NCBI GenBank assembly: GCA_047967505.1
Contig: CM106538.1
DNA: 64,000 nucleotides
Reading direction: 5' to 3' (one strand)
Origin: Dipteris shenzhenensis
Lineage: Eukaryota
Shown here: in pieces, positions 1 to 64,000 of the stretch
Layout of the letters: each line of letters starts with the position of its first letter
How positions within the stretch are numbered: the first letter of the stretch is position 1
The notes under the pieces: model-generated
The model's input: only the letters and a program-made list of their open reading frames with translations
What the model was told of the DNA's origin: nothing
Databases searched by the model: none
Translations under genes and position numbers: made by a program

Positions 1-166
1 CATTTAGCCTTCATACACTAGCTTGAGAAATATAAGGTAATCTTTTTCACCTTTGACACTCAACTTCGAATAGGGCATTTAAAAATTTAGCCTTCATACA
101 CTAGCTTTGAGAAATATTCAATAAAGAAAGGTAACCTTTATCACCTTTAACACTCAACTTTGAATA
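1..166. repeat. Degenerate tandem duplication (~80-90 bp unit)
   Basis: The block ATTTAGCCTTCATACACTAGCTT..GAGAAATA..AAGGTAA..CACCTTT.ACACTCAACTT.GAATAG occurs at 1-72 and again at ~86-166. Confidence 0.85.
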
Positions 167-900
167 GCTAACTTCTTACCTACCTAAACGAGGTACTTGT
201 GTTGAAACATACACTTTCTAGACATTAGAGTAGAAGGTGGTTGAAATGGGTTTTTATAGGAGTGACACATCCTCTTACTGCTTGATTCGCTTATTAGAGT
301 AAATCAACAGGGTTTTTGGCATGTTTTGCAAGAGTCTTGATTATATAGAACAATTAACTATACACCTAGACTCGAAGCATATGATAATAACAAGGGTATG
401 GAGCTCTGAGATTGATGGAGTACTTAAGGAAACATGCCATTATATTGGCATCCGAAGAGGCAAGTATCATGTAAAATTAGATGCTAATCAAGGCAATGGT
501 TAGGAGACTCGCAACTTATATAGGTAGAATATTGGAGATCTAGAATGGTAAAAGTAAACCAATGCATCATATTTCTCATATGAGAAAGTATTTGATGGTC
601 TTTAACTTAAAGGAAGCATGAGTGGTCTAGTATGTTCCCCCATACATTGATATACAAGAAAATAACCTTCTTGGAAAGAAGACAACACAAACTCACAAAA
701 TAGAGTGCCTAGGAATAATCAAAATTTTGAATATCTAGGCTTGTAGAGGGTTCCAATGATGCATAGTGACACAAGGTTAGTTGAAATGGCTTGGAATGTG
801 TTATTTCTTGGGCCTTGGTTGTTGCCATTTGTTAAAATATAAGATACAACGTCATGCACACACACACACACACATATATATATATAGATTCTCTCTCTAC

Positions 901-1210
901 ATAGCCTTGAGTGCTTCAAGGCCAAACTAATTTCTATGTGGTACTACTCTATGAGCCTCAGCCTTAGCCTTTGAGTGCTTGAAGCCAAACTAATTTCTAT
1001 GTGGTACTCTATGAGCCTTCAAGAGATTGTCAATGGTCATGGTGCTCCATCTTGAGAAGAGCACCTTCCATAAACTAGAATCCATTGGGGGGCGCCCCAT
1101 TTTGAGAAGACCAACTTCCATGATCCATTGTGAACTAATTCTTAAGTGGTACTCTATGAGATTTGAGAAATTGTCATTGTGCCCATCTTGAGAAGAACAA
1201 CTTCCATACA
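901..1210. repeat. Degenerate local tandem repeats
   Basis: AGCCTT(T)GAGTGCTT..AGCCAAACTAATTTCTATGTGGTACT(ACT)CTATGAGCCT at 902-958 and 966-1018; partial third copy plus CCATCTTGAGAAGA..ACTTCCAT at ~1133-1210 (also ~1047-1070, ~1097-1121). Confidence 0.75.
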
Positions 1211-1380
1211 TGTCACTTGCGAAGTTCTGGTGTGCACACATGGAGGGGAAAATCCATGGGGTGGTGGGAAATGAGAGGCGAATCGCGATGCACGTTGGAG
1301 ATCATGGCAGGCGTGGGAAGAGGGAGAGAGCAAACGTGTAAGAGGGCCGTTAGAAAGAACGGCGTTGTGCTAGTTGGAAC

Positions 1381-1562
1381 TGCCACGTGGCAAATTTAAT
1401 AGATATACTTGTCACGAGGGGGCGTCCGGCGGGCGCCGGCCGAAATGCGCGCCGGGAGGCCGACGTGGAGCAAGGCGGGGCTGACGTGGACGGAGGGGGG
1501 AAGGGTTGGGGAGGACCGAGAGGCTGACGTGGACGGCTGGATGTATGATTGAGATGACGTGG
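1381..1562. promoter_or_regulatory. GC-rich upstream island with clustered G-box/ABRE-like ACGT elements
   Basis: Perfect palindrome TGCCACGTGGCA (1381-1392) and GACGTGG at 1462, 1483, 1526 and 1556; CpG-rich in an otherwise CpG-poor window; 1.3-1.5 kb upstream of the kinase ATG. Confidence 0.55.
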
Positions 1563-2870
1563 AGAGGGAGGTGGCAACAGTCGCTTTAACGGGACGGGCG
1601 AGAGTCACATGGAGAGCGGCGTGTAAAGGGGGGGGAAGTAAATATACGCCGACTGGACAGAAAGCAAAGGGCGCTCTGTAAAAAGCCCACTTCTGCGTTT
1701 GGAACTTTGTTGGCTTGTTTTAAAGACACATACAAAACACCCACAACAGGACGATACTCTTCTGCTGATCACACTGTTGTACTCACTACTCTCTCTGTAG
1801 TAAATGTAGGAGTGAGCTCAGTCAGTCAGTGGCAGTCAGCTACTAAAGACCTTTGGACCTTTACAGCTCCATCTTCACTTCTATCTTCTCCTACTCTTCT
1901 CCTTCTTCCTCTTCCTTCTTCTTTGTCGTCTTTCTTTTTCCTACCTCCTCTCCATGCTTCTTATCTTATCACTTCATCTCACTCTGCAATTCTCTCTCTG
2001 CCTCTGCTTGCACCTTTAGCTTCCTTCTTCTTCTACATCTTCAGTGGCAAGTTCTGCCTTCATTTCCCACACTGGCAAGCTCCTCTGTCTGCTTCTCAGT
2101 GTCACTCAGCTAGCTCTTTCCCCTCCATCCCCTGCTTTGGTCTTTGCTTCTCTCTTCTCTTTCTTCCTTAGCTCCCTAGACTAGCTTAGCTAGCTTCCAT
2201 GGCCTTTCCAGTTGCTTAGCTTCTCCTCTCCTTCGCTGCCCTGGCCCCTGCCTCTTTAGAGCTCGCTCAGTACACTGGTTGATTCTTTCAGCTCAGCCAG
2301 GCAGCTCAGTAAAGCTGAGCTCTTGCTGAGCTTTTTTGGCCTGCTTTTTCAGCTCGCATCTTCCACTCCCCCCCCCCCAAAAACCTTCATAGCCCTGCCT
2401 GCCCTCCTCTGCATCCCCCCCCGCCTCTCCCCCTGTACTTTCCCCCTTTGCTAACCTCCCTTTTGGCCGCATTGCTTCAGTATACGGCCCGCTCTTCCTC
2501 GCTTTTCAGCAAGCGTGAATGCAGCATCGATGATCGCTTCCTCTCCTCTGCTTTCTTGCTGCTGTTGCACCCGTTGGGTTCGGAGCTTCCTTTCGACTGC
2601 TCTTCTTCTGCCGCTTGTAGAGAGGTACCTGCATTGTTGACTGCTCAGCTGCCGGGCGTTTCGTTTTTCCGCTCCTCCCTTCAGGGTTCGACTCATCCAT
2701 AAGAATCTATCCGCGAAGAAAGGCCAGAGTAGCTGGTTTCCTGTGCCACCGTTGTTTGCCGAGCTATCTTTGCTGTTTGCTTCAACGACCCGGATATATC
2801 ACGGGACTACCGTCAGTAGCTCGGCAACAAGATCGATTACAAGGCTGGGAAGTGGATAGGTTACAGGCAA

Positions 2871-4402
2871 ATGGGGCTCCGAAATCCAAGACAGGGAACG
2901 CTCATTTTGGTAGCTACACTGTTTTTTTGCTTCGGACTGTACACTTCGAGTTCGTTGCAGTTTAATGACGATGTGCTCGGTCTCATAGTCTTCAAGGCGG
3001 ATTTGGTCGACCCAACGAATGCATTGCGCTCATGGAGCGAAGATGACAACAGCCCTTGCAATTGGACAGGTATAGGCTGTGATGCGCAGAATGGGAGAGT
3101 TACCATAGTTCAACTCGACGGATTGTCTCTTTCAGGGCGCATTGGAAGAGGCTTAGGGAAGCTGGTGTACCTGCGTTCCCTATCCCTCGCCAAAAATAAC
3201 CTTTCAGGCACCATAGATGCAGAGCTAGCTCAGCTGATAGGTCTGAGAAATGTGGATTTCAGCCATAACATGCTATCAGGCCCCATAAATCCTGCGTTTG
3301 GCAACTTGACTTCCCTCAGATCTTTAGATTTCTCTAGCAATTTTCTCTCGGGTGACATCCCTGCCCAGCTTTTTTCCAATTGCAGAAGCTTGCGTGATAT
3401 ATCTCTTGCAAGAAACTCCTTGCAGGGAGCCATCCCGGAGTCTCTGGTTTCGTGCTCGGGCCTGACGAGTCTTAACCTCTCTGAGAACTATTTCGACGGT
3501 GCAATGCCTGTCAAAATGGAAGCTCTCACGGGACTTTCTGTGTTGGATGTATCTTACAACTTACTTTCTGGCACCTTGCCTCCAACTCTTCCGTCGATGT
3601 TGAGCTTGATGGATGTAAGATTTCAGAGCAACAGATTCTCGGGAATGATCCCTGATCAGATTGGTAACTGCATTTGGCTACAGAACCTTGATCTTAGCAA
3701 TAATTTCCTTTCGGGTGGACTGCCTGAATCCATGCAAAGACTGAAGTCACTCTCTACTCTCAACGTTCGAAACAATTTCCTGTATGGCAGCATTCTTCCT
3801 TGGATTGGTGACTTGATTTCGTTAAAGACTCTAATCTTTTCACATAACCTACTCTATGGGCAGATACCTTCAACCATGGGCCTCCTGAAAATGCTTCAGA
3901 GTGTTGATTTCTCAAACAACAGGTTATCAGGACAGATTTCTAGGAGTTTTTCCGCTTGTACACAGCTGCAGAGTCTTGATCTGAGCGAAAATAACTTAAG
4001 CGGTACTATTCCTGAGGGGTTACTCGTTCCTGCCTTGCTCTCTTTGCGACTGTCGAATAACCAGCTTAGTGGCTCACTTCCTAGCGCATTTTACAGTCAA
4101 TGTGGGTCTCTTCAGGTTCTTGATTTATCAAGTAACCAGTTTCAGGGAGCTGTTCCATCAATTGGTACCTGTCTCAAGGTGGAGTATTTCAACATATCCT
4201 CTAATTCTTTCTCTGGAAACATTCCCACTTTCCGCGAAGCCGGCTCCATTATAGTGCTTGACATGAGCCACAATCAGCTAGTTGGGAGCATTCCTACTAG
4301 CCTGGGAGGCGCTATCGAGCTTTTGTTTCTGCTTCTCGATGGAAATAAACTCACTGGATCGATACCAGCTGACCTGGGGAATTGTTCTTACCTAACCAAC
4401 TT
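2871..4402 (+). CDS. IRK-like: LRR receptor-like kinase, IRK/PXC2-like (LRR-VII), exon 1: signal peptide, LRRNT cap, LRRs
   Basis: Hydrophobic signal peptide; FNDDVLGLIVFKADL..W.EDD.SPCNW.GI.C cap typical of IRK/PXC2; many LxxLDLSxNxLSGxIP repeats; donor TT|GTAAGT at 4402/4403. Confidence 0.93.
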
Positions 4403-4821
4403 GTAAGTTCCTTTCAACCTCTACGTTCACTTTCATTACAGAATAGAAGTTTTCGTGTTCTAGATCTCTGTTATTCTGCTTTCTTCTGTTTCATGTTTTC
4501 TGAGCATGTTTGAACCGTGTTCCTGCGAGCACTCTTCGTACATCTCGCATTCTAATGCAGTATAGCCTTGGTTCTTGTAATGGACGACGTTAAAGTAACT
4601 CGTAAATATTAGGTGCTGTGAAAGCATTGTTTGCAGGAAGTAAAATCCAAGGAACTTCATAGCCTTTGCTTTCTTCGGTTCACCTGTTGTCTTGCATTTA
4701 GTGGTGCTCCAAAAATATGACTAACGCGTTTAACAGTCTGAAGTACAGGCACCTCACGGTTTATTATGCCAGGCTTATTTTTCATATCTGATCGTCTAAG
4801 CTTGCAATTTACATTCTGCAG
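4403..4821 (+). other. Phase-2 spliceosomal intron of the LRR-RLK (419 bp)
   Basis: GTAAGT donor at 4403, TTCTGCAG acceptor ending 4821; splicing gives TT+A = Leu and a continuous LRR (GNCSYLTNL-NLSRNKLHGSIP). Confidence 0.9.
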
Positions 4822-6277
4822 AAACTTATCTCGAAACAAGTTACACGGAAGCATTCCTCCAGAGATGGGCAACTTGACGAATCTTCAGGTATTCGATCTG
4901 TCCTACAACAATATATCTGGCGCTATACCCCCAGAGCTGGGTCAGCTTTTAAAGCTTGCAGTATTCAACGTATCGTACAACCAGTTGGAGGGGCCAATCC
5001 CTGGTAATGGCATCTTTGAGAAAGTAAATCAGTCGGCTTTTGTTGGTAACAGTCAACTTTGTGGTGCTGATGTCAATGTCACCTGCCCAAGCACCATGCC
5101 CAAACCTATAGTTCTTCAACCAAACTCTAGCGATGCAAGTCCAGCCGATCAAAACCCATTGGCTATGAGCAAACACAGGCGCATTGTATTGAGTGCCTCA
5201 GCCATTCTAGCAATATCTGCAGCAGCTGTTATATCAGCGGGTGTTGCGATCGTGTTTATCTTAAATGTTTATGCCCAGTCTCTTCCACGGTCGAATTCCC
5301 ACATTCTGGACAGCCTTTCCCAATCTCCAAGCTCAGACTTGCCCATCGGGAAGCTCGTGATGTTCACAAAGAATTCAGATCCAAGGTCAGAGGAATGGGT
5401 GACCAGTGCACATGCCTTGCTAAACAAAGATAGTGAGCTGGGCAGGGGAGGGTTTGGCACTGTTTATAAAGCGGTCCTGGCAGATGGTCGTACAGTAGCT
5501 ATTAAGAAGCTGATGGTCTCCAGCTTAGTGAAATCACAAGAGGATTTCGAGAAGGAAATTCAACTTCTCGGGAAGATAAAGCACCGGAATCTGTTGGGTC
5601 TGCAAGGTTATTATTGGACTCCCCAGCTGCAGCTACTGATCTATGACTTCATTCCCAATGGCAATCTATACAGTTGGCTGCATGAGAGACCTCAGGGAGA
5701 TGCCTCTCTTACCTGGGCGAACAGATTCAAGATAGCTTTGGGGACGGCTCGTGGTTTGGCCCATCTTCACCATTCTTGCAATCCTCAAGTGATACATTAC
5801 AATATGAAATCCAGCAATGTATTACTGGATGAAAACTGCAATCCCAAAATTGCGGACTATGGCCTTGCTAAGCTGCTGCCTATGCTAGATAGGTACCTGA
5901 TGAGCAGCAAGTTTCAGAGTGCATTAGGATATATGGCACCTGAATTCGCCTGTCAGAGCCTAAAGATAAATGAAAAATGCGACGTCTATGGATTTGGAGT
6001 GATGCTACTTGAGCTTGTGACAGGGCGACGGCCAGTGGAGTACATGGAGGATGATGTGGTGATTCTTTGTGACTATGTCCGATCTTTACTTGATGAAGGG
6101 AAAGCCATGAATTGTGTGGATTCAATCTTGCAGGATTATGCCGAAGATGTGCTCCCCGTTATCAAACTGGGTTTGATATGTACCTCTCAAGTGCCTTCCA
6201 ATAGGCCCTCTATGGCAGAGGTGGTCCAAATTCTTGAACTCATCAAGACTCCAGGCAACAGCAGAGATTTGCTTTAA
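4822..6277 (+). CDS. IRK-like: LRR receptor-like kinase, IRK/PXC2-like, exon 2: last LRRs, transmembrane helix, atypical kinase domain (spliced product 995 aa)
   Basis: GNxxLCG cap, TM helix LSASAILAISAAAVISAGVAIVFILNV, GRGGFGTVYK, VAIKKL, HYNMKSSNVLLD, DYGLAKLLPMLDRY, SALGYMAPEFAC, CTSQVPSNRP - motifs I recognise from Arabidopsis IRK/PXC2. 1532+1456 = 2988 nt, stop TAA 6275-6277. Confidence 0.93.
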
Positions 6278-6306
6278 CAACGATTTGGAAGATGCCTCCC
6301 TCACCG

Positions 6307-6398
6307 TTGTCTCTGCTGCTATTGCAGCTATAGATGCCAACAATAGATGTCAACAACATTGTCTCTGCTGTTATTGCAGCTATAGATGTCAACAATAA
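6307..6398. repeat. ~52-bp tandem duplication in the probable 3' UTR
   Basis: TTGTCTCTGCTG(C/T)TATTGCAGCTATAGATG(C/T)CAACAATA at 6307 and 6359. Confidence 0.9.
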
Positions 6399-7938
6399 AT
6401 CACACAAGGTCTGTTTCCGCTATGTTTGAATGACCGCTCAAAGCCTCAAAGCAAACAACCGAGTTTGTGACGTTTAATTTCACAGGAAATAGAGCTTTAA
6501 GAGAACGACTTCGCCTGCGTACTATGTTCGCACAATTTGAGGCCGAAATATGTCGGCAGAATAAATCCAAATGGATACTTTGACAGTTTGAGCTCACTTT
6601 ACTTCCGGCCCCTGCGCACGCCGCAGGGTAAGGTAGGTTCAGCCCTTCAAAGTATGACCACTTTTTCTTAGCTTGATGGCTTTGTCCTGATATAGTCAGA
6701 ATCCAGCACTTGGAATTTGCAAGGATGTTAGGAACTCATATGGCTAAGTGGAAAATAATCGTAGTACACTTGGAGCTCTCCACGATGTAAAAATTTATAA
6801 TTTCATCTTTGCGCATCTTACACTACTTTTATTGCCAACACCGAGGCATGCCCTTCGGATTATTTCGACGGTAGGGTGCTTGCAGCCCTCACAGCTGAAG
6901 CTTCCTGAGTGTATCTTGAGCTTTCTCTTCGCTCATTCTCGTCTAGCCTTCTAAACTGTACGGCCATTTCCGAGGTGCAGATAATTGCAAACCCTTTAAA
7001 TATGAACTGAAGGTCCTATGTACGATGATAGATTCAATCGAAATTTATTTTGGGAAACTCGATTTAATCGTGAAACGAGCAGCATGACCCGTCTACGATA
7101 GGTAAGAGACTCGCTTTGTTGAGCTTTGTCGTTGGAACTGACGAAGACATACTCCTGGTATGATGTATGATGCAAAACGCTTTTACACTATCTCCCACCC
7201 AAGCCCATTGGACTCGAATTACTATTTCTAGAGTAATAGGGGATATCTCAGTGACCTTGGGAAATTGCTTGGTCGTAAGATAGCTTCATCTCGACTTTCA
7301 GCTCTCCAAAATGACGTAATAGGAAATAAGTGTGATGAACAAAGTGTGGAGGTTTTCTCTTGATAGAAATAATTATTTAATGGGTGATGTATCATCTACC
7401 TTGGCCAGTTATTTAGCTCTACATCATATTGACCTAGCGTCTAAAGTAACATCCCATCTTAGCTCAACATGTTGAATAGTCTAGCATGAGTTTCCTTGTC
7501 AACCAACACATTTATGGGAAATGCCACAAATTTGAGAGATAGGACGGCTTTACAATACTTAATGATCTTAGCTTCAATAGAATCACCGATAGTCTTCGAG
7601 TTCTCTATGAATTTCCAAACCTCAAATGATTCTATCCTTTGCTCTTAGGCCATTGTAGAGAAGTAGAAAAAGTTTCTTCTACTTGCATTTGTTAATTACT
7701 TCTAGCACTGTCTCCCCTTTTTTAAATTTGATTATCTCCATTAGATTGATCTTTGAAGTTCCATACACTCTTATGATTCATTACAATGAAGCTTTTACTT
7801 GCCACTTAATGCCCATGAGACCTACACCCCCCTTATACTTGCATTAGTGCGTGCATTACATCTTGCTTCAAATTCAAGTGAATCTTTTTCTTTGCCCCTT
7901 AGAGAATCAATAATCTAGCTACTCCCCAGCTCTTATTA

Positions 7939-7941
<3 letters not shown>

Positions 7942-8003
<62 letters not shown>
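7942..8003. repeat. Compound (AT)n(AG)n microsatellite
   Basis: Directly visible dinucleotide runs. Confidence 0.95.
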
Positions 8004-8006
<3 letters not shown>

Positions 8007-8921
8007 AATTCTCACTCTCGACCTACTTGTTGGCACCAAACAATCTATCCTCCTCTGTGTCTAAATTGTCCATATGTCGCGTTGCAGTCATTGCATGTCA
8101 TTTTGCAATTTCCATGTAGTTCCATTTTGGGGAAACTGGATTTACTTGTGAAATGATGCACGACTGATGGCTCTTGTAAATTTCGTGAGTGGCTTGCTGA
8201 GTAGTGAGTCGTGACCTTACAATGACTCTTCAGTTAAGGAGTTGTGAGCTAGAGCTTTTTGATTAATGAACTCCACTTGCAAACTAGCTACAGGGAACTA
8301 GGCTTAATAATCATAGCATGTATGTGTTTCAAAGCACTATTAAAAATGTTAGATGCTAAACATGTGAACTAATGACACAGCTTATATAAGTTGTATTTAT
8401 TACCTTTTTGGATGTCTTAAAGTTCCCAATTAGAGGAAACATGAAATGGAAAGAAATTTGCAAGAGAAAAAAGTTTACCATTTCACAAAATAATATGTGC
8501 CCAATTAATTAAGTGGAAAATCCAATTAATTAGTCCAAGTACAAGATTAACCTAAGGTGAACGTCAAGCAAAATTACCATAAGATATCCTAAGTAATGTT
8601 AATTAACATTTGTCCTTGAAGGCACGAGGAGAATTGAATGCAAAGTATGTTCCCCCTACATTGAAAAATATGAAATTCCTATTAATTAGTTGTGGAGAAA
8701 AGAAGAGGGGTGAAAAGGAAGAGGGCAAGGCCATGATTAAACTAAGGGATAAAGGGGGAGGGGAGGTGTTTCAATTGAAGAATAATGGAAGGTAGGGAGA
8801 GATTGGAGGGGGCAAAGGGACCAATTATGAAAGGGGACGTTAAAGAGAAAGGGACATGCAAAAGGGGGAGGGGGAGGAGGGTCCATTTATAATATTATAG
8901 TTATCTTTAGAGTAGTGATAC

Positions 8922-8992
8922 TACTCTATAGCTTAGTGGTAGAGCTCACGTGTGTGAAACACAAGATTATGGGTTCAAATCCCTTCTTGAAT
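8922..8992 (+). pseudogene. tRNA-like relic (tRNA pseudogene or tRNA-derived SINE head)
   Basis: A-box/D-arm TAGCTTAGTGGTAGAGC (8929-8945) and B-box/T-arm GGGTTCAAATCCC (8971-8983) at tRNA spacing; acceptor and anticodon stems do not pair cleanly. Confidence 0.55.
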
Positions 8993-10171
8993 TTCATCGA
9001 TAATGTGCACCCTTCTTAGACATAGGCTTAAAAGATTAACCTATGCATAAATTAAAATAATCCATGCACAAACATAGGTCCATGGACCTAAACAAATAGG
9101 AACAAGAGAGCACAAGTGCACATAACCACTAGACTGGCTTCTCTTTAATAGGAAGCTGTGATAATTCCTCATCTAGCTACTTTATTGGGAAATAGTTTAT
9201 GGTCTTTGTTCTTGAGTATTATCTGAGATTTACAACATCTATCGAATACAAAGTTGGCTCATGGCCACCACACTCCGTGCACTTTGCAAGATCTCAATTG
9301 GTGTCTTTGCATTAATTCCAATCCCTTTAACTACTATCACATGTAACTTAGTCACTAATCATGTTAGTTGTTAATAGTCTACTGAATAAATCACTAAGTA
9401 CAATAATCAAGTGTAAGACCAATAACACTAACCACATCAATATCAACATGAAATTACCAAGAATATTGACCATGCAGTATGGCAAATCATATCTTAGGTA
9501 GGTGCCTTCAACCACACCACACAGAGCATCCACTAGGATTTTTGTTGCATTTGACGTGTTCTTATGGTTAGACTTGACTAAGTAATGACATTTGCACTTT
9601 CCGATCCTTGTACTAGTTCTGTCGATTGTACTTCAGTCGATAATTACGTTAGTTAACGGTCAATTGAGCGAATCACAAAGCACAATAGTCAAGCACAATA
9701 ATCAAGCATAAGCCCAATAACACTAATAACATTAGACACCATTTGATGTGCTCTCATGGAATACTTTGCCATAGTTAGACTTGACTAAGTAATTCCGTTT
9801 TTAAGATTGGGAATTTAGGCACGGAATTTGAAGTCAGTTACAAATGTGCTTTGTTCCAATGCAACTATTGGTAATCAGTGTGTTTGTATGAATTTTGTTG
9901 GTTGAATTTGTATGTTATTATTAAAATGCCCCAATGCAAAAGTTGGGTAACTATATGGTCATAGGAACTGTGGGGTTTGGAAATGCTGGGAAAAACTCTT
10001 GGGCATCCATCATTCAAAAGTAATTGTTGGTAATCGGTGCATTTGTCTAGACATGGTGGATTTCAGGGGTGTAGATTATTCTGTGGTAAAAGGATGTTGC
10101 GATCATTTCAAGTTCAGGCACTTAAGCATGGAATTCTTAGGTGTTGTAAATAATGGTAGGCACGTTGGAAA

Positions 10172-10570
10172 TTAGTACACAATGTAAATAGGACTATGGT
10201 CAGTTTAGTATGCTTGAGTCGTTCAAGTGTAACTATTGGGTAATCAACGCGTTTGTCCAGATATGATCAATTTCATATCTATAGATTATTGTTGGGCCTT
10301 TGTTTACTAAGTGCAGATGCCATTGTTCCACCAAGTCCAGCGACTGTAAACGTTTTATGTGAGGATAAGGAAAGTCTATGTTTGTATAGGAGTGATGTAC
10401 CCATTCCTTGGAATGTTGTGATTATTGCAAATTTTTGTCTATTTATATATTTTGCTGGTTGTGCAGTTCTAGTTTCAGTGAGATAAAGTAAGTCAAATGC
10501 TTGGACATTATAACATGCATTTAAATCAGCTGCATGTGTGTTCTTCTTTTGGTATTATAGGCTATTGGAA
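10172..10570 (-). pseudogene. AP-type (EEP) endonuclease domain of the Helentron, internally deleted
   Basis: HAADLNACYNVQAFDLLYLTETR (DxxxLxET), then YEIDHIWTN and QAY*TDHSPIY (IDH and S/TDH motifs). Confidence 0.72.
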
Positions 10571-10689
10571 TTGAAAGGAAGTAGGTGTTTCTTTTTCTTT
10601 TTATTTCAAGCTTGAGGTAATGGAATGTCTATTGATTGCTTGTAGTTTTTGGCATATCGCATTAACCACGTTAGATGAATTTAATAAAT

Positions 10690-12011
10690 TAATGTTTCAG
10701 CCCATATGTCATTGTTTGCAGTTGTAGCCATTTCATCTATTTGCTTCTCGAGTTTTCCCAAGCATTAGCGCTTTGGTTTTTTTAGTTTACAAGGAAGTTG
10801 AATTTTTCTTAAGTCTTAGAAATTTGGTTTGCAGCCCTATAGTAAGCATCTTACTAAGTTTCATTTGATTGTCTATAGTTTCTTCTGAGTTACAGTAAGG
10901 AGTTTAAAGCATGAGTTGTTCTCCGTAGTAATTGATAGGTCCCAATGTTGGTCATAATGTGTGAACCTAATTATTTGAGGTCTTTAAAAAACAAAAGAGT
11001 TTTCTTACTGTATTCTGAAACAAATTCTGCAAGGCATCTTGAGTCAAGTGTTTCTGGTCTTCCTATGTACCGGTCACAAGTGAAATGCACATTATATCAA
11101 TTGAGTTGTCTAGTAGTGTTTGCAATATTTTATTAGGTTTCAAGATGGTGATGTGCCATTGTAACGGCATTGTATTTATAAATTGTGTTGTTCTTGAAGG
11201 ATGGTGAAATGGTAATGAAAGCACTGTGTATACTACTTGTCGTGCTGACATTTGTTGTAGGTTCAAGAATGCAACTCCTATTTTTTAAATGCGATCAACT
11301 GCGTTGTTGTTTTCATCATTTGCTTTTTTTAATACATCATGGAATGCTTTGGTTATTGTGTTGTCTACTTTTGTAAGGTATGATGTATAGTATGCGACTG
11401 CTGCTGCATGTGCATCTAGTATAAATTGAGCATCGATATTTGCAGCCCATAATGGTGCTAGTAATTTGGAAAGTGGGTTTTGTCCAAGCATCTAGTGGCT
11501 TTCTTTTCAAAAACAATGTTGGCCATTTTAAGTTGGCCCTTAAAGATAAGACGTATTCATCCTTAGTAAGTTGCAATTTTATTAACAATTGCTCTAAGCT
11601 TTGCAATGGACTCGAAATTTTATCAATTAACTCTTTATATACTTTAGTGAGCATCATGTTACTGTGAAATAGTTTTTGCTCTAGAGATTGTAGGATAGTT
11701 ATTTTGTCCATTCGCGGTGCCAATGGGAAATGGAACCTGCATATTACTCTTCCCTTTTTCTTGCATCTATGTGTGTGTCTATGCCATTGTGCCCCTCAAG
11801 AAGCAATGTGAGGTTGCATTAATGGATTGGTCAATAAAATTTACGACGACTTCATCTAGTTCTCTATTAGCAAACCATGGTGGAGCTCACTCCCATGATT
11901 TTAAAATTCAGTAGAGAAGTAGGAATCATGTATTTGTGTGAAAAATTATCTATCAGATTTTAGAAGTTTTCTTAATGCTGTGATACAGTGATCTAAATAA
12001 CATGCACATGT
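10690..12011 (-). pseudogene. Helitron2/Helentron HUH Rep domain, degenerate
   Basis: TCACYLDH..FSTEF*NHGSELHHGLL (EFQxRGxxHxH, ~11875-11910); HRHTHRCKK..CRFHFPLAP; PTLFLKRKP; LWAANIDAQFILDAHAAAVAYYTSYLTK (YxxxYxxK, ~11369-11395); QQMSARQVVY..LSLP..SRTTQFINT; NYYGEQLML*TPY. Confidence 0.85.
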
Positions 12012-12368
12012 TGTGAAGAGAGTGGGAGAGAAGTAAGGAGTCTCACTTGCAGCTTTCTCACATACACAATGGGGAAATACACACACAGGTGGAGGCTGAA
12101 AACAGTTTTCCTCTTCTTAGTTGTGAAAGCCAAAAAACTCTCTCTCATACAAAAAGGAATAGATGAATCCTATATGTGGGTCTCAAACCAAACTCAACTA
12201 ACCTAGGTGGCATACTAACTGAGCCACTAACTAGAGTACATAAGGATAGCTATCATCCAACTAATATTCATGGGCAGTGTACCAACCGCATCTGCAGCTA
12301 ACAAGTCAGTGACATAAATGCACAACGGTCACCCTGGCATATCACGAGTGGAGCTCAATATCTCAACA
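12012..12368 (-). repeat. 3' LTR of Copia A (357 bp)
   Basis: Direct repeat of 17236-17590; flanked on + by CTCCCCCT (PPT). Confidence 0.95.
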
Positions 12369-15300
12369 CTCCCCCTCGAGCTCAATCCCAATTCCTGCAC
12401 ACCAAGCAGGTCTCTAAACTTGCACAGCTTCTCTACACCCAATGCCTTCGTGAATGTGTCAGCTACCTAATCCTCTGTGCTGACATAAACTAGATCAATA
12501 AAACCTACTAGAATCTTCTCCTACACATAGTGGTAATGCACCTCAATGTGCTTTGTTCTAGCATGATAGACTGGGTTATTTGCCAAGTGTATACTGCTCA
12601 TGTTGTCACAATAAATGACAACTGGCCCATCTATAGACTGATGCATATCATAAAGCAGCTTATGCAACCAAGCTGCCTCACATGCAGCCATTGCTGCACC
12701 CCTGTATTCAGCCTCTGTGCTCGACAAGGCAACTGTAGGCTGTTTCTTGCTACTCCAAGTTAGTGCAGCACTCCCAAAAGAAAACACATATCCACTGGTA
12801 GATCATCTATCAGAAATACTACCAGCCCAATTAGCATCAGTGTATCCATGCAACTGTATCTGAACACCAGTCTCATAAAATAGTCCATACTGCAATGTTG
12901 TAGACTTCACATACCTCAGTATGTGTCTAGCCGCATGCAAATGTAGTTTCCTTAGAGCCTGCATAAACTGACTTACCAACCCAACAACATAGCTCAAATC
13001 TAGCCTAGTAATAGTCATATTATCAAACTTCCTACTATGCATCTGTACATAGTAGGATCTTCCAGAAGCTCACCTGCATCTGCACTCAGCTTCACATTCT
13101 GCTCCAAAGGAACTGAAATAGGCTTACAGCCTATCATCCCATATTTGGACAACATGTCCAATCCATACTGCCTCTGCAAGAGCCATATCCCACTTGTGGA
13201 TCTAATCACCTCAATGCCCAAGAAGTAATGCAGCTCTCCCAAATCCTTCATCTCAAACCTCTACTTCAATAGCATTTTCACATGAAGGATATCTTCATCA
13301 CTATCACCTGTGATGATTAAATCATCAACATAAATGACAAGCAACATAATACCTTTCTTTGTTTTTCTCACATAAAGTGAGAAATCTGCCGTGGAAATCT
13401 AAAAGCCAATAGTGACAAGATACTATCCTATCTTGTTAGACCATGCTCTAGGTGCTTGCTTCAAGCCATACAAGGCTTTCTTCAACCTACAAACAAACTT
13501 AGGATGAACAGCATGCACATAACCTAGTGGCTACTCCATATAGACCTCTTCTTGCAAATCACCAATGCAAGAAGGCATTCTTTACATCCATCTGATGTAA
13601 ATACCATCCCTTTGATGCAGCCATAGTAATGACTGCTCTTACAGTTGCCATCCTTGCAACTGGACTGAATGTTTCTTCATAATCAATGCCATATTCTGTG
13701 CATGCCCCTTGACAACTAATCTTGCCTTGTATCTACTCATAGAACCATCTGTATTGTGCTTCACCTTATAGACCCACTTGCAACCAATTGCATTCTTGTC
13801 TTTAGGCAAAGGCACCAATTCCCATGTAGCATCCAAGGCATCCATTTCTTCATCCATGGCTTTCTCCCATTTTTCTTTTCCCATGGCTTTCTCAAAAGAA
13901 GTGGGTTCTGGTTCTTGTATCACTTTGACCATATAGGCATAGTGAATGGCTGTAAATCCATCATATTTCAACCTATCCACAAGATACTTGACTCTAGTAG
14001 ACCTGCGCAAGATAGGCTCACTACTAGGTGCTCTCAAAACATCCCTGGTCTTCCTTACTTCAGGTGTAACAACAGAAGGAATACCCAACTCATCATCAAT
14101 GCTATGTTTTGAGCCACTGTATTCACCGTCCACATCAGAGTGACCTGCATTCACATCAACCATGGGCTGATCTACTTTCTCTTTTCCTTTTCGTGATACC
14201 TGCATACCACTATCTGCATTGCTTTGAGGAGATTCTCTTGATCTCAATCTGCCTGTCCATGGCAAAGTATGTGAACCACTGCTAGAGGACACTATAGCTC
14301 CACTAATATTTTGTGATTGCTGCTGTGAGTTCTATGTAGCATTACCATTTTGTGCATCTACATCATCAACCACATTTACTGGTTTATACCAGCTGCTCAT
14401 CTCATCAAAAACAACATCTCTACTTACTGTAAACTTACGAGTAGAAGGGTTATAGATCTATACCCTTTCTGCTACAGAGAATAACCAATAAAGATGCACT
14501 TCTCAGCTTTTGGATCCAACTTGGATCTCAACTCATCTGGCACATGAACATAGGCAATGCAACCAAAAACTTTCAAACGAGAAATATCTAGTTTCCTACC
14601 AGTATACCTCTCCTCTGGAGTCATGCCATGTATTGCTGCAGTGGGAGTCTTGTTCGTTATGTAGACTGTTGTAGCAACTGCTTCAGCCCAATAAAAATCT
14701 GGCAGGTCTTTTTCATTGAGCATGGCATGAGATACCTCTGCAATATGCCTGTTTTTCCTTTCTGCAAGTCCATTTTGCTGTGGGGTATGATTGCATGATT
14801 ATTGTTGCTTTATGCCATGCTCTTGCAGGAACCTTGCAAACTCATTTGAGAGATCCTCTCCCCCTCCATCTGACCTTAGGCATTTTATTTGCAACCCTGT
14901 TTCTTTTTCAACCATAGCTATAAAAGCTTTGAAATTCCCAAGCACTTCACTTTTCTTCTTCATAAAATACACCCAAACTTTTCTGTTGTAGTCATCAATA
15001 AAAGTGACAAAATAATGACAGCCTCCAATAGATGCAGCTTTAGTAGTCCACACATCATAGTGGATTAATTCCAATGGCCTCTTACTCTTTGAACATGTCT
15101 AGGAAATGGTTTCCTTCCCTATTTTCCAAATTGACAAGCTTCACATATCTTATGCATTTCTGCAACCTTGAACTTGGGCGATCTTGCAACAATATTTTGG
15201 GCTTGCATTAATTTAAGTCGCTGTACATTAACATGACCAATGCGTTTATGCCAGATATCAATATCTGCAACTACACCGGTCCCATGTGCAAACATTGCTG

Positions 15301-16690
15301 CACTCAATTCAGGCATGTCCATATCCAACGTAAACATCCTGCCCTTCTTCTTCCCTTTTGCTATCAAGCAACCTTTATTTTTCATATCCTCAACAAAGCA
15401 TCCATGAGGATTAAATCTGACCTGCAAGCCTTGCTCAACCATTTGACCAACAGAAACCAGGCTCTTGGTGATGTTCGGAACATGAAATACATCAGACAGG
15501 TATTTCTTTTTCCCATCCTGCATAGACAAAGGAATTTTACCAATTTGCACAATAGAATGTGCAGTATGATCACCAGTCTCCACAAATCCTGGTTTTTCCA
15601 TTTTCCTTGCATCTTGCATCCATTCTGCATGACCTGCCATGTGGTGTGATGCACCTGAGTCAACATACCACACATCATAGCTTTCTTCTACACTTGTCAC
15701 TGAATTGGTCATGTGCTACACCATAAACAAATGCTCATTTCTGTCATCACCTTGTCTACTAGAGGATGCATAATTGCCTTGCTGCAATTTTCCATTCATA
15801 ATGTCATTCTACTTTTTGTAGCAGTCTTTAGCCATATGACCCATTTTACCACATAGTAGCATTCAACATTGCTGTTTACATTTTGGCCTCTCTGCCATCC
15901 ACCATGGCCTCTTTGGCTCCCCCTGCCTCTAAGGTTACCACGTCCTCCTCCATAGGACTGGTTTTCTTGAATTGGCTGCATATTATGATTTCTCCCACGG
16001 CCTCCAGATCGACCTGCTCTACCTCTGCCTCTACCTCTTCCAGCATTTGAGTAGAAGATAGTTTCTTTTGAAGTTCCTCCTGAAGAAGATGCACCACCAT
16101 TTCTCTGCTCTTCAGAAATTAGGAGAGCAATCAACTCCTCAAAATCAGGAAATTTTTCATGGACGGCAATGGATGTCCAGAACAATGCATAATCCTTTCC
16201 TAGACCACCATTCAAGGTCACAGAAACTAAATCATCATCTTCCACTGGCGACCCAATGGAAGCAACTGCATCTGCAATCTTCTTCACCTTCATGTGGTAG
16301 TCATTGATGCCTCATATTTGCTCTCTGCACATTGTGTAACTCCTACTTGAGCTGCATTTTCCTGGCTTGCATATTTGTGTTGTACATTTTTGCCAAAGTA
16401 TCCCATGCCTCCTTTGGCGTGCTTGCATCTTGAATATGCACAATCATAGAATCTGAAATACTGATAGACAGCCAGTACATAACTTTTCTGGCTCTCTCAT
16501 GCCAGGCTTTAAATGCTTGCATTTCGTGTTGATTGGGAACATTAGGAAGAACTGGTTCTTCTTCTTTTCCTACAATGAACTCCCAATAGCCTTTTCCCAT
16601 AAGGAAATTCGTCATTCTAAACTTCCATGCTTGGAAGTTGTTCTTGTCAAGCTTTTCAGTGACAATCTGTGAAAGAGAGTCAGACGCCAT
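12329..16690 (-). pseudogene. Copia A gag-pol pseudogene
   Basis: MASDSLSQIVTEKLDKNNFQAWKF gag; WYVDSGASHHM protease; WHKRIGH..CEACQFGK and LRSDGGGE integrase; CKWVYKVK..YKARLV and KDLGELHYFLGIEV RT; SSTEAEY..YCDN..HARTKHIEVHYH RNase H; many stops and frameshifts. Confidence 0.95.
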
Positions 16691-17223
16691 TACAGAACAC
16701 TGCAAAATATTGTCACTGCAAAAAAACGCAACTTCTGCCTCACAAGGCAAATCTGCAAAGCTGACGAAAGTGGTATTTGACCACACAGTCGCTTCCTAGT
16801 GATGATTTTGCATCAACAGGCAATAAGAATGATACTGTCACTCCCAATATCTCTGCGCATAAGCATACGATGCAATTTCTGTGGCAACTTTTCACAGACC
16901 TGCAGAATAATAGTTGCACAGCCAAAACAGGCCACTTTTCTGAGTGCCTGCGAAAAAACTTCCCCCACCAAAACGGGCCTCGAAACGGCCTCAAATCAAA
17001 AAAATAATGTCACTGAGGGCTTCGTCCCGGCCCGCAGCATATATTACCCTCTTGCCGCACCACGAAGGGCGTCTCAATTTGAGACAGTGTACTCTTGCAC
17101 TTTCCGGCTGTGCTACTTGTGTAGAGATTTGCTCCCAAACTCGAAAAAGGAAAGTAATACTGATCCTCTTACCAAGACACTGCGAACTTGGTTTGCTTCC
17201 TTGAGCTCCTTATCATGAACTGA

Positions 17224-17235
17224 GCTCTGATACCA
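17224..17235 (-). other. Primer-binding site (tRNA-iMet) of Copia A
   Basis: GCTCTGATACCA on +, i.e. TGGTATCAGAGC abutting the 5' LTR. Confidence 0.93.
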
Positions 17236-17590
17236 TGTGAAGAGAGTGGGAGAGAAGTAAGGAGTCTCACTTGTAGCTTTCTCACATACACAATGGGGGA
17301 ATACACACACAGGTGGAGGCTGAAAACAAATTTCCTCTTCTTAGTTGTGAAAGCCAAAAAACTCTCTCATACAAAAAGGAATAGATGAACCCTATATGTG
17401 GGTCTCAAACCAAACTCAACTAACCTAGGTGGCATACTAACTGAGCCACTAACTAGAGTACATAAGGATAGCTGTCATCCAGCTATTATTCATGGGCGGT
17501 GTACCAACCGCATCTGCAGCTAACAAGTCAATGACATAAATGCACAACGGTCACCCTGGCATATCACGAGTAGAGCTCGATATCTCAACA
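17236..17590 (-). repeat. 5' LTR of Copia A (355 bp)
   Basis: About 12 substitutions and one 2-bp indel versus 12012-12368 by manual comparison. Confidence 0.95.
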
Positions 17591-18300
17591 CGTCACATGA
17601 TCATCACGTATTTTTTATGTGACACAAGACTTGATCACGAAGCACAATATCAATTGCTTGATCTTGCTGAATGCCTAGCTCAATTGGTTGATATATGTAT
17701 GCTTCAACGACATTACCTTGACCTTTAGTTAAAGCTTTTTTGGAAGTGTACTGCGTGGAATTTGAAGTTGAGGCAGTGCACTTATCTTAATTATTGGTTC
17801 AAAATGAGGAGCATGCTCAAAAGTATTATCATAAAAAATTTGCAATGGATCTGGCATATATTTCTCTCCAAATTGCAGGTACACCTTGTTTTACAATTGA
17901 CCACACATATATTGTTTCCTGAAGATGCTTAGAGATACAAAAAACAGCAAAATGATCACCTCACAAATCCCCATCGACGATTGAAAGCTCATTTGTGCAA
18001 AGTATTCGTTAGTATACACTCCATGGTGTTTGTACATGAAATCCAAAGGTACATATGTTTGCAAGAAAGCTTACTACTTCGTTACAATTAATATGCAAAG
18101 ATGACACAAAGCTCACAACTGCTACAGTGCGAAGTCCTTTAGATGTCATGGGTCCATGCATTAAATATGCTACTGTATCAAATAAGAAATCACCTACTAT
18201 GTACTCATAATTATTTACATGACATAGACCTTGTTGATGCAAGATATTGTCAACATGTTTTTTGCTCAATGACATGCTATTTTTTCTTTCCTTTATCTCT
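17591..18300 (-). pseudogene. Helentron 5' part: OTU-like cysteine protease domain, start of a second OTU-like copy, junction into Rep
   Basis: VDNILHQQGLCHVNN..VGDFLFDTVAYL (GDCLF-like, ~18178-18197), L*GDHFAVF (WGD, ~17953-17966), HFEPI (~17793-17807); then AIDIVLRDQVLCHIKN joined to IRDDHVT, which continues as CACY left of Copia A. Confidence 0.68.
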
Positions 18301-19449
18301 TTCTCCAATTTTACAAAATTTAGAAAAGAAGAAACTGTAAGCAACACAAAATTTGGAAAGACAATGCGCTCTTTTGTTTTTCTGGGGGATTTTTTTTTCT
18401 TTTTTTTCTCTTTTCATATATCTTTTCCAATCATAGATTTGTTTAGATAGAATGTTTGTAAACAACTTTTTTTGTTTTTATATGAACTTGTAAAATCACT
18501 TTATGGAGCAGTGTATGAATTTGCTTTTATTGTTTTATTTAGCCATCAGTTTGTGAGCTTGCAAAATGTTCGCTCCATTTGCCAAAGTGTTTGTAGCTAC
18601 ATCATGGGTTTAAGTAGAATCTTCTATGGAAGGTCCTTCTCTACCTTGAAACCTTGCGATACTTCGTTATTCGCAAAGACTCCCGATCGGTGTGTAAGCA
18701 GTCAATAAACCTGAGCAATTGTTTGTTAAAACTCCCTCTCAATTTTCTTGAAGTATCGATCAACTGGTTTGTCTATACCAACCAAGTTTGAAATGCAAGG
18801 ATCCCTTATGTTTATTTGCCATCCTCTTGTCTAATTCTTGCGACCACATGATGTGACAATTCCAAGTTGAATGTGCTTCTTGCAACGCATGCAACTATAT
18901 ATATTTTTGCCTATTCTCTATAAATCGGTCAGTACTTTGCAAAGTAAACATGCAATGAAAAATAGACAAGCAACTTGCATGAATGTCCATTCACCAGACA
19001 CCTGTGGAAATAGTAATCTAAAATAAATCAGCACCTTGCCCTTTTTTCTATGGCCTCTAACTATTAATTGCAGACTCTATCATCACTTACATAATCAATG
19101 CTGCTTTCTTGACCTGTGTAATTTTGGCAAACTTCAGTCTCCCCATTGTATTATAGCCGGATTGGTTACTGGAGTTGCTATTGAATAGCTTGCAAAATAT
19201 TTCTTCTTTGTGGTATACTTCCTAGTTTCCACTTTGTTAGTGATCCGCGGTCACTGTTGTTGTATATTCGGAACGCACTTAACTATTGAAATCCCATAAA
19301 AGCCAAAGCCTCAATAATCCAATTGACATCATTCGATGCCATTAAGAGACCATGGAAGTAGCATTCGGATTTAGGACATGCAATCTCTTTTTGTAAACCA
19401 CACAACTAAGTAAAAGCACCACCATCCAATGTGGAACAACAACCAAATA

Positions 19450-21459
19450 GTGACTAGCAAGACAATGGATCCCCTAACCATGAAACACCACTATGAGCCT
19501 CTATACTTGGTGTGGGTCTGTCATATGACATAGTAGCTTCACTTGTTCTTTGAAGATAAAGAGCTGCTTGTCATGCAATCATCCAATTCTTTGATGTAGG
19601 TACATCCTTAAATCTTAATAACATGAAACCATAGTACAGTAGATTGGGTCTATATAGGAAGCCAAATATGTCAACATCTCTAAAATTATTGTGTATTGAC
19701 TAGCCTTTGCACATCCCAAAAGCAAAGAAGGTATCAATCTCTCTATGTTTTCATCACTTTTGATAGCACATCACTCCATTGCACCCTAATATTTAGAAAT
19801 CTTGTACAATGAGTACAAATTTTTCTCTAAAATCCTAGATCCAACCACTAATCTGGATCCAACCACTAATCTGCATCAAGTACAGATTGTATACGAGACT
19901 GCCATAAGTTCATGCTGAAACACTGAGTCTCCTAAAGTTGTGCTATGGCTAAACCTGATGATGTCGATTGCACTGGGGCAGGACTGCACTCATGTATAAA
20001 TATCCTAGTCCTGAGGAATGATCTACTGATCGAAAGAGGTAGTGATCACTAGATCTAGTGACAGTGCAATGCAGCAGGAGTAAGTCAATGTTGAGATGTC
20101 CAGAAGACTAATTCTTGCTAATCTGTACTGCTGAAGGAAGCTGTGTCCAAAGGATGTGATAGGCTCCATGTCAAAGGTGAAAGCATCACTGATGGATGCT
20201 GGAATGAAATCACTTAAAGAGCTGAATCCACTAGAGCATATATCTCTGCATGCAGCAAAAGATGTGAGTGTCTCGTACTGAGGACTTACCTACTGCTATT
20301 GAATAACTGCATGATCTTTGAACTCTTGATGTGTATCTGCATCTGATGTGATAGTAGATGGAGTCGAATCCATGCATGAAAGTGATGGCTATACATCACT
20401 AGAATTAGGCTATATTGATATGAGTGGGCCTGCCTCTTACTAAGGGCTTACCATCAAATGTGCCTCATGTTGAGAGCTTACCGAGGAATGTGCCTCATGG
20501 TGAGGGCTTACTGTCGAATGTGCCTCGTCCCGAGGGCTTATCGAAAAGTGTGCCTCATGCTGAGGGCTTACCATCAAATGTGCATGATCAAAAGGTGTGG
20601 GCTGATCCATGCTAAACATGTGGAACATCTACGTCCAATTGCTCAAGACTAATGAGTCTCAAGACTAATGAGGCTTGATCTGCATCATAGACTGGTAATA
20701 CCCCTGTGGCATGAATGGTCGAAGTAGGTTCTCTTTCTAGAGTCATGACTAGTGTGTCATCAACTATCTAATGTGGATAACTCCATGCTGGAGGCAATCT
20801 GGTGCTCTGTGCAAGAGGTTTACCCGTGTACCAACAAGAGTGTCTACTCATGAGAACACTATATGAAAGCTTCCACTCGGGGGCTTATGCTAAAATGTCA
20901 ACACCAAGTCATGTGAGAATGTGTTTATGCCAAAGATTGATCCTGTAAGAAAGCAATGATAACTGAGTGTCTGCATAGCCAAGAGGTTGTACAAGGCTGA
21001 TGTATGTGTGCAAGAACCAATGCCAAGAAATTGTCAACAAACGTGATTGTACATGGGTGGCATGTGTGTGCTGTGTGCAACAATACTAAATCTGAGAGAG
21101 ATCACACAAGTGTCACACTGATAGATGGAACTTCCAAATGCCAAGAGTAATGAACTAGTCTCATATGTGTTAAAATGAATCATCTTGATGATAGAACCGA
21201 TGGGACTAACATCAGAGGGAACTAATCAAGTAATTTGGCAATGGCTTACTTGGCTTGATCTCCTCTATGATTTTGCTAGTCTATAGCTAGACTGCAAGTC
21301 AAAGCGTCAAATGCAACAAAAGAATTTTATCTTAATTCATTTTATGTGTTGGATACACTGCAGTGGATCAAGAGGTGGTTTTGATGATGAGGATTTGATT
21401 ATTATGACCCACTTGGAAAGTCAAACTGCAAATTTGAGGTACTCATCGCATAGAGCATG
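19450..21459 (-). mobile_element. Highly degenerate Copia pol relic (left half of an old host element)
   Basis: Weak minus-strand motifs: VPQICSLTFQV (protease VPxLxxNLLSV-like, ~21400-21445), TITFVDNF (integrase YFxTFIDDF-like, ~21025-21050), S/T/D-rich linker; shares a TGCCTC..AGGGCT motif with 38305-38427. Confidence 0.5.
20431..20580. repeat. Minisatellite, five 30-bp units
   Basis: Units start at 20431, 20461, 20491, 20521, 20551: TGCCTC-N6-AG(G/A)GCTTA-N6-A(A/G)TG. Confidence 0.92.
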
Positions 21460-22059
21460 ATGTGACGATCATTTTTTCCTTTTGGATCACCTCCAAATTC
21501 CACCTAGATCAAAAGTTATGGCTCCCAAAGGGATGGCCAAACTTTGATTCCAAGTGGGTGATAAAAAATGATGATGTGGCATATAGGGTGATGTGGCAGT
21601 GGAAGGTCACATGCAGAGAGAAAAAGTGTGCATGTGAAGAGAACTGTGCTTGGTTGGCACTCTGCCACATGGCATGCACTGGGCATGCAATGATGACTTG
21701 GATGCTGATTGGGCATTGACTAGGTGGCATAATGACATGGCAGTGTCTGCCACGTGGCTTAAAATGGACCAACCCTATCTAGAAGTGTTGGCTCCTTCCC
21801 ACGCCTTTCGTAAGAAGAATAGGGTATTCTAGGTATGTAGGGCTCCAAGGCTTTTTGTCACCTATAGATATATTGGTGTTGTCATTTGTAGTAGCTTAGG
21901 ACCTCATCCAGTGAGAGACGTAGGCTTAAGTGTGGTAAGCAAACATCATGCATGTTTGTATGAAAGGAATGTGCATCATCATGATTAGGGCAATGAAGTA
22001 TTTTGCCTCCATCGAGGGTTGAAAGGTTTAGGAAGAGTTTAAGGGTTAGAGGGAGTTTA

Positions 22060-22205
22060 AGGGTTGAGAAGGAGGTTCCAAGGTTTAGAAGGAGGTTCCA
22101 AGGTTTAGAAGAGGGTCCAAGGTTTAGAAGAGGGTCCAGGGTTCAAAAGGAGTTCCAGGGTTTAGAAGGAGAGGAGTTTAAGGGTTAGAAGGAGAATCCA
22201 AGGCT
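22060..22205. repeat. ~19-20-bp tandem repeat (GAAGGAGGTTCCAAGGTTTA-like) in the putative Gypsy LTR
   Basis: At least five visible units from ~22068. Confidence 0.8.
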
Positions 22206-22684
22206 CAAGGTAGAGTACATGGTGGAGAACTCGTCTCCCTCATAGATCATGGAGGTCAAGGGTTGAGGGACTAAGGGTTTTGGGGGAGCATATTAGTGGG
22301 AGAGGAAGAAGGCGTAAGAGCATGGGGGAGGATGAGAGAGAGGATAAGGGAGGAAGAGAGGGAGGAGAAGGGAGGAGGAAAGGGAGAGGAGGAGTTGGGA
22401 GGAGAAGAGGGAGATGAGGGGTTGTAAGGTTGGAGGAGAGGGGAGGAGGAGTTGCAAGGTTCGGACATGCTTTTGGATGTGGAGTGCAAGGAAGCATGGA
22501 CACTTGGAGACAATTGCTTGGAATACCAAAGTAGAACTCAACACAATTCCCCAAAGAGTGTGGGCTTCATCTCATTATGGGATATTTATACAAGTTGGAG
22601 AGCTTCTCTCTCTGCATGTAGGAATTGTAAGACATTCTCTCTCTACATGTAGAACTTGCATCTAAGATGCACATATAGAAGTTG

Positions 22685-22871
22685 TTTCTAGCAGCATAGC
22701 TCTGATGGGATTCATTTTTTTAACTCTATAAGGTCCTTGACTTAGATATTTGATTTTGTCCTTGTGGACTTTGGGATTGTATAGCAAAACTAGATCACCT
22801 TCCTTGATGTCTTTGGCTTTAAAGTTTCTATCAAACCATGCCTTCCTTCTACATTTTTGTGTTGTCATGGC
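22685..22871 (-). pseudogene. Gypsy integrase C-terminus
   Basis: AMTTQKCRRKAWFDRNFKAKDIKEGDLVLLY...QGPYRV; frame continues from 28520-28673 across Copia B. Confidence 0.85.
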
Positions 22872-23223
22872 TGTGAAGATAGTGGGAGAGAGGGAAGGAG
22901 TCTCACTTGCAGCATTCTCACATACATAATGGGGGAATACACACAAAGGTGGAGGCTGAAAATAGTTTTCCTCTTCTTAGTTGTGAAAGCCAAAAAAACT
23001 CTAGTACAAAGAAATAGAAGAACCCTATATGTGGGTCTCAAACCAAACTCAACTAACTAAGGTGGCATACTAACTGAGCCACGAACTAGTGTGGATAAGG
23101 ATAGCTGTCATCCAGCTATTATTCGTGGGCGGTGTACCAACCGCATCTGTAGCTAACAAGTCGGTGACATAAATGCACAACGGTCACCCTGGCATATCGC
23201 GAGTGGAGCTCGATATCTCAACA
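22872..23223 (-). repeat. 3' LTR of Copia B
   Basis: TGTGAAG...TCTCAACA, direct repeat of 28168-28519. Confidence 0.96.
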
Positions 23224-26200
23224 CTCCCCCTCGAGCTCAATCCCAATTCCTGCACACCAAGCAGGTCTCTGAACTTGCGCAGCTTCTCTGCGCCCAATGC
23301 CTTCATGAATATGTCAGCTACCTGATCCTCTGTGCTGACATAAACTAGATCAATAAGACCTACTAAAACCTTCTCCCGCACATAGTGATAATGCACCTCA
23401 ATGTGCTTTGTTCTAGCATGAAAGACTGGGTTATTTGCCAAGTGTATACTGCTCATGTTGTCACAATAAATGACAACTGGCCCATCTGTAGACTGATGCA
23501 TATCATAGAGTAGCTTATGCAACCAAGCTACCTCACATGCAGCCATTGCTGCACCCCTGTACTCAGCCTCTGTGCTTGACAAGGCAACTGTAGGCTGTTT
23601 CTTGCTGCTCTAAGTGACTGCAGCACTCCCAAAAGAGAACACATATCCACTGGTAAATCATCTATCAGAAATACTACCAGCCCAATCAACATCAGTGTAT
23701 CCATGCAACTATATCTGAACCCCAGCCTCATAAAATAGTCCATACTGCAATGTGGACTTCACATACCTGAGTATGTGTCTAGCCGCATCCAAATGCGGTT
23801 TCCTTGGAGCGTGCATAAACTGACTTACCAACCCAATAGCATAGCTCAAATCTGGCCTGGTAATAGTCATGTAAATCAAACTTCCTACTATGCATATGTA
23901 CATAGTAGGGTCTTCCAGAAGCTCACCTGCATCTGCGCTCAGCTTCACATTCTGCTCCAAAGGAACTGAAATAGGCTTACAGCATCCCATATTTGGACAG
24001 CATGTCCAGTCCATACTGCCTCTGCAAGAGCTGTATCCCACTTGGTGATCTAATCACCTCAATGCTCAAGAAATAACGCAGCTCTCCCAAATCCTTCATC
24101 TCAAACTTCTGCCTCAATAGCATTTTCACATGAAGGATATCTTCATCACTATCACCTGTGATGATCAAATCATCAACATAAATGACAAGCAGCATAATCC
24201 CTTTCTCTGTTTTTCTCACATAGAGGGAGAAATCTGCCTTGGAATTCTGAAAGCCAATAGTGACAAGTTACTGTCCTATCTTGTCAGACCATGCTCTAGG
24301 TGCTTGCTTCAAGCCATACAAGGCTTTCTTCAACCTGCAAACAAACTCAGGATGAATAGCATGAACATAACCTGCTGGCTGCTAAATAAAGACCTCTTCT
24401 TGCAAATCACCATGCAAGAAGGCATTCTTTACATCCATCTGATGTAAAGACCATCCCTTTGATGCAGCCATAGCAATGGCTACTCTTACGGTTGCCATCC
24501 TTGCAACCGGGCTGAAAGTTTCTTCATAATCAATGCCATATGTCTGTGCATGCCCCTTGACAACTAATCTTGCCTTGTATCTATTCACAGAACCATCTGC
24601 ATTGTGCTTGATCTTATAAACCCACTTACAGTCAATTCCATTCTTGTCTTTAGGCAAAGGCACCAATTCCCATGTAGCATTTACATCCAAGGCATCCATT
24701 TCTTCATCCATGGCTTTCTCCCATTTTTCATTTCCCATGGCTTGCTCAAAAGAAGTGGGTTCTGGTTCCTGTATCACTTTGACCATATAGGCATAGTGAA
24801 TGGCTATAAATCCATCATATTTCAGCCTATCCACAGGATACCTCACCCTGGTAGACCTGCGCAAAATAGGCTCACTTCCAGGTGCTCTCAAAACATCCCT
24901 GGTCTTCCTTACTCCAGGTGTAACAACAGAAGGAATACCCAACTCATCATCAATGCTCTGCTCTGAGCCACTGGATTCACCATCCACATAAGAGTGACCT
25001 GCATTCACACCAAACATGGGCTGATCTACCTTCTCTTTTCCTTTTCGTGATACCTGCGTACCACTATCTGCATTGCTTTGAGGAGATTCTCCTGATCTCA
25101 ATCTACCTGTCCATGGTGAAGTATGTGAACCACTGCTAGAGGACACTGTAGGTCCACTGATATTTTGTGATTGCTGCTGTGAATTTTGTGCAGCATTACC
25201 ATTTTGTGCATCTACATCAATCATCACATTTACTGGTTTATACCAGCTTCTCATCTCATCAAAAACAACATCTTTGCTCACTGTGAACTTACGTGTAGAA
25301 GAGTTATAGCATCTATACCCTTTCTGCTGCAGAGAATAACCAATAAAGATGCACTTCTCAGCCTGTGGATCCAACTTGGACCTCAACTCATCTGGCACAT
25401 GAACATAGGCAATGCAACCAAAAATTTTCAAATGAGAAATGTCTGGTTTCCTACCAGTATACATCTCCTCTGGCGTCATGCCATGTATTGCTACAGTGGG
25501 AGTCCTGTTCATTATATAAATTGCTGTAGCAACTGCTTCAGCCCAATAATAATCTGGTAGACCTTTTTCATTCAGCATGGCCCGAGATACCTCTCCAATA
25601 TGCCTGTTTTTCCTTTCTGCAATTCCATTTTGCTGTGGGGTATGACTGCATGACTATTGCTGCTTTATGCCATGCTCCTGCAGGAACCTTGCAAACTCAT
25701 TTGAGGTACTCTCCCCCTCCATCTGACCTTAGGCATTTTATTTGCAGGCCTGTTTCTTTTTCAACCATAGCTTTAAAAGCTTTGAAGTGCCCAAACACTT
25801 CACTTTTCTTTTTCATAAAATACACCCAAAGTTTTCTGCTGAAGTCATCAATAAATGTGACAAAATAGTGACAGCCTCCAATAGATGCAGCTTTAGTAGT
25901 CCACACATCAGAGTGGATTAATTCCAATGGCTTTTTACTCTCTTGAACATGCTTAGGAAATGGTTTCCTTGCCTGTTTTCCAAATTGACAGGCTTCACAC
26001 ACCTTATGCATTTCTACAACCTTGAATTTAGGCAATCCTGCAACAATATTTTGGGCCTGTATTGATTTAAGTCGTTGTACATTAACATGACCAATGCGTT
26101 TATGCCAGATATCAATATCTGCAACTACACCGGTCCCATGTGCAAACATTGCTGCACTCAATTCAGGCATGTCCGCATCCAATGTAAACATCCTGCCTTT

Positions 26201-27623
26201 CTTCTTTCCTTTTGCTATCAAGCGACCATTATTTTTCATATCCTCAACAAAACATCCATGAGTATTGAATCTGACCTGCAAGCCCTGCTCAACCATTTGA
26301 CCAACAGAAACCAGGTTCTTGGTGATGTTCGGGACATGAAATACACCAGACAAGTATTTCTTTTTCCCATCCTGCATAGACAAAGGAATTTTGCCAATCT
26401 GCACAATAGGATGTGCAGTATCATCACCAGTCTCCACAAATCCTCGTTTTTCCATTTTCCTTGCATCCTGCATCCTGCATCCATTCAGCATGACCTGTCA
26501 TGTGGTTTGATGCACCTGAGTCAACATACCACACATCATTGCTTTCTTTTGCACTTGTCACAGAATTTGTCATATGCTGTACCATAAACAAATGTTCATT
26601 TCTGTCATCACCCTGTCTACTAGAGGATGCATAATTGCCTTGCTGCAATTTTCCATTCATAATGTAATTCTGCTTTTTGTAGCAGTCTTTAGCCATATGC
26701 CCCATTTTACCCATTTTGAGCAGTCTTTAGCCATATGACCCATTTTACCCTAAAGCAGTCTTTAGCCATATGACCCATTTTGCCACAATAGTAGAATTCA
26801 ACATTGCTATTTGCATTTTGGCCTCTCTGCCATCCACCACGTCCTCTTTGGCTCCCCCTGCCTCTAGAGTTACCACGTCCTCCTGCATAGGACTGGTTTT
26901 CTTGAGTTTGCTGCATATTCTGATTTCTACCATGGCCTCCAGATCGGCCTCCTCTACCTCTGCCTCTACCCCTTCCAGCATTTGAGTAGAAGACAGTTTC
27001 TTTTGAGGTTCCTCCTGAAGAAGATGCACCACCATTTCTCTGCTCTTCAGAAATTAGAAGAGCAATCAACTCCTCAAAATCAGGAAATTTTTCACGGATG
27101 GCAATGGATGTCCGGAACTGTGCATAATCCTTTCCTAGACCATTCAAGGTCACAGAAACTAAATCGTCATCATCCACTGGCGACCCAATGGAAGCAAGTG
27201 CATCCGCAATTTTCTCCACCTTCATGTGGTAGTCATTGATGCTCATATTTTCTCTCTACACACATTGTGCAGCTCCTGCTTGAGCTGCATTTTCCTAGCC
27301 TGCGTATTTGTGCTGTACATTTTAGCCAAAGTATCCCATGCCACCTTTGGCGTACTTGCATCCTGAATATGCACAATCATTGAATCTGAAATACTGATAG
27401 ACAGCCAGTACATAACTTTTCTGGCTCTCTCATGCCATCCTTTAAATGCCTGCATTTCCTGTTGATTGGGAACTTTAGGAAGAACTGGGTCTTCTTCATT
27501 TCCTGTAATGAACTCCCAGTAGCCTTTTCCCATAAGGAAATTCGTCATTCTAAACTTCCATGCTTGGAAGTTGTTCTTGTCAAGCTTTTCAGTGACAATC
27601 TGTGAAAGAGAATCAAACGCCAT
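23184..27623 (-). pseudogene. Copia B gag-pol pseudogene
   Basis: Same domain series as Copia A (gag, WYVDSGASNHM, LIHSDVW, YVDDLIITG, HARTKHIEVHYH) broken into ORFs 27243-27623, 26707-27246, 25697-26491, 24382-25578, 23977-24219, 23709-24041, 23184-23582. Confidence 0.95.
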
Positions 27624-28167
27624 TACAGAACACTACAAAATATTATGTCACTGCAAAAAACACAGCTTTTGCCTCCCAAGGGCAAATCTACAAACCTGAC
27701 GAAAGTGGTTTTTTGACCACACAGTCACTTCCTAGTGACGATTTTGCATCAACAGGCAATAAGGATGATTCTGCAACTCCCAATATCTCTACACATAGGC
27801 ATACGATGCAATTTCTGCGGCAACTTTTCACCGACCTGCAGAACAGTGGTCGCACAGCAAAAACAGAGCCTTTTTCTGAGTGCCTGCGGAGAACTTCCGC
27901 CTCCAAAACGGGCCCCGAAATGACCTCGAATCAAAAAAATAAAGTCACCAAGGGCTTTGCCCTTACTTGCAGCATATAATGCCCTCTCGCCACACTGCAA
28001 AGGGCATCTCAATCTGAGACAGTGCACTCTTGCACTTCCAGCTGTGCTACCTATAGAGATTTGCTCCCAAACTCGAAAAAGGAAAGCAACACTAGTCCTC
28101 TTACTGGGACACTGCGAACTTGGTTTGCTTTCTTGAGCTCCTTACCACGAACAAGGCTCTGATACCA

Positions 28168-28519
28168 TGTGAAGATAGTGGGAGAGAGGGAAGGAGTCTC
28201 ACTTGCAGCTTTCTCACATACATAATGGGGGAATACACACAAAGGTGGAGGCTAAAAACAGTTTTCCTCTTCTTAGTTGTGAAAGCCAAAAAAACTCTAG
28301 TACAAAGAAATAGAAGAATCCTATATGTGGGTCTCAAACCAAACTCAACTAACTAAGGTGGCATACTAACTGAGCCACGAACTAGTGTAGATAAGGATAG
28401 CTGTCATCCAGCTATTATTCATGGGCGGTGTACCAACCGCATCTGTAGCTAACAAGTCGGTGACATAAATGCACAATGGTCACCCTGGCATATCGCGAGT
28501 GGAGCTCGATATCTCAACA
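28168..28519 (-). repeat. 5' LTR of Copia B
   Basis: About 7 substitutions versus 22872-23223 by manual comparison. Confidence 0.96.
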
Positions 28520-28673
28520 ATGGCATGGTAGGTGACTAATCTGGTCTGTGTATGCTTCTCTAATTGATAGAGTCTTTCTTTTAGGGATGCATGATCTCCC
28601 ATGCATTCCTGTACTGCTATGCATAGGCTTGGTATTACAAATTCTAGTGGGACCATAGCTTCAAGCCTGTACA

Positions 28674-29365
28674 TGGGTGAAAGCAAGGTAATGTGGAATG
28701 CTTTTTCCACTATATAGCATGAAAATATAGCAAAATACATAGTACTTAGATGATGAAAAAAGAAAATCGGTTGTCATATTTTTCAATAAAATATATAGAG
28801 CTCATTGCATAATTACATGCACCACTACCAAGTAACTGAAAGACTCATGAGATGTTTCGGGTAGTTCTTGGTTTCCAACTCCATAATTATGTTCCCTCCT
28901 ATATAGATGCACAAGCCAGAATAGATGTAGAAGACTGGGAGAGACGGGAAGATACCGTAAAATCTTCCACATTACATATTAGAAACTATGCATAACTCGT
29001 CAACGGGGCCATGGTTGCATGGAAGATTGACGGGTGGTTCCATATTGTGCTTGGGCAGAGAGGAGGATGTGCAGACAAGAAGCATAGAAGACTAACGTCG
29101 AGGTTCTTCAGAGAGACAACAAGAGAGATGAGATGTAAGATTGCATGAAATTCAAGTTGTGAGACAGACAAAAACACAGCAGGAGAACAAAGAAAATATT
29201 GGGTGGTCCCATTGACACGGTTTGCAGTTACAGTAGATGCCCACATTCTGGTTGCACGTAACAGAATTTCTTTTTAAAAATATCCTTTGCTTTTGTGCTT
29301 TTTGTGCTTTCATAACTTGTGTCCGGGACACAACTATTTTGGACACCTTACCTTGCTTTCATCCA
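28674..29365. mobile_element. Non-autonomous TIR DNA transposon (~690 bp) inserted in the Gypsy integrase
   Basis: Left end TGGGTGAAAGCAAGGTAATGTG (28674-28695); right end reverse complement TGGATGAAAGCAAGGTAAGGTG (29344-29365); removing it plus one CA restores integrase TPF*LVYRLEAM. Confidence 0.85.
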
Positions 29366-30935
29366 CACCAATTAAAAAGGTGTATTCCCTGTACTGACCT
29401 TGAGTGTGGTTTAGTATGCCCACAAGGTTGCATTTAGTTTCTTTGCCCAATCAGAAAGCTTTGGTTCTACTACCTTGGTGAGGATAATGCATAATATTTT
29501 GTTGGTGGATTTGGCCTGTCCATTTCCTTGGAGGTAGTAGGGTGTGCTTTTTTTATGGATCACCATAAAGCCAGAAAAGAGTTCTTGAATAACCTCATTA
29601 ACAAAATGTGTGCCTCTATCCAACACAATTTAAATGGGACATCCGAATTGGGTGATCACATTATCATATAAGAATCTGTTGTGCTTCTAGCATGTGCCTT
29701 TCTAATTGCTTTATTTGGTAAAGTAATTAGAGGCCACAATGATGTAGTGTGCCTATGTTCCCTTTGCTGCTGCTGGATGGATGGGACTTATAAAATCAAT
29801 CCCTCATTTTTCAAATGTTTTTTGTGCAATGACTATTGTTAGGGGATTCAAGTCCTTGTATTGTGGTTTAGTAGTCCGTTGGCATACATCACAACCTTTG
29901 ACATATTCATAGGCATCTGCCCAAACTGCACTATAGCCTACGAGGAGGACTTTTCTTGCTGTGGTTTCCCCTTGGAAGTGTCCTCCTGCAATGCCTTCAT
30001 GGACTCCAATGATGATGGTCATGATCTCATGTGGCATTACACAACTCCTTAAAACCTGATCCTTGTCCATCTTGTATAGTTGTCTTGCAATGAGTTGATG
30101 GGTTGCAACTTTTAAAAATTAGTTTTCTGGCATCTACTACTTTCATTTAAAGGGGTGGTCTTCTTGCCATTAAGTACCGAATGATATCTATACACCAATC
30201 TTAAACAACATCTCTTTGAAATAGTGTGGCACCTAGTAAGTCATATTCTACTCCAGTGGCTTCTTCTCTCAACTTGGCATGAGACATCTTATTGGCAATG
30301 TAATGTTGGGCACCTTTATGGACCACTATTTTGAAATTGAATTCTTGAAGCAAGAGGAGGCATCTGCACTTGTTTATAGCCATTAAAGCCCCATCTAAGA
30401 AGTTGTATACTCGGATCCAACCACCTTTTCAAATATGCCCCATCTAAGAAGCTGTATACCTCGGATCCAGCCACCTTTTCCAACATTGTTTCTGTTAAGG
30501 GTAGGGGATAGTGATCCCTGAGTGTAAAAGTCTTCACATTCTTTAAGTTAACACATATCCTTTGCTTCTTGTTGTGTTTAGGCATGATGATGTTGGGTGA
30601 AACACAGTCAGCATGCTCTATCTCATAGATGAATCTTGCATCTAAGGATTTTCCCAGCTCGTCACATAGACCATGGTGCCATATTTGGATTTGTTCTATA
30701 TGGTCCACATAGCTTAGGGAGGGCGGGTACCTTCCCTAATAGGTATCATGTGTATTGCCACTTCTGGTGAAATTCCCTTCTGGTGCCATATTTGGATTTG
30801 TTCTATATGGTCCACATAGCTTAGGGTGGGTACCTTCCCTAATAGGTATCATGTATACTACCACTTTTGGTGAAATTCCCTTCATCTCCTTGTATGACCA
30901 TGCTAGGTAGTCTCTGTATTCCATTAGGAGTGCTC
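29366..30935 (-). pseudogene. Gypsy RT (N-terminal part), RNase H end and integrase core
   Basis: EYRDYLAWSYKEMKGI; RICVNLKNV..DHYPLP..SFLDG RT; LLLQEFNFKIV; HEGIAGGHF..CDVCQR; DRGTHFVNEVI..GNGQAKSTNKIL..LWAY. Confidence 0.88.
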
Positions 30936-32311
30936 AAGGATTACCAAAAATCGAGCGAGGAAAAGTGAGTGAACCAAAAAAAGTGAGTGATCCAAAAAAA
31001 ATAATCAAAACAAAACAATAATAGATTTAGAACTCTTTATTTTAGCAACTATCTAAGTTCTTCAAAAGTCCATGAGAGGGTTGGACCAATGTCATTGCCA
31101 AGGCATCATTAGTAAAGATGCACCCTATCTTTGCTCACTTTTGCTCATTCAATTTTTTGTAATCCTCCATATCAATCAAGTTCTCTCTCTCCACCAATAT
31201 AAGTGAGATAACCAATGAAATCATCCACACAAGTCAAAAGTTTCATAGGACTTCTTGAATGAAATGGTCTACATTACATGTATGTGCAAATGCTTGGTTT
31301 TTGAACCCTATTCACTCTTGGAACAAAAACTATGTTTTTTTGTTTCCCAAAAAACCCTCCCTAATGAATCACTTCTACATCCCACCAATCCAATAAAATC
31401 TAAAGAGTAAGTACATCCCTTTCTTTAAAAAGAATTCAATTCAAAAAAAAATCAATCTTTGCTTATAGAAATCAATCGTAGAAACCAAAATAGACAGCAT
31501 ATTGACATGGTCCCTATTAGGTAAACTTTCCTCTAGATCCGATGTAAGAAATCGGCTGATTGTTTATTGAATTCACATTTTGATGCATGAGGTTTTACTA
31601 AATGGTGCAAAAGGTCATGATAATCATCTAAATCATGCCTTGCCATTCGTTTTGATATGTAACATGACCCCATTTGGATTTGTAAATCAAAAGATACAGG
31701 ACGTCGAAATTCTCATCTTTGGGCCAAAAGAGGGAGCACATTAACGTGCTCCCTGTTTTGGCCCAAAAGATGAGAATTTCGACTTTCTATATCTTTTGAT
31801 TTACAAATCCAAATGGGGTCATGTAACATACCAAAACGAATGGCAAGGCATGATTTAGACGATTGTCATGACCTTTTGCACCATTTAGTAAAACTTCATG
31901 CATCAAAATGTGAATTTAATGGAATTTTTATCAGTTTCTTGCACCAAATTTATAGCAAGGCCACTCGTAATAGGAGCATGTTAGAACTCTATCTATATAT
32001 TAGGAAAAAAAATAATCAAATGTTTTCTATGCAAGTTCTTTTGATGAAAATATATAGAACACTTTTACCAAGGTAGACTTTCAATAACATGTTATGATCA
32101 TGTTCGAACAGTATTACTAATGTGCACTTGCAATATTATGTTATAATCATGTTCAATGTTGAGGAAGCGCTATAAATATTTATTAATAATGAGTACATAC
32201 ATACAATGAGGTTATGTGTTGGTAGCCCAACCATTTCTTCTTTGCTCGCTTTTTCTCGCTCGCTTATTTGGTCTTGCTCGCTCAGCATCACTCGCTTGAT
32301 CGACTACCTCT
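30936..32311. mobile_element. Non-coding insertion with 8-bp TSD (hAT-like) carrying a foldback palindrome
   Basis: GAGTGCTC at 30928-30935 and 32312-32319; inverted subterminal GAGCGAG.AAAAG.GAG motifs (30951-30973 vs 32241-32263); Gypsy pol resumes on both sides. Confidence 0.78.
31566..31920. repeat. Long near-perfect inverted repeat centred on TTAA (31741-31744)
   Basis: Arms of ~175 bp pair almost fully (e.g. CATGACCCCATTTGGATTTGTAAATCAAAAGATA vs TATCTTTTGATTTACAAATCCAAATGGGGTCATG); weaker pairing extends to ~31500/31985. Confidence 0.95.
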
Positions 32312-33255
32312 GAGTGCTCTAGTTTTGTTTCCTCTTCTTGTGTGAGCTGTTTCCCAACTTGTCCCTCATAGATTGGAGTTTCTCCAATGTTATCAGTTTC
32401 TTGGACTTCATATTCTCTTACTCGTCTTAGCATTGCTATGGGGACACTACCGCTGGTGTAGTTCTTGAAGTACTCTGGGATTTCATGAAGATCAACCGAT
32501 GGTGTTAAACTAGCCGTACATGGCTATGGTCACTAGATGGCATAGTATCATTAATAGTTTTAAAGGATCTTGTAGACTTTGTTTTTCTGGAGTCTCATTA
32601 TCGAACTTCATCCACACATGTGGCTTAAACTTTTGAAACTTTTTACATTGGGAACTATGGGGTAACTTTTCCACTAGCAAAGTATTCCCACGTAATGGTT
32701 CATTTGCTATACATACTCCTTCGAGTCCATCAAGGAACCATTCAAGGGGAGGTGGCTCAGATTTTGGGAGAGTTGGCTTGGTAAGATACAACTCTACAAT
32801 CCTAGCTTGGACTCATTCAAACTCATTAAAGTGGTCGGCCTTGGCTTTGCGATGACGATGTCCTCCTTCAATTTTCTTATGGGATCTTTTGCTATTATTT
32901 AGCATTGTAGTTTCAACTTTGGGAAGTTTGACAGCAATTAGGGCATGGATAATGACTAAATCATTGTCAAAGACATGGTCTTCTAACTGGGCATTTTCAG
33001 CCTCTGTTTCAAGGTCCCAAGGAAAATTCAAGTCCTTAGTGTCATGGATAGCTTCTTCAAGATCACTATTCCATTCAAGGTCAACCATAAAGAATGACAC
33101 TTTTGGATCTATTGGTTCTTCATGTGTGAGTGGAGATTTTACATGCATGATGACCTTAGCATAATTTGTGAGAAGATTGGATCTAGTGAATGGTAGTTGT
33201 CAATGATTGCCAATGCTTGGATCCAATTTTTGACATTGCTTTGCGTATCTCCTAT

Positions 33256-33777
33256 TCAGGCATGTTGTTGTGCGAGGGCTGATTTTCTTGACATCATCGA
33301 TGAAAAGGCTTCATCCAACTCTCTATGTGTAATGGGTTTTATTGCTCGTGTCCCCACATTGACTCTTACTACTATGTTGCAATTTTGTATTGTTAATCTA
33401 TTAGTTCCCCAATCATGGAGGACTAATGCTTCACCCAACCAAGGACATCCAAGCAAGATTTGATAGGATTTATTGGGGAGATCCAGGATTGTGAACTAAA
33501 GAGTAAAGCAGACTTCTACTACTTTTGTGGACACTCCATTCGCTATACTCAAGGGCTTTGCATGTGGATCATCTGCAAGGCGTGTGTTGAAATTAGCCTT
33601 TTTCATTGGTGGGAGACCCCATTCACCATAGAGATCCTTGGATAGTACATTGCCACCTGCTCCACCATCCACAATGGCTTGGACTTCATCATATGCTTTA
33701 TTGATCAAAGGCATGGTGATGTTGCATATGTCATCTCTTCCACCCATCTGCACAAGGATATCTTCTATGTCTTCCAT
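33256..33777 (-). pseudogene. Gypsy aspartic protease
   Basis: VQAIVDGGAGGNVLS catalytic motif, RLAD, LLGCPWL..HDW. Confidence 0.85.
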
Positions 33778-34250
33778 AGGTGGAGGGGGATTTTCTTATT
33801 CAATCCATCCTTTGAAACTCTCCCAGATATTGGGACAATTTCATAAGAGGATTCCAATGGGAATGGACACAGGGCAACTTAGAACGCTAGAGAGTGTGGC
33901 ACCTTCAAGTTGGCATGGCGGTATATTATGTTGTGGATCTTGTTTGCTGGTACAAAGGCTCGAGTATATTATCAATACTTGGTGGGGCCACATCATGGAT
34001 TAGATTTTGTGCTTTCTTCTCAGCCTCAAATTGAGCTTTGTTCTTTTTGCACCCATTATTGAAGTGCCTAAAATTGAGCCTTCTCCACTTCTGCATTAGG
34101 GTATGGAGCGTCTTTTATTATAGGATCTAGAGTTGATGTTGATGCGCTTGGCTACTCATTGCTTCATAGAAGTATAGGCACTTGTTCTTTCTTTTGGAGA
34201 GGTCACCTTGATTGAATTGCAATAATAGGTCTCTTGATTTCCTCTTTTTG

Positions 34251-35843
34251 CTAGCATGCAATTACATTCACAAGTTGTGATAATATGCTTGTGGGCCCTA
34301 GACTTTGATGGTCCACCTCAATAATCCAAATTGGGATGTCAGGCTTAGCCTCATTTTGTTGTGGGACATTAATTTTCATGAGACAATCCATGTAGGCATG
34401 TCTAAAGCCACAATCTCTACAGAGTGTTTGGAAAGTAATGGGGCTATCACAATGAGAGCATTCCATGATTTGATGATTCTCCCTGCAACTGCAGCACTTG
34501 ATTGGCATTCGATATGTCTTGGGCCAAACTTTCACCACATTCTTGTCCATAGAGATAAAGATGCCCATTGCAGCTCTTCTTAAAGGAAATCCCATCCTTT
34601 GGATTAAGCCTTCTTCTCCTTCCACATAGTACATTGAGTACTCAGCTTCAATTGTGAATCCACTTCCTCAGCTTGAAGTCATTGTATTGGAACTTGCGAA
34701 GGAGCTGGATTTGGTGCTCTTGGATATGGTCGTGTATCTGGATTTTTGAGTAATCGAGACTTGGGTCGGGAATAGGATTCAAGCCTGGAGCTAGGGGTGT
34801 TTGTACAAGTGCCGAATGCCTATACATTGGGATGGGTGTTGGTTGGTATTGTTGAGGTCAAGGAAGGTTGTTGCGCATGTTAAAGATGCAACTATTTTTA
34901 TCATGCCCATTGACTATGCAGATGTGGCACCACAACCTTGGCAGTGGATTGGCTTGTGCATTGATCCTAGCTCTTAGGATGGGTCATTCATTTGATGTAT
35001 GATTGGCCATTCAGTGCAGACATCATACATTTTCTTGCCATGGATAAGTTTGAGGTGGCGTCTGAGACATGTGAAGCTTTTGTTCCATGGCCTACATTAT
35101 TTCTTCTCTTGGCTTCATGGTCATGGCCTCTAGGCAATCTTCATTAGACATTTCTGTAGTGGACTTGGATTTTCTCTTTTTAGAGTGCTTATCAAGCACA
35201 CTGGCTCTTCCATCATCACTGCTAGTGTCAGAGACTGTCGTGCCATCCTCAATGTCAATGGCTGCCACATGAGCAGCACTGAATGTTTCGTAACTACTAA
35301 TTTTTTTCATGTCTTTGCAGATTTTCTTCCTTAGGCCTGCAATGAACCAGGCTGTGAGGTATTTATCATTGGGGCATGGGTCACATTTGGCAATTAAGCA
35401 TTTCATCTTACCCAGGTACGTGCATGCATCTTCCCGTCGACCTTGTTTGAGCTTGCTTAGTTGGAGAGCAAGATCATCTTGTAGTCTCTCCATTTGGAAG
35501 CGCCTCTTGAATTCAGTTTGCAACAAGTTCCATGTGGCTTGTTCTTCCACTAGGAAGTCTAGGTACCATTCAAAGACTTCATCAGTTAAGGCCATAAGGA
35601 GCCATGCAACCTTGGTTTCATTTGATTGATCTCCTCTGACTCGACATGCGGCATCAAAATGTTGGAGGAATTTCGTTGGATCACTCTGGCCATTGTAATT
35701 GGAAAGTTTGAGTTTGCCCAGGGATCGCTTGCCTTGATTATTATTGTTGCAACCAAAATTGTTGCGAGGGTTAAAGAAATTGTCTCCATCTACTTCTAGT
35801 TCAAGGTCACCATCATCGTCGCAATGGTTGCGATCTGCCATAT
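34251..35843 (-). pseudogene. Gypsy gag with several Cys/His knuckles
   Basis: KLSNYNGQSDPTKFLQHF..TWNLLQTEFKRRF..LKQGRRE..WFIAGL capsid; knuckles WCHICIVNGHDKNSC, CCSCRENHQIMEC, CRDCGFRHAYMDC. Confidence 0.82.
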
Positions 35844-36170
35844 TGTGACTTGGAGGAGTCAAATAGATTGGATGAATTTCAAGGGAGGAATTCACGGCAG
35901 ATGGTTGTCAGAGACATTGGTCGGAGCATAGTTGCATGTAGAAGTGTTGAGACATGGATCGGGTACCTCCTCCACAAGTCCAAGTGGTGATGTATGTGTG
36001 TTAGGGGGATTATACATGTGTTATTGTAGTAGGGACCATCGTGTTAATAATGTGCTTAGAATTGTCCCCCTTGAGCATGGGAATGTGCCGATGGTGCAGA
36101 CGGTTTGTCAATCGGAGGTCACGGTGGATTGTTATGAGCAAATTAGTGCAAAAAGGGGCCCACATGGGGG

Positions 36171-36440
36171 TCTCTGCATGTAAGAATTGTAAGACATTCT
36201 CTCTCTACATGTAGAACTTGCATCTAGGATGCACATATAGAAGTTGCATGTTGCATGTAGGAGGAGTTGCATGTAGAAGTTGCATGTAGAACATGCATGT
36301 AGGAGTTACATGTAAAACATGCATATAGGAGTTGCATGTAGAACATGCATGTAGAAGTTACATGTACAAACTACATGTAGGAATCGTATGTAGAACTTGC
36401 ATGTAGAACATGCATGTAGGACTTGCATGCTGAAGATGCA
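36171..36440. repeat. TGCATGTAG(A/G)A satellite-like tract, likely part of the Gypsy LTR
   Basis: More than 15 iterations of a 12-14-bp (G)CATGTAG unit; first ~77 bp duplicated at 22608-22684. Confidence 0.85.
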
Positions 36441-38470
36441 TGTTGAGGATTCCTAAGAGAGATTATTCCTAGCCTTATGAAACTACAAGTGAAGCTTTGC
36501 CGCTACTCTACACACATTTTGTGCTACCTAAGTCCATGTTGGCACAGAGACAACAACCCAGAGTAAACTCCATTAGGGTTAGAATGACCATTGACCAAAC
36601 CACAATTAAGGTTAACCAAGCCTGGTCCACCAACCTTATTTGCTAGGTGGCAAAACAGGTGACCATACCCTCTGTATGGTGAATCCTTTGCCACATGTCA
36701 CTACTCAGGCTAAGCTTGTGACACCAAAATAAAAAATATGCAACAAAATCTTGAAAAGATTCCATCCCACGATCCATCGGTGCATAGGATCTCGTAGTCT
36801 AGTGGAGCTTAGAAACATTGAAGGTGTTGGAGCCTTGAGCTCATTTTAGCATGCAAGAGTGCTGCTCCTTCGATGCAAGAGCTTGGAGTTGTAGGAGGTG
36901 CTTGCAGTCACCCGTCAAGTTGTTTGAGTAGCCACCCTAGTCACTGTGTGGCCAAGGATGAGGTCGGGATTGCGATCTTCTCATTTGTTGTTGTAGAGCG
37001 TAGGAGGCTAGCTAAGGTTGGTCATTTCATTACTGCTATCAATCAGTGGCACAAGTCATGACTATTGGGTTGTGTGTGGAGCGGAAGGTGGTCATTGGAG
37101 TTCGTGTTATGTGTAGGAGCCAATCATTGGAGTGTTTGTTGATGAAGGCCGCTGAGACTATTTGTTTGCCATTCCAAGAGATGTTGCCCACTGCATGTTT
37201 TTCTTACTTTGGCACCTGTTGTGTGCAATCGTGCAATCGAGCATTGCAGAGTTGAGGTAGTAAATCAGTGCCTTGAGTTCCACTTTTGTTGGATTTTTAG
37301 GCCCTCGAGCTGTTGTGTGTTCCGTTGAAGCTCTGTGGAGACACATGGCATTGTGTTACTGGAGCGGGGGTGCTTGTGCTATTGCATTGATTGGCCACCG
37401 ACACGTAGTCCTTCTCACATGAGAGCTTAGAGGAGTTTAGCAGTAGGAGATAGTGGGCCATTCGGGTCAACCAGTTGTTGTAGAAGTGGAAGTCTTGATG
37501 GGAGGCTGCTATTGGCGACATTGACAATTGTTGCATGAGTAGGAAGCCCTAAGTGCCGTTGGAGACTGCTATGAGATCATAGGAGCTTGATGGCCTAGCT
37601 CCTTTGGTCGTTGTTACCTTACACTGGCATCGATTGCTTGTTGTATGGTGGCTGAGGCTGGTTGTTTGTTGTTGCCTTGTGTAGGAGAAGGGACGTTGAT
37701 GTTAGTTGGCTATATCTGTGGATAGTCAAGATGGGTGAATAGCCTGTGGGCTTGCCAAAGATGGCATAGGTTCTTCTTGTCCTTGCAAAGTCACGTCTAT
37801 GAGTCATCTAGGCTAGGGAGCCATGGAGGCCGAGGTGCTCGACCTTTGCTTGCAGTCAAACGAACATTGGTGCAGTAGAGTTGCCTTTACATTATGAGCT
37901 TAGGAGCTTGAGACTTAGAGGTAGAGTGGGACATTAATGTTCAAGCAGTTTAAAGCTAGGAGCCGGTTGTAGCACTAAAGCTCGATAGTTTCTTAGATAC
38001 ATGAGTACACAGCTATTGAAGGAGGAAGGCATCACTGGAGGCTAAGTATTACACCCCTCAACAAGAACCATAGCTTACAAAAAAATTCCCTTGAGGAACA
38101 AAACTATATGAGGACCAAGAGACCAATGGAGAATATAAACATTCGATTAATCACTCAAGTATCCTCTCAAAGAAGAAATCTCTCTCTTACATGAGTAGAG
38201 AATGGATGGAATTGACCGTATCTCACCACCCATATATCGGAATGATGATGCAGAGTTAGAGGGAAGAAGGAGCTCTACAAGAAGAGCTAGGTGAGAGGTG
38301 AAGATGCCTCATGGAGAGGGCTAGTGCCTTGACTAAAGCAAGGGCTTAATGCCTTGACAAGGGTAAGGGCTTGCTCTCTCTCTAACAGAAAACTCTCTCA
38401 ATGGAAGATGCCTCACAAGGAGGGCTTGACACTCATCAAGGGAGTGGGATCACCATCGGCTCTAATACCA
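36441..38470 (-). mobile_element. 5' internal region (leader and decayed gag) of the old Copia, ending in a tRNA-iMet PBS
   Basis: GCTCTAATACCA (38459-38470) = TGGTATTAGAGC next to TG; weak CGKGF knuckle-like motif near 36680; shares TGCCTC..AGGGCT motif with 20431-20580. Confidence 0.5.
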
Positions 38471-38790
38471 TGATAGCGAGAGAGAGAGAGAGAGAGAGAG
38501 AGGGGAGTGCACACAAGATTGACTAGCTGTACACTATCTTGTATTGAACATAAACATGAATATATACATGAGTGCCCTATAGGTTGACTAACATGATAGT
38601 GAGAAAAAGAGAGAGAAAGAGAGAGAGACAGAGACAAAGAGAAGTGCACACAAGATTGACTAATTGTACACTGTGTTGTATTGAACATAAACATGAATAT
38701 ATACATGAGTGCCCCTTAGGGTTAGGGTTAGGGTTAGGGATTTCCCCTAATGCCCCTATAGGTATGGTGCAATTTACACCATCCTCAACA
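38471..38790 (-). repeat. Short LTR made of two tandem TG..CA units (38471-38593, 38594-38790)
   Basis: Both units: TGATAG.(GA)n..GTGCACACAAGATTGACTA..TGTACACT..TTGTATTGAACATAAACATGAATATATACATGAGTGCCC; both end AACA; PBS adjacent. Confidence 0.75.
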
Positions 38791-41093
38791 AGGATTTGTA
38801 TGCAAAAGATTGTAATCAAAATTTCAACGAACAAGCTTGTGCATTGCTTGCTTAAAGAGCTTCTTCTTTTCAAGTTGTGAGCTCACATTGAGAGTGTAAG
38901 CTACTATGTTAGCTTCTTTGCAAAGTGAGCTTAAGTGTTCCAAATCAGTTAATAGTGTTGGAATAATTTGAGTTTACTCATGAAAATGAAACAAGCAATT
39001 CTAATGTGAGTAGGATCTACAAAGTCTTAAAGTCTTTTAGCAAAAGTCTCTAGCTAAGTATTCTTGAGCTAAAGGTGATTACCTTATGCAAAGTTTGAGG
39101 CTTGTGTGTGGCTTGGTTGAAATCTAATCTATGAGATAATGTTGAGAGTAGGTTCTTTGTTGAGTGTTAAACCTATGAAATCTATGAGTTTCACTAATCC
39201 AAGTGAGTTAAAGTCAGAATAGGAGTAGCTAAGTTTCCTATTAAATCTAAGACAAATAATGCTAGTGCGAGTTGAATCTATAAAAACTATTTTATCTTAT
39301 TGTGCAAATTTTTGAGGACTTCTAAGCTTCTTTTTTTATTGTTGAATCTGAGTGTGAGTGTTCTAAATGAGTTGAGAGAGTTGGAAGAATTTTAGTATAC
39401 TCTTTTTTAAACAAATAATGCTAATCTAAGTAGAATTTAGAAAGTCTTAAAGCCCTTTTCAATGTAATATTCTTGAGCTTTTAGCATCTTAGTGTTGCTT
39501 TGAACTAAAGAAGCCTATTTGATCATTGGTGTGCCATCAAATGGGTTTTTTTTTAACACAATTGTTGTGGGCTTGATGTAGTGGGTCAAATATTTCATAA
39601 TAGTTCCTTTCTACAAAAAGTGCAAATAACACATCTACTTCATTTTTTTAAGAAAGAAAAAGTACTTGCTAGCTTCAGGGATTGTTTCTACATACATGTA
39701 AAAGCATTGGGACAATTTCAAGGCTTTTAAATGTTTTGTTCTTGATTTGGTAGGTAAATACTGGACATCAAAGATTGGTAGGCCAAGAGCTCAATCCAAA
39801 AGTGTTCAACATTAGCAAGAAGCTACCTTATGACGAGTAATAAAATACATTGACTTTGCTAGCCACATATCAAGAGTTATGTGTAAGGCAATCATTGGGA
39901 CACATTGCTGAAGAAAGATAAGCACATTTTCTAGGTTATAAATCCAAGTTGGTGTTTAATACTTGCTAGCACTAGTAGCTTGGCATTAATTTCATGCATT
40001 CTTGGTATCAATTGAATTTTTTAAATGTTTTATGGTGAACAGGGGTTTTGAGAAAGAAATCCAAGCTGAGAGAGAAAGAAAATTGCCTAAAAAGAATAAG
40101 AGGAAGAAAAGTTTGGCTTTTATTGAGGTCAAATTCAAAAAGAAGTTCACAAACAAGATCAGTATGTCAGGATAGATTATTAGGAGTTTATTCCTTTAAT
40201 GGAAACAAGTGGTTTGAGAAGGTGACCATCAAAACAGTAAAGAAAAAGGAATTCAAGCTAAATTTGGAAAAATTACAACATTTGTGCATTCACATGAAAT
40301 CAAAGAAAAGCGCAATCATCATGGAGTGCCTTCACGTGAAAGATACAATTTCATAATCCATAAATGTATAATAGAGTTTCATCCTACTACATGATCTTTA
40401 ATTTTATGGCTTGTGATAATACTTGGATAAACACGAGACAAGGATGTCCTATGTGCTCTATCTTTTGTGAGTATGTCATTGATGAGTGCCAGATCCAATG
40501 GCCCTAGTGTGGCCAGCCTTTGCATGTGTTTTTTGTTGTGCTATTTACACATACAAATTTGGTTTGCAAATTTTGTCTTCTACAAAAATCCATGGGTGTT
40601 TAAACCAAGTGTGTCTTCTTGCTACAAATATCCACACTGAGAAACAAGTGGTTACACATTCATTGCTTTCAAAGAGCAAGTAGTTTGATGAAGTAGGGAA
40701 GCTACTTGATGAAGGTTAGAAGCTTGAGCTCTGTGATGAAGTGAGGAAGCTCCTTGATGAAGGGGGGGGGAAATTCAAGGAGGAAAAAGAATCAAAGAAC
40801 CCTAATGAAGGAGATCAAAGAAGAATCAGGGCATCCTAGTGCGAGCCAACACTACAAACACACATGGGGATTTATGTTTTATAACAATGTGAGAATCAAA
40901 GAAGGTTGCATATTACAATTTTTTACAAAAATGTTAGTATTTATTCTACTTGTTATCAATAGTGATCTAGCTTTATTTAAAGAATATGGTGTATTAAAAC
41001 CTACATATTGGAAATAATACACTATGGTATTCCCACCCTCTTTTTAAAGCTCACCTTTTGGCTTTCCCTCTCTCAAGTCGATTTTCTTGTTCT

Positions 41094-44000
41094 TGTAGGA
41101 ACAAAGTGGAGATAGGTTATGAACACAAGTGAGCAAGAGTGCACACATAAAAAGGCTCCAATAGAAATGTTCAAATGAAACAATACAAGTACTTGTTGGT
41201 ATATATAGTACCCAAGTAGTATTGGTCAACCATAGGGTTGACTTTATGCCTACAACACCATATCTTTGTAATGTCTTACAAATCCCCCCTCAAAGATATG
41301 GCTAAAAGTGCCCCGGAAACATCTCAGGTGTACCCTGTAGTCCCTAAAGTACCATGGTTGCATAAATTCATCCAAATGGATACGCAACCTATGGGAGTAC
41401 ATGAAAACAATGTCATTGTGAATCACTTCACAAACCCCCTTGACATTGTGAGAATGTCTCTGATCCTCAAGTCATGTCTATGTCATAAGAAAAGATCTAT
41501 TGATAGGGCTTTGGTGAAGATATCTGCCACATTGTCCTCAGATGGACAATAGATGAGATCAAAGATGCCATCAGAAATACAATCCCGTACATAATGATAA
41601 TGATTTTCAATGTGTTTCATGCGAGCATGAAAGATAGGATTGTTGGCTATGGCAATGCAACTCTAGCTATCACAGAAGATAGAGTTTGCTTCGCCATCTT
41701 GTGCATGATGCAAGTCATGCAAAAGCTTCCTTAACCACATTAACTCCATAGTGGTTGAATTTGCAGGTTAGTTTGCCTCTAAAAGAGAATAAGAAGGCCT
41801 CACAAAGGCATATTTAGGAACACATTAGTTCTTGTATTGATTATGCAAATTGTTTGTAGCAATAATTAGTATCTTTAGTGTACATGGCTAAGTTAAGGCG
41901 ACTTGATGTTCATGTAGTTTTTTTTGTTTCTTTTTAATTAAAGAAAATAGCAGCTTATATCATAGGGGTGGTCAACCAGCAAAAAATAGGACCTAATTAC
42001 AAAAATTGGCCAACTATCAAGCTAGCTACCCTCGGCTTGCACTGCAAGCAATTGGGTCACAGCCCATTTCTTACGCAGGACCGGACTACCAAAAGGTATC
42101 TACTTACTAGTGGGTTTTGATGCTTGTAATCTAGCTCATATCCCTGAGGTTATTTTTAATCGGGGCTAGAATGAGTGATTCCCTATGACCCACTAGGACT
42201 CAATGTTGGAAGGCGATCTTGTTCCTCACTTCCCAAACCATCATACATACTATAGCTCTCAAGTACAGCCAGCATGCTACCAACGTAGATGGAAATCGGG
42301 ATGCATCTCCCATGATAACAGGTTCCCAAACTGCCATACATACTGCGCCTCTCAGGTAGGGCCAGCATGCTGCCCGTATCGATGGAAATCGGGATGCATC
42401 TCCCATGAGAATAGGTTTCCATTGTGAGCCTAAGTGGCATTTTGACGTCAGCCCCAAGTCTCTGATGGCCACTTCTACCCTAAGCCATACGTTCCTAGTC
42501 ACCATACAACTCCACATTAGATGGCAGACCACTTTTATTGAAGAGAGACTCGCTCTTTCTTCTTACTGAGCCATGAGATACAAGCTAAACCCAATGAGAA
42601 GCAATAGCTAGTAGTGGACTATCTATCGTCAATGTCCCTTGACCAATCTGAGTCGATGAAACCACTCAGCTCTAGATCACAATATGAAGCATAATGCAAG
42701 CCAAGAGAAAGAGTGCCATGGACATATCTGAGAACCCTCTTTGCTGCATTCCAATGTGTGATCATGGGACAATGCATGAACTAGCTCAAAATCCCTATGG
42801 CATAGGCAATATTAGGCCATGTGGAGCATAGATATATCAAACTACCAACAACCAACTGCCTGTACAAAGTGTCATCAAACTTTTCAGCAGCATCATGCTT
42901 ACTCAGCTTGAGTCCCTTTTCCAATGGAGTAGCCACAGGCTTATAGTTCTTCATTTTAAATTTCTGCAACAACCCCCTCGAATACTTTGTTTATGACATA
43001 AAAATCCCATCATGGGTCTGCCAAAACTCAATGCCAAGACAATAATGCAATAGGCCCAAATCTATCATGTCAAAGTTGTGACATAATGTAAACTGCACTG
43101 CTATAATTTGCTACAAATCATTGCCAGTGAGTATGATGTCATCCACATATAGTACCAACACGACCAATTCTGATTTTTGCTGTAGAACATACAGATTTGG
43201 CTCTGTATGAGTGTTTATGAAGCCCTGGGACATCAAAAATTGATGTATCTTTTGATACCACACAAGAGGTGCTTGCTTCAGCCCATATAGAGCCTTCTTG
43301 AGCTTGCATACCTTGTGCTCTTGTCCCTTCACCTCAAAACCTTGGGGCTGATGTACATAGACCTCCTCTTTAAGATCTCCATTGAGGAAAGTGGTCTTGA
43401 CATCCATCTGGTACACTGACCAACCATAAAATGCAGTAAGAGAGATGACAGAATGAATGATGGTCATCTTGGCCCCACTGGAGCTATAATCTCCTCATAA
43501 TCTACCCCCTCCTCTTTTGCATACCCCTTGGCAAACAAAACGGGCTTTGTATTTCTCAATTGTGCCATCTAAAGGGTATTTCACCTTATAAATCCATTTC
43601 ATGCCAACCACGCATCAACCAAGTCCCATGTGGCATTCTTCTCAATGGATTTAATCTCAACTTCCATAGCTTTCTACCATGCCAGATTATGCTGAGCATC
43701 CTTGAAGCTCTGAGGCTCATTTTTAGCTTCCATCACTGAGGTCATCAAAGCGAAATTGTCCTTTTTCAGATTTTTTTGAGTGCTGGCCCTGGTTTTCCCC
43801 AAAGTAGGTTGATCCTTAGCATCTTGAATGGTCAACCTTGCCCAACATGGAATAGATTTCTTTGCTGTACCGCTTGGGGCTACATCAACATCTTTAGTGG
43901 CCTCACGATGTTGACAATGCCCCCAAACATGAGGCTATCTATTCTCAATAATTCGCTACAAATGTGAAACATTTGAGGGAGAGCCATCCTCAACATGTGG

Positions 44001-45600
44001 CAAGCCATCTGAACTATGAGAAAGAGAAGGGGAAGCATCAAGAGACTCCATCTCATTATTATCAAATTGGATGATGTCTAAAGGGGTGTCATCTTATGGT
44101 GGCAAGTCTGCACTAGCAGGTTGCATGCACTCATTCTAGGAAAGAGAACATCTTTGTTGATTATTACCTTCCTAGTAGCAGGATCATAAAGCCTAAATCC
44201 CCTGCTATCAATGCCATACCCCATGAAAATGCATTTGACACTCTTGTCATCAAGCTTTGTTCGATGTGCATCTAGAACCAAAGCATATTCCACTGAGCCA
44301 AAAACTCTAAAATGACTAACCTTTGGCTTAAAGCCATACAAAGCCTCAAACGCAGTCACATTAACCAAAGATTTGGTAGGGCATCTATTCTGAATATAAA
44401 GTGGCTGTCACAATTGCTTCTCCCCAAAAAGCCTTTGAGACTCTCTTGAATTTCAGCATGCATCTCGTCATCTCCATCAGAGTACGATTCTTCCTCTCAG
44501 AGAGTGGATTATGTTGTGGTGTGTAAGGGCATGTCAAGTGATGTTTAAACCCATGCTGCTTCAAAAATCCCTGGAATGCATGTGACATGTACTCTCCCCC
44601 TTTATCTAAGTTGAGTATTTCAATTCTAGAATTGGTTTGGTTCTCACCCATAGCTTTGAACTCCTAAAACCAATAGAACACCTCATATTTTTCCTTCATG
44701 AGAAAAAGCCATGTGAACCTGGAGAAGTCATCTATAAAGGTCACAAAGTACCTTGCTCCTCTATGCATGGGAATAGTCATGGGGCCACATACATCACTAT
44801 GCACCATCTGTAACACTCTGGTTGCCTTGATCCAATTCTTGCCTTGTTTACTGAATGGCAAGTGATGCAATTTGCCAAGTGCACACCCCTCACACACTTC
44901 ATTTGATGGTTGTTGCAATTTTGGCATTCCCTAAGTCATATTATTGTTGTACAAGTAGGACAATGCCCTGTGATGGACATGTCCAAACCTGGCATGCCAT
45001 AAATCAGCCTAGGAAGTGTTTGCTATAGCCAATACCTTCTGATTATAAGGCTAAGCATCAAGCTTGTATAAGCCTCTGTCATATGTGCCTGTTGCTACAA
45101 CCTCATACCCTTTCTTTGGATCCTTCATCCTACATTGGTTATCCTGAAATTTGACCAAAATATGTTGATCGTGGGCAATGTTTGAAACTGAAATCAAATT
45201 TTGCCTCAAATCTGGAACATACCAAACATCTATGATATACTTAACTTTCCCATTATCAAGCTGAATGGGAATGTACCCAACTCCGATGATGTCTTTAGAA
45301 GCATCATTGGCACATGTCACATGGCTACTATGAATAGGTGTGATGCTCTCAAACCACTCTTAGCAAGGAGTCATGTGCTTAGTAGCACCATTATCGATAT
45401 ACCATGTATCACTTGCAACAAGGGAAGTAACCCTTGATTGATTTTCAGCATTCAAATCCCCCCTGGCATCCATCTTCTCATTAAATGCAGCAAACACAAA
45501 ATCTCTATTACCTTGGGCAAGATGAGCTTCACCATGTGCATATGAAGCACCAGTTTCAGTGTGGGGACAACAATAAGTCTCCATTGTCCACATCCACACC
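41094..45600 (-). mobile_element. Ty1/Copia of a different family, 5'-truncated and degenerate (Copia C); probable 3' LTR 41094-41280
   Basis: WYIDNGATKHM protease; CEGCALGK, VHSDVCGP, YTPQHN integrase; QMDVKTTFLNGDL, YVDDIILTG RT; HARMKHIENHYH RNase H; PPT AGGGGGATT next to TGTAGGA...TCTTACA. Confidence 0.88.
41767..42550. other. Unclassified insertion in Copia C RNase H, containing a 93-bp tandem duplication
   Basis: Separates SWLSKK (~42555) from TMELMWLR (~41750); GCCAGCATGCT..GATGGAAATCGGGATGCATCTCCCATGA at ~42268 and ~42361. Confidence 0.6.
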
Positions 45601-45678
45601 TATCCAATATCCACATCCATCAATCACATGGATGTTAGATTTAAACCACTCTAGATATATTGACGTACAAATTTCAAA

Positions 45679-45721
45679 GGTAGTAGTAGTGGTAGTGGTA
45701 GAGGGGGTAGTAGTAGTGGTA

Positions 45722-45757
<36 letters not shown>

Positions 45758-45898
45758 ATGGTCGTGGTCGTGGTCATGGTCATGGTCATGGTCGTGGTCA
45801 TGGTCATGGTGCCGGTGCTAGTGCTAATGGTAGCAAAATAGGACAACAATAACTAGACAACAATAGCAACAGTAGTAGTAGTCATCATCATCATCGTC
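45679..45898. repeat. GTA/GTG and GGTCRT tri-/hexanucleotide microsatellite
   Basis: (GGTCGT/GGTCAT)n and (GTA)n tracts visible. Confidence 0.92.
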
Positions 45899-46692
45899 TA
45901 GCATGTGTACCTAAATATATTCATCCTAGGATAACAAAAAAATGACACTACTAGGATAAAATTTATTAAATCGAGCATTAAAGGACCTCTTTCTCCATTA
46001 GTTTGTCTTGCAATCATCCAAATGTTCATTTTGTTCAAAGATATGTTCTGAAAGATGGACAACTCAACATTTGGCCTTGAAAGCTAGTTCTAAATTTTAG
46101 GTTAGAAGGAATAGCTTTGTTGCTTTTGGGTTTGTTGGTTTGCTTCAGTAATGATTAGTGCTTCCCTGGGGTGCCAACTCCCTTTAGTAACAAAACCTAT
46201 CAAAATCTTGAGTATGAGATGAATTTAACAATATGCCATGAGTAGAAATTATTCACATTAACATGGTTGTGTTCTACACTAAAGGAGCTGCAATTATGTC
46301 TTTACCATGGATGATTTTTTCAAGGTAGTTTTGTTAATAAGCTAAACTTTTATATTGGTTTTGAAAGTTTATATGCCCAATAAAATTAAATGTTTGAAAC
46401 ATTTGCCAAGATTTGAAACTTTATTGCAAAAATATATAAAGTTTCACCAGGATTTTCATTTTTTCCTTCAAATTTTAAAAGAAAATGTATTAAAAAGTAC
46501 TACATTCTACCAATATTATGAAGCTAAAAAAAGTAAATTGAAAACTTTTGCCAAGATTTTATATTAATATATAAGCATAGCTTTGATAAAAGCATGCTTG
46601 GTCTTTACACCTTGAAATTTGGGTACACATGAAAAAGTTACATTATTTTGGAAGGAGATGGGTTTTCATATTTTAGTGTATTTTTTGTTTTA

Positions 46693-46882
46693 CCCCCCTC
46701 ATCCAAAAGACCCCCCCCTTGGGCCTCACATATTATCAAAAATATGTACAAATCTTAAAATCTTGTAGGGGTACATGAAATTTTCACGTTTTTCCCTTGC
46801 ATATTTGAAATTTTTTAAGGAAATGCATGCATATTATATGTGGACTTTGTCCCCCCATATCCTAGATTTTGGACGAGGGTAG
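46693..46882. mobile_element. Stowaway-like (Tc1/mariner) MITE
   Basis: TA|CCCCCCTCATCCAAAA ... TTTTGGACGAGGGTAG|TA; resembles Stowaway termini CTCCCTCCGTCCC..GGGACGGAGGGAG with TA TSD. Confidence 0.6.
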
Positions 46883-48942
46883 TAACATATTACATATTGA
46901 GTTGGTGCCCCAAGAGTGCTTCTTCTATGGGCTTCTCTTTTGCAATTGGCTAAAATTAATGCCTACTAAATTGGACAAAGACTTTTCACATGAGCCAAGG
47001 TCAAGAGATGAATAATGTTTCTAAGCTTTGAAAGAGGTTATTTGTTTGTGTATGGGCCAAACAAAAATCTAGGTAGGACTTGATTCTAGAAGAAATATTT
47101 GCTTCATGTGGATAAGAAAATGAATGGAATCTTACATACGCAAATGATTTCATATATTTAATTATTAATGTCAAATGCATAGATTGCATACTATTGTTCA
47201 ATCTATCATCCTATGAAGATCACCCTACATCTGGGTGGTAGGGCAATTCTCTTTTCTAGATAACTTATGAGTGCATAGTGAGCTGGGTGCAACAAATGTA
47301 ACGAATGGCATGCAATCAAAAGAGCAATGAAGTAATGGAAAGAAAGGTAAATAGATTGTGTCTTTCTTCTCTTCTCATCCCTTCAATCTTTTCTTCATTC
47401 TTGTCTCCTGTTACCTCACCAACCTTCTCAAGGATCCTCTTGCCTGTCATCTTGCCAACCTTCTCCTTATCACTCTTCTCTTCTTTCATCATCATATCTT
47501 TCCATCTCTACTCGGTCTTCTTACTTTGGAACTCCTTGTGAGGGTGATGAGGATCCGCTTCCTTGTCCTTGTCAAAACCTACCCAAATTTATAGAGCTAG
47601 AATTTTTTGACTCTCTTGGTAACTCCTTTAGCCTCTTGGAGTTCAACATCAATGATGGTGAATTGGTTGGCCTACTTACACTCCTTTGTTAAGGATTCAT
47701 CTTCTTCGATGATGGTTTCTAGCCTTCTTCTTGTTGGCATGCTGAGTGCTATAGATAATTGTTCTCTTTTGTGCTAGTGCCATATTTTCCTTCTTGCTCT
47801 TTCATTTGGTGGCTCTATCATCCACTTCTCTTGAGTCACTCACACTCTACCAACTTCTCTAACGCTTGTGATCTATAGCCATCAATAGGATCCCAAATGT
47901 TAATGTCAAACACAAAGATTGTGTGCTACAGTTCAGTCTATCATCTTGTGAAGCCCACCATGCATCTAAGTGGTAGGGAAATTTCCTTTTCTTGATAACC
48001 AGTGAGTGTATAGCAAATCAGATGTAATGAATGCAAGGCATGGCATGCAATCAAAAAGAGCAATGACCAAATTGTAATGGAATATGTATGAATAAGAGAC
48101 TTGGAAAGAGAGTTTTATAACTTCCAATTGGCCAAATACTGTAGTGCATGGCTGCACTGAATGCACTCAGACCTTTACCCAAATGATGGACCTTTCCTAC
48201 TTTCACTCATGGACTATTTATATGGATAGAGTAGTCTAACACACAACTAACGAACATGGTGGGTGCTACCCACTGCCCTTACAATGATTGAATTTTGAAT
48301 GCCATTTAATTCTCAGACCATTTACTTCAACGTGATGTTCGAGCACAATGTACATTTGATTTTCATATAACCACTACCGTCCCTTATCTTTATTATTGCT
48401 TAGACTGGTGAACAACACAGACTGGTAAGTTTGTTGTGCTCGTTACTTCCCCTAGTCTTTGAGCCACTCATCCAACATGTCATTTGGTGGGAACATCATC
48501 TACACACTTGGTCCTTCCCTTGAGCTCCCCCCTTGTCTTTTCATTCAAGCCCCATTTTTTCCTTTGATTGGAGTGCCTAGATTTGGCTTTATAATTAGTT
48601 GATTCCTAGAGTTTAGCATTAGCTATCCCTTGATGTAAAATCTATGACAATTATCAGGGATGCATGTGCTAGACAGTATTTGACAATGAAACTACATTTA
48701 AAGGTATCACTCTTTGAAGATAAGATTAGCCGATGATATGTCATCACATTTGATACATTACCCTAATCATACCACAAAGGACCATTCACAGAGCTATCAA
48801 GGGGGTTCACACAAAAATATCCACGTACTCATGAATTTGATTCCTATAGTGACTCCATGGGCATTGGATAAAATGTAGTCATAGGATTTAGGATATCTAC
48901 TATATACAAGTTCATGGTTCATTGGGTCAACTATCCATTGAA

Positions 48943-49085
<143 letters not shown>

Positions 49086-51479
49086 TACCAAACGATCTAG
49101 CCTACTACACTACTAAACCAGTTTCCAATACTATAGTAACGCAAATGCAAACATACACCATTACCCTTTTCAAACACCAAGTGAAAGTAGTCCCTTCATA
49201 TTCAACCTCTTCAAATAGAGTATCAAAGTGGGAGTCAACACAATTATTCCCATTCATACTAATAAATTTTCAAATTACAAGAAGAGGCTAGAGTGATCCC
49301 CAATAGTTGATTCATTCCTACATTACAAGAAATAGAGATAATACACCATCATGTCCTCCTCGAATTTGCCAACGCCGTATTATGAGTCCATTAAATCATG
49401 CCAAAGATTTCATAATGCAAATTTGATGGAGAGGTATGCCGATGCACTTGGCACCATCATAACCAAATGAAAGCTAGAACTATTCATTCAAGCTGTGGTA
49501 TCCAAGCTTCAATGCCAACACACAGTTATCAAATCTTGGAAATCTTAATACTCAAAAAATAATCAGCAGCAACGAGTTGGCATTTAGATAGATAATGAAA
49601 TGCTTATTAAATGTTAGAATAATACCCAAGGAAATAAATGGAGTAATCAAAGGCCCCATTGTCCATTGATCAATTCTCAACCAATCATGATATCGAATCA
49701 TGTTAGGCCTACAAACAAGAAGCCAAAATTATGCATAGAAACTAGCATATAGAACCAAAGTGTAAAACATGTCTTAACTCAGTTCATATCCAAGATAATC
49801 CCATGATTCATTTAAATAATCTATAACAGGGCCAAAAAAATTTCTAAGCCAATGGTCCAAGATTATCCTAATCATAATATTCCCATTATGAAACATTAGC
49901 TAAAAAGTCTCAAAACTTTTTAGCTCCTTGGTATATAAAATTTTCAAGCATGTTGTATTAGTCCAAGGGCTAATAAAGAGTTACACAATTGTAGAATCTT
50001 GCCTTAGGTTTTTAGTCCTCCCGATCCTAAATAATTATAGAGAGATCTTAAAGAAACCTTTAAAGTATAGAAAGTCCCACTCAAATGCTACGAAGCAATG
50101 TGACAAGAACCAAGGTATTACACTGTTCATGGGCATTGTTCAAGTATATAGATAAATATATTTTGACATATATCCATGAAATTAATTATTTCAATCCATG
50201 GAGCCAAGTTATGGTCTTGAAATGCAAACAATTGAAATTTTCTTTTGCTGGGCTACTATACGTTATCTAGTATCTACTATACCTAAAATACCAAGTCGTA
50301 AAAGAAATCTTTCCCAATATAAGACACTTAAGTAAACTCCTCCTCTTTAAGTCACAAGCTTCCTTTAATCCTCCTAAAATAATCTATACTTAATAAGAAA
50401 TTTAATAATTATTCTCAAGGAAATTCCCTCATTTTCTTTTCTCATGAATAATAGAATAAAGTCCTAGTAAAATTTAGAGCAAAGGACAACTTTAAACTGC
50501 ATCCTAAGCTCCACATACAAATTAAGCTCATATGCTCATTTACAATATAGTGAGTTTGTGAGAGACAATCCTAGAGATGTCAGGCTTATTCTTTAAGCAA
50601 CGTCTTCAAATAAAGTCTTTATTCATTTATATAGCAATAGTTAGAGGACCATATGTGAGCATTCCTCGTGAATAACAGAAACCTTAATCCAAATACTATT
50701 TGTATTCTTCCATGGACAGTCCAAATATCAAAAGAAAATCAACAGAGTGCAAGCGAAAGTAGATGGCACAGTCTCCTCACCTGATTGGCAGGGCATTCAT
50801 AGGAGGATTCCACATCTTTGTATGCCACAAGTTCATTAGGGAACATCATCTTTCTCAAGAGGGAGTCCATATCTTGTAGATAGAGAGGGGGTTGAGGATC
50901 ATCATAGTGGGTAGAAGGAGGTATACAAAGGGCATAGATTTATGGGAGCCATCAAGGTTCATCCCACAGTGCACAATGAAAGAGAGGGGAGAGTGACAAA
51001 TATTGAGCCTGCAGGAGAACAAGAAAGAATGGACGTGTGAGGAATGAAGATGAGTAGATAGTCAAGAAGAGGAGGTGGATAGTAGCTCAAGGGAAAGAAG
51101 CTATATGAGAATCCCATTAAGAGGACAGCTTTAAGAGGATTTGAGATATGGCAGGATGCACATATGCAAAATTATTTGAGGACCGTGAGGGATTGAAGAC
51201 TATGAGAGTGTCAAGGGAAGGAGGGTTGGAGGAAGTCTTGCTACCATATGGAGGAAGGAGAGTCAGCTATAGAAGAAGGACAAAGAAGGAGATGTAGCTA
51301 TGGATGAGGCTTGCTCATTATGAAGGGAAAGATGATGAAGATATTGAGAGGGAAATATATTTTAGGCTAGAAGGGGGCATTCGAGCACAGAGGCTTTACA
51401 AGGGGGAGGGAGGAGAAAAAGGACACCATATGGGCCACCTCTTATATGTATCTAAAGCATAAAGTATTAGGATAAGGTC

Positions 51480-51900
51480 TTCGTCCACCCCTTTGCTAGG
51501 CTTACAAGTGCACTTTGGCTCTATGCAACCTACCCATGGTGATAGAAGACATGTTATGGGATGGAAAAACAATCTTTATCATTTACATTTGGAGCAAAGC
51601 ATTTACCCACTAGAGACCAAGGTGGTACTATGGGAGAGGAGGAGGTGTTACACAAATATTACCAGTACCATGTAGGGAAGTAAGCCTCTTGAGAAATGGA
51701 GTCATTATGGCTATTTAGTTTTATGTAATTACTCCCACATTTCAAGAGGGTCCTTCCAAGAGGTCTCTTTCATGAGACGATTAGTATAAATGAGAGGTAA
51801 TTTTAGTGAGTACACATGGGATTAAGAAAAACCAAATTGTCTTAAGCTCCCATTCATGAGTTACATGGTAATTATTCAAATTTAACTCTATTAACATAGT
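51480..51900 (+). mobile_element. Possible 3' end of a Gypsy element (chromodomain-like relic, PPT, LTR start)
   Basis: IEDMLWD (EDATWE-like), LETKVVL, PPT GGGAGAGGAGGAGG directly followed by TGTTACAC at 51646. Confidence 0.4.
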
Positions 51901-52634
51901 TTTCTTAGACCATTAGATGGCATCAAAGAAAAAAGATGAGACTAAGAGGGCTATTTGGTGCTAAAAGTTTACGATGAGAGTATGAAATGTAGGGGTAGAG
52001 AAGAGCACAAGATGCATTGAGCTCGCATTAGAGAGGGAAACTAGGCATAATCAAGAGTCACGCCCAACAAAGATACATCATTTAATCAAGAACTACCATA
52101 TGGGATAAGAAAATCAATAAAAATCAAAACACATATGCAATTCTAAGTATGAAGAAAAGTTTGTGTGTGTGTGTGTGTGTGTGTGTTTAGATTTAATAAT
52201 CCCATCAATAAATGAACCATACAATTAATTCAATCATTTAAATAATTATAAAAAGCAATGAAATGATTTTTTTAAAAGAAAACTAAATTGATGTAACTTT
52301 TGACAATGTTGCAATCCAAAATTTTGGTAATGAAAGCAAGAGGATTGGCAATAGACTTTTTATTTATATTGAGTTTGCAAACTTGAGCAGTGAATTAGTA
52401 CAAAGTGTTGAATCTGTCAAGTAGTCCAGGCTCCAAGGTTAGGGTCCACTTACCTATCACCATCCACAGAAAACCATTTGTTAGAACAAATTTGGCATCA
52501 TGTGGGAAGACAGGTAATGCATGTTTTCCCCAGCTTGTTATCACTTACACTAAAGAGACTTAGAACTATAGACAAATTCTAAATGTTATGGACTCTTAAC
52601 TAATCGAAAGAAATGTCATGAGTCACAAAAGTAA

Positions 52635-52973
52635 GGGTTAGTGCACATCCACAGAGGATGAATTAAAGTGGCGGGTAGTCCACACCCACTAGTGACCTAT
52701 AGAAGAAAAATTTTCAAGGAAAAATCCACCACATCTAAGGTGCACAAACTACAATAGGGGGTAGTCCACACACACTGGTGAGAAACAGAAGGAAGTCTAG
52801 TCGATAAATATTCCATCCTCTAGAAACAAAATCCCAAGGGGGTAATGCACACCCTTTTAACATTATTAAATTAGCAAAAAGGGGGGTAGTCTACACCCTT
52901 ATGAGAAACAAAAATAACTCAATGTTTTGTAAACACCATTAAAGGAGAGGATGTAGGGGGGTACTCCACTCCC
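52635..52973 (+). repeat. Interspaced array of a ~17-bp motif GGGGGTAGTCCACACCC
   Basis: Copies at 52635, 52671, 52757, 52838, 52881, 52956 separated by mostly unrelated spacers. Confidence 0.75.
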
Positions 52974-54722
52974 ATGTTTTAAGGAAAAATGGTGGACATC
53001 TTTATGTAATAATGTCACAAAATGAAGCTAATCAATTCTTGCCTAAGTCTATGAATAAAGAAATTTTTAAAATAAAAGTTAGTTAACAAATAAATGAAAA
53101 CACTTTAGAAAAAGAGTAAGTCCACCCACAAGATTTGAGAGGAAACCATCATCATGAAAGCAATCTTTAAAGGTGAAACTCACAAGAAAAAAAGAATTTT
53201 TTTTACAAAAAAAGGAGTTAACTAAGTGTTATAAATGTTTATCTGAAGAAAATGAAAATAAAAAGGAAAGCCACATAACAACAATAAGGAAAAAATGTTT
53301 AACAAAAGAGATATATGTATATATATATATATATATAAGCACTAGATTGTATAAAAGCCAGAATAAAGCTTAAATTAAAAAGATAGGTTAATTAATTAAA
53401 GAAAAGGACAATATAAAGGAGGGCCACATAACCATAATACGAAAAAAAGTTAATAAAAAGAGACAAATAACTTTACTCTAGAAAGAGAACATAAAAAACA
53501 AAAGAGGAAAATAACAATAAAAAGGAAGTAAGGAAAAAGAGAAAAATAAATAATACATATATATATTTATTTATTTATTCATTTATTTATATAGCGAACC
53601 AAAGAGAGCCCAATAGCTAGCGAGCACTAAATAAAATATAAGTATATATAAGCATATACTATATAAACTTATAAAGGAATAAAGCAAGTTACAATAGACC
53701 CAATGAAAACTTATAGAAATTAAAGGGATAAAAAGCATTCTAAAATGTAAACGAGTTAGAAAGAAATAAAGAATTAAAATTTTCTAAGAGAGCTAGAGAG
53801 GGTATCTATACCAACAAGTGGAAGCAAAATAAATAAACTAAAAGGAATTAAACAACCACCAAGGTCATAAAAAGAAACTAAAAATAGAAAGGTCAGTCAA
53901 CTCTATGGTTGATTGACCAAAGTGAATGGGCTAAACATCTACAAAGTACGTGTCAATCGTAAACACAAGCAAATGTGTTTCTGAAATGTCGCTCACAAAA
54001 AGAAGAGCCTCCAAGCTACTTTTGTTAAAAATCGAGTTGCACCAAGAGAAGAGCCACGACCAAGTGATGAAGTGGAAACTTTTACACCATAGAAGCCCCA
54101 CCAAAGAGCTTTGGGAATAGTAAGCAGCTAGGAGTGAAGCCATAAGGACAGCCAACCTGGAGCCATAAGGAGCCCACAATGAAGGCAAGAGTCGCCCACC
54201 TTGGCAAGAGATGCGATTAAAGAGTAAAGCACGTCACTTACCGAAAAGCTTGAAGGTATAAGTGTACCAGAGCTAAAGCATGCAACAAGGAGGAGGGGAA
54301 TAGGTGCGAACACAAGGTCGATGACCAACAGATGAGGTAAAGGAGTAAAACATCAAAGCACAACATATCATGTCATCCAAGAGATTCCGCTCCCTCTTGT
54401 ACATATGAAACCTCTTCTTTTCCCTTGTGTTTGTAGTATTTTGAGTTGCATTGGAGTGGAGCCTCACTCTATTAACAATGAAGATCACTTCGTATTCCCT
54501 CTCTTAAGTCTCTCTTCCCTTTTCTTTCTTTCAAAGCCTTAAAAGTTCTTTCTATTCGGCCCCTCATTGCACACACATGGTCCATCCATTTCTCGAGCCA
54601 CCAAGGGAGTTACTTACCCTATTCTAGGTGAAATCTATGAGTGGTGGATTGTTGATGAAGGTGGATTCTTGAGGGAGCATCTTGCTCAGGAGAAATTAGC
54701 ATGAGTGGAGGGCAGTTTTAAT

Positions 54723-55008
54723 GATAGTTTGACCCCCTGTTAGTGTTTTGCTCATAACTTTCTGCTCAATAGTCCGATTTTAATGAAACTTATATCAGCA
54801 CGAAGCTCTCTTGAAGATGCATGTTTCTATGTGATTAGACCTTGAATCAGATACTACTGTAGAAAGTTATGAGTCTCTGTTTTTTTTTAAGATAGTTTTT
54901 ACCCCCGTCGAGTAAACCGCCCATAACTTTCTGGCCGCTTCTTTGTTTCTTATGAAACGTATATCAACGCAAAGCCCATCTCAAGCTGCATCTCTATCTT
55001 TGATATCA
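54723..55008. repeat. Diverged tandem repeat, 168-bp period
   Basis: GATAGTTT..ACCCCC..CATAACTTTCTG..ATGAAAC.TATATCA..C..AAGC..TGCAT at 54723 and 54891. Confidence 0.7.
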
Positions 55009-55498
55009 TGTCTCTACTAAAATTTATAGGCCTCTGTATCTAATAACAGTTTGTAGAGTGTTTTGAGCTAATTGTAAAGGTATCTATGAAGGAGGTGCAA
55101 TGTTTCCTCGGAACCTACCCATCCGACCCAATCAACCTCTTCAAACTCCTCGATATATATCAGTTCATGTCATGTTGAGCTGCAAGGTCTTCTTTCAACA
55201 ACGTATCGCTCTTCTCTTTGGCATAGACCAGCTTGCTGAGATTATGGCCTCTGCTGATCCTTTCCTTCTCCCTATGCTTGAGTACAACATCACTTGGGAT
55301 GTTACCATCTTCATTCTCATCTAAGGGAGGAAAGTATAGTGTGGTATCTCGGCATAAAAGCTTCTTTTTAATGTCCCTTTCTCAACGATAAATAAATGGG
55401 GGAAGAACCAAGTTAGGGGGTTTTCGAAGATACAAAAGTGGGAAAAAAAGAAGGGGAAGGTAGGGATGCTTCTAAGAAAAAATTTTATTGAGAAAATT

Positions 55499-55538
55499 AT
55501 GTGTGTGTGTGCATGCGCATGCGCATGCATGCACGCAC

Positions 55539-55586
<48 letters not shown>

Positions 55587-55614
55587 GAACATGAGATAAT
55601 TATTAAGCAAAATT

Positions 55615-55647
<33 letters not shown>

Positions 55648-55690
55648 GTGTGTGTGCATGTGTAAAGAAATAAGTGTTTGTGTGTGTGAG
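55499..55690. repeat. Interrupted (TG)n microsatellite cluster
   Basis: Directly visible. Confidence 0.92.
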
Positions 55691-56799
55691 ATACATAGAA
55701 TGCGTCTTTTCTCTGAGCAATTTGATTGAGCACATTTTTCTGAGCATGGCCTATATTGTGGTTTCATGGACAATTTTATCAAAACATCACACCCCCTACT
55801 ACCCCACAAAGATTCAATACATTTAATTACATTTCTTTCCAATAGGGTTTTGGGTTTATAAGATCCCTTTATTCACAAAACTACTTTCCATGTCTACTTC
55901 ATTTCAACATCCGCCACCTACATCATCCATCATGCATACTATCATGATAGATACTGATTTATCGATGAAATGATTGCAAGTCACATGTGCAAATTTGCAT
56001 GCATCTAGGCCGAAACATTTATTAGTTGCATCAAGGAGATACTTTAAGATTCAATTCACCATGATGATCATTTGTACACAGCTCATAGTTTTGACATGTA
56101 AACCTTAACTAAGTTTGACATGATTGTCACATGTCTAGAAAATAGTAAAATTTTTATGAAACCAACATGCTTGAATATGTGATATTGAGATTAATATTCA
56201 TGGGTACTCACATGATGTACTAAATAGTTCTACAACATGATTACAAAAGCTATATAACTAAGCTTTCGATTAGCATTAATTCTAGCGGTTTTTTTGTCCA
56301 TGAAAACCCAATTCTTCCTGTAAGACAAGAAATAATTTAGTGAAAAGAATAGAAAAAAGTATTATAAGAGTGTTAGTTAGAAAGTTAGCAAATAATTAGA
56401 GATTAATTGCATAATAAGTGGTGGGAAGTGTAGAGAGATGCAAGACCGACAAGGAATTAATTACTAAAAAAATACACAAAGACACAACTACTAGGAATTT
56501 ATCACCTAGAATTAATTATGCCCATGCAACAAGAAAGAGAGAGACAATAATTAAATGAAATGCCCATGTAATAAGCAAGAAAGGGACAATCATCCAAGGA
56601 AGGTAATAGTATAATGAGCAATAACTATGAAACAGTAAAATAAGCTCATCTATATGTAACTATAGAGAAGCCTACATAATGGAGGGAGCATAGAAGAGCA
56701 ACGTATTCCATGAGTAATAGTGCATTTGTAGTTATAAGCTAGTAGTGGCTCAAGGTTGGTTAAGGGGCAAGGTAGGCCAATAATGCTAAGGGGAGTGAC

Positions 56800-57360
56800 A
56801 ATGCCTGGAGAAGAAACCATGAAGACCGAAGAGGCAATGGCTGTTCAAGACTGGTTCACAGTAGGTAGAGTATAAAATCGATAGAGCTACTGGAAAAGGG
56901 AATACTTAAAAGATTTCCCTACGTAGGCTTAAGTGGTAAGAAGAAGGAGAGCTCACGAGAGAGCGAGCAAGGAGAGTATGCACCAGCCATGAGAGCCTTG
57001 CGTAGTGAAGTACGTAGCATGAGCGTTATGATTATCATGTAGGTACGGGATTATACAAAAACAAAGGAAGGTAATGACCTACGCCAAAGTAAAGCAGCAA
57101 GCAGCAACTGACATCAAAGCATCAGTGACCCAAACACTAAGAAATCGATACTGTAACTATGAACTCCACAGCTTCGACGAGACCTAGATGAGAGCTGGTA
57201 AGTAGTGATAATCTAAGTTAAAGGCATGGCTTGACTACAAGCATAGAGCTAAATGGAGGACCGTAGACAACACCAATGCGAGGACACTCTGACTGTCAAT
57301 CTCTCACATTCTCACAAGGATAGTGCTTCAGAGGAAGGGACAGCCATGCTGTGATAACAT
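56800..57360 (-). mobile_element. Possible very degenerate LINE ORF2 fragment
   Basis: QHGCPFL (QGCPLSP-like, ~57335-57352) and LNSHCL (RxxSHxL-like, ~56830-56850) in the expected order. Confidence 0.35.
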
Positions 57361-57549
57361 GAACAAATATGAAGAGGGAGAGGAGAAGAGTGGAGATGAG
57401 GAGGGAGGACATAGCTAGAGAGCACACCGCAAATGACTAACTATACACTAGATTAGTTGAAAAGAATCAATATATAGAAACCCCTTTGTGTTAGGGTCAG
57501 GGTTGGAAACCCCTTTGTGTTAGGGTCAGGGTTTCCAACCCTTGTGCCT

Positions 57550-57900
57550 TTTAGCACTCTTTATGTTAGTGATATGCACACATGGTATTGAGATGAATCC
57601 TCAACAATAGAAGCTCTCAAGAAGAGATTGGATGATTTGTCCAAAATCAATGAATTGAGGCTTAGGGCAACCTAGACACAAAGTGTAATCCAATGGGGAA
57701 GAAAGGCGTGCCATGACTGCCACATCAAGAGACAAGTATAGTGCCTAACTTGCGGCAATGAAGCAAGGCCATACCAAATCAAGGAGTGATTTGAGAATGA
57801 GATCATAAATCTAGAAGATCTAGAAGGAAACAAACTACCACAACAAATCAATAAGATGAAGATCAAATTGTTTTGGCCAGAAATTGAGTTTGTTTGGGAA
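57550..57900 (+). mobile_element. Gypsy integrase C-terminal fragment
   Basis: EALKKRLDDLSKINELRLRAT resembles the coiled region at 28520-28620. Confidence 0.4.
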
Positions 57901-58174
57901 GAATTTGTCGAGGTAATCACAAAGAGTAACATCATGGGCACCAATCGCAAAGGGTTGTTACACATTAAATTAGGTTAACATGCAATCAAGCAAGATCATG
58001 ATGGAGGGGAGTGCCACCATGATGAGGGAGAATCTAAAGATGGAAAAGAGAGGTGTGAAAAGAATGGTGATCTGATAGTTGATAGGAAGATGTGGTGACA
58101 GACCCTAAACGCCCCAATACATAAGCCTTCCAAAAAATTTGGGTGCACTTTTCTCATTCAAGCACTGAATAATC

Positions 58175-58189
58175 CTCTCTCTCTCTCTA

Positions 58190-58247
<58 letters not shown>
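58175..58247. repeat. (CT)n microsatellite
   Basis: Directly visible. Confidence 0.95.
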
Positions 58248-58250
<3 letters not shown>

Positions 58251-59239
58251 CATAGCCTCTGAAACCCACACCTCCCATGATGAGATTAGATGCTTTAAGC
58301 CATCCAAAGTGAAAGGCAACCAAAAAGGGTGAGGAGCTGACACCAAAAAAGATGAAGTCCAAAAAACCAAAGGGACAAGAGGTCAATGCACCTCCTATTC
58401 ATCAATGGCCACTTACATCAATCAACTATATGAATCGCATGAGCCTTAATGCATTATTCAATGTTGCTTGAATGTGACATTCAATTTAGGCCATAGAAGC
58501 CATGAACTCGTATGATCCAAAAATGAAGCTTTTTCAAGTGAAGGGACACAGAGTAACGACAAGCAAAGTCAAAGTGGCCACCATCCTAAAGCTCTTGAAT
58601 GGAGAGATGGTTCCCCTTAACCCCTCAAAAATCAATTGTGATGACCTCTTCAAATACGATGCATGGTTGCAAGGCGAGGGATCCGTGACTAGCAAGGTCA
58701 AAGAGGGGAGCTTTTAAAGGTTTCTTTAAGCTCCTCTTTGAACAAATTCATGGACACTTGCATGCTAAGAATGTTAGTCCATAAGGCAATTAGGGGGAGC
58801 GAAGGTCAATTTGGAGAAATTGATGGCCATGTAGATCAATGAACAAGTGGTAAAGATGAAGTCAAGATAGATAGGGGCAAACCTTTGCCTCATGGCACAA
58901 AGTAGTTAGGAGATTCCAAGCCAACCACCACCCCCCAACAACCAACATTTTTGAAGGATCATTTGACAAACCATCCTCAGAAAATAAGGCATGAATAGCC
59001 ACCCCTCTACCTAAATTCTAAAAGTAGTAGAAACCCGTTAAATAATCCATGAAGTTAGAAGCGTCGGTGTTGATTAGATATGATTTAATGCTATCTATCC
59101 TTTTGATGGGTAGGTGCAAATTATTGTAAGTATGGGTGGGTAATACTTGCAAATGTCAAAGATTTGTGTAAATAAAAGTCTTACAGTCCTAGGAGTTTGG
59201 GTCATCTTGTTTTTTTCTTTTGAGAAAAGTTCAAAATTG

Positions 59240-59735
59240 TATTAGAAAAGCAAAAAAGAGGATACAAAAGAAAAAGGAAGAGTTTCACTAAAAAGTAGTT
59301 GCCACAACATGTCATTTTGCTTCGAAAAATGTTTGCAAATCCTTAATAGGTTTTCCACGACCAGCTCATGCATGAAGTTTAGCCATTGCCCTTTGTTAAA
59401 CACAACAATATTTTTAACTTCCCAGATATGAATAATAACCAATACTCTAACCAGTTGCTCCTAAATACAAAAAAGGGCTTCATTTACTCTACCTCTATCA
59501 CCCAAAATGGCTTTCCTTCAAGTAGGCCGAATGAAAATAGAAAAGGATTCCAAACTTTTGCATATTTTACCCAAAGACCTTTCACTGGGGGGCATTCCCA
59601 AAACAAATGCAGAATAGTTTCTTTCTTGGACTTACATAAAGGGCAAAGGAGAGATATTCTCGAATTCCTGCACTTACAAACTATAAGATCATCCAAGGGA
59701 GCATGTTGCTTCCATAGCTCCTTATTCTGAACCAT
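59240..59735 (-). mobile_element. 5'-truncated L1-type LINE 3' end (zf-RVT)
   Basis: CPLCKSKKETILHLFWECP..LW and HIWEVKNIVVFN, typical of the plant L1 ORF2 C-terminus. Confidence 0.8.
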
Positions 59736-60279
59736 AACTGACTAAGAAGATTCTGCTCTAAATTCATTCATTGTACAAGCTCGAAATGGTTTCATTGACG
59801 CAGTAACATCCTCCACTCTAAACACAGTGCTACTAGGCTAGTACCTTTTAATTCTCGTTAGCAGTAAAGACATCACACTAGATTCTCTTTAGGAGTAAAG
59901 AAATCACACTAGATTCTCTGGAAATTAATTGAAATAATGCAGTCTTAAGTTGTTGAATAGAAAGCCACACACCCGTTCCTGGCTCATCTTGTTGCTAGAG
60001 CAACACGAGTATATAGAGTGTGGCCTCAGTGCTCTTTGTATACCAATTGGCTAAGTAATAAAAGAAGATCAATTCTAGTTTGTTGTGCATATCTTTCTCT
60101 TTCGATTTATTTTCTAAGTTGTGTGTTTCCCCCTTGCCGCCTCACAACTTACATACATTGCATCCCACTTGCACTTGTTCATTGTGAGCAAACTTTCACT
60201 TGGTTATCGGGGACAAACCAAGGCACCAGCAAGTAGTACCACGATTCGACATTAACAATGTGACACAAGTTAGAGAACC

Positions 60280-61200
60280 TCTCAGCTTCTATTCAATAAT
60301 GTCATGGAAGAAGAGTATAATGGCATTCATAAGAATGATTCTTGGGAGTTGCAGAACCACCCAAGGGAAAGAATATCATTGGCTACAAATGTGTCTACAA
60401 GGTCAGACATAAGACCAATGGAAGTGTAAACAAATACAAAGAAAGGCTAGTGGCAATGGGATACGCTCAGTAAGAGGGCCTTAATTTTATGGAAACCTTT
60501 GCACTGGTAAGTAGGATGAAGACCATCTAATTGGTACTCTATTACATGCAATATGGGGTAACAATTGCATTTGATGGATGTCAAGTCTACATTCTTGAAT
60601 GGAAAACTGTAAGAGGAGATATACATCGAGCAACCACAAGGATTTGTTGAGAAAGGATTTAAACATTTAGGAAGTAAATTGCAGAAGGCACTTTATGGTA
60701 TCAAGCAAGCCCCATGGACTTGGTTAAGTAAGATTGGTAGCTACTTTAGAACGAGCCACAATTGGTAGGTTTCTATGATGCAGATTGAGAAGATGAGATT
60801 AAGGGGATTGGTCCACACACAAGTCTATTTTAGGATACACATCTATGCCAAATTCTCATTATGTATCTTGATTTAGCAAGAAGCAACGACAATTGTGGTA
60901 TTGTTTATAGTAGAGCTTAGTACGTCCGGTGTGCATGTGAGTAATATGGCTTCATATTTCTTGGAAGATCTTGGTGTGGTCCCAAATGGTGCTTCCATGG
61001 TCTTTTGTGACCATCATAGTGCCACTGTTGGCAAAAAATTTGAAAGATCATGAAGGGTTAAAGCACATTGATATCTGTTACCATATCATTTGGTGGATGA
61101 AGGGATCGCCTAGCTTATTCGCTGTCTCTCCAAGGATCATGTAGTAGATATGTTCATGAAAGCCCTACTTGATCGAACTTTGAAAAATGCAAAAGCTTTT
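60280..61200 (+). mobile_element. Degenerate Copia RT/RNase H fragment
   Basis: MEEEYNGIHKNDSWEL..IGYKCVYKV..GSVNKYKERLVAMGYAQ..ETFA; MDVKSTFLNG; KALYGIKQAP; SKKQ; KHIDICYH. Confidence 0.85.
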
Positions 61201-62354
61201 CATATTGTATACAATATGATATAGAACCACTCACTCATGGAGTAACTTTAAAGTATGGGTCATTAGAGGTCTCATTTAACTGAACATATGGTGGACTTTG
61301 TACATGGATGTATACATGGTTAGATGCTACATTGTAGTGAACTGTAGAAGGGGCCTAAGTCAGAGTTTGAATAGTCCTTAATCCATCATGTTAGTAAAAG
61401 TTAGTGTACATTTTGTTAATAAGAGTTAGTGTACATTTTGTATAGTCAATAAATTGGTGTCTCTTCCCTCTCCAGTGTGTGCATGTCAGCAGTGTATTCA
61501 GCTCACAACTCTTAAATACTATATATAGGTATTAAGAAAGGGCATGGTTATCATAAATAGAGTGATAAAAAGCTTCATGAGATTTATGGGGGTGAGATAA
61601 TAACTTAATGGCATGATAAAAAAGTGCATGTGACCTATATGGAGGTGGTCTTAAAAGCTCACATTAAAGCTATCTTCATTAATACGCATCTTGAGATTGC
61701 ACATGTTGAGTTCGTTTGAATTTCCCATCAAGCAGTTTCATAAGTAGTCTCGTTACATTGCATGTGGTTTTCATACCGGTGAGTTGGTAATTGCTTAGCA
61801 TGCAAAAGATATCCTTTTATGCTTCTCGAAACCTTGTACTAAGGTTATGAGAATTTGTAGGTGGGATTCTTTTGTTTTTCCTAGAATCTTGTACCAAAGC
61901 TACAAGCATTCATAGGTAGGCTCTTGCTTTAGGTGATAATAGTGTTTGCCTCTTTAGGAGACTCTGCGAGGCATACAATGAGTTTGTACATTATGCTATA
62001 TCTCACATTAAGATAAGATCTATATCAATTGTCATGCAATGAGAAAGGCTCACATCGTATTTATTCATGCATGTTGGATCTCAAATGAAGAATGCCATTT
62101 TTTGCTCTTGTGTTTGTATGTCAATGCGAGCTTTTGCATTCAAATGAGATCTATTGCTCATGGTTGATCGGCATTGGATGAGAAGAGATTAATGTGTGGG
62201 AATAGAGTAGTGTGCATGCATATGAGGTTATTGGATGAGGGTGAAAGGCTCAGGTGGTTGTGGGTTCACATAAAATGTGCAAATTTTCAAAAGAGAAGAT
62301 AACTAAATATTGTTAAAGAAGATATGATGTCAGAAAGGGATAATTGAGGTTTTT

Positions 62355-62358
<4 letters not shown>

Positions 62359-62430
<72 letters not shown>
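62359..62430. repeat. Compound (TG)n(AG)n microsatellite
   Basis: Directly visible. Confidence 0.95.
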
Positions 62431-62434
<4 letters not shown>

Positions 62435-62959
62435 GGGGGGGTTGAGCTTTAAAATATCTTCGTCTACTTTGAAGGAGGAGATCATGGTAGCAAGTTTGTG
62501 GAAAAAGAAGCATACATCATGGAGGATGTGATACTTGGGGATGCACGTCACCCTCAAATGGCGCTAGTTGACGGGGAAGTCCCTGCCCTCACATGGAAGA
62601 CTTGAGGAGGCAACGAGTTAAGCGAAATTGGAGGGTTTTGGGAATATGTATACCCAATGGGCGGGTTCCAAGTGAAAAGTGAGGGAGTGGGGTTGAACAC
62701 TGCAGCAAGAACAAGGTGAAAAAAATGTCACCAGGCGTGCCAAAGGGGATGTGAGAGCCTGACTCTTAGATTATGACAAATACGTAAAGCCTCTATCAAG
62801 ATACTCTTCGACAGAAGAGTTCTTTGAAGGAGCGTGAAGAATTCCCATAATATAAGAGAGAGAACTCAAAAGAGAGGGGAAGGAGTTGAAAGGGAAGAGA
62901 AAAGAAGATAAACAAGATTACTTCTTACTTCGAAGGAGAAAGGAAATGCTCAAATTTAC

Positions 62960-63808
62960 CGTTGAGGGGGGGAGGGGGGGAGAGGAAGAAAGGCAAGGGG
63001 CAAAGTTCGATAAAAGTGGGGGGGGGGGGGGGGGGGGGATAAAATTGAAATTTTGAAAAGCGCGAATTTCGAGTCCGGTCTGAAAGGAGCTTTTACTTTT
63101 AGTTTAATGCCTCAGCTGCGCATACAAACAAAATTCGTGCCAAGAAATCAAAGCCTTTTTCTTTCTTCCTTTTCTTTCTTCTCCATCTCTCTCTCTCTTT
63201 TGCTCTGCCTTTCATTTGTGTTCGAACTCTTCTGGCCTTTTGAATTCCACAGAACGCGGGCTTCCCCTTCCCCACGTTACACCACCTCCCTTGCCTTGCT
63301 TCTTTCCTGTTCTCATGGCGAAGCCTCTCCATTTCTCCACTTCTCCAGTCCTAGCTCGCTTCTTCCCATCTCGTCCATCCATGCAGCAGCCCCGCAACAG
63401 AGAGGTTACACCAGCTCAAGCGCTCTTCTCTCTATGACAGACAAGACGAGCCTTTTGCCTTCACGCTGCACGGCCATCGTTTTCCTCCTGCCTCTGCAAT
63501 TTGCCTTTTTTGCAAAAATTGAATGCATGTGAACACGGACAAAAGGAGAGCGATCGCGATGATTGCATTCACGGGAGACAGGCTTGTAAGACAAAGTTTA
63601 AGCCGCTCGTAGAGACAATGAGAGGTCGCATGTGAAGCGACGGGAAAAACAGACCTGCACTGTAAATTTCATCTATGTGAGCTGCTGGAGGATAAGATTT
63701 TCTGTGCGAGGAGGTGATGCATGGGAATCGCAGAAGACATGCGTGAGCTCAGGCTGCGGATGTCGAAGGGGAGGCCAGCAATGTGGATTGAGCGGTCGAG
63801 AAACAAGG

Positions 63809-63858
<50 letters not shown>

Positions 63859-64000
63859 CCGAGTTGAGCGTTACCCGGAAAATAAGAACGGCGCAAATCT
63901 AAGAGTGACAAATGCCATCTCCTGCTGCGCCTTCTCGAAAGACAATTAAGAATGTACCGCCTTTCGTTCTGCTTCTCGTTCTGTAAAAATGGAACCTGTA
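62960..64000. promoter_or_regulatory. CpG-retaining, CT/GA-rich region, probably promoter or 5' leader of a gene beyond the window
   Basis: Poly-G tracts 62965-63038, CT-rich 63155-63500, (GA)n 63812-63853 and many CpGs, like the region upstream of the kinase; no credible ORF. Confidence 0.35.

Follow-up and report, generated by a model that had tools for sequence, protein, structure and literature searches.

Remnants of a probable Helentron-type rolling-circle transposon in Dipteris shenzhenensis

The minus strand of a 64,000-nucleotide stretch of contig CM106538.1 of Dipteris shenzhenensis (assembly GCA_047967505.1; hereafter the window) carries, in this order, the remnant of an OTU-like cysteine protease, the core of an HUH Rep protein, a Rep-helicase linker and the remnant of an EEP/AP endonuclease. 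Very probably, these are the decayed remains of a rolling-circle transposon of the Helentron type (group HLE2 among the Helitron-like elements) that inserted once, long ago. Directly established are the homology of the individual parts, their common strand and order, the deletions and the continuity of the element across a nested Copia retrotransposon. A preliminary description of the locus had listed OTU, Rep and endonuclease motifs and proposed a Helentron; all of these motifs were found in place in the three-frame translation of the minus strand, each of the three segments rises above chance, and the proposed identity is upheld by the full-length members of the Rep family, which are built as DUF6570/OTU, Helitron_like_N, PIF1 and Exo_endo_phos.

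In an intact Helitron or Helentron, Rep nicks one strand by means of its HUH and two-tyrosine centre, and the nicked strand is displaced by the helicase, travels as a circle and inserts at a new site, while the roles of the OTU protease and the endonuclease in Helentrons are debated. The ancestor of the window copy would have encoded a minus-strand polyprotein composed of OTU protease, DUF6570, HUH Rep, Pif1 helicase and AP endonuclease, and presumably transposed in the same manner.

Coding remnants on the minus strand

The HUH Rep core (11040-12011, minus strand) was recovered by profile alignment, phmmer, hmmsearch and tblastn. Its frameshift-aware alignment scores 277 bits and covers 312 of 353 profile positions in nine blocks with three in-frame stops; hmmsearch gives 72.7 bits at 11481-11792, a 142-aa Rep query retrieves 926 proteins with phmmer at E<=1e-3 (best 3.9e-35), and a Cryptomeria protein (P0229, see below) finds the window Rep in tblastn with E 3e-53. 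Along the strand follow EF*NHGSELHH (~11890), HRHTHRC..CRFHFP (~11780-11720, with CRFHFP at ~11740-11720), WAANIDAQF..YYTSYLTK (~11450-11369) and, in the C-terminal part, QQMSARQ (~11250). The two-Tyr motif YYTSYLTK is intact (11392-11369; Tyr codons 11392-11390 and 11380-11378), and the HUH position reads L-H-H (11885-11877), the first histidine being lost, so that the two-His, two-Tyr Rep is present as a remnant and not as a working site.

The Rep reading frame is interrupted by a Copia LTR retrotransposon (12012-17590, minus strand) that is no part of the Helentron. Its LTRs (12012-12368 and 17236-17590) are 94-96% alike, its ORFs match Pfam RVT_2, Pol_BBD and gag_pre-integrs, and TGGTATCAGA, presumably the Copia primer-binding site, adjoins the 5' LTR; a perfect 5-bp target duplication was not found at its edges, where the minus-strand flanks are TGACG and ACATG. 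With this segment excised, as the preliminary description had proposed, Rep reads through the joined flanks: the last codons before the Copia, KIRDDHV (17592-17612, minus strand), run directly into TCACYLDH at 12011 (junction 17592/12011), and the joined reading fits both the family consensus 'lirsdPvtcaryfdy' and 'LIKKDPVTCARYY' of P0229. Upstream of the Copia, a Rep N-terminus was sought and scored at null level (19.2 and 19.0 as compared to 19.6-19.8 for shuffles). The residues EYFAQMSFQSS..LLFFVSLS, tentatively matched by the aligner to this part of Rep in the joined sequence, are fitted far better by the OTU profile of the clade and were rejected as Rep.

The OTU-like remnant (17789-18194, minus strand) comprises a Cys box GDFLFDTVAY (18194-18165) with Phe in place of the catalytic Cys, a middle block (17976-17886) and the His box HFEPII (17806-17789). 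The middle block reads RW, the W coinciding with a frameshift or stop, and continues as GDHFAVFCISKHLQETIYVWSIVKQ; GDHFAVF (~17960) is preceded there by a stop. Scored by a custom frameshift-aware aligner with ad hoc penalties, with shuffled sequence and the remainder of the window as the null, a profile made from 10 related loci, without the window itself, yields 61.9 bits. This value was reached by 0 of 300 shuffles (mean 18.0, sd 2.7, max 27.0), and the best score elsewhere in the window is 26.0. A broader profile of 20 homologues gives 26.5 (2/200 shuffles as high), and the first, six-sequence profile was not significant (20.8; 18/200 as high). The window and one related locus, L044, have lineage-specific wording in common (WGDTCAIFCLANYLHRPIHVWS versus *GDHFAVFCISKHLQETIYVWS). 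The remnant is that of the accessory OTU cysteine protease of Helentrons/HLE2, where OTU is frequent and not obligatory. A weak DUF6570-like signal at 18356-18893 on the minus strand (25.3 bits; 200 shuffles: mean 17.2, sd 2.8, 2/200 as high) is doubtful because it lies upstream of OTU, whereas in the relatives DUF6570 comes after OTU.

On the other side of Rep, the Rep-helicase linker (10643-10983, minus strand; RPQIIRF.., NYYGEQLML, EKQIDEM) scores 50.7 bits with its profile (200 shuffles: mean 17.4, sd 2.8, max 29.9) and extends from Rep to about 30 bp short of the endonuclease part. The helicase profile gives no signal anywhere in the window, and of the Pif1-like helicase fused after Rep at most a scrap of 11 residues at 10675-10643 is left, which possibly derives from just after the Walker A site. 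As the helicase is present in 45 homologues and in most related loci, we attribute its absence to the deletion of some 1.75 kb. The loss of this domain, one that defines Helentrons, had been passed over in the preliminary description.

The endonuclease remnant (10175-10613, minus strand), found by frameshift-aware profile alignment and hmmsearch, consists of blocks at 10542-10459 (..DLLYLTETR.., with DLLYLTET at ~10490), 10401-10345, 10340-10251 (..EIDHIWTN, with IDHIWTN at ~10270) and 10204-10175 (TDHSPIYIVY, with TDHSPI at ~10200), which are collinear with the profile and with Rep. Profile positions 132-200, including the GDFN region of the catalytic centre, are deleted. By the same custom aligner, ad hoc penalties and kind of null, the remnant scores 60.1 bits as compared to a mean of 24.6 for 100 dinucleotide shuffles (sd 3.7, max 35.6) and a maximum of 32.4 over the remaining 127 natural 1-kb segments of the window; with a profile of 76 sequences it reaches 63.7. 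In a six-frame hmmsearch of the window the two best matches (6.9 and 6.4 bits) both fall in this part, the next best being -2.9. The stop immediately past the C-terminal SDH-type motif is where the end of a Helentron polyprotein is expected, and the remnant is that of a C-terminal apurinic/apyrimidinic (EEP) endonuclease. Its identity to the loci of the Rep's clade (median 28%) barely exceeds that to other Helentrons (24%), and therefore it is not assignable to that clade.

Beyond the coding remnants, a non-coding tail (9340-9800, minus strand), in which about 295 bp are duplicated in tandem (42-nt repeat at 9396-9437 and 9691-9732, 86% alike), is a putative part of the element. Helentron/HLE2 elements insert at TT and have short subterminal inverted repeats and a 3' hairpin, and two subfamilies of relatives have a short hairpin at their end and, after it, TTGTT or CTTGTT; an inverted 5' copy of the relatives' 3'-end 18-mer was not found in two of their loci (L007 and L043). 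In the window, GTGCACTTGTGCTCTCTTGTT at 9121-9101, picked by eye, is a candidate 3' end.

Relatives of the Rep

Long Rep homologues have the Helentron build, with DUF6570, OTU or Peptidase_C48, Helitron_like_N, PIF1 and Exo_endo_phos in this order, and none of the 70 proteins of one tree has at least 1100 residues past the Rep core without an endonuclease match. In a FastTree phylogeny of 190 tips, which is unrooted and comprises only relatives found from the window Rep, without Helitron1/HLE1 reference, the window falls into a clade of 33 tips (support 0.974) together with P0229 and 28 metagenome loci; endonuclease-bearing members are spread across the whole tree, which, together with the lack of a Rep match between P0229 and the bat Helitron1 transposase Helraiser, points indirectly to HLE2. 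The 62 metagenome loci examined, which appear to be plant-hosted, reduce to 40 distinct groups. An endonuclease follows Rep-helicase in 23 of the 25 distinct groups with at least 3 kb of downstream sequence, and OTU precedes Rep in 12 of the 25 with at least 3 kb upstream, so that both domains do co-occur with this Rep in its closest relatives, contrary to what the preliminary description had named as a refutation. Three related loci carry Phi_1 or DUF1421 ORFs in their flanks, which we take to be plant families; tblastn with the Copia, Ty3 and receptor-kinase proteins of the window gave no matches to the metagenome loci.

The closest named relative among the matches listed is P0229 (XP_059070801.1), an uncharacterized protein of Cryptomeria japonica with two near-identical paralogues. 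It shares 49% identity with the 142-aa query and 43% over 305 Rep-core columns, and belongs to the same 33-tip clade. It differs from the window copy in being an intact Rep-helicase of 1502 aa with a weak DUF223 tail, and has neither endonuclease nor OTU in the predicted protein. Among the approximately 35 organism-named rows of the 120 matches listed, the 34 besides P0229 are from marine invertebrates or a rotifer, and none is a flowering-plant Helitron protein; such proteins are very numerous in public databases.

Alternative origins

The remnants are all short and damaged, no helicase stands where one is expected between Rep and endonuclease, and the endonuclease has no phylogenetic tie to the Rep clade, features that would also be seen had a Helitron Rep fragment, the endonuclease-bearing 5' part of a LINE and a fragment of an unrelated OTU gene inserted independently side by side. 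However, all parts lie on one strand in Helentron order, the relatives show the same order in the proportions given above, the wording of the OTU remnant is peculiar to the OTU of the clade to which the Rep belongs, and the linker bridges nearly the whole distance from Rep to the endonuclease. A LINE carries a reverse transcriptase after the endonuclease in the same ORF; here, neither a reverse transcriptase nor any other Pfam domain was matched past the endonuclease in the three minus-strand frames of 9001-12016 (E<=10), and the stop stands right at the last endonuclease motif. Independent insertions are thus highly improbable. Canonical Helitrons (Helitron1/HLE1) have a Rep-helicase without endonuclease, end in 5'-TC...CTRR-3' and insert between A and T; they are the prevailing kind in flowering-plant genomes and take up fragments of genes, which would speak for a canonical plant Helitron that had picked up endonuclease and OTU pieces, and we know of no Helitron1 element with an endonuclease of its own. 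That OTU also occurs in HLE1 according to the HELIANO survey (PMC11417382), and that the 190-tip tree is without HLE1 outgroup, point in the same direction. Yet the endonuclease remnant of the window is collinear with Rep, all examined relatives of sufficient length show the Helentron build, the organism-named matches are without a flowering-plant Helitron protein, and P0229 matches the bat Helitron1 transposase Helraiser (7lcc) in the helicase (E 6e-11) and not in Rep. A capture of this kind therefore appears most improbable.

But was the element complete when it inserted? Each of the three internal deletions is clean, with the flanking coding parts still alignable, and Helentron deletion derivatives are documented in animals (PMC4067079), as one would expect if a non-autonomous derivative made up of OTU, partial Rep and partial endonuclease had been mobilised by intact relatives. 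We consider such a history rather unlikely, as no second copy with the same deletions occurs in the window and the stops and frameshifts speak of a long neutral decay that could have made these deletions in place. The parts would have arrived together as one Helentron-type element.

Plant Helentrons and the fate of this copy

The copy is dead and without any remaining function. About 1.75 kb has been deleted between OTU and the HUH motif, taking DUF6570 and the Rep N-terminus, the entire helicase is gone, the endonuclease has lost about 70 residues from its centre, and substitutions at the first HUH histidine and at the OTU catalytic cysteine are accompanied by in-frame stops and frameshifts throughout the element. 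The Copia retrotransposon entered Rep later, and the locus is of local interest for its dated layers of Helentron, deletions and Copia. Further copies of the element were not found within the window. Pfam searches with single ORF pieces and with read-through three-frame translations gave no match to Helitron_like_N, OTU or Exo_endo_phos even at E<=10, nor did word-based protein searches with two window pieces return any; for transposon annotation this means that such copies are wholly missed by standard Pfam scans.

To our knowledge, Helentron-type elements were thought to be absent from land plants before 2024. In that year HELIANO described Helentron-like HLE2 elements from land plants (13 of 74 species), which it also listed as hosts of subgroup b, the subgroup with an endonuclease (PMC11417382), and the present element adds to these published ones. 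The novelty was therefore overstated in the preliminary description, and its candidate 'novel system' is not a working one but a fossil that lacks the helicase and has several deletions within it. With Helentrons as described (HLE2 subgroup b, PMC11417382; structure, PMC4067079) the window copy has in common the HUH Rep, the two Tyr, the C-terminal EEP/AP endonuclease, OTU, and their strand and order. It differs in lacking the Pif1 helicase, kept together with DUF6570 in its relatives, as well as the Rep N-terminus and the endonuclease centre, and its clade is plant-hosted whereas described Helentrons are mostly animal, fungal and oomycete. HelenSM92 of Sphagnum magellanicum is likewise a land-plant Rep-helicase of the HLE2 type, but according to HELIANO it has captured a GIY-YIG domain where the window clade has OTU and an EEP endonuclease (PMC11417382). 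With Helraiser the family shares the Pif1-type helicase and the general HUH rolling-circle logic, while the Rep proteins of Helraiser and P0229 show no similarity detectable by phmmer.

The fossil and its relatives provide independent evidence of a clade hosted by plants in which the build is complete (OTU, Rep, helicase and endonuclease) and which includes intact-looking Rep-helicase genes in a conifer. We tentatively propose, as a possible rather than a probable reading, that an old clade of land-plant-resident Helentrons, with its own build of OTU, DUF6570, Rep, helicase and endonuclease, unites the window copy with the Cryptomeria proteins and with the multi-copy metagenome loci hosted by plants, and lies outside all sampled animal Helentrons. 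The finding bears on how plants came by their Helentrons, through long residence or by horizontal arrival: if the proposal holds, Helentrons would have persisted vertically in plants for a very long time, as opposed to having been transferred recently from animals.

The Rep core and the Copia element inserted in it

Every motif named in the preliminary description was recovered in place by three-frame translation of the minus strand. Pfam searches of the window DNA, both as ORF pieces and as read-through frames, gave no match for the Rep region, and two word-based protein searches with pieces of the window gave no match either. A single-frame stretch of 142 amino acids (11063-11491, one stop read as X) served as query in an exhaustive phmmer search. 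It retrieved 926 proteins at E<=1e-3, of which 192 passed E<=1e-10, with 53% identity in the top match (E 3.9e-35). This stretch contains the two-tyrosine motif and maps about 150 residues past the Pfam domain Helitron_like_N; the long proteins matching it carry, in this order, DUF6570, sometimes OTU or Peptidase_C48, Helitron_like_N, PIF1 and Exo_endo_phos. Profiles were then made from the homologues found and aligned with a purpose-written frameshift-aware profile-to-DNA aligner. The Rep core profile, which has 353 positions and extends from before the HUH site to the end of Rep, aligned with 12011-11040 at 277 bits, covering 312 of its positions in nine blocks with three in-frame stops. The two-tyrosine motif of the window Rep (YYTSYLTK) is intact, and its HUH site reads L-H-H as compared to H-D-H in the relative from Cryptomeria japonica.

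The block 12012-17590, whose removal the preliminary description had advised, is an LTR retrotransposon of the Copia type, lying on the minus strand, with LTRs at 12012-12368 and 17236-17590 (94-96% alike) and ORFs matching the Pfam families RVT_2, Pol_BBD and gag_pre-integrs. A perfect 5-bp target duplication was looked for at both edges of this element and none was found. When KIRDDHV of the upstream flank is joined to TCACYLDH of the downstream flank, the reading corresponds to the family consensus 'lirsdPvtcaryfdy' and also agrees with 'LIKKDPVTCARYY' of the Cryptomeria protein. Since the two halves together restore the Rep family consensus, the flanks of the Copia element were formerly contiguous.

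Remnants on either side of Rep and their surroundings

The linker between Rep and helicase is still readable in the frameshift-aware profile alignment at 10983-10708 on the minus strand (50.7 bits as compared to a mean of 17.4, sd 2.8 and maximum 29.9 in 200 shuffles). What is left of the helicase is at most 11 residues beside the Walker A site (10675-10643), and the helicase profile found no match over the whole window. A profile built on 27 Helentron endonuclease domains had its top two matches, in a plain hmmsearch of the six-frame translated window, at 10417-10605 and 10245-10355 (6.9 and 6.4 bits, the next scoring -2.9). The frameshift-aware alignment reached 60.1 bits, as against a mean of 24.6 (sd 3.7, maximum 35.6) in 100 dinucleotide shuffles and no more than 32.4 bits in the other 127 natural 1-kb segments. 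Its blocks DLLYLTETR, EIDHIWTN and TDHSPIYIVY, the last followed by a stop, are collinear; profile positions 132-200, including the GDFN region, are absent from the window copy. In read-through frames, Pfam found neither a reverse transcriptase nor any other domain after the endonuclease remnant.

For the OTU remnant, an initial profile of six sequences was without significance, as 18 of 200 shuffles scored equally high, and a profile of 20 sequences gave 26.5 bits, equalled by 2 of 200 shuffles. Decisive was a profile for which OTU remnants from 10 related loci were the sole source, and which scored 61.9 bits on 17592-18591 as compared to 300 shuffles (mean 18.0, sd 2.7, maximum 27.0) and to at best 26.0 bits elsewhere in the window. 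The alignment rests on exactly those motifs that the preliminary description had named, GDFLFDTVAY (with Phe in place of Cys), (R)W/GDHFAVFCISKHLQETIYVWS and HFEPII, and its wording resembles that of three related metagenome loci (L044, L038 and L072).

The distance from the end of OTU to the start of the Rep core is about 0.2 kb in the window versus about 1.95 kb in relatives such as L044, and therefore DUF6570 and the Rep N-terminus have been deleted; profiles of both gave null-level scores directly upstream of the Copia element. Likewise, the Rep core to the endonuclease end spans 0.87 kb in the window versus 2.6-3.3 kb in relatives. A weak DUF6570-like signal (18893-18356, minus strand, 25.3 bits, equalled by 2 of 200 shuffles) lies upstream of OTU, the order being opposite in relatives.

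The window comes from a land plant and contains an LRR receptor-like kinase gene on the plus strand (2820-6277; Pfam LRRNT_2, LRR, Pkinase), whose ORFs 2820-4406 (LRRNT_2 and LRRs) and 4742-6277 (LRRs and kinase domain) are probably one gene with a single intron between them. Pfam searches of ORFs identified two Copia elements in all and one Ty3/gypsy-type gag ORF (35092-35907, minus strand; Retrotrans_gag and Ty3_capsid). The second Copia-type element, on the minus strand at about 23000-28400, comprises RVT_2 and SH3_retrovirus (24382-25653), integrase and gag_pre-integrs (25697-26497) and gag with a zinc knuckle (26707-27255). A 33-nt direct repeat is present at 20431-20463 and 20551-20583 (91% alike), and a tandem duplication of about 295 bp lies downstream of the endonuclease remnant at 9340-9800, with a 42-nt core repeat inside it (9396-9437 versus 9691-9732, 86% alike). 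Internal tandem repeats are described as frequent in animal Helentrons (PMC4067079).

Relatives of the element

A profile search found 333 proteins; among the 120 matches listed, about 34 carry Exo_endo_phos families and nine carry OTU according to precomputed Pfam assignments. The roughly 35 organism-named rows among these 120 are from marine invertebrates or a rotifer, with the sole exception of Cryptomeria japonica XP_059070801.1 (P0229; 49% identity), a protein with two near-identical full-length paralogues. P0229 comprises Helitron_like_N and PIF1, and after the helicase a weak DUF223 tail (residues 1221-1302, E 0.0024, below Pfam's cutoff); the predicted protein contains no endonuclease. 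DUF223 we take to be an RPA-like fold that often accompanies plant Helitrons.

A scan of metagenome contigs added 80 related loci. The tree (FastTree LG+gamma, 353 core columns, 190 tips) was calculated from rows with at least 230 informative columns and no more than 90% identity to a retained row. The 33-tip clade that contains the window Rep (support 0.974) also holds P0229, 28 loci and three unnamed proteins; when the tree is midpoint-rooted, this clade branches off outside all the remaining tips.

The domain census covered 62 loci (L001-L047 and 15 chosen by contig series, tree placement being checked for part of them); at >=95% identity these form 40 groups. Of the 25 groups that have 3 kb or more downstream, 23 show an endonuclease after Rep-helicase at >50 bits, as against no more than 40.1 in reverse-complement controls. 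Of the 25 that have 3 kb or more upstream, 12 show an OTU remnant ahead of DUF6570 at >25.5 bits, as against no more than 24.2 in the controls. The OTU-DUF6570-Rep-helicase-endonuclease family on these contigs is multi-copy, with 75-93% DNA identity. Two metagenome subfamilies end 3' in a short hairpin and then TTGTT or CTTGTT; an inverted 5' copy of this end was searched for in two loci and not found. Three of nine flanking ORFs tested matched Phi_1 (loci L036 and L009) or DUF1421 (one ORF of L026), and because we take both to be plant families, these contigs are probably plant DNA.

Classification and history of the window copy

Judged from sequence, the domain build and the relatives are of the Helentron type, that is, HLE2 with an endonuclease. 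Might the window Rep nevertheless belong to Helitron1? The tree included no Helitron1 references, and the evidence against such an assignment is indirect: endonuclease-bearing members are spread through the trees, and P0229 matches Helraiser, the solved Helitron1 transposase, in the helicase only. The presence of OTU is reported for HLE1 and HLE2 alike (PMC11417382).

The Helentron-type identification given in the preliminary description was right. Helitrons transpose by an HUH-mediated rolling-circle (peel-and-paste) mechanism, and by analogy the intact ancestor of the window element would have done so too. Three internal deletions have shortened the window copy; catalytic residues are gone from both Rep and OTU, as is the endonuclease centre, and stops and frameshifts have accumulated. 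The Copia element was inserted later, and its LTRs have diverged by 4-6% since. Whether the shortened form reflects decay in place or transposition as an already shortened derivative, the window copy is a fossil.

Helentron structure and OTU carriage were described by Thomas et al. 2014 (PMC4067079), HLE2 was reported from 13 of 74 land-plant species with HELIANO, and land plants are among the hosts of the endonuclease-rich HLE2 subgroup b (both PMC11417382). Of the proposal that the element represents a poorly described plant Helentron lineage, the identification stands, and the novelty is modest, HLE2 having already been reported from land plants; the finding itself is real.
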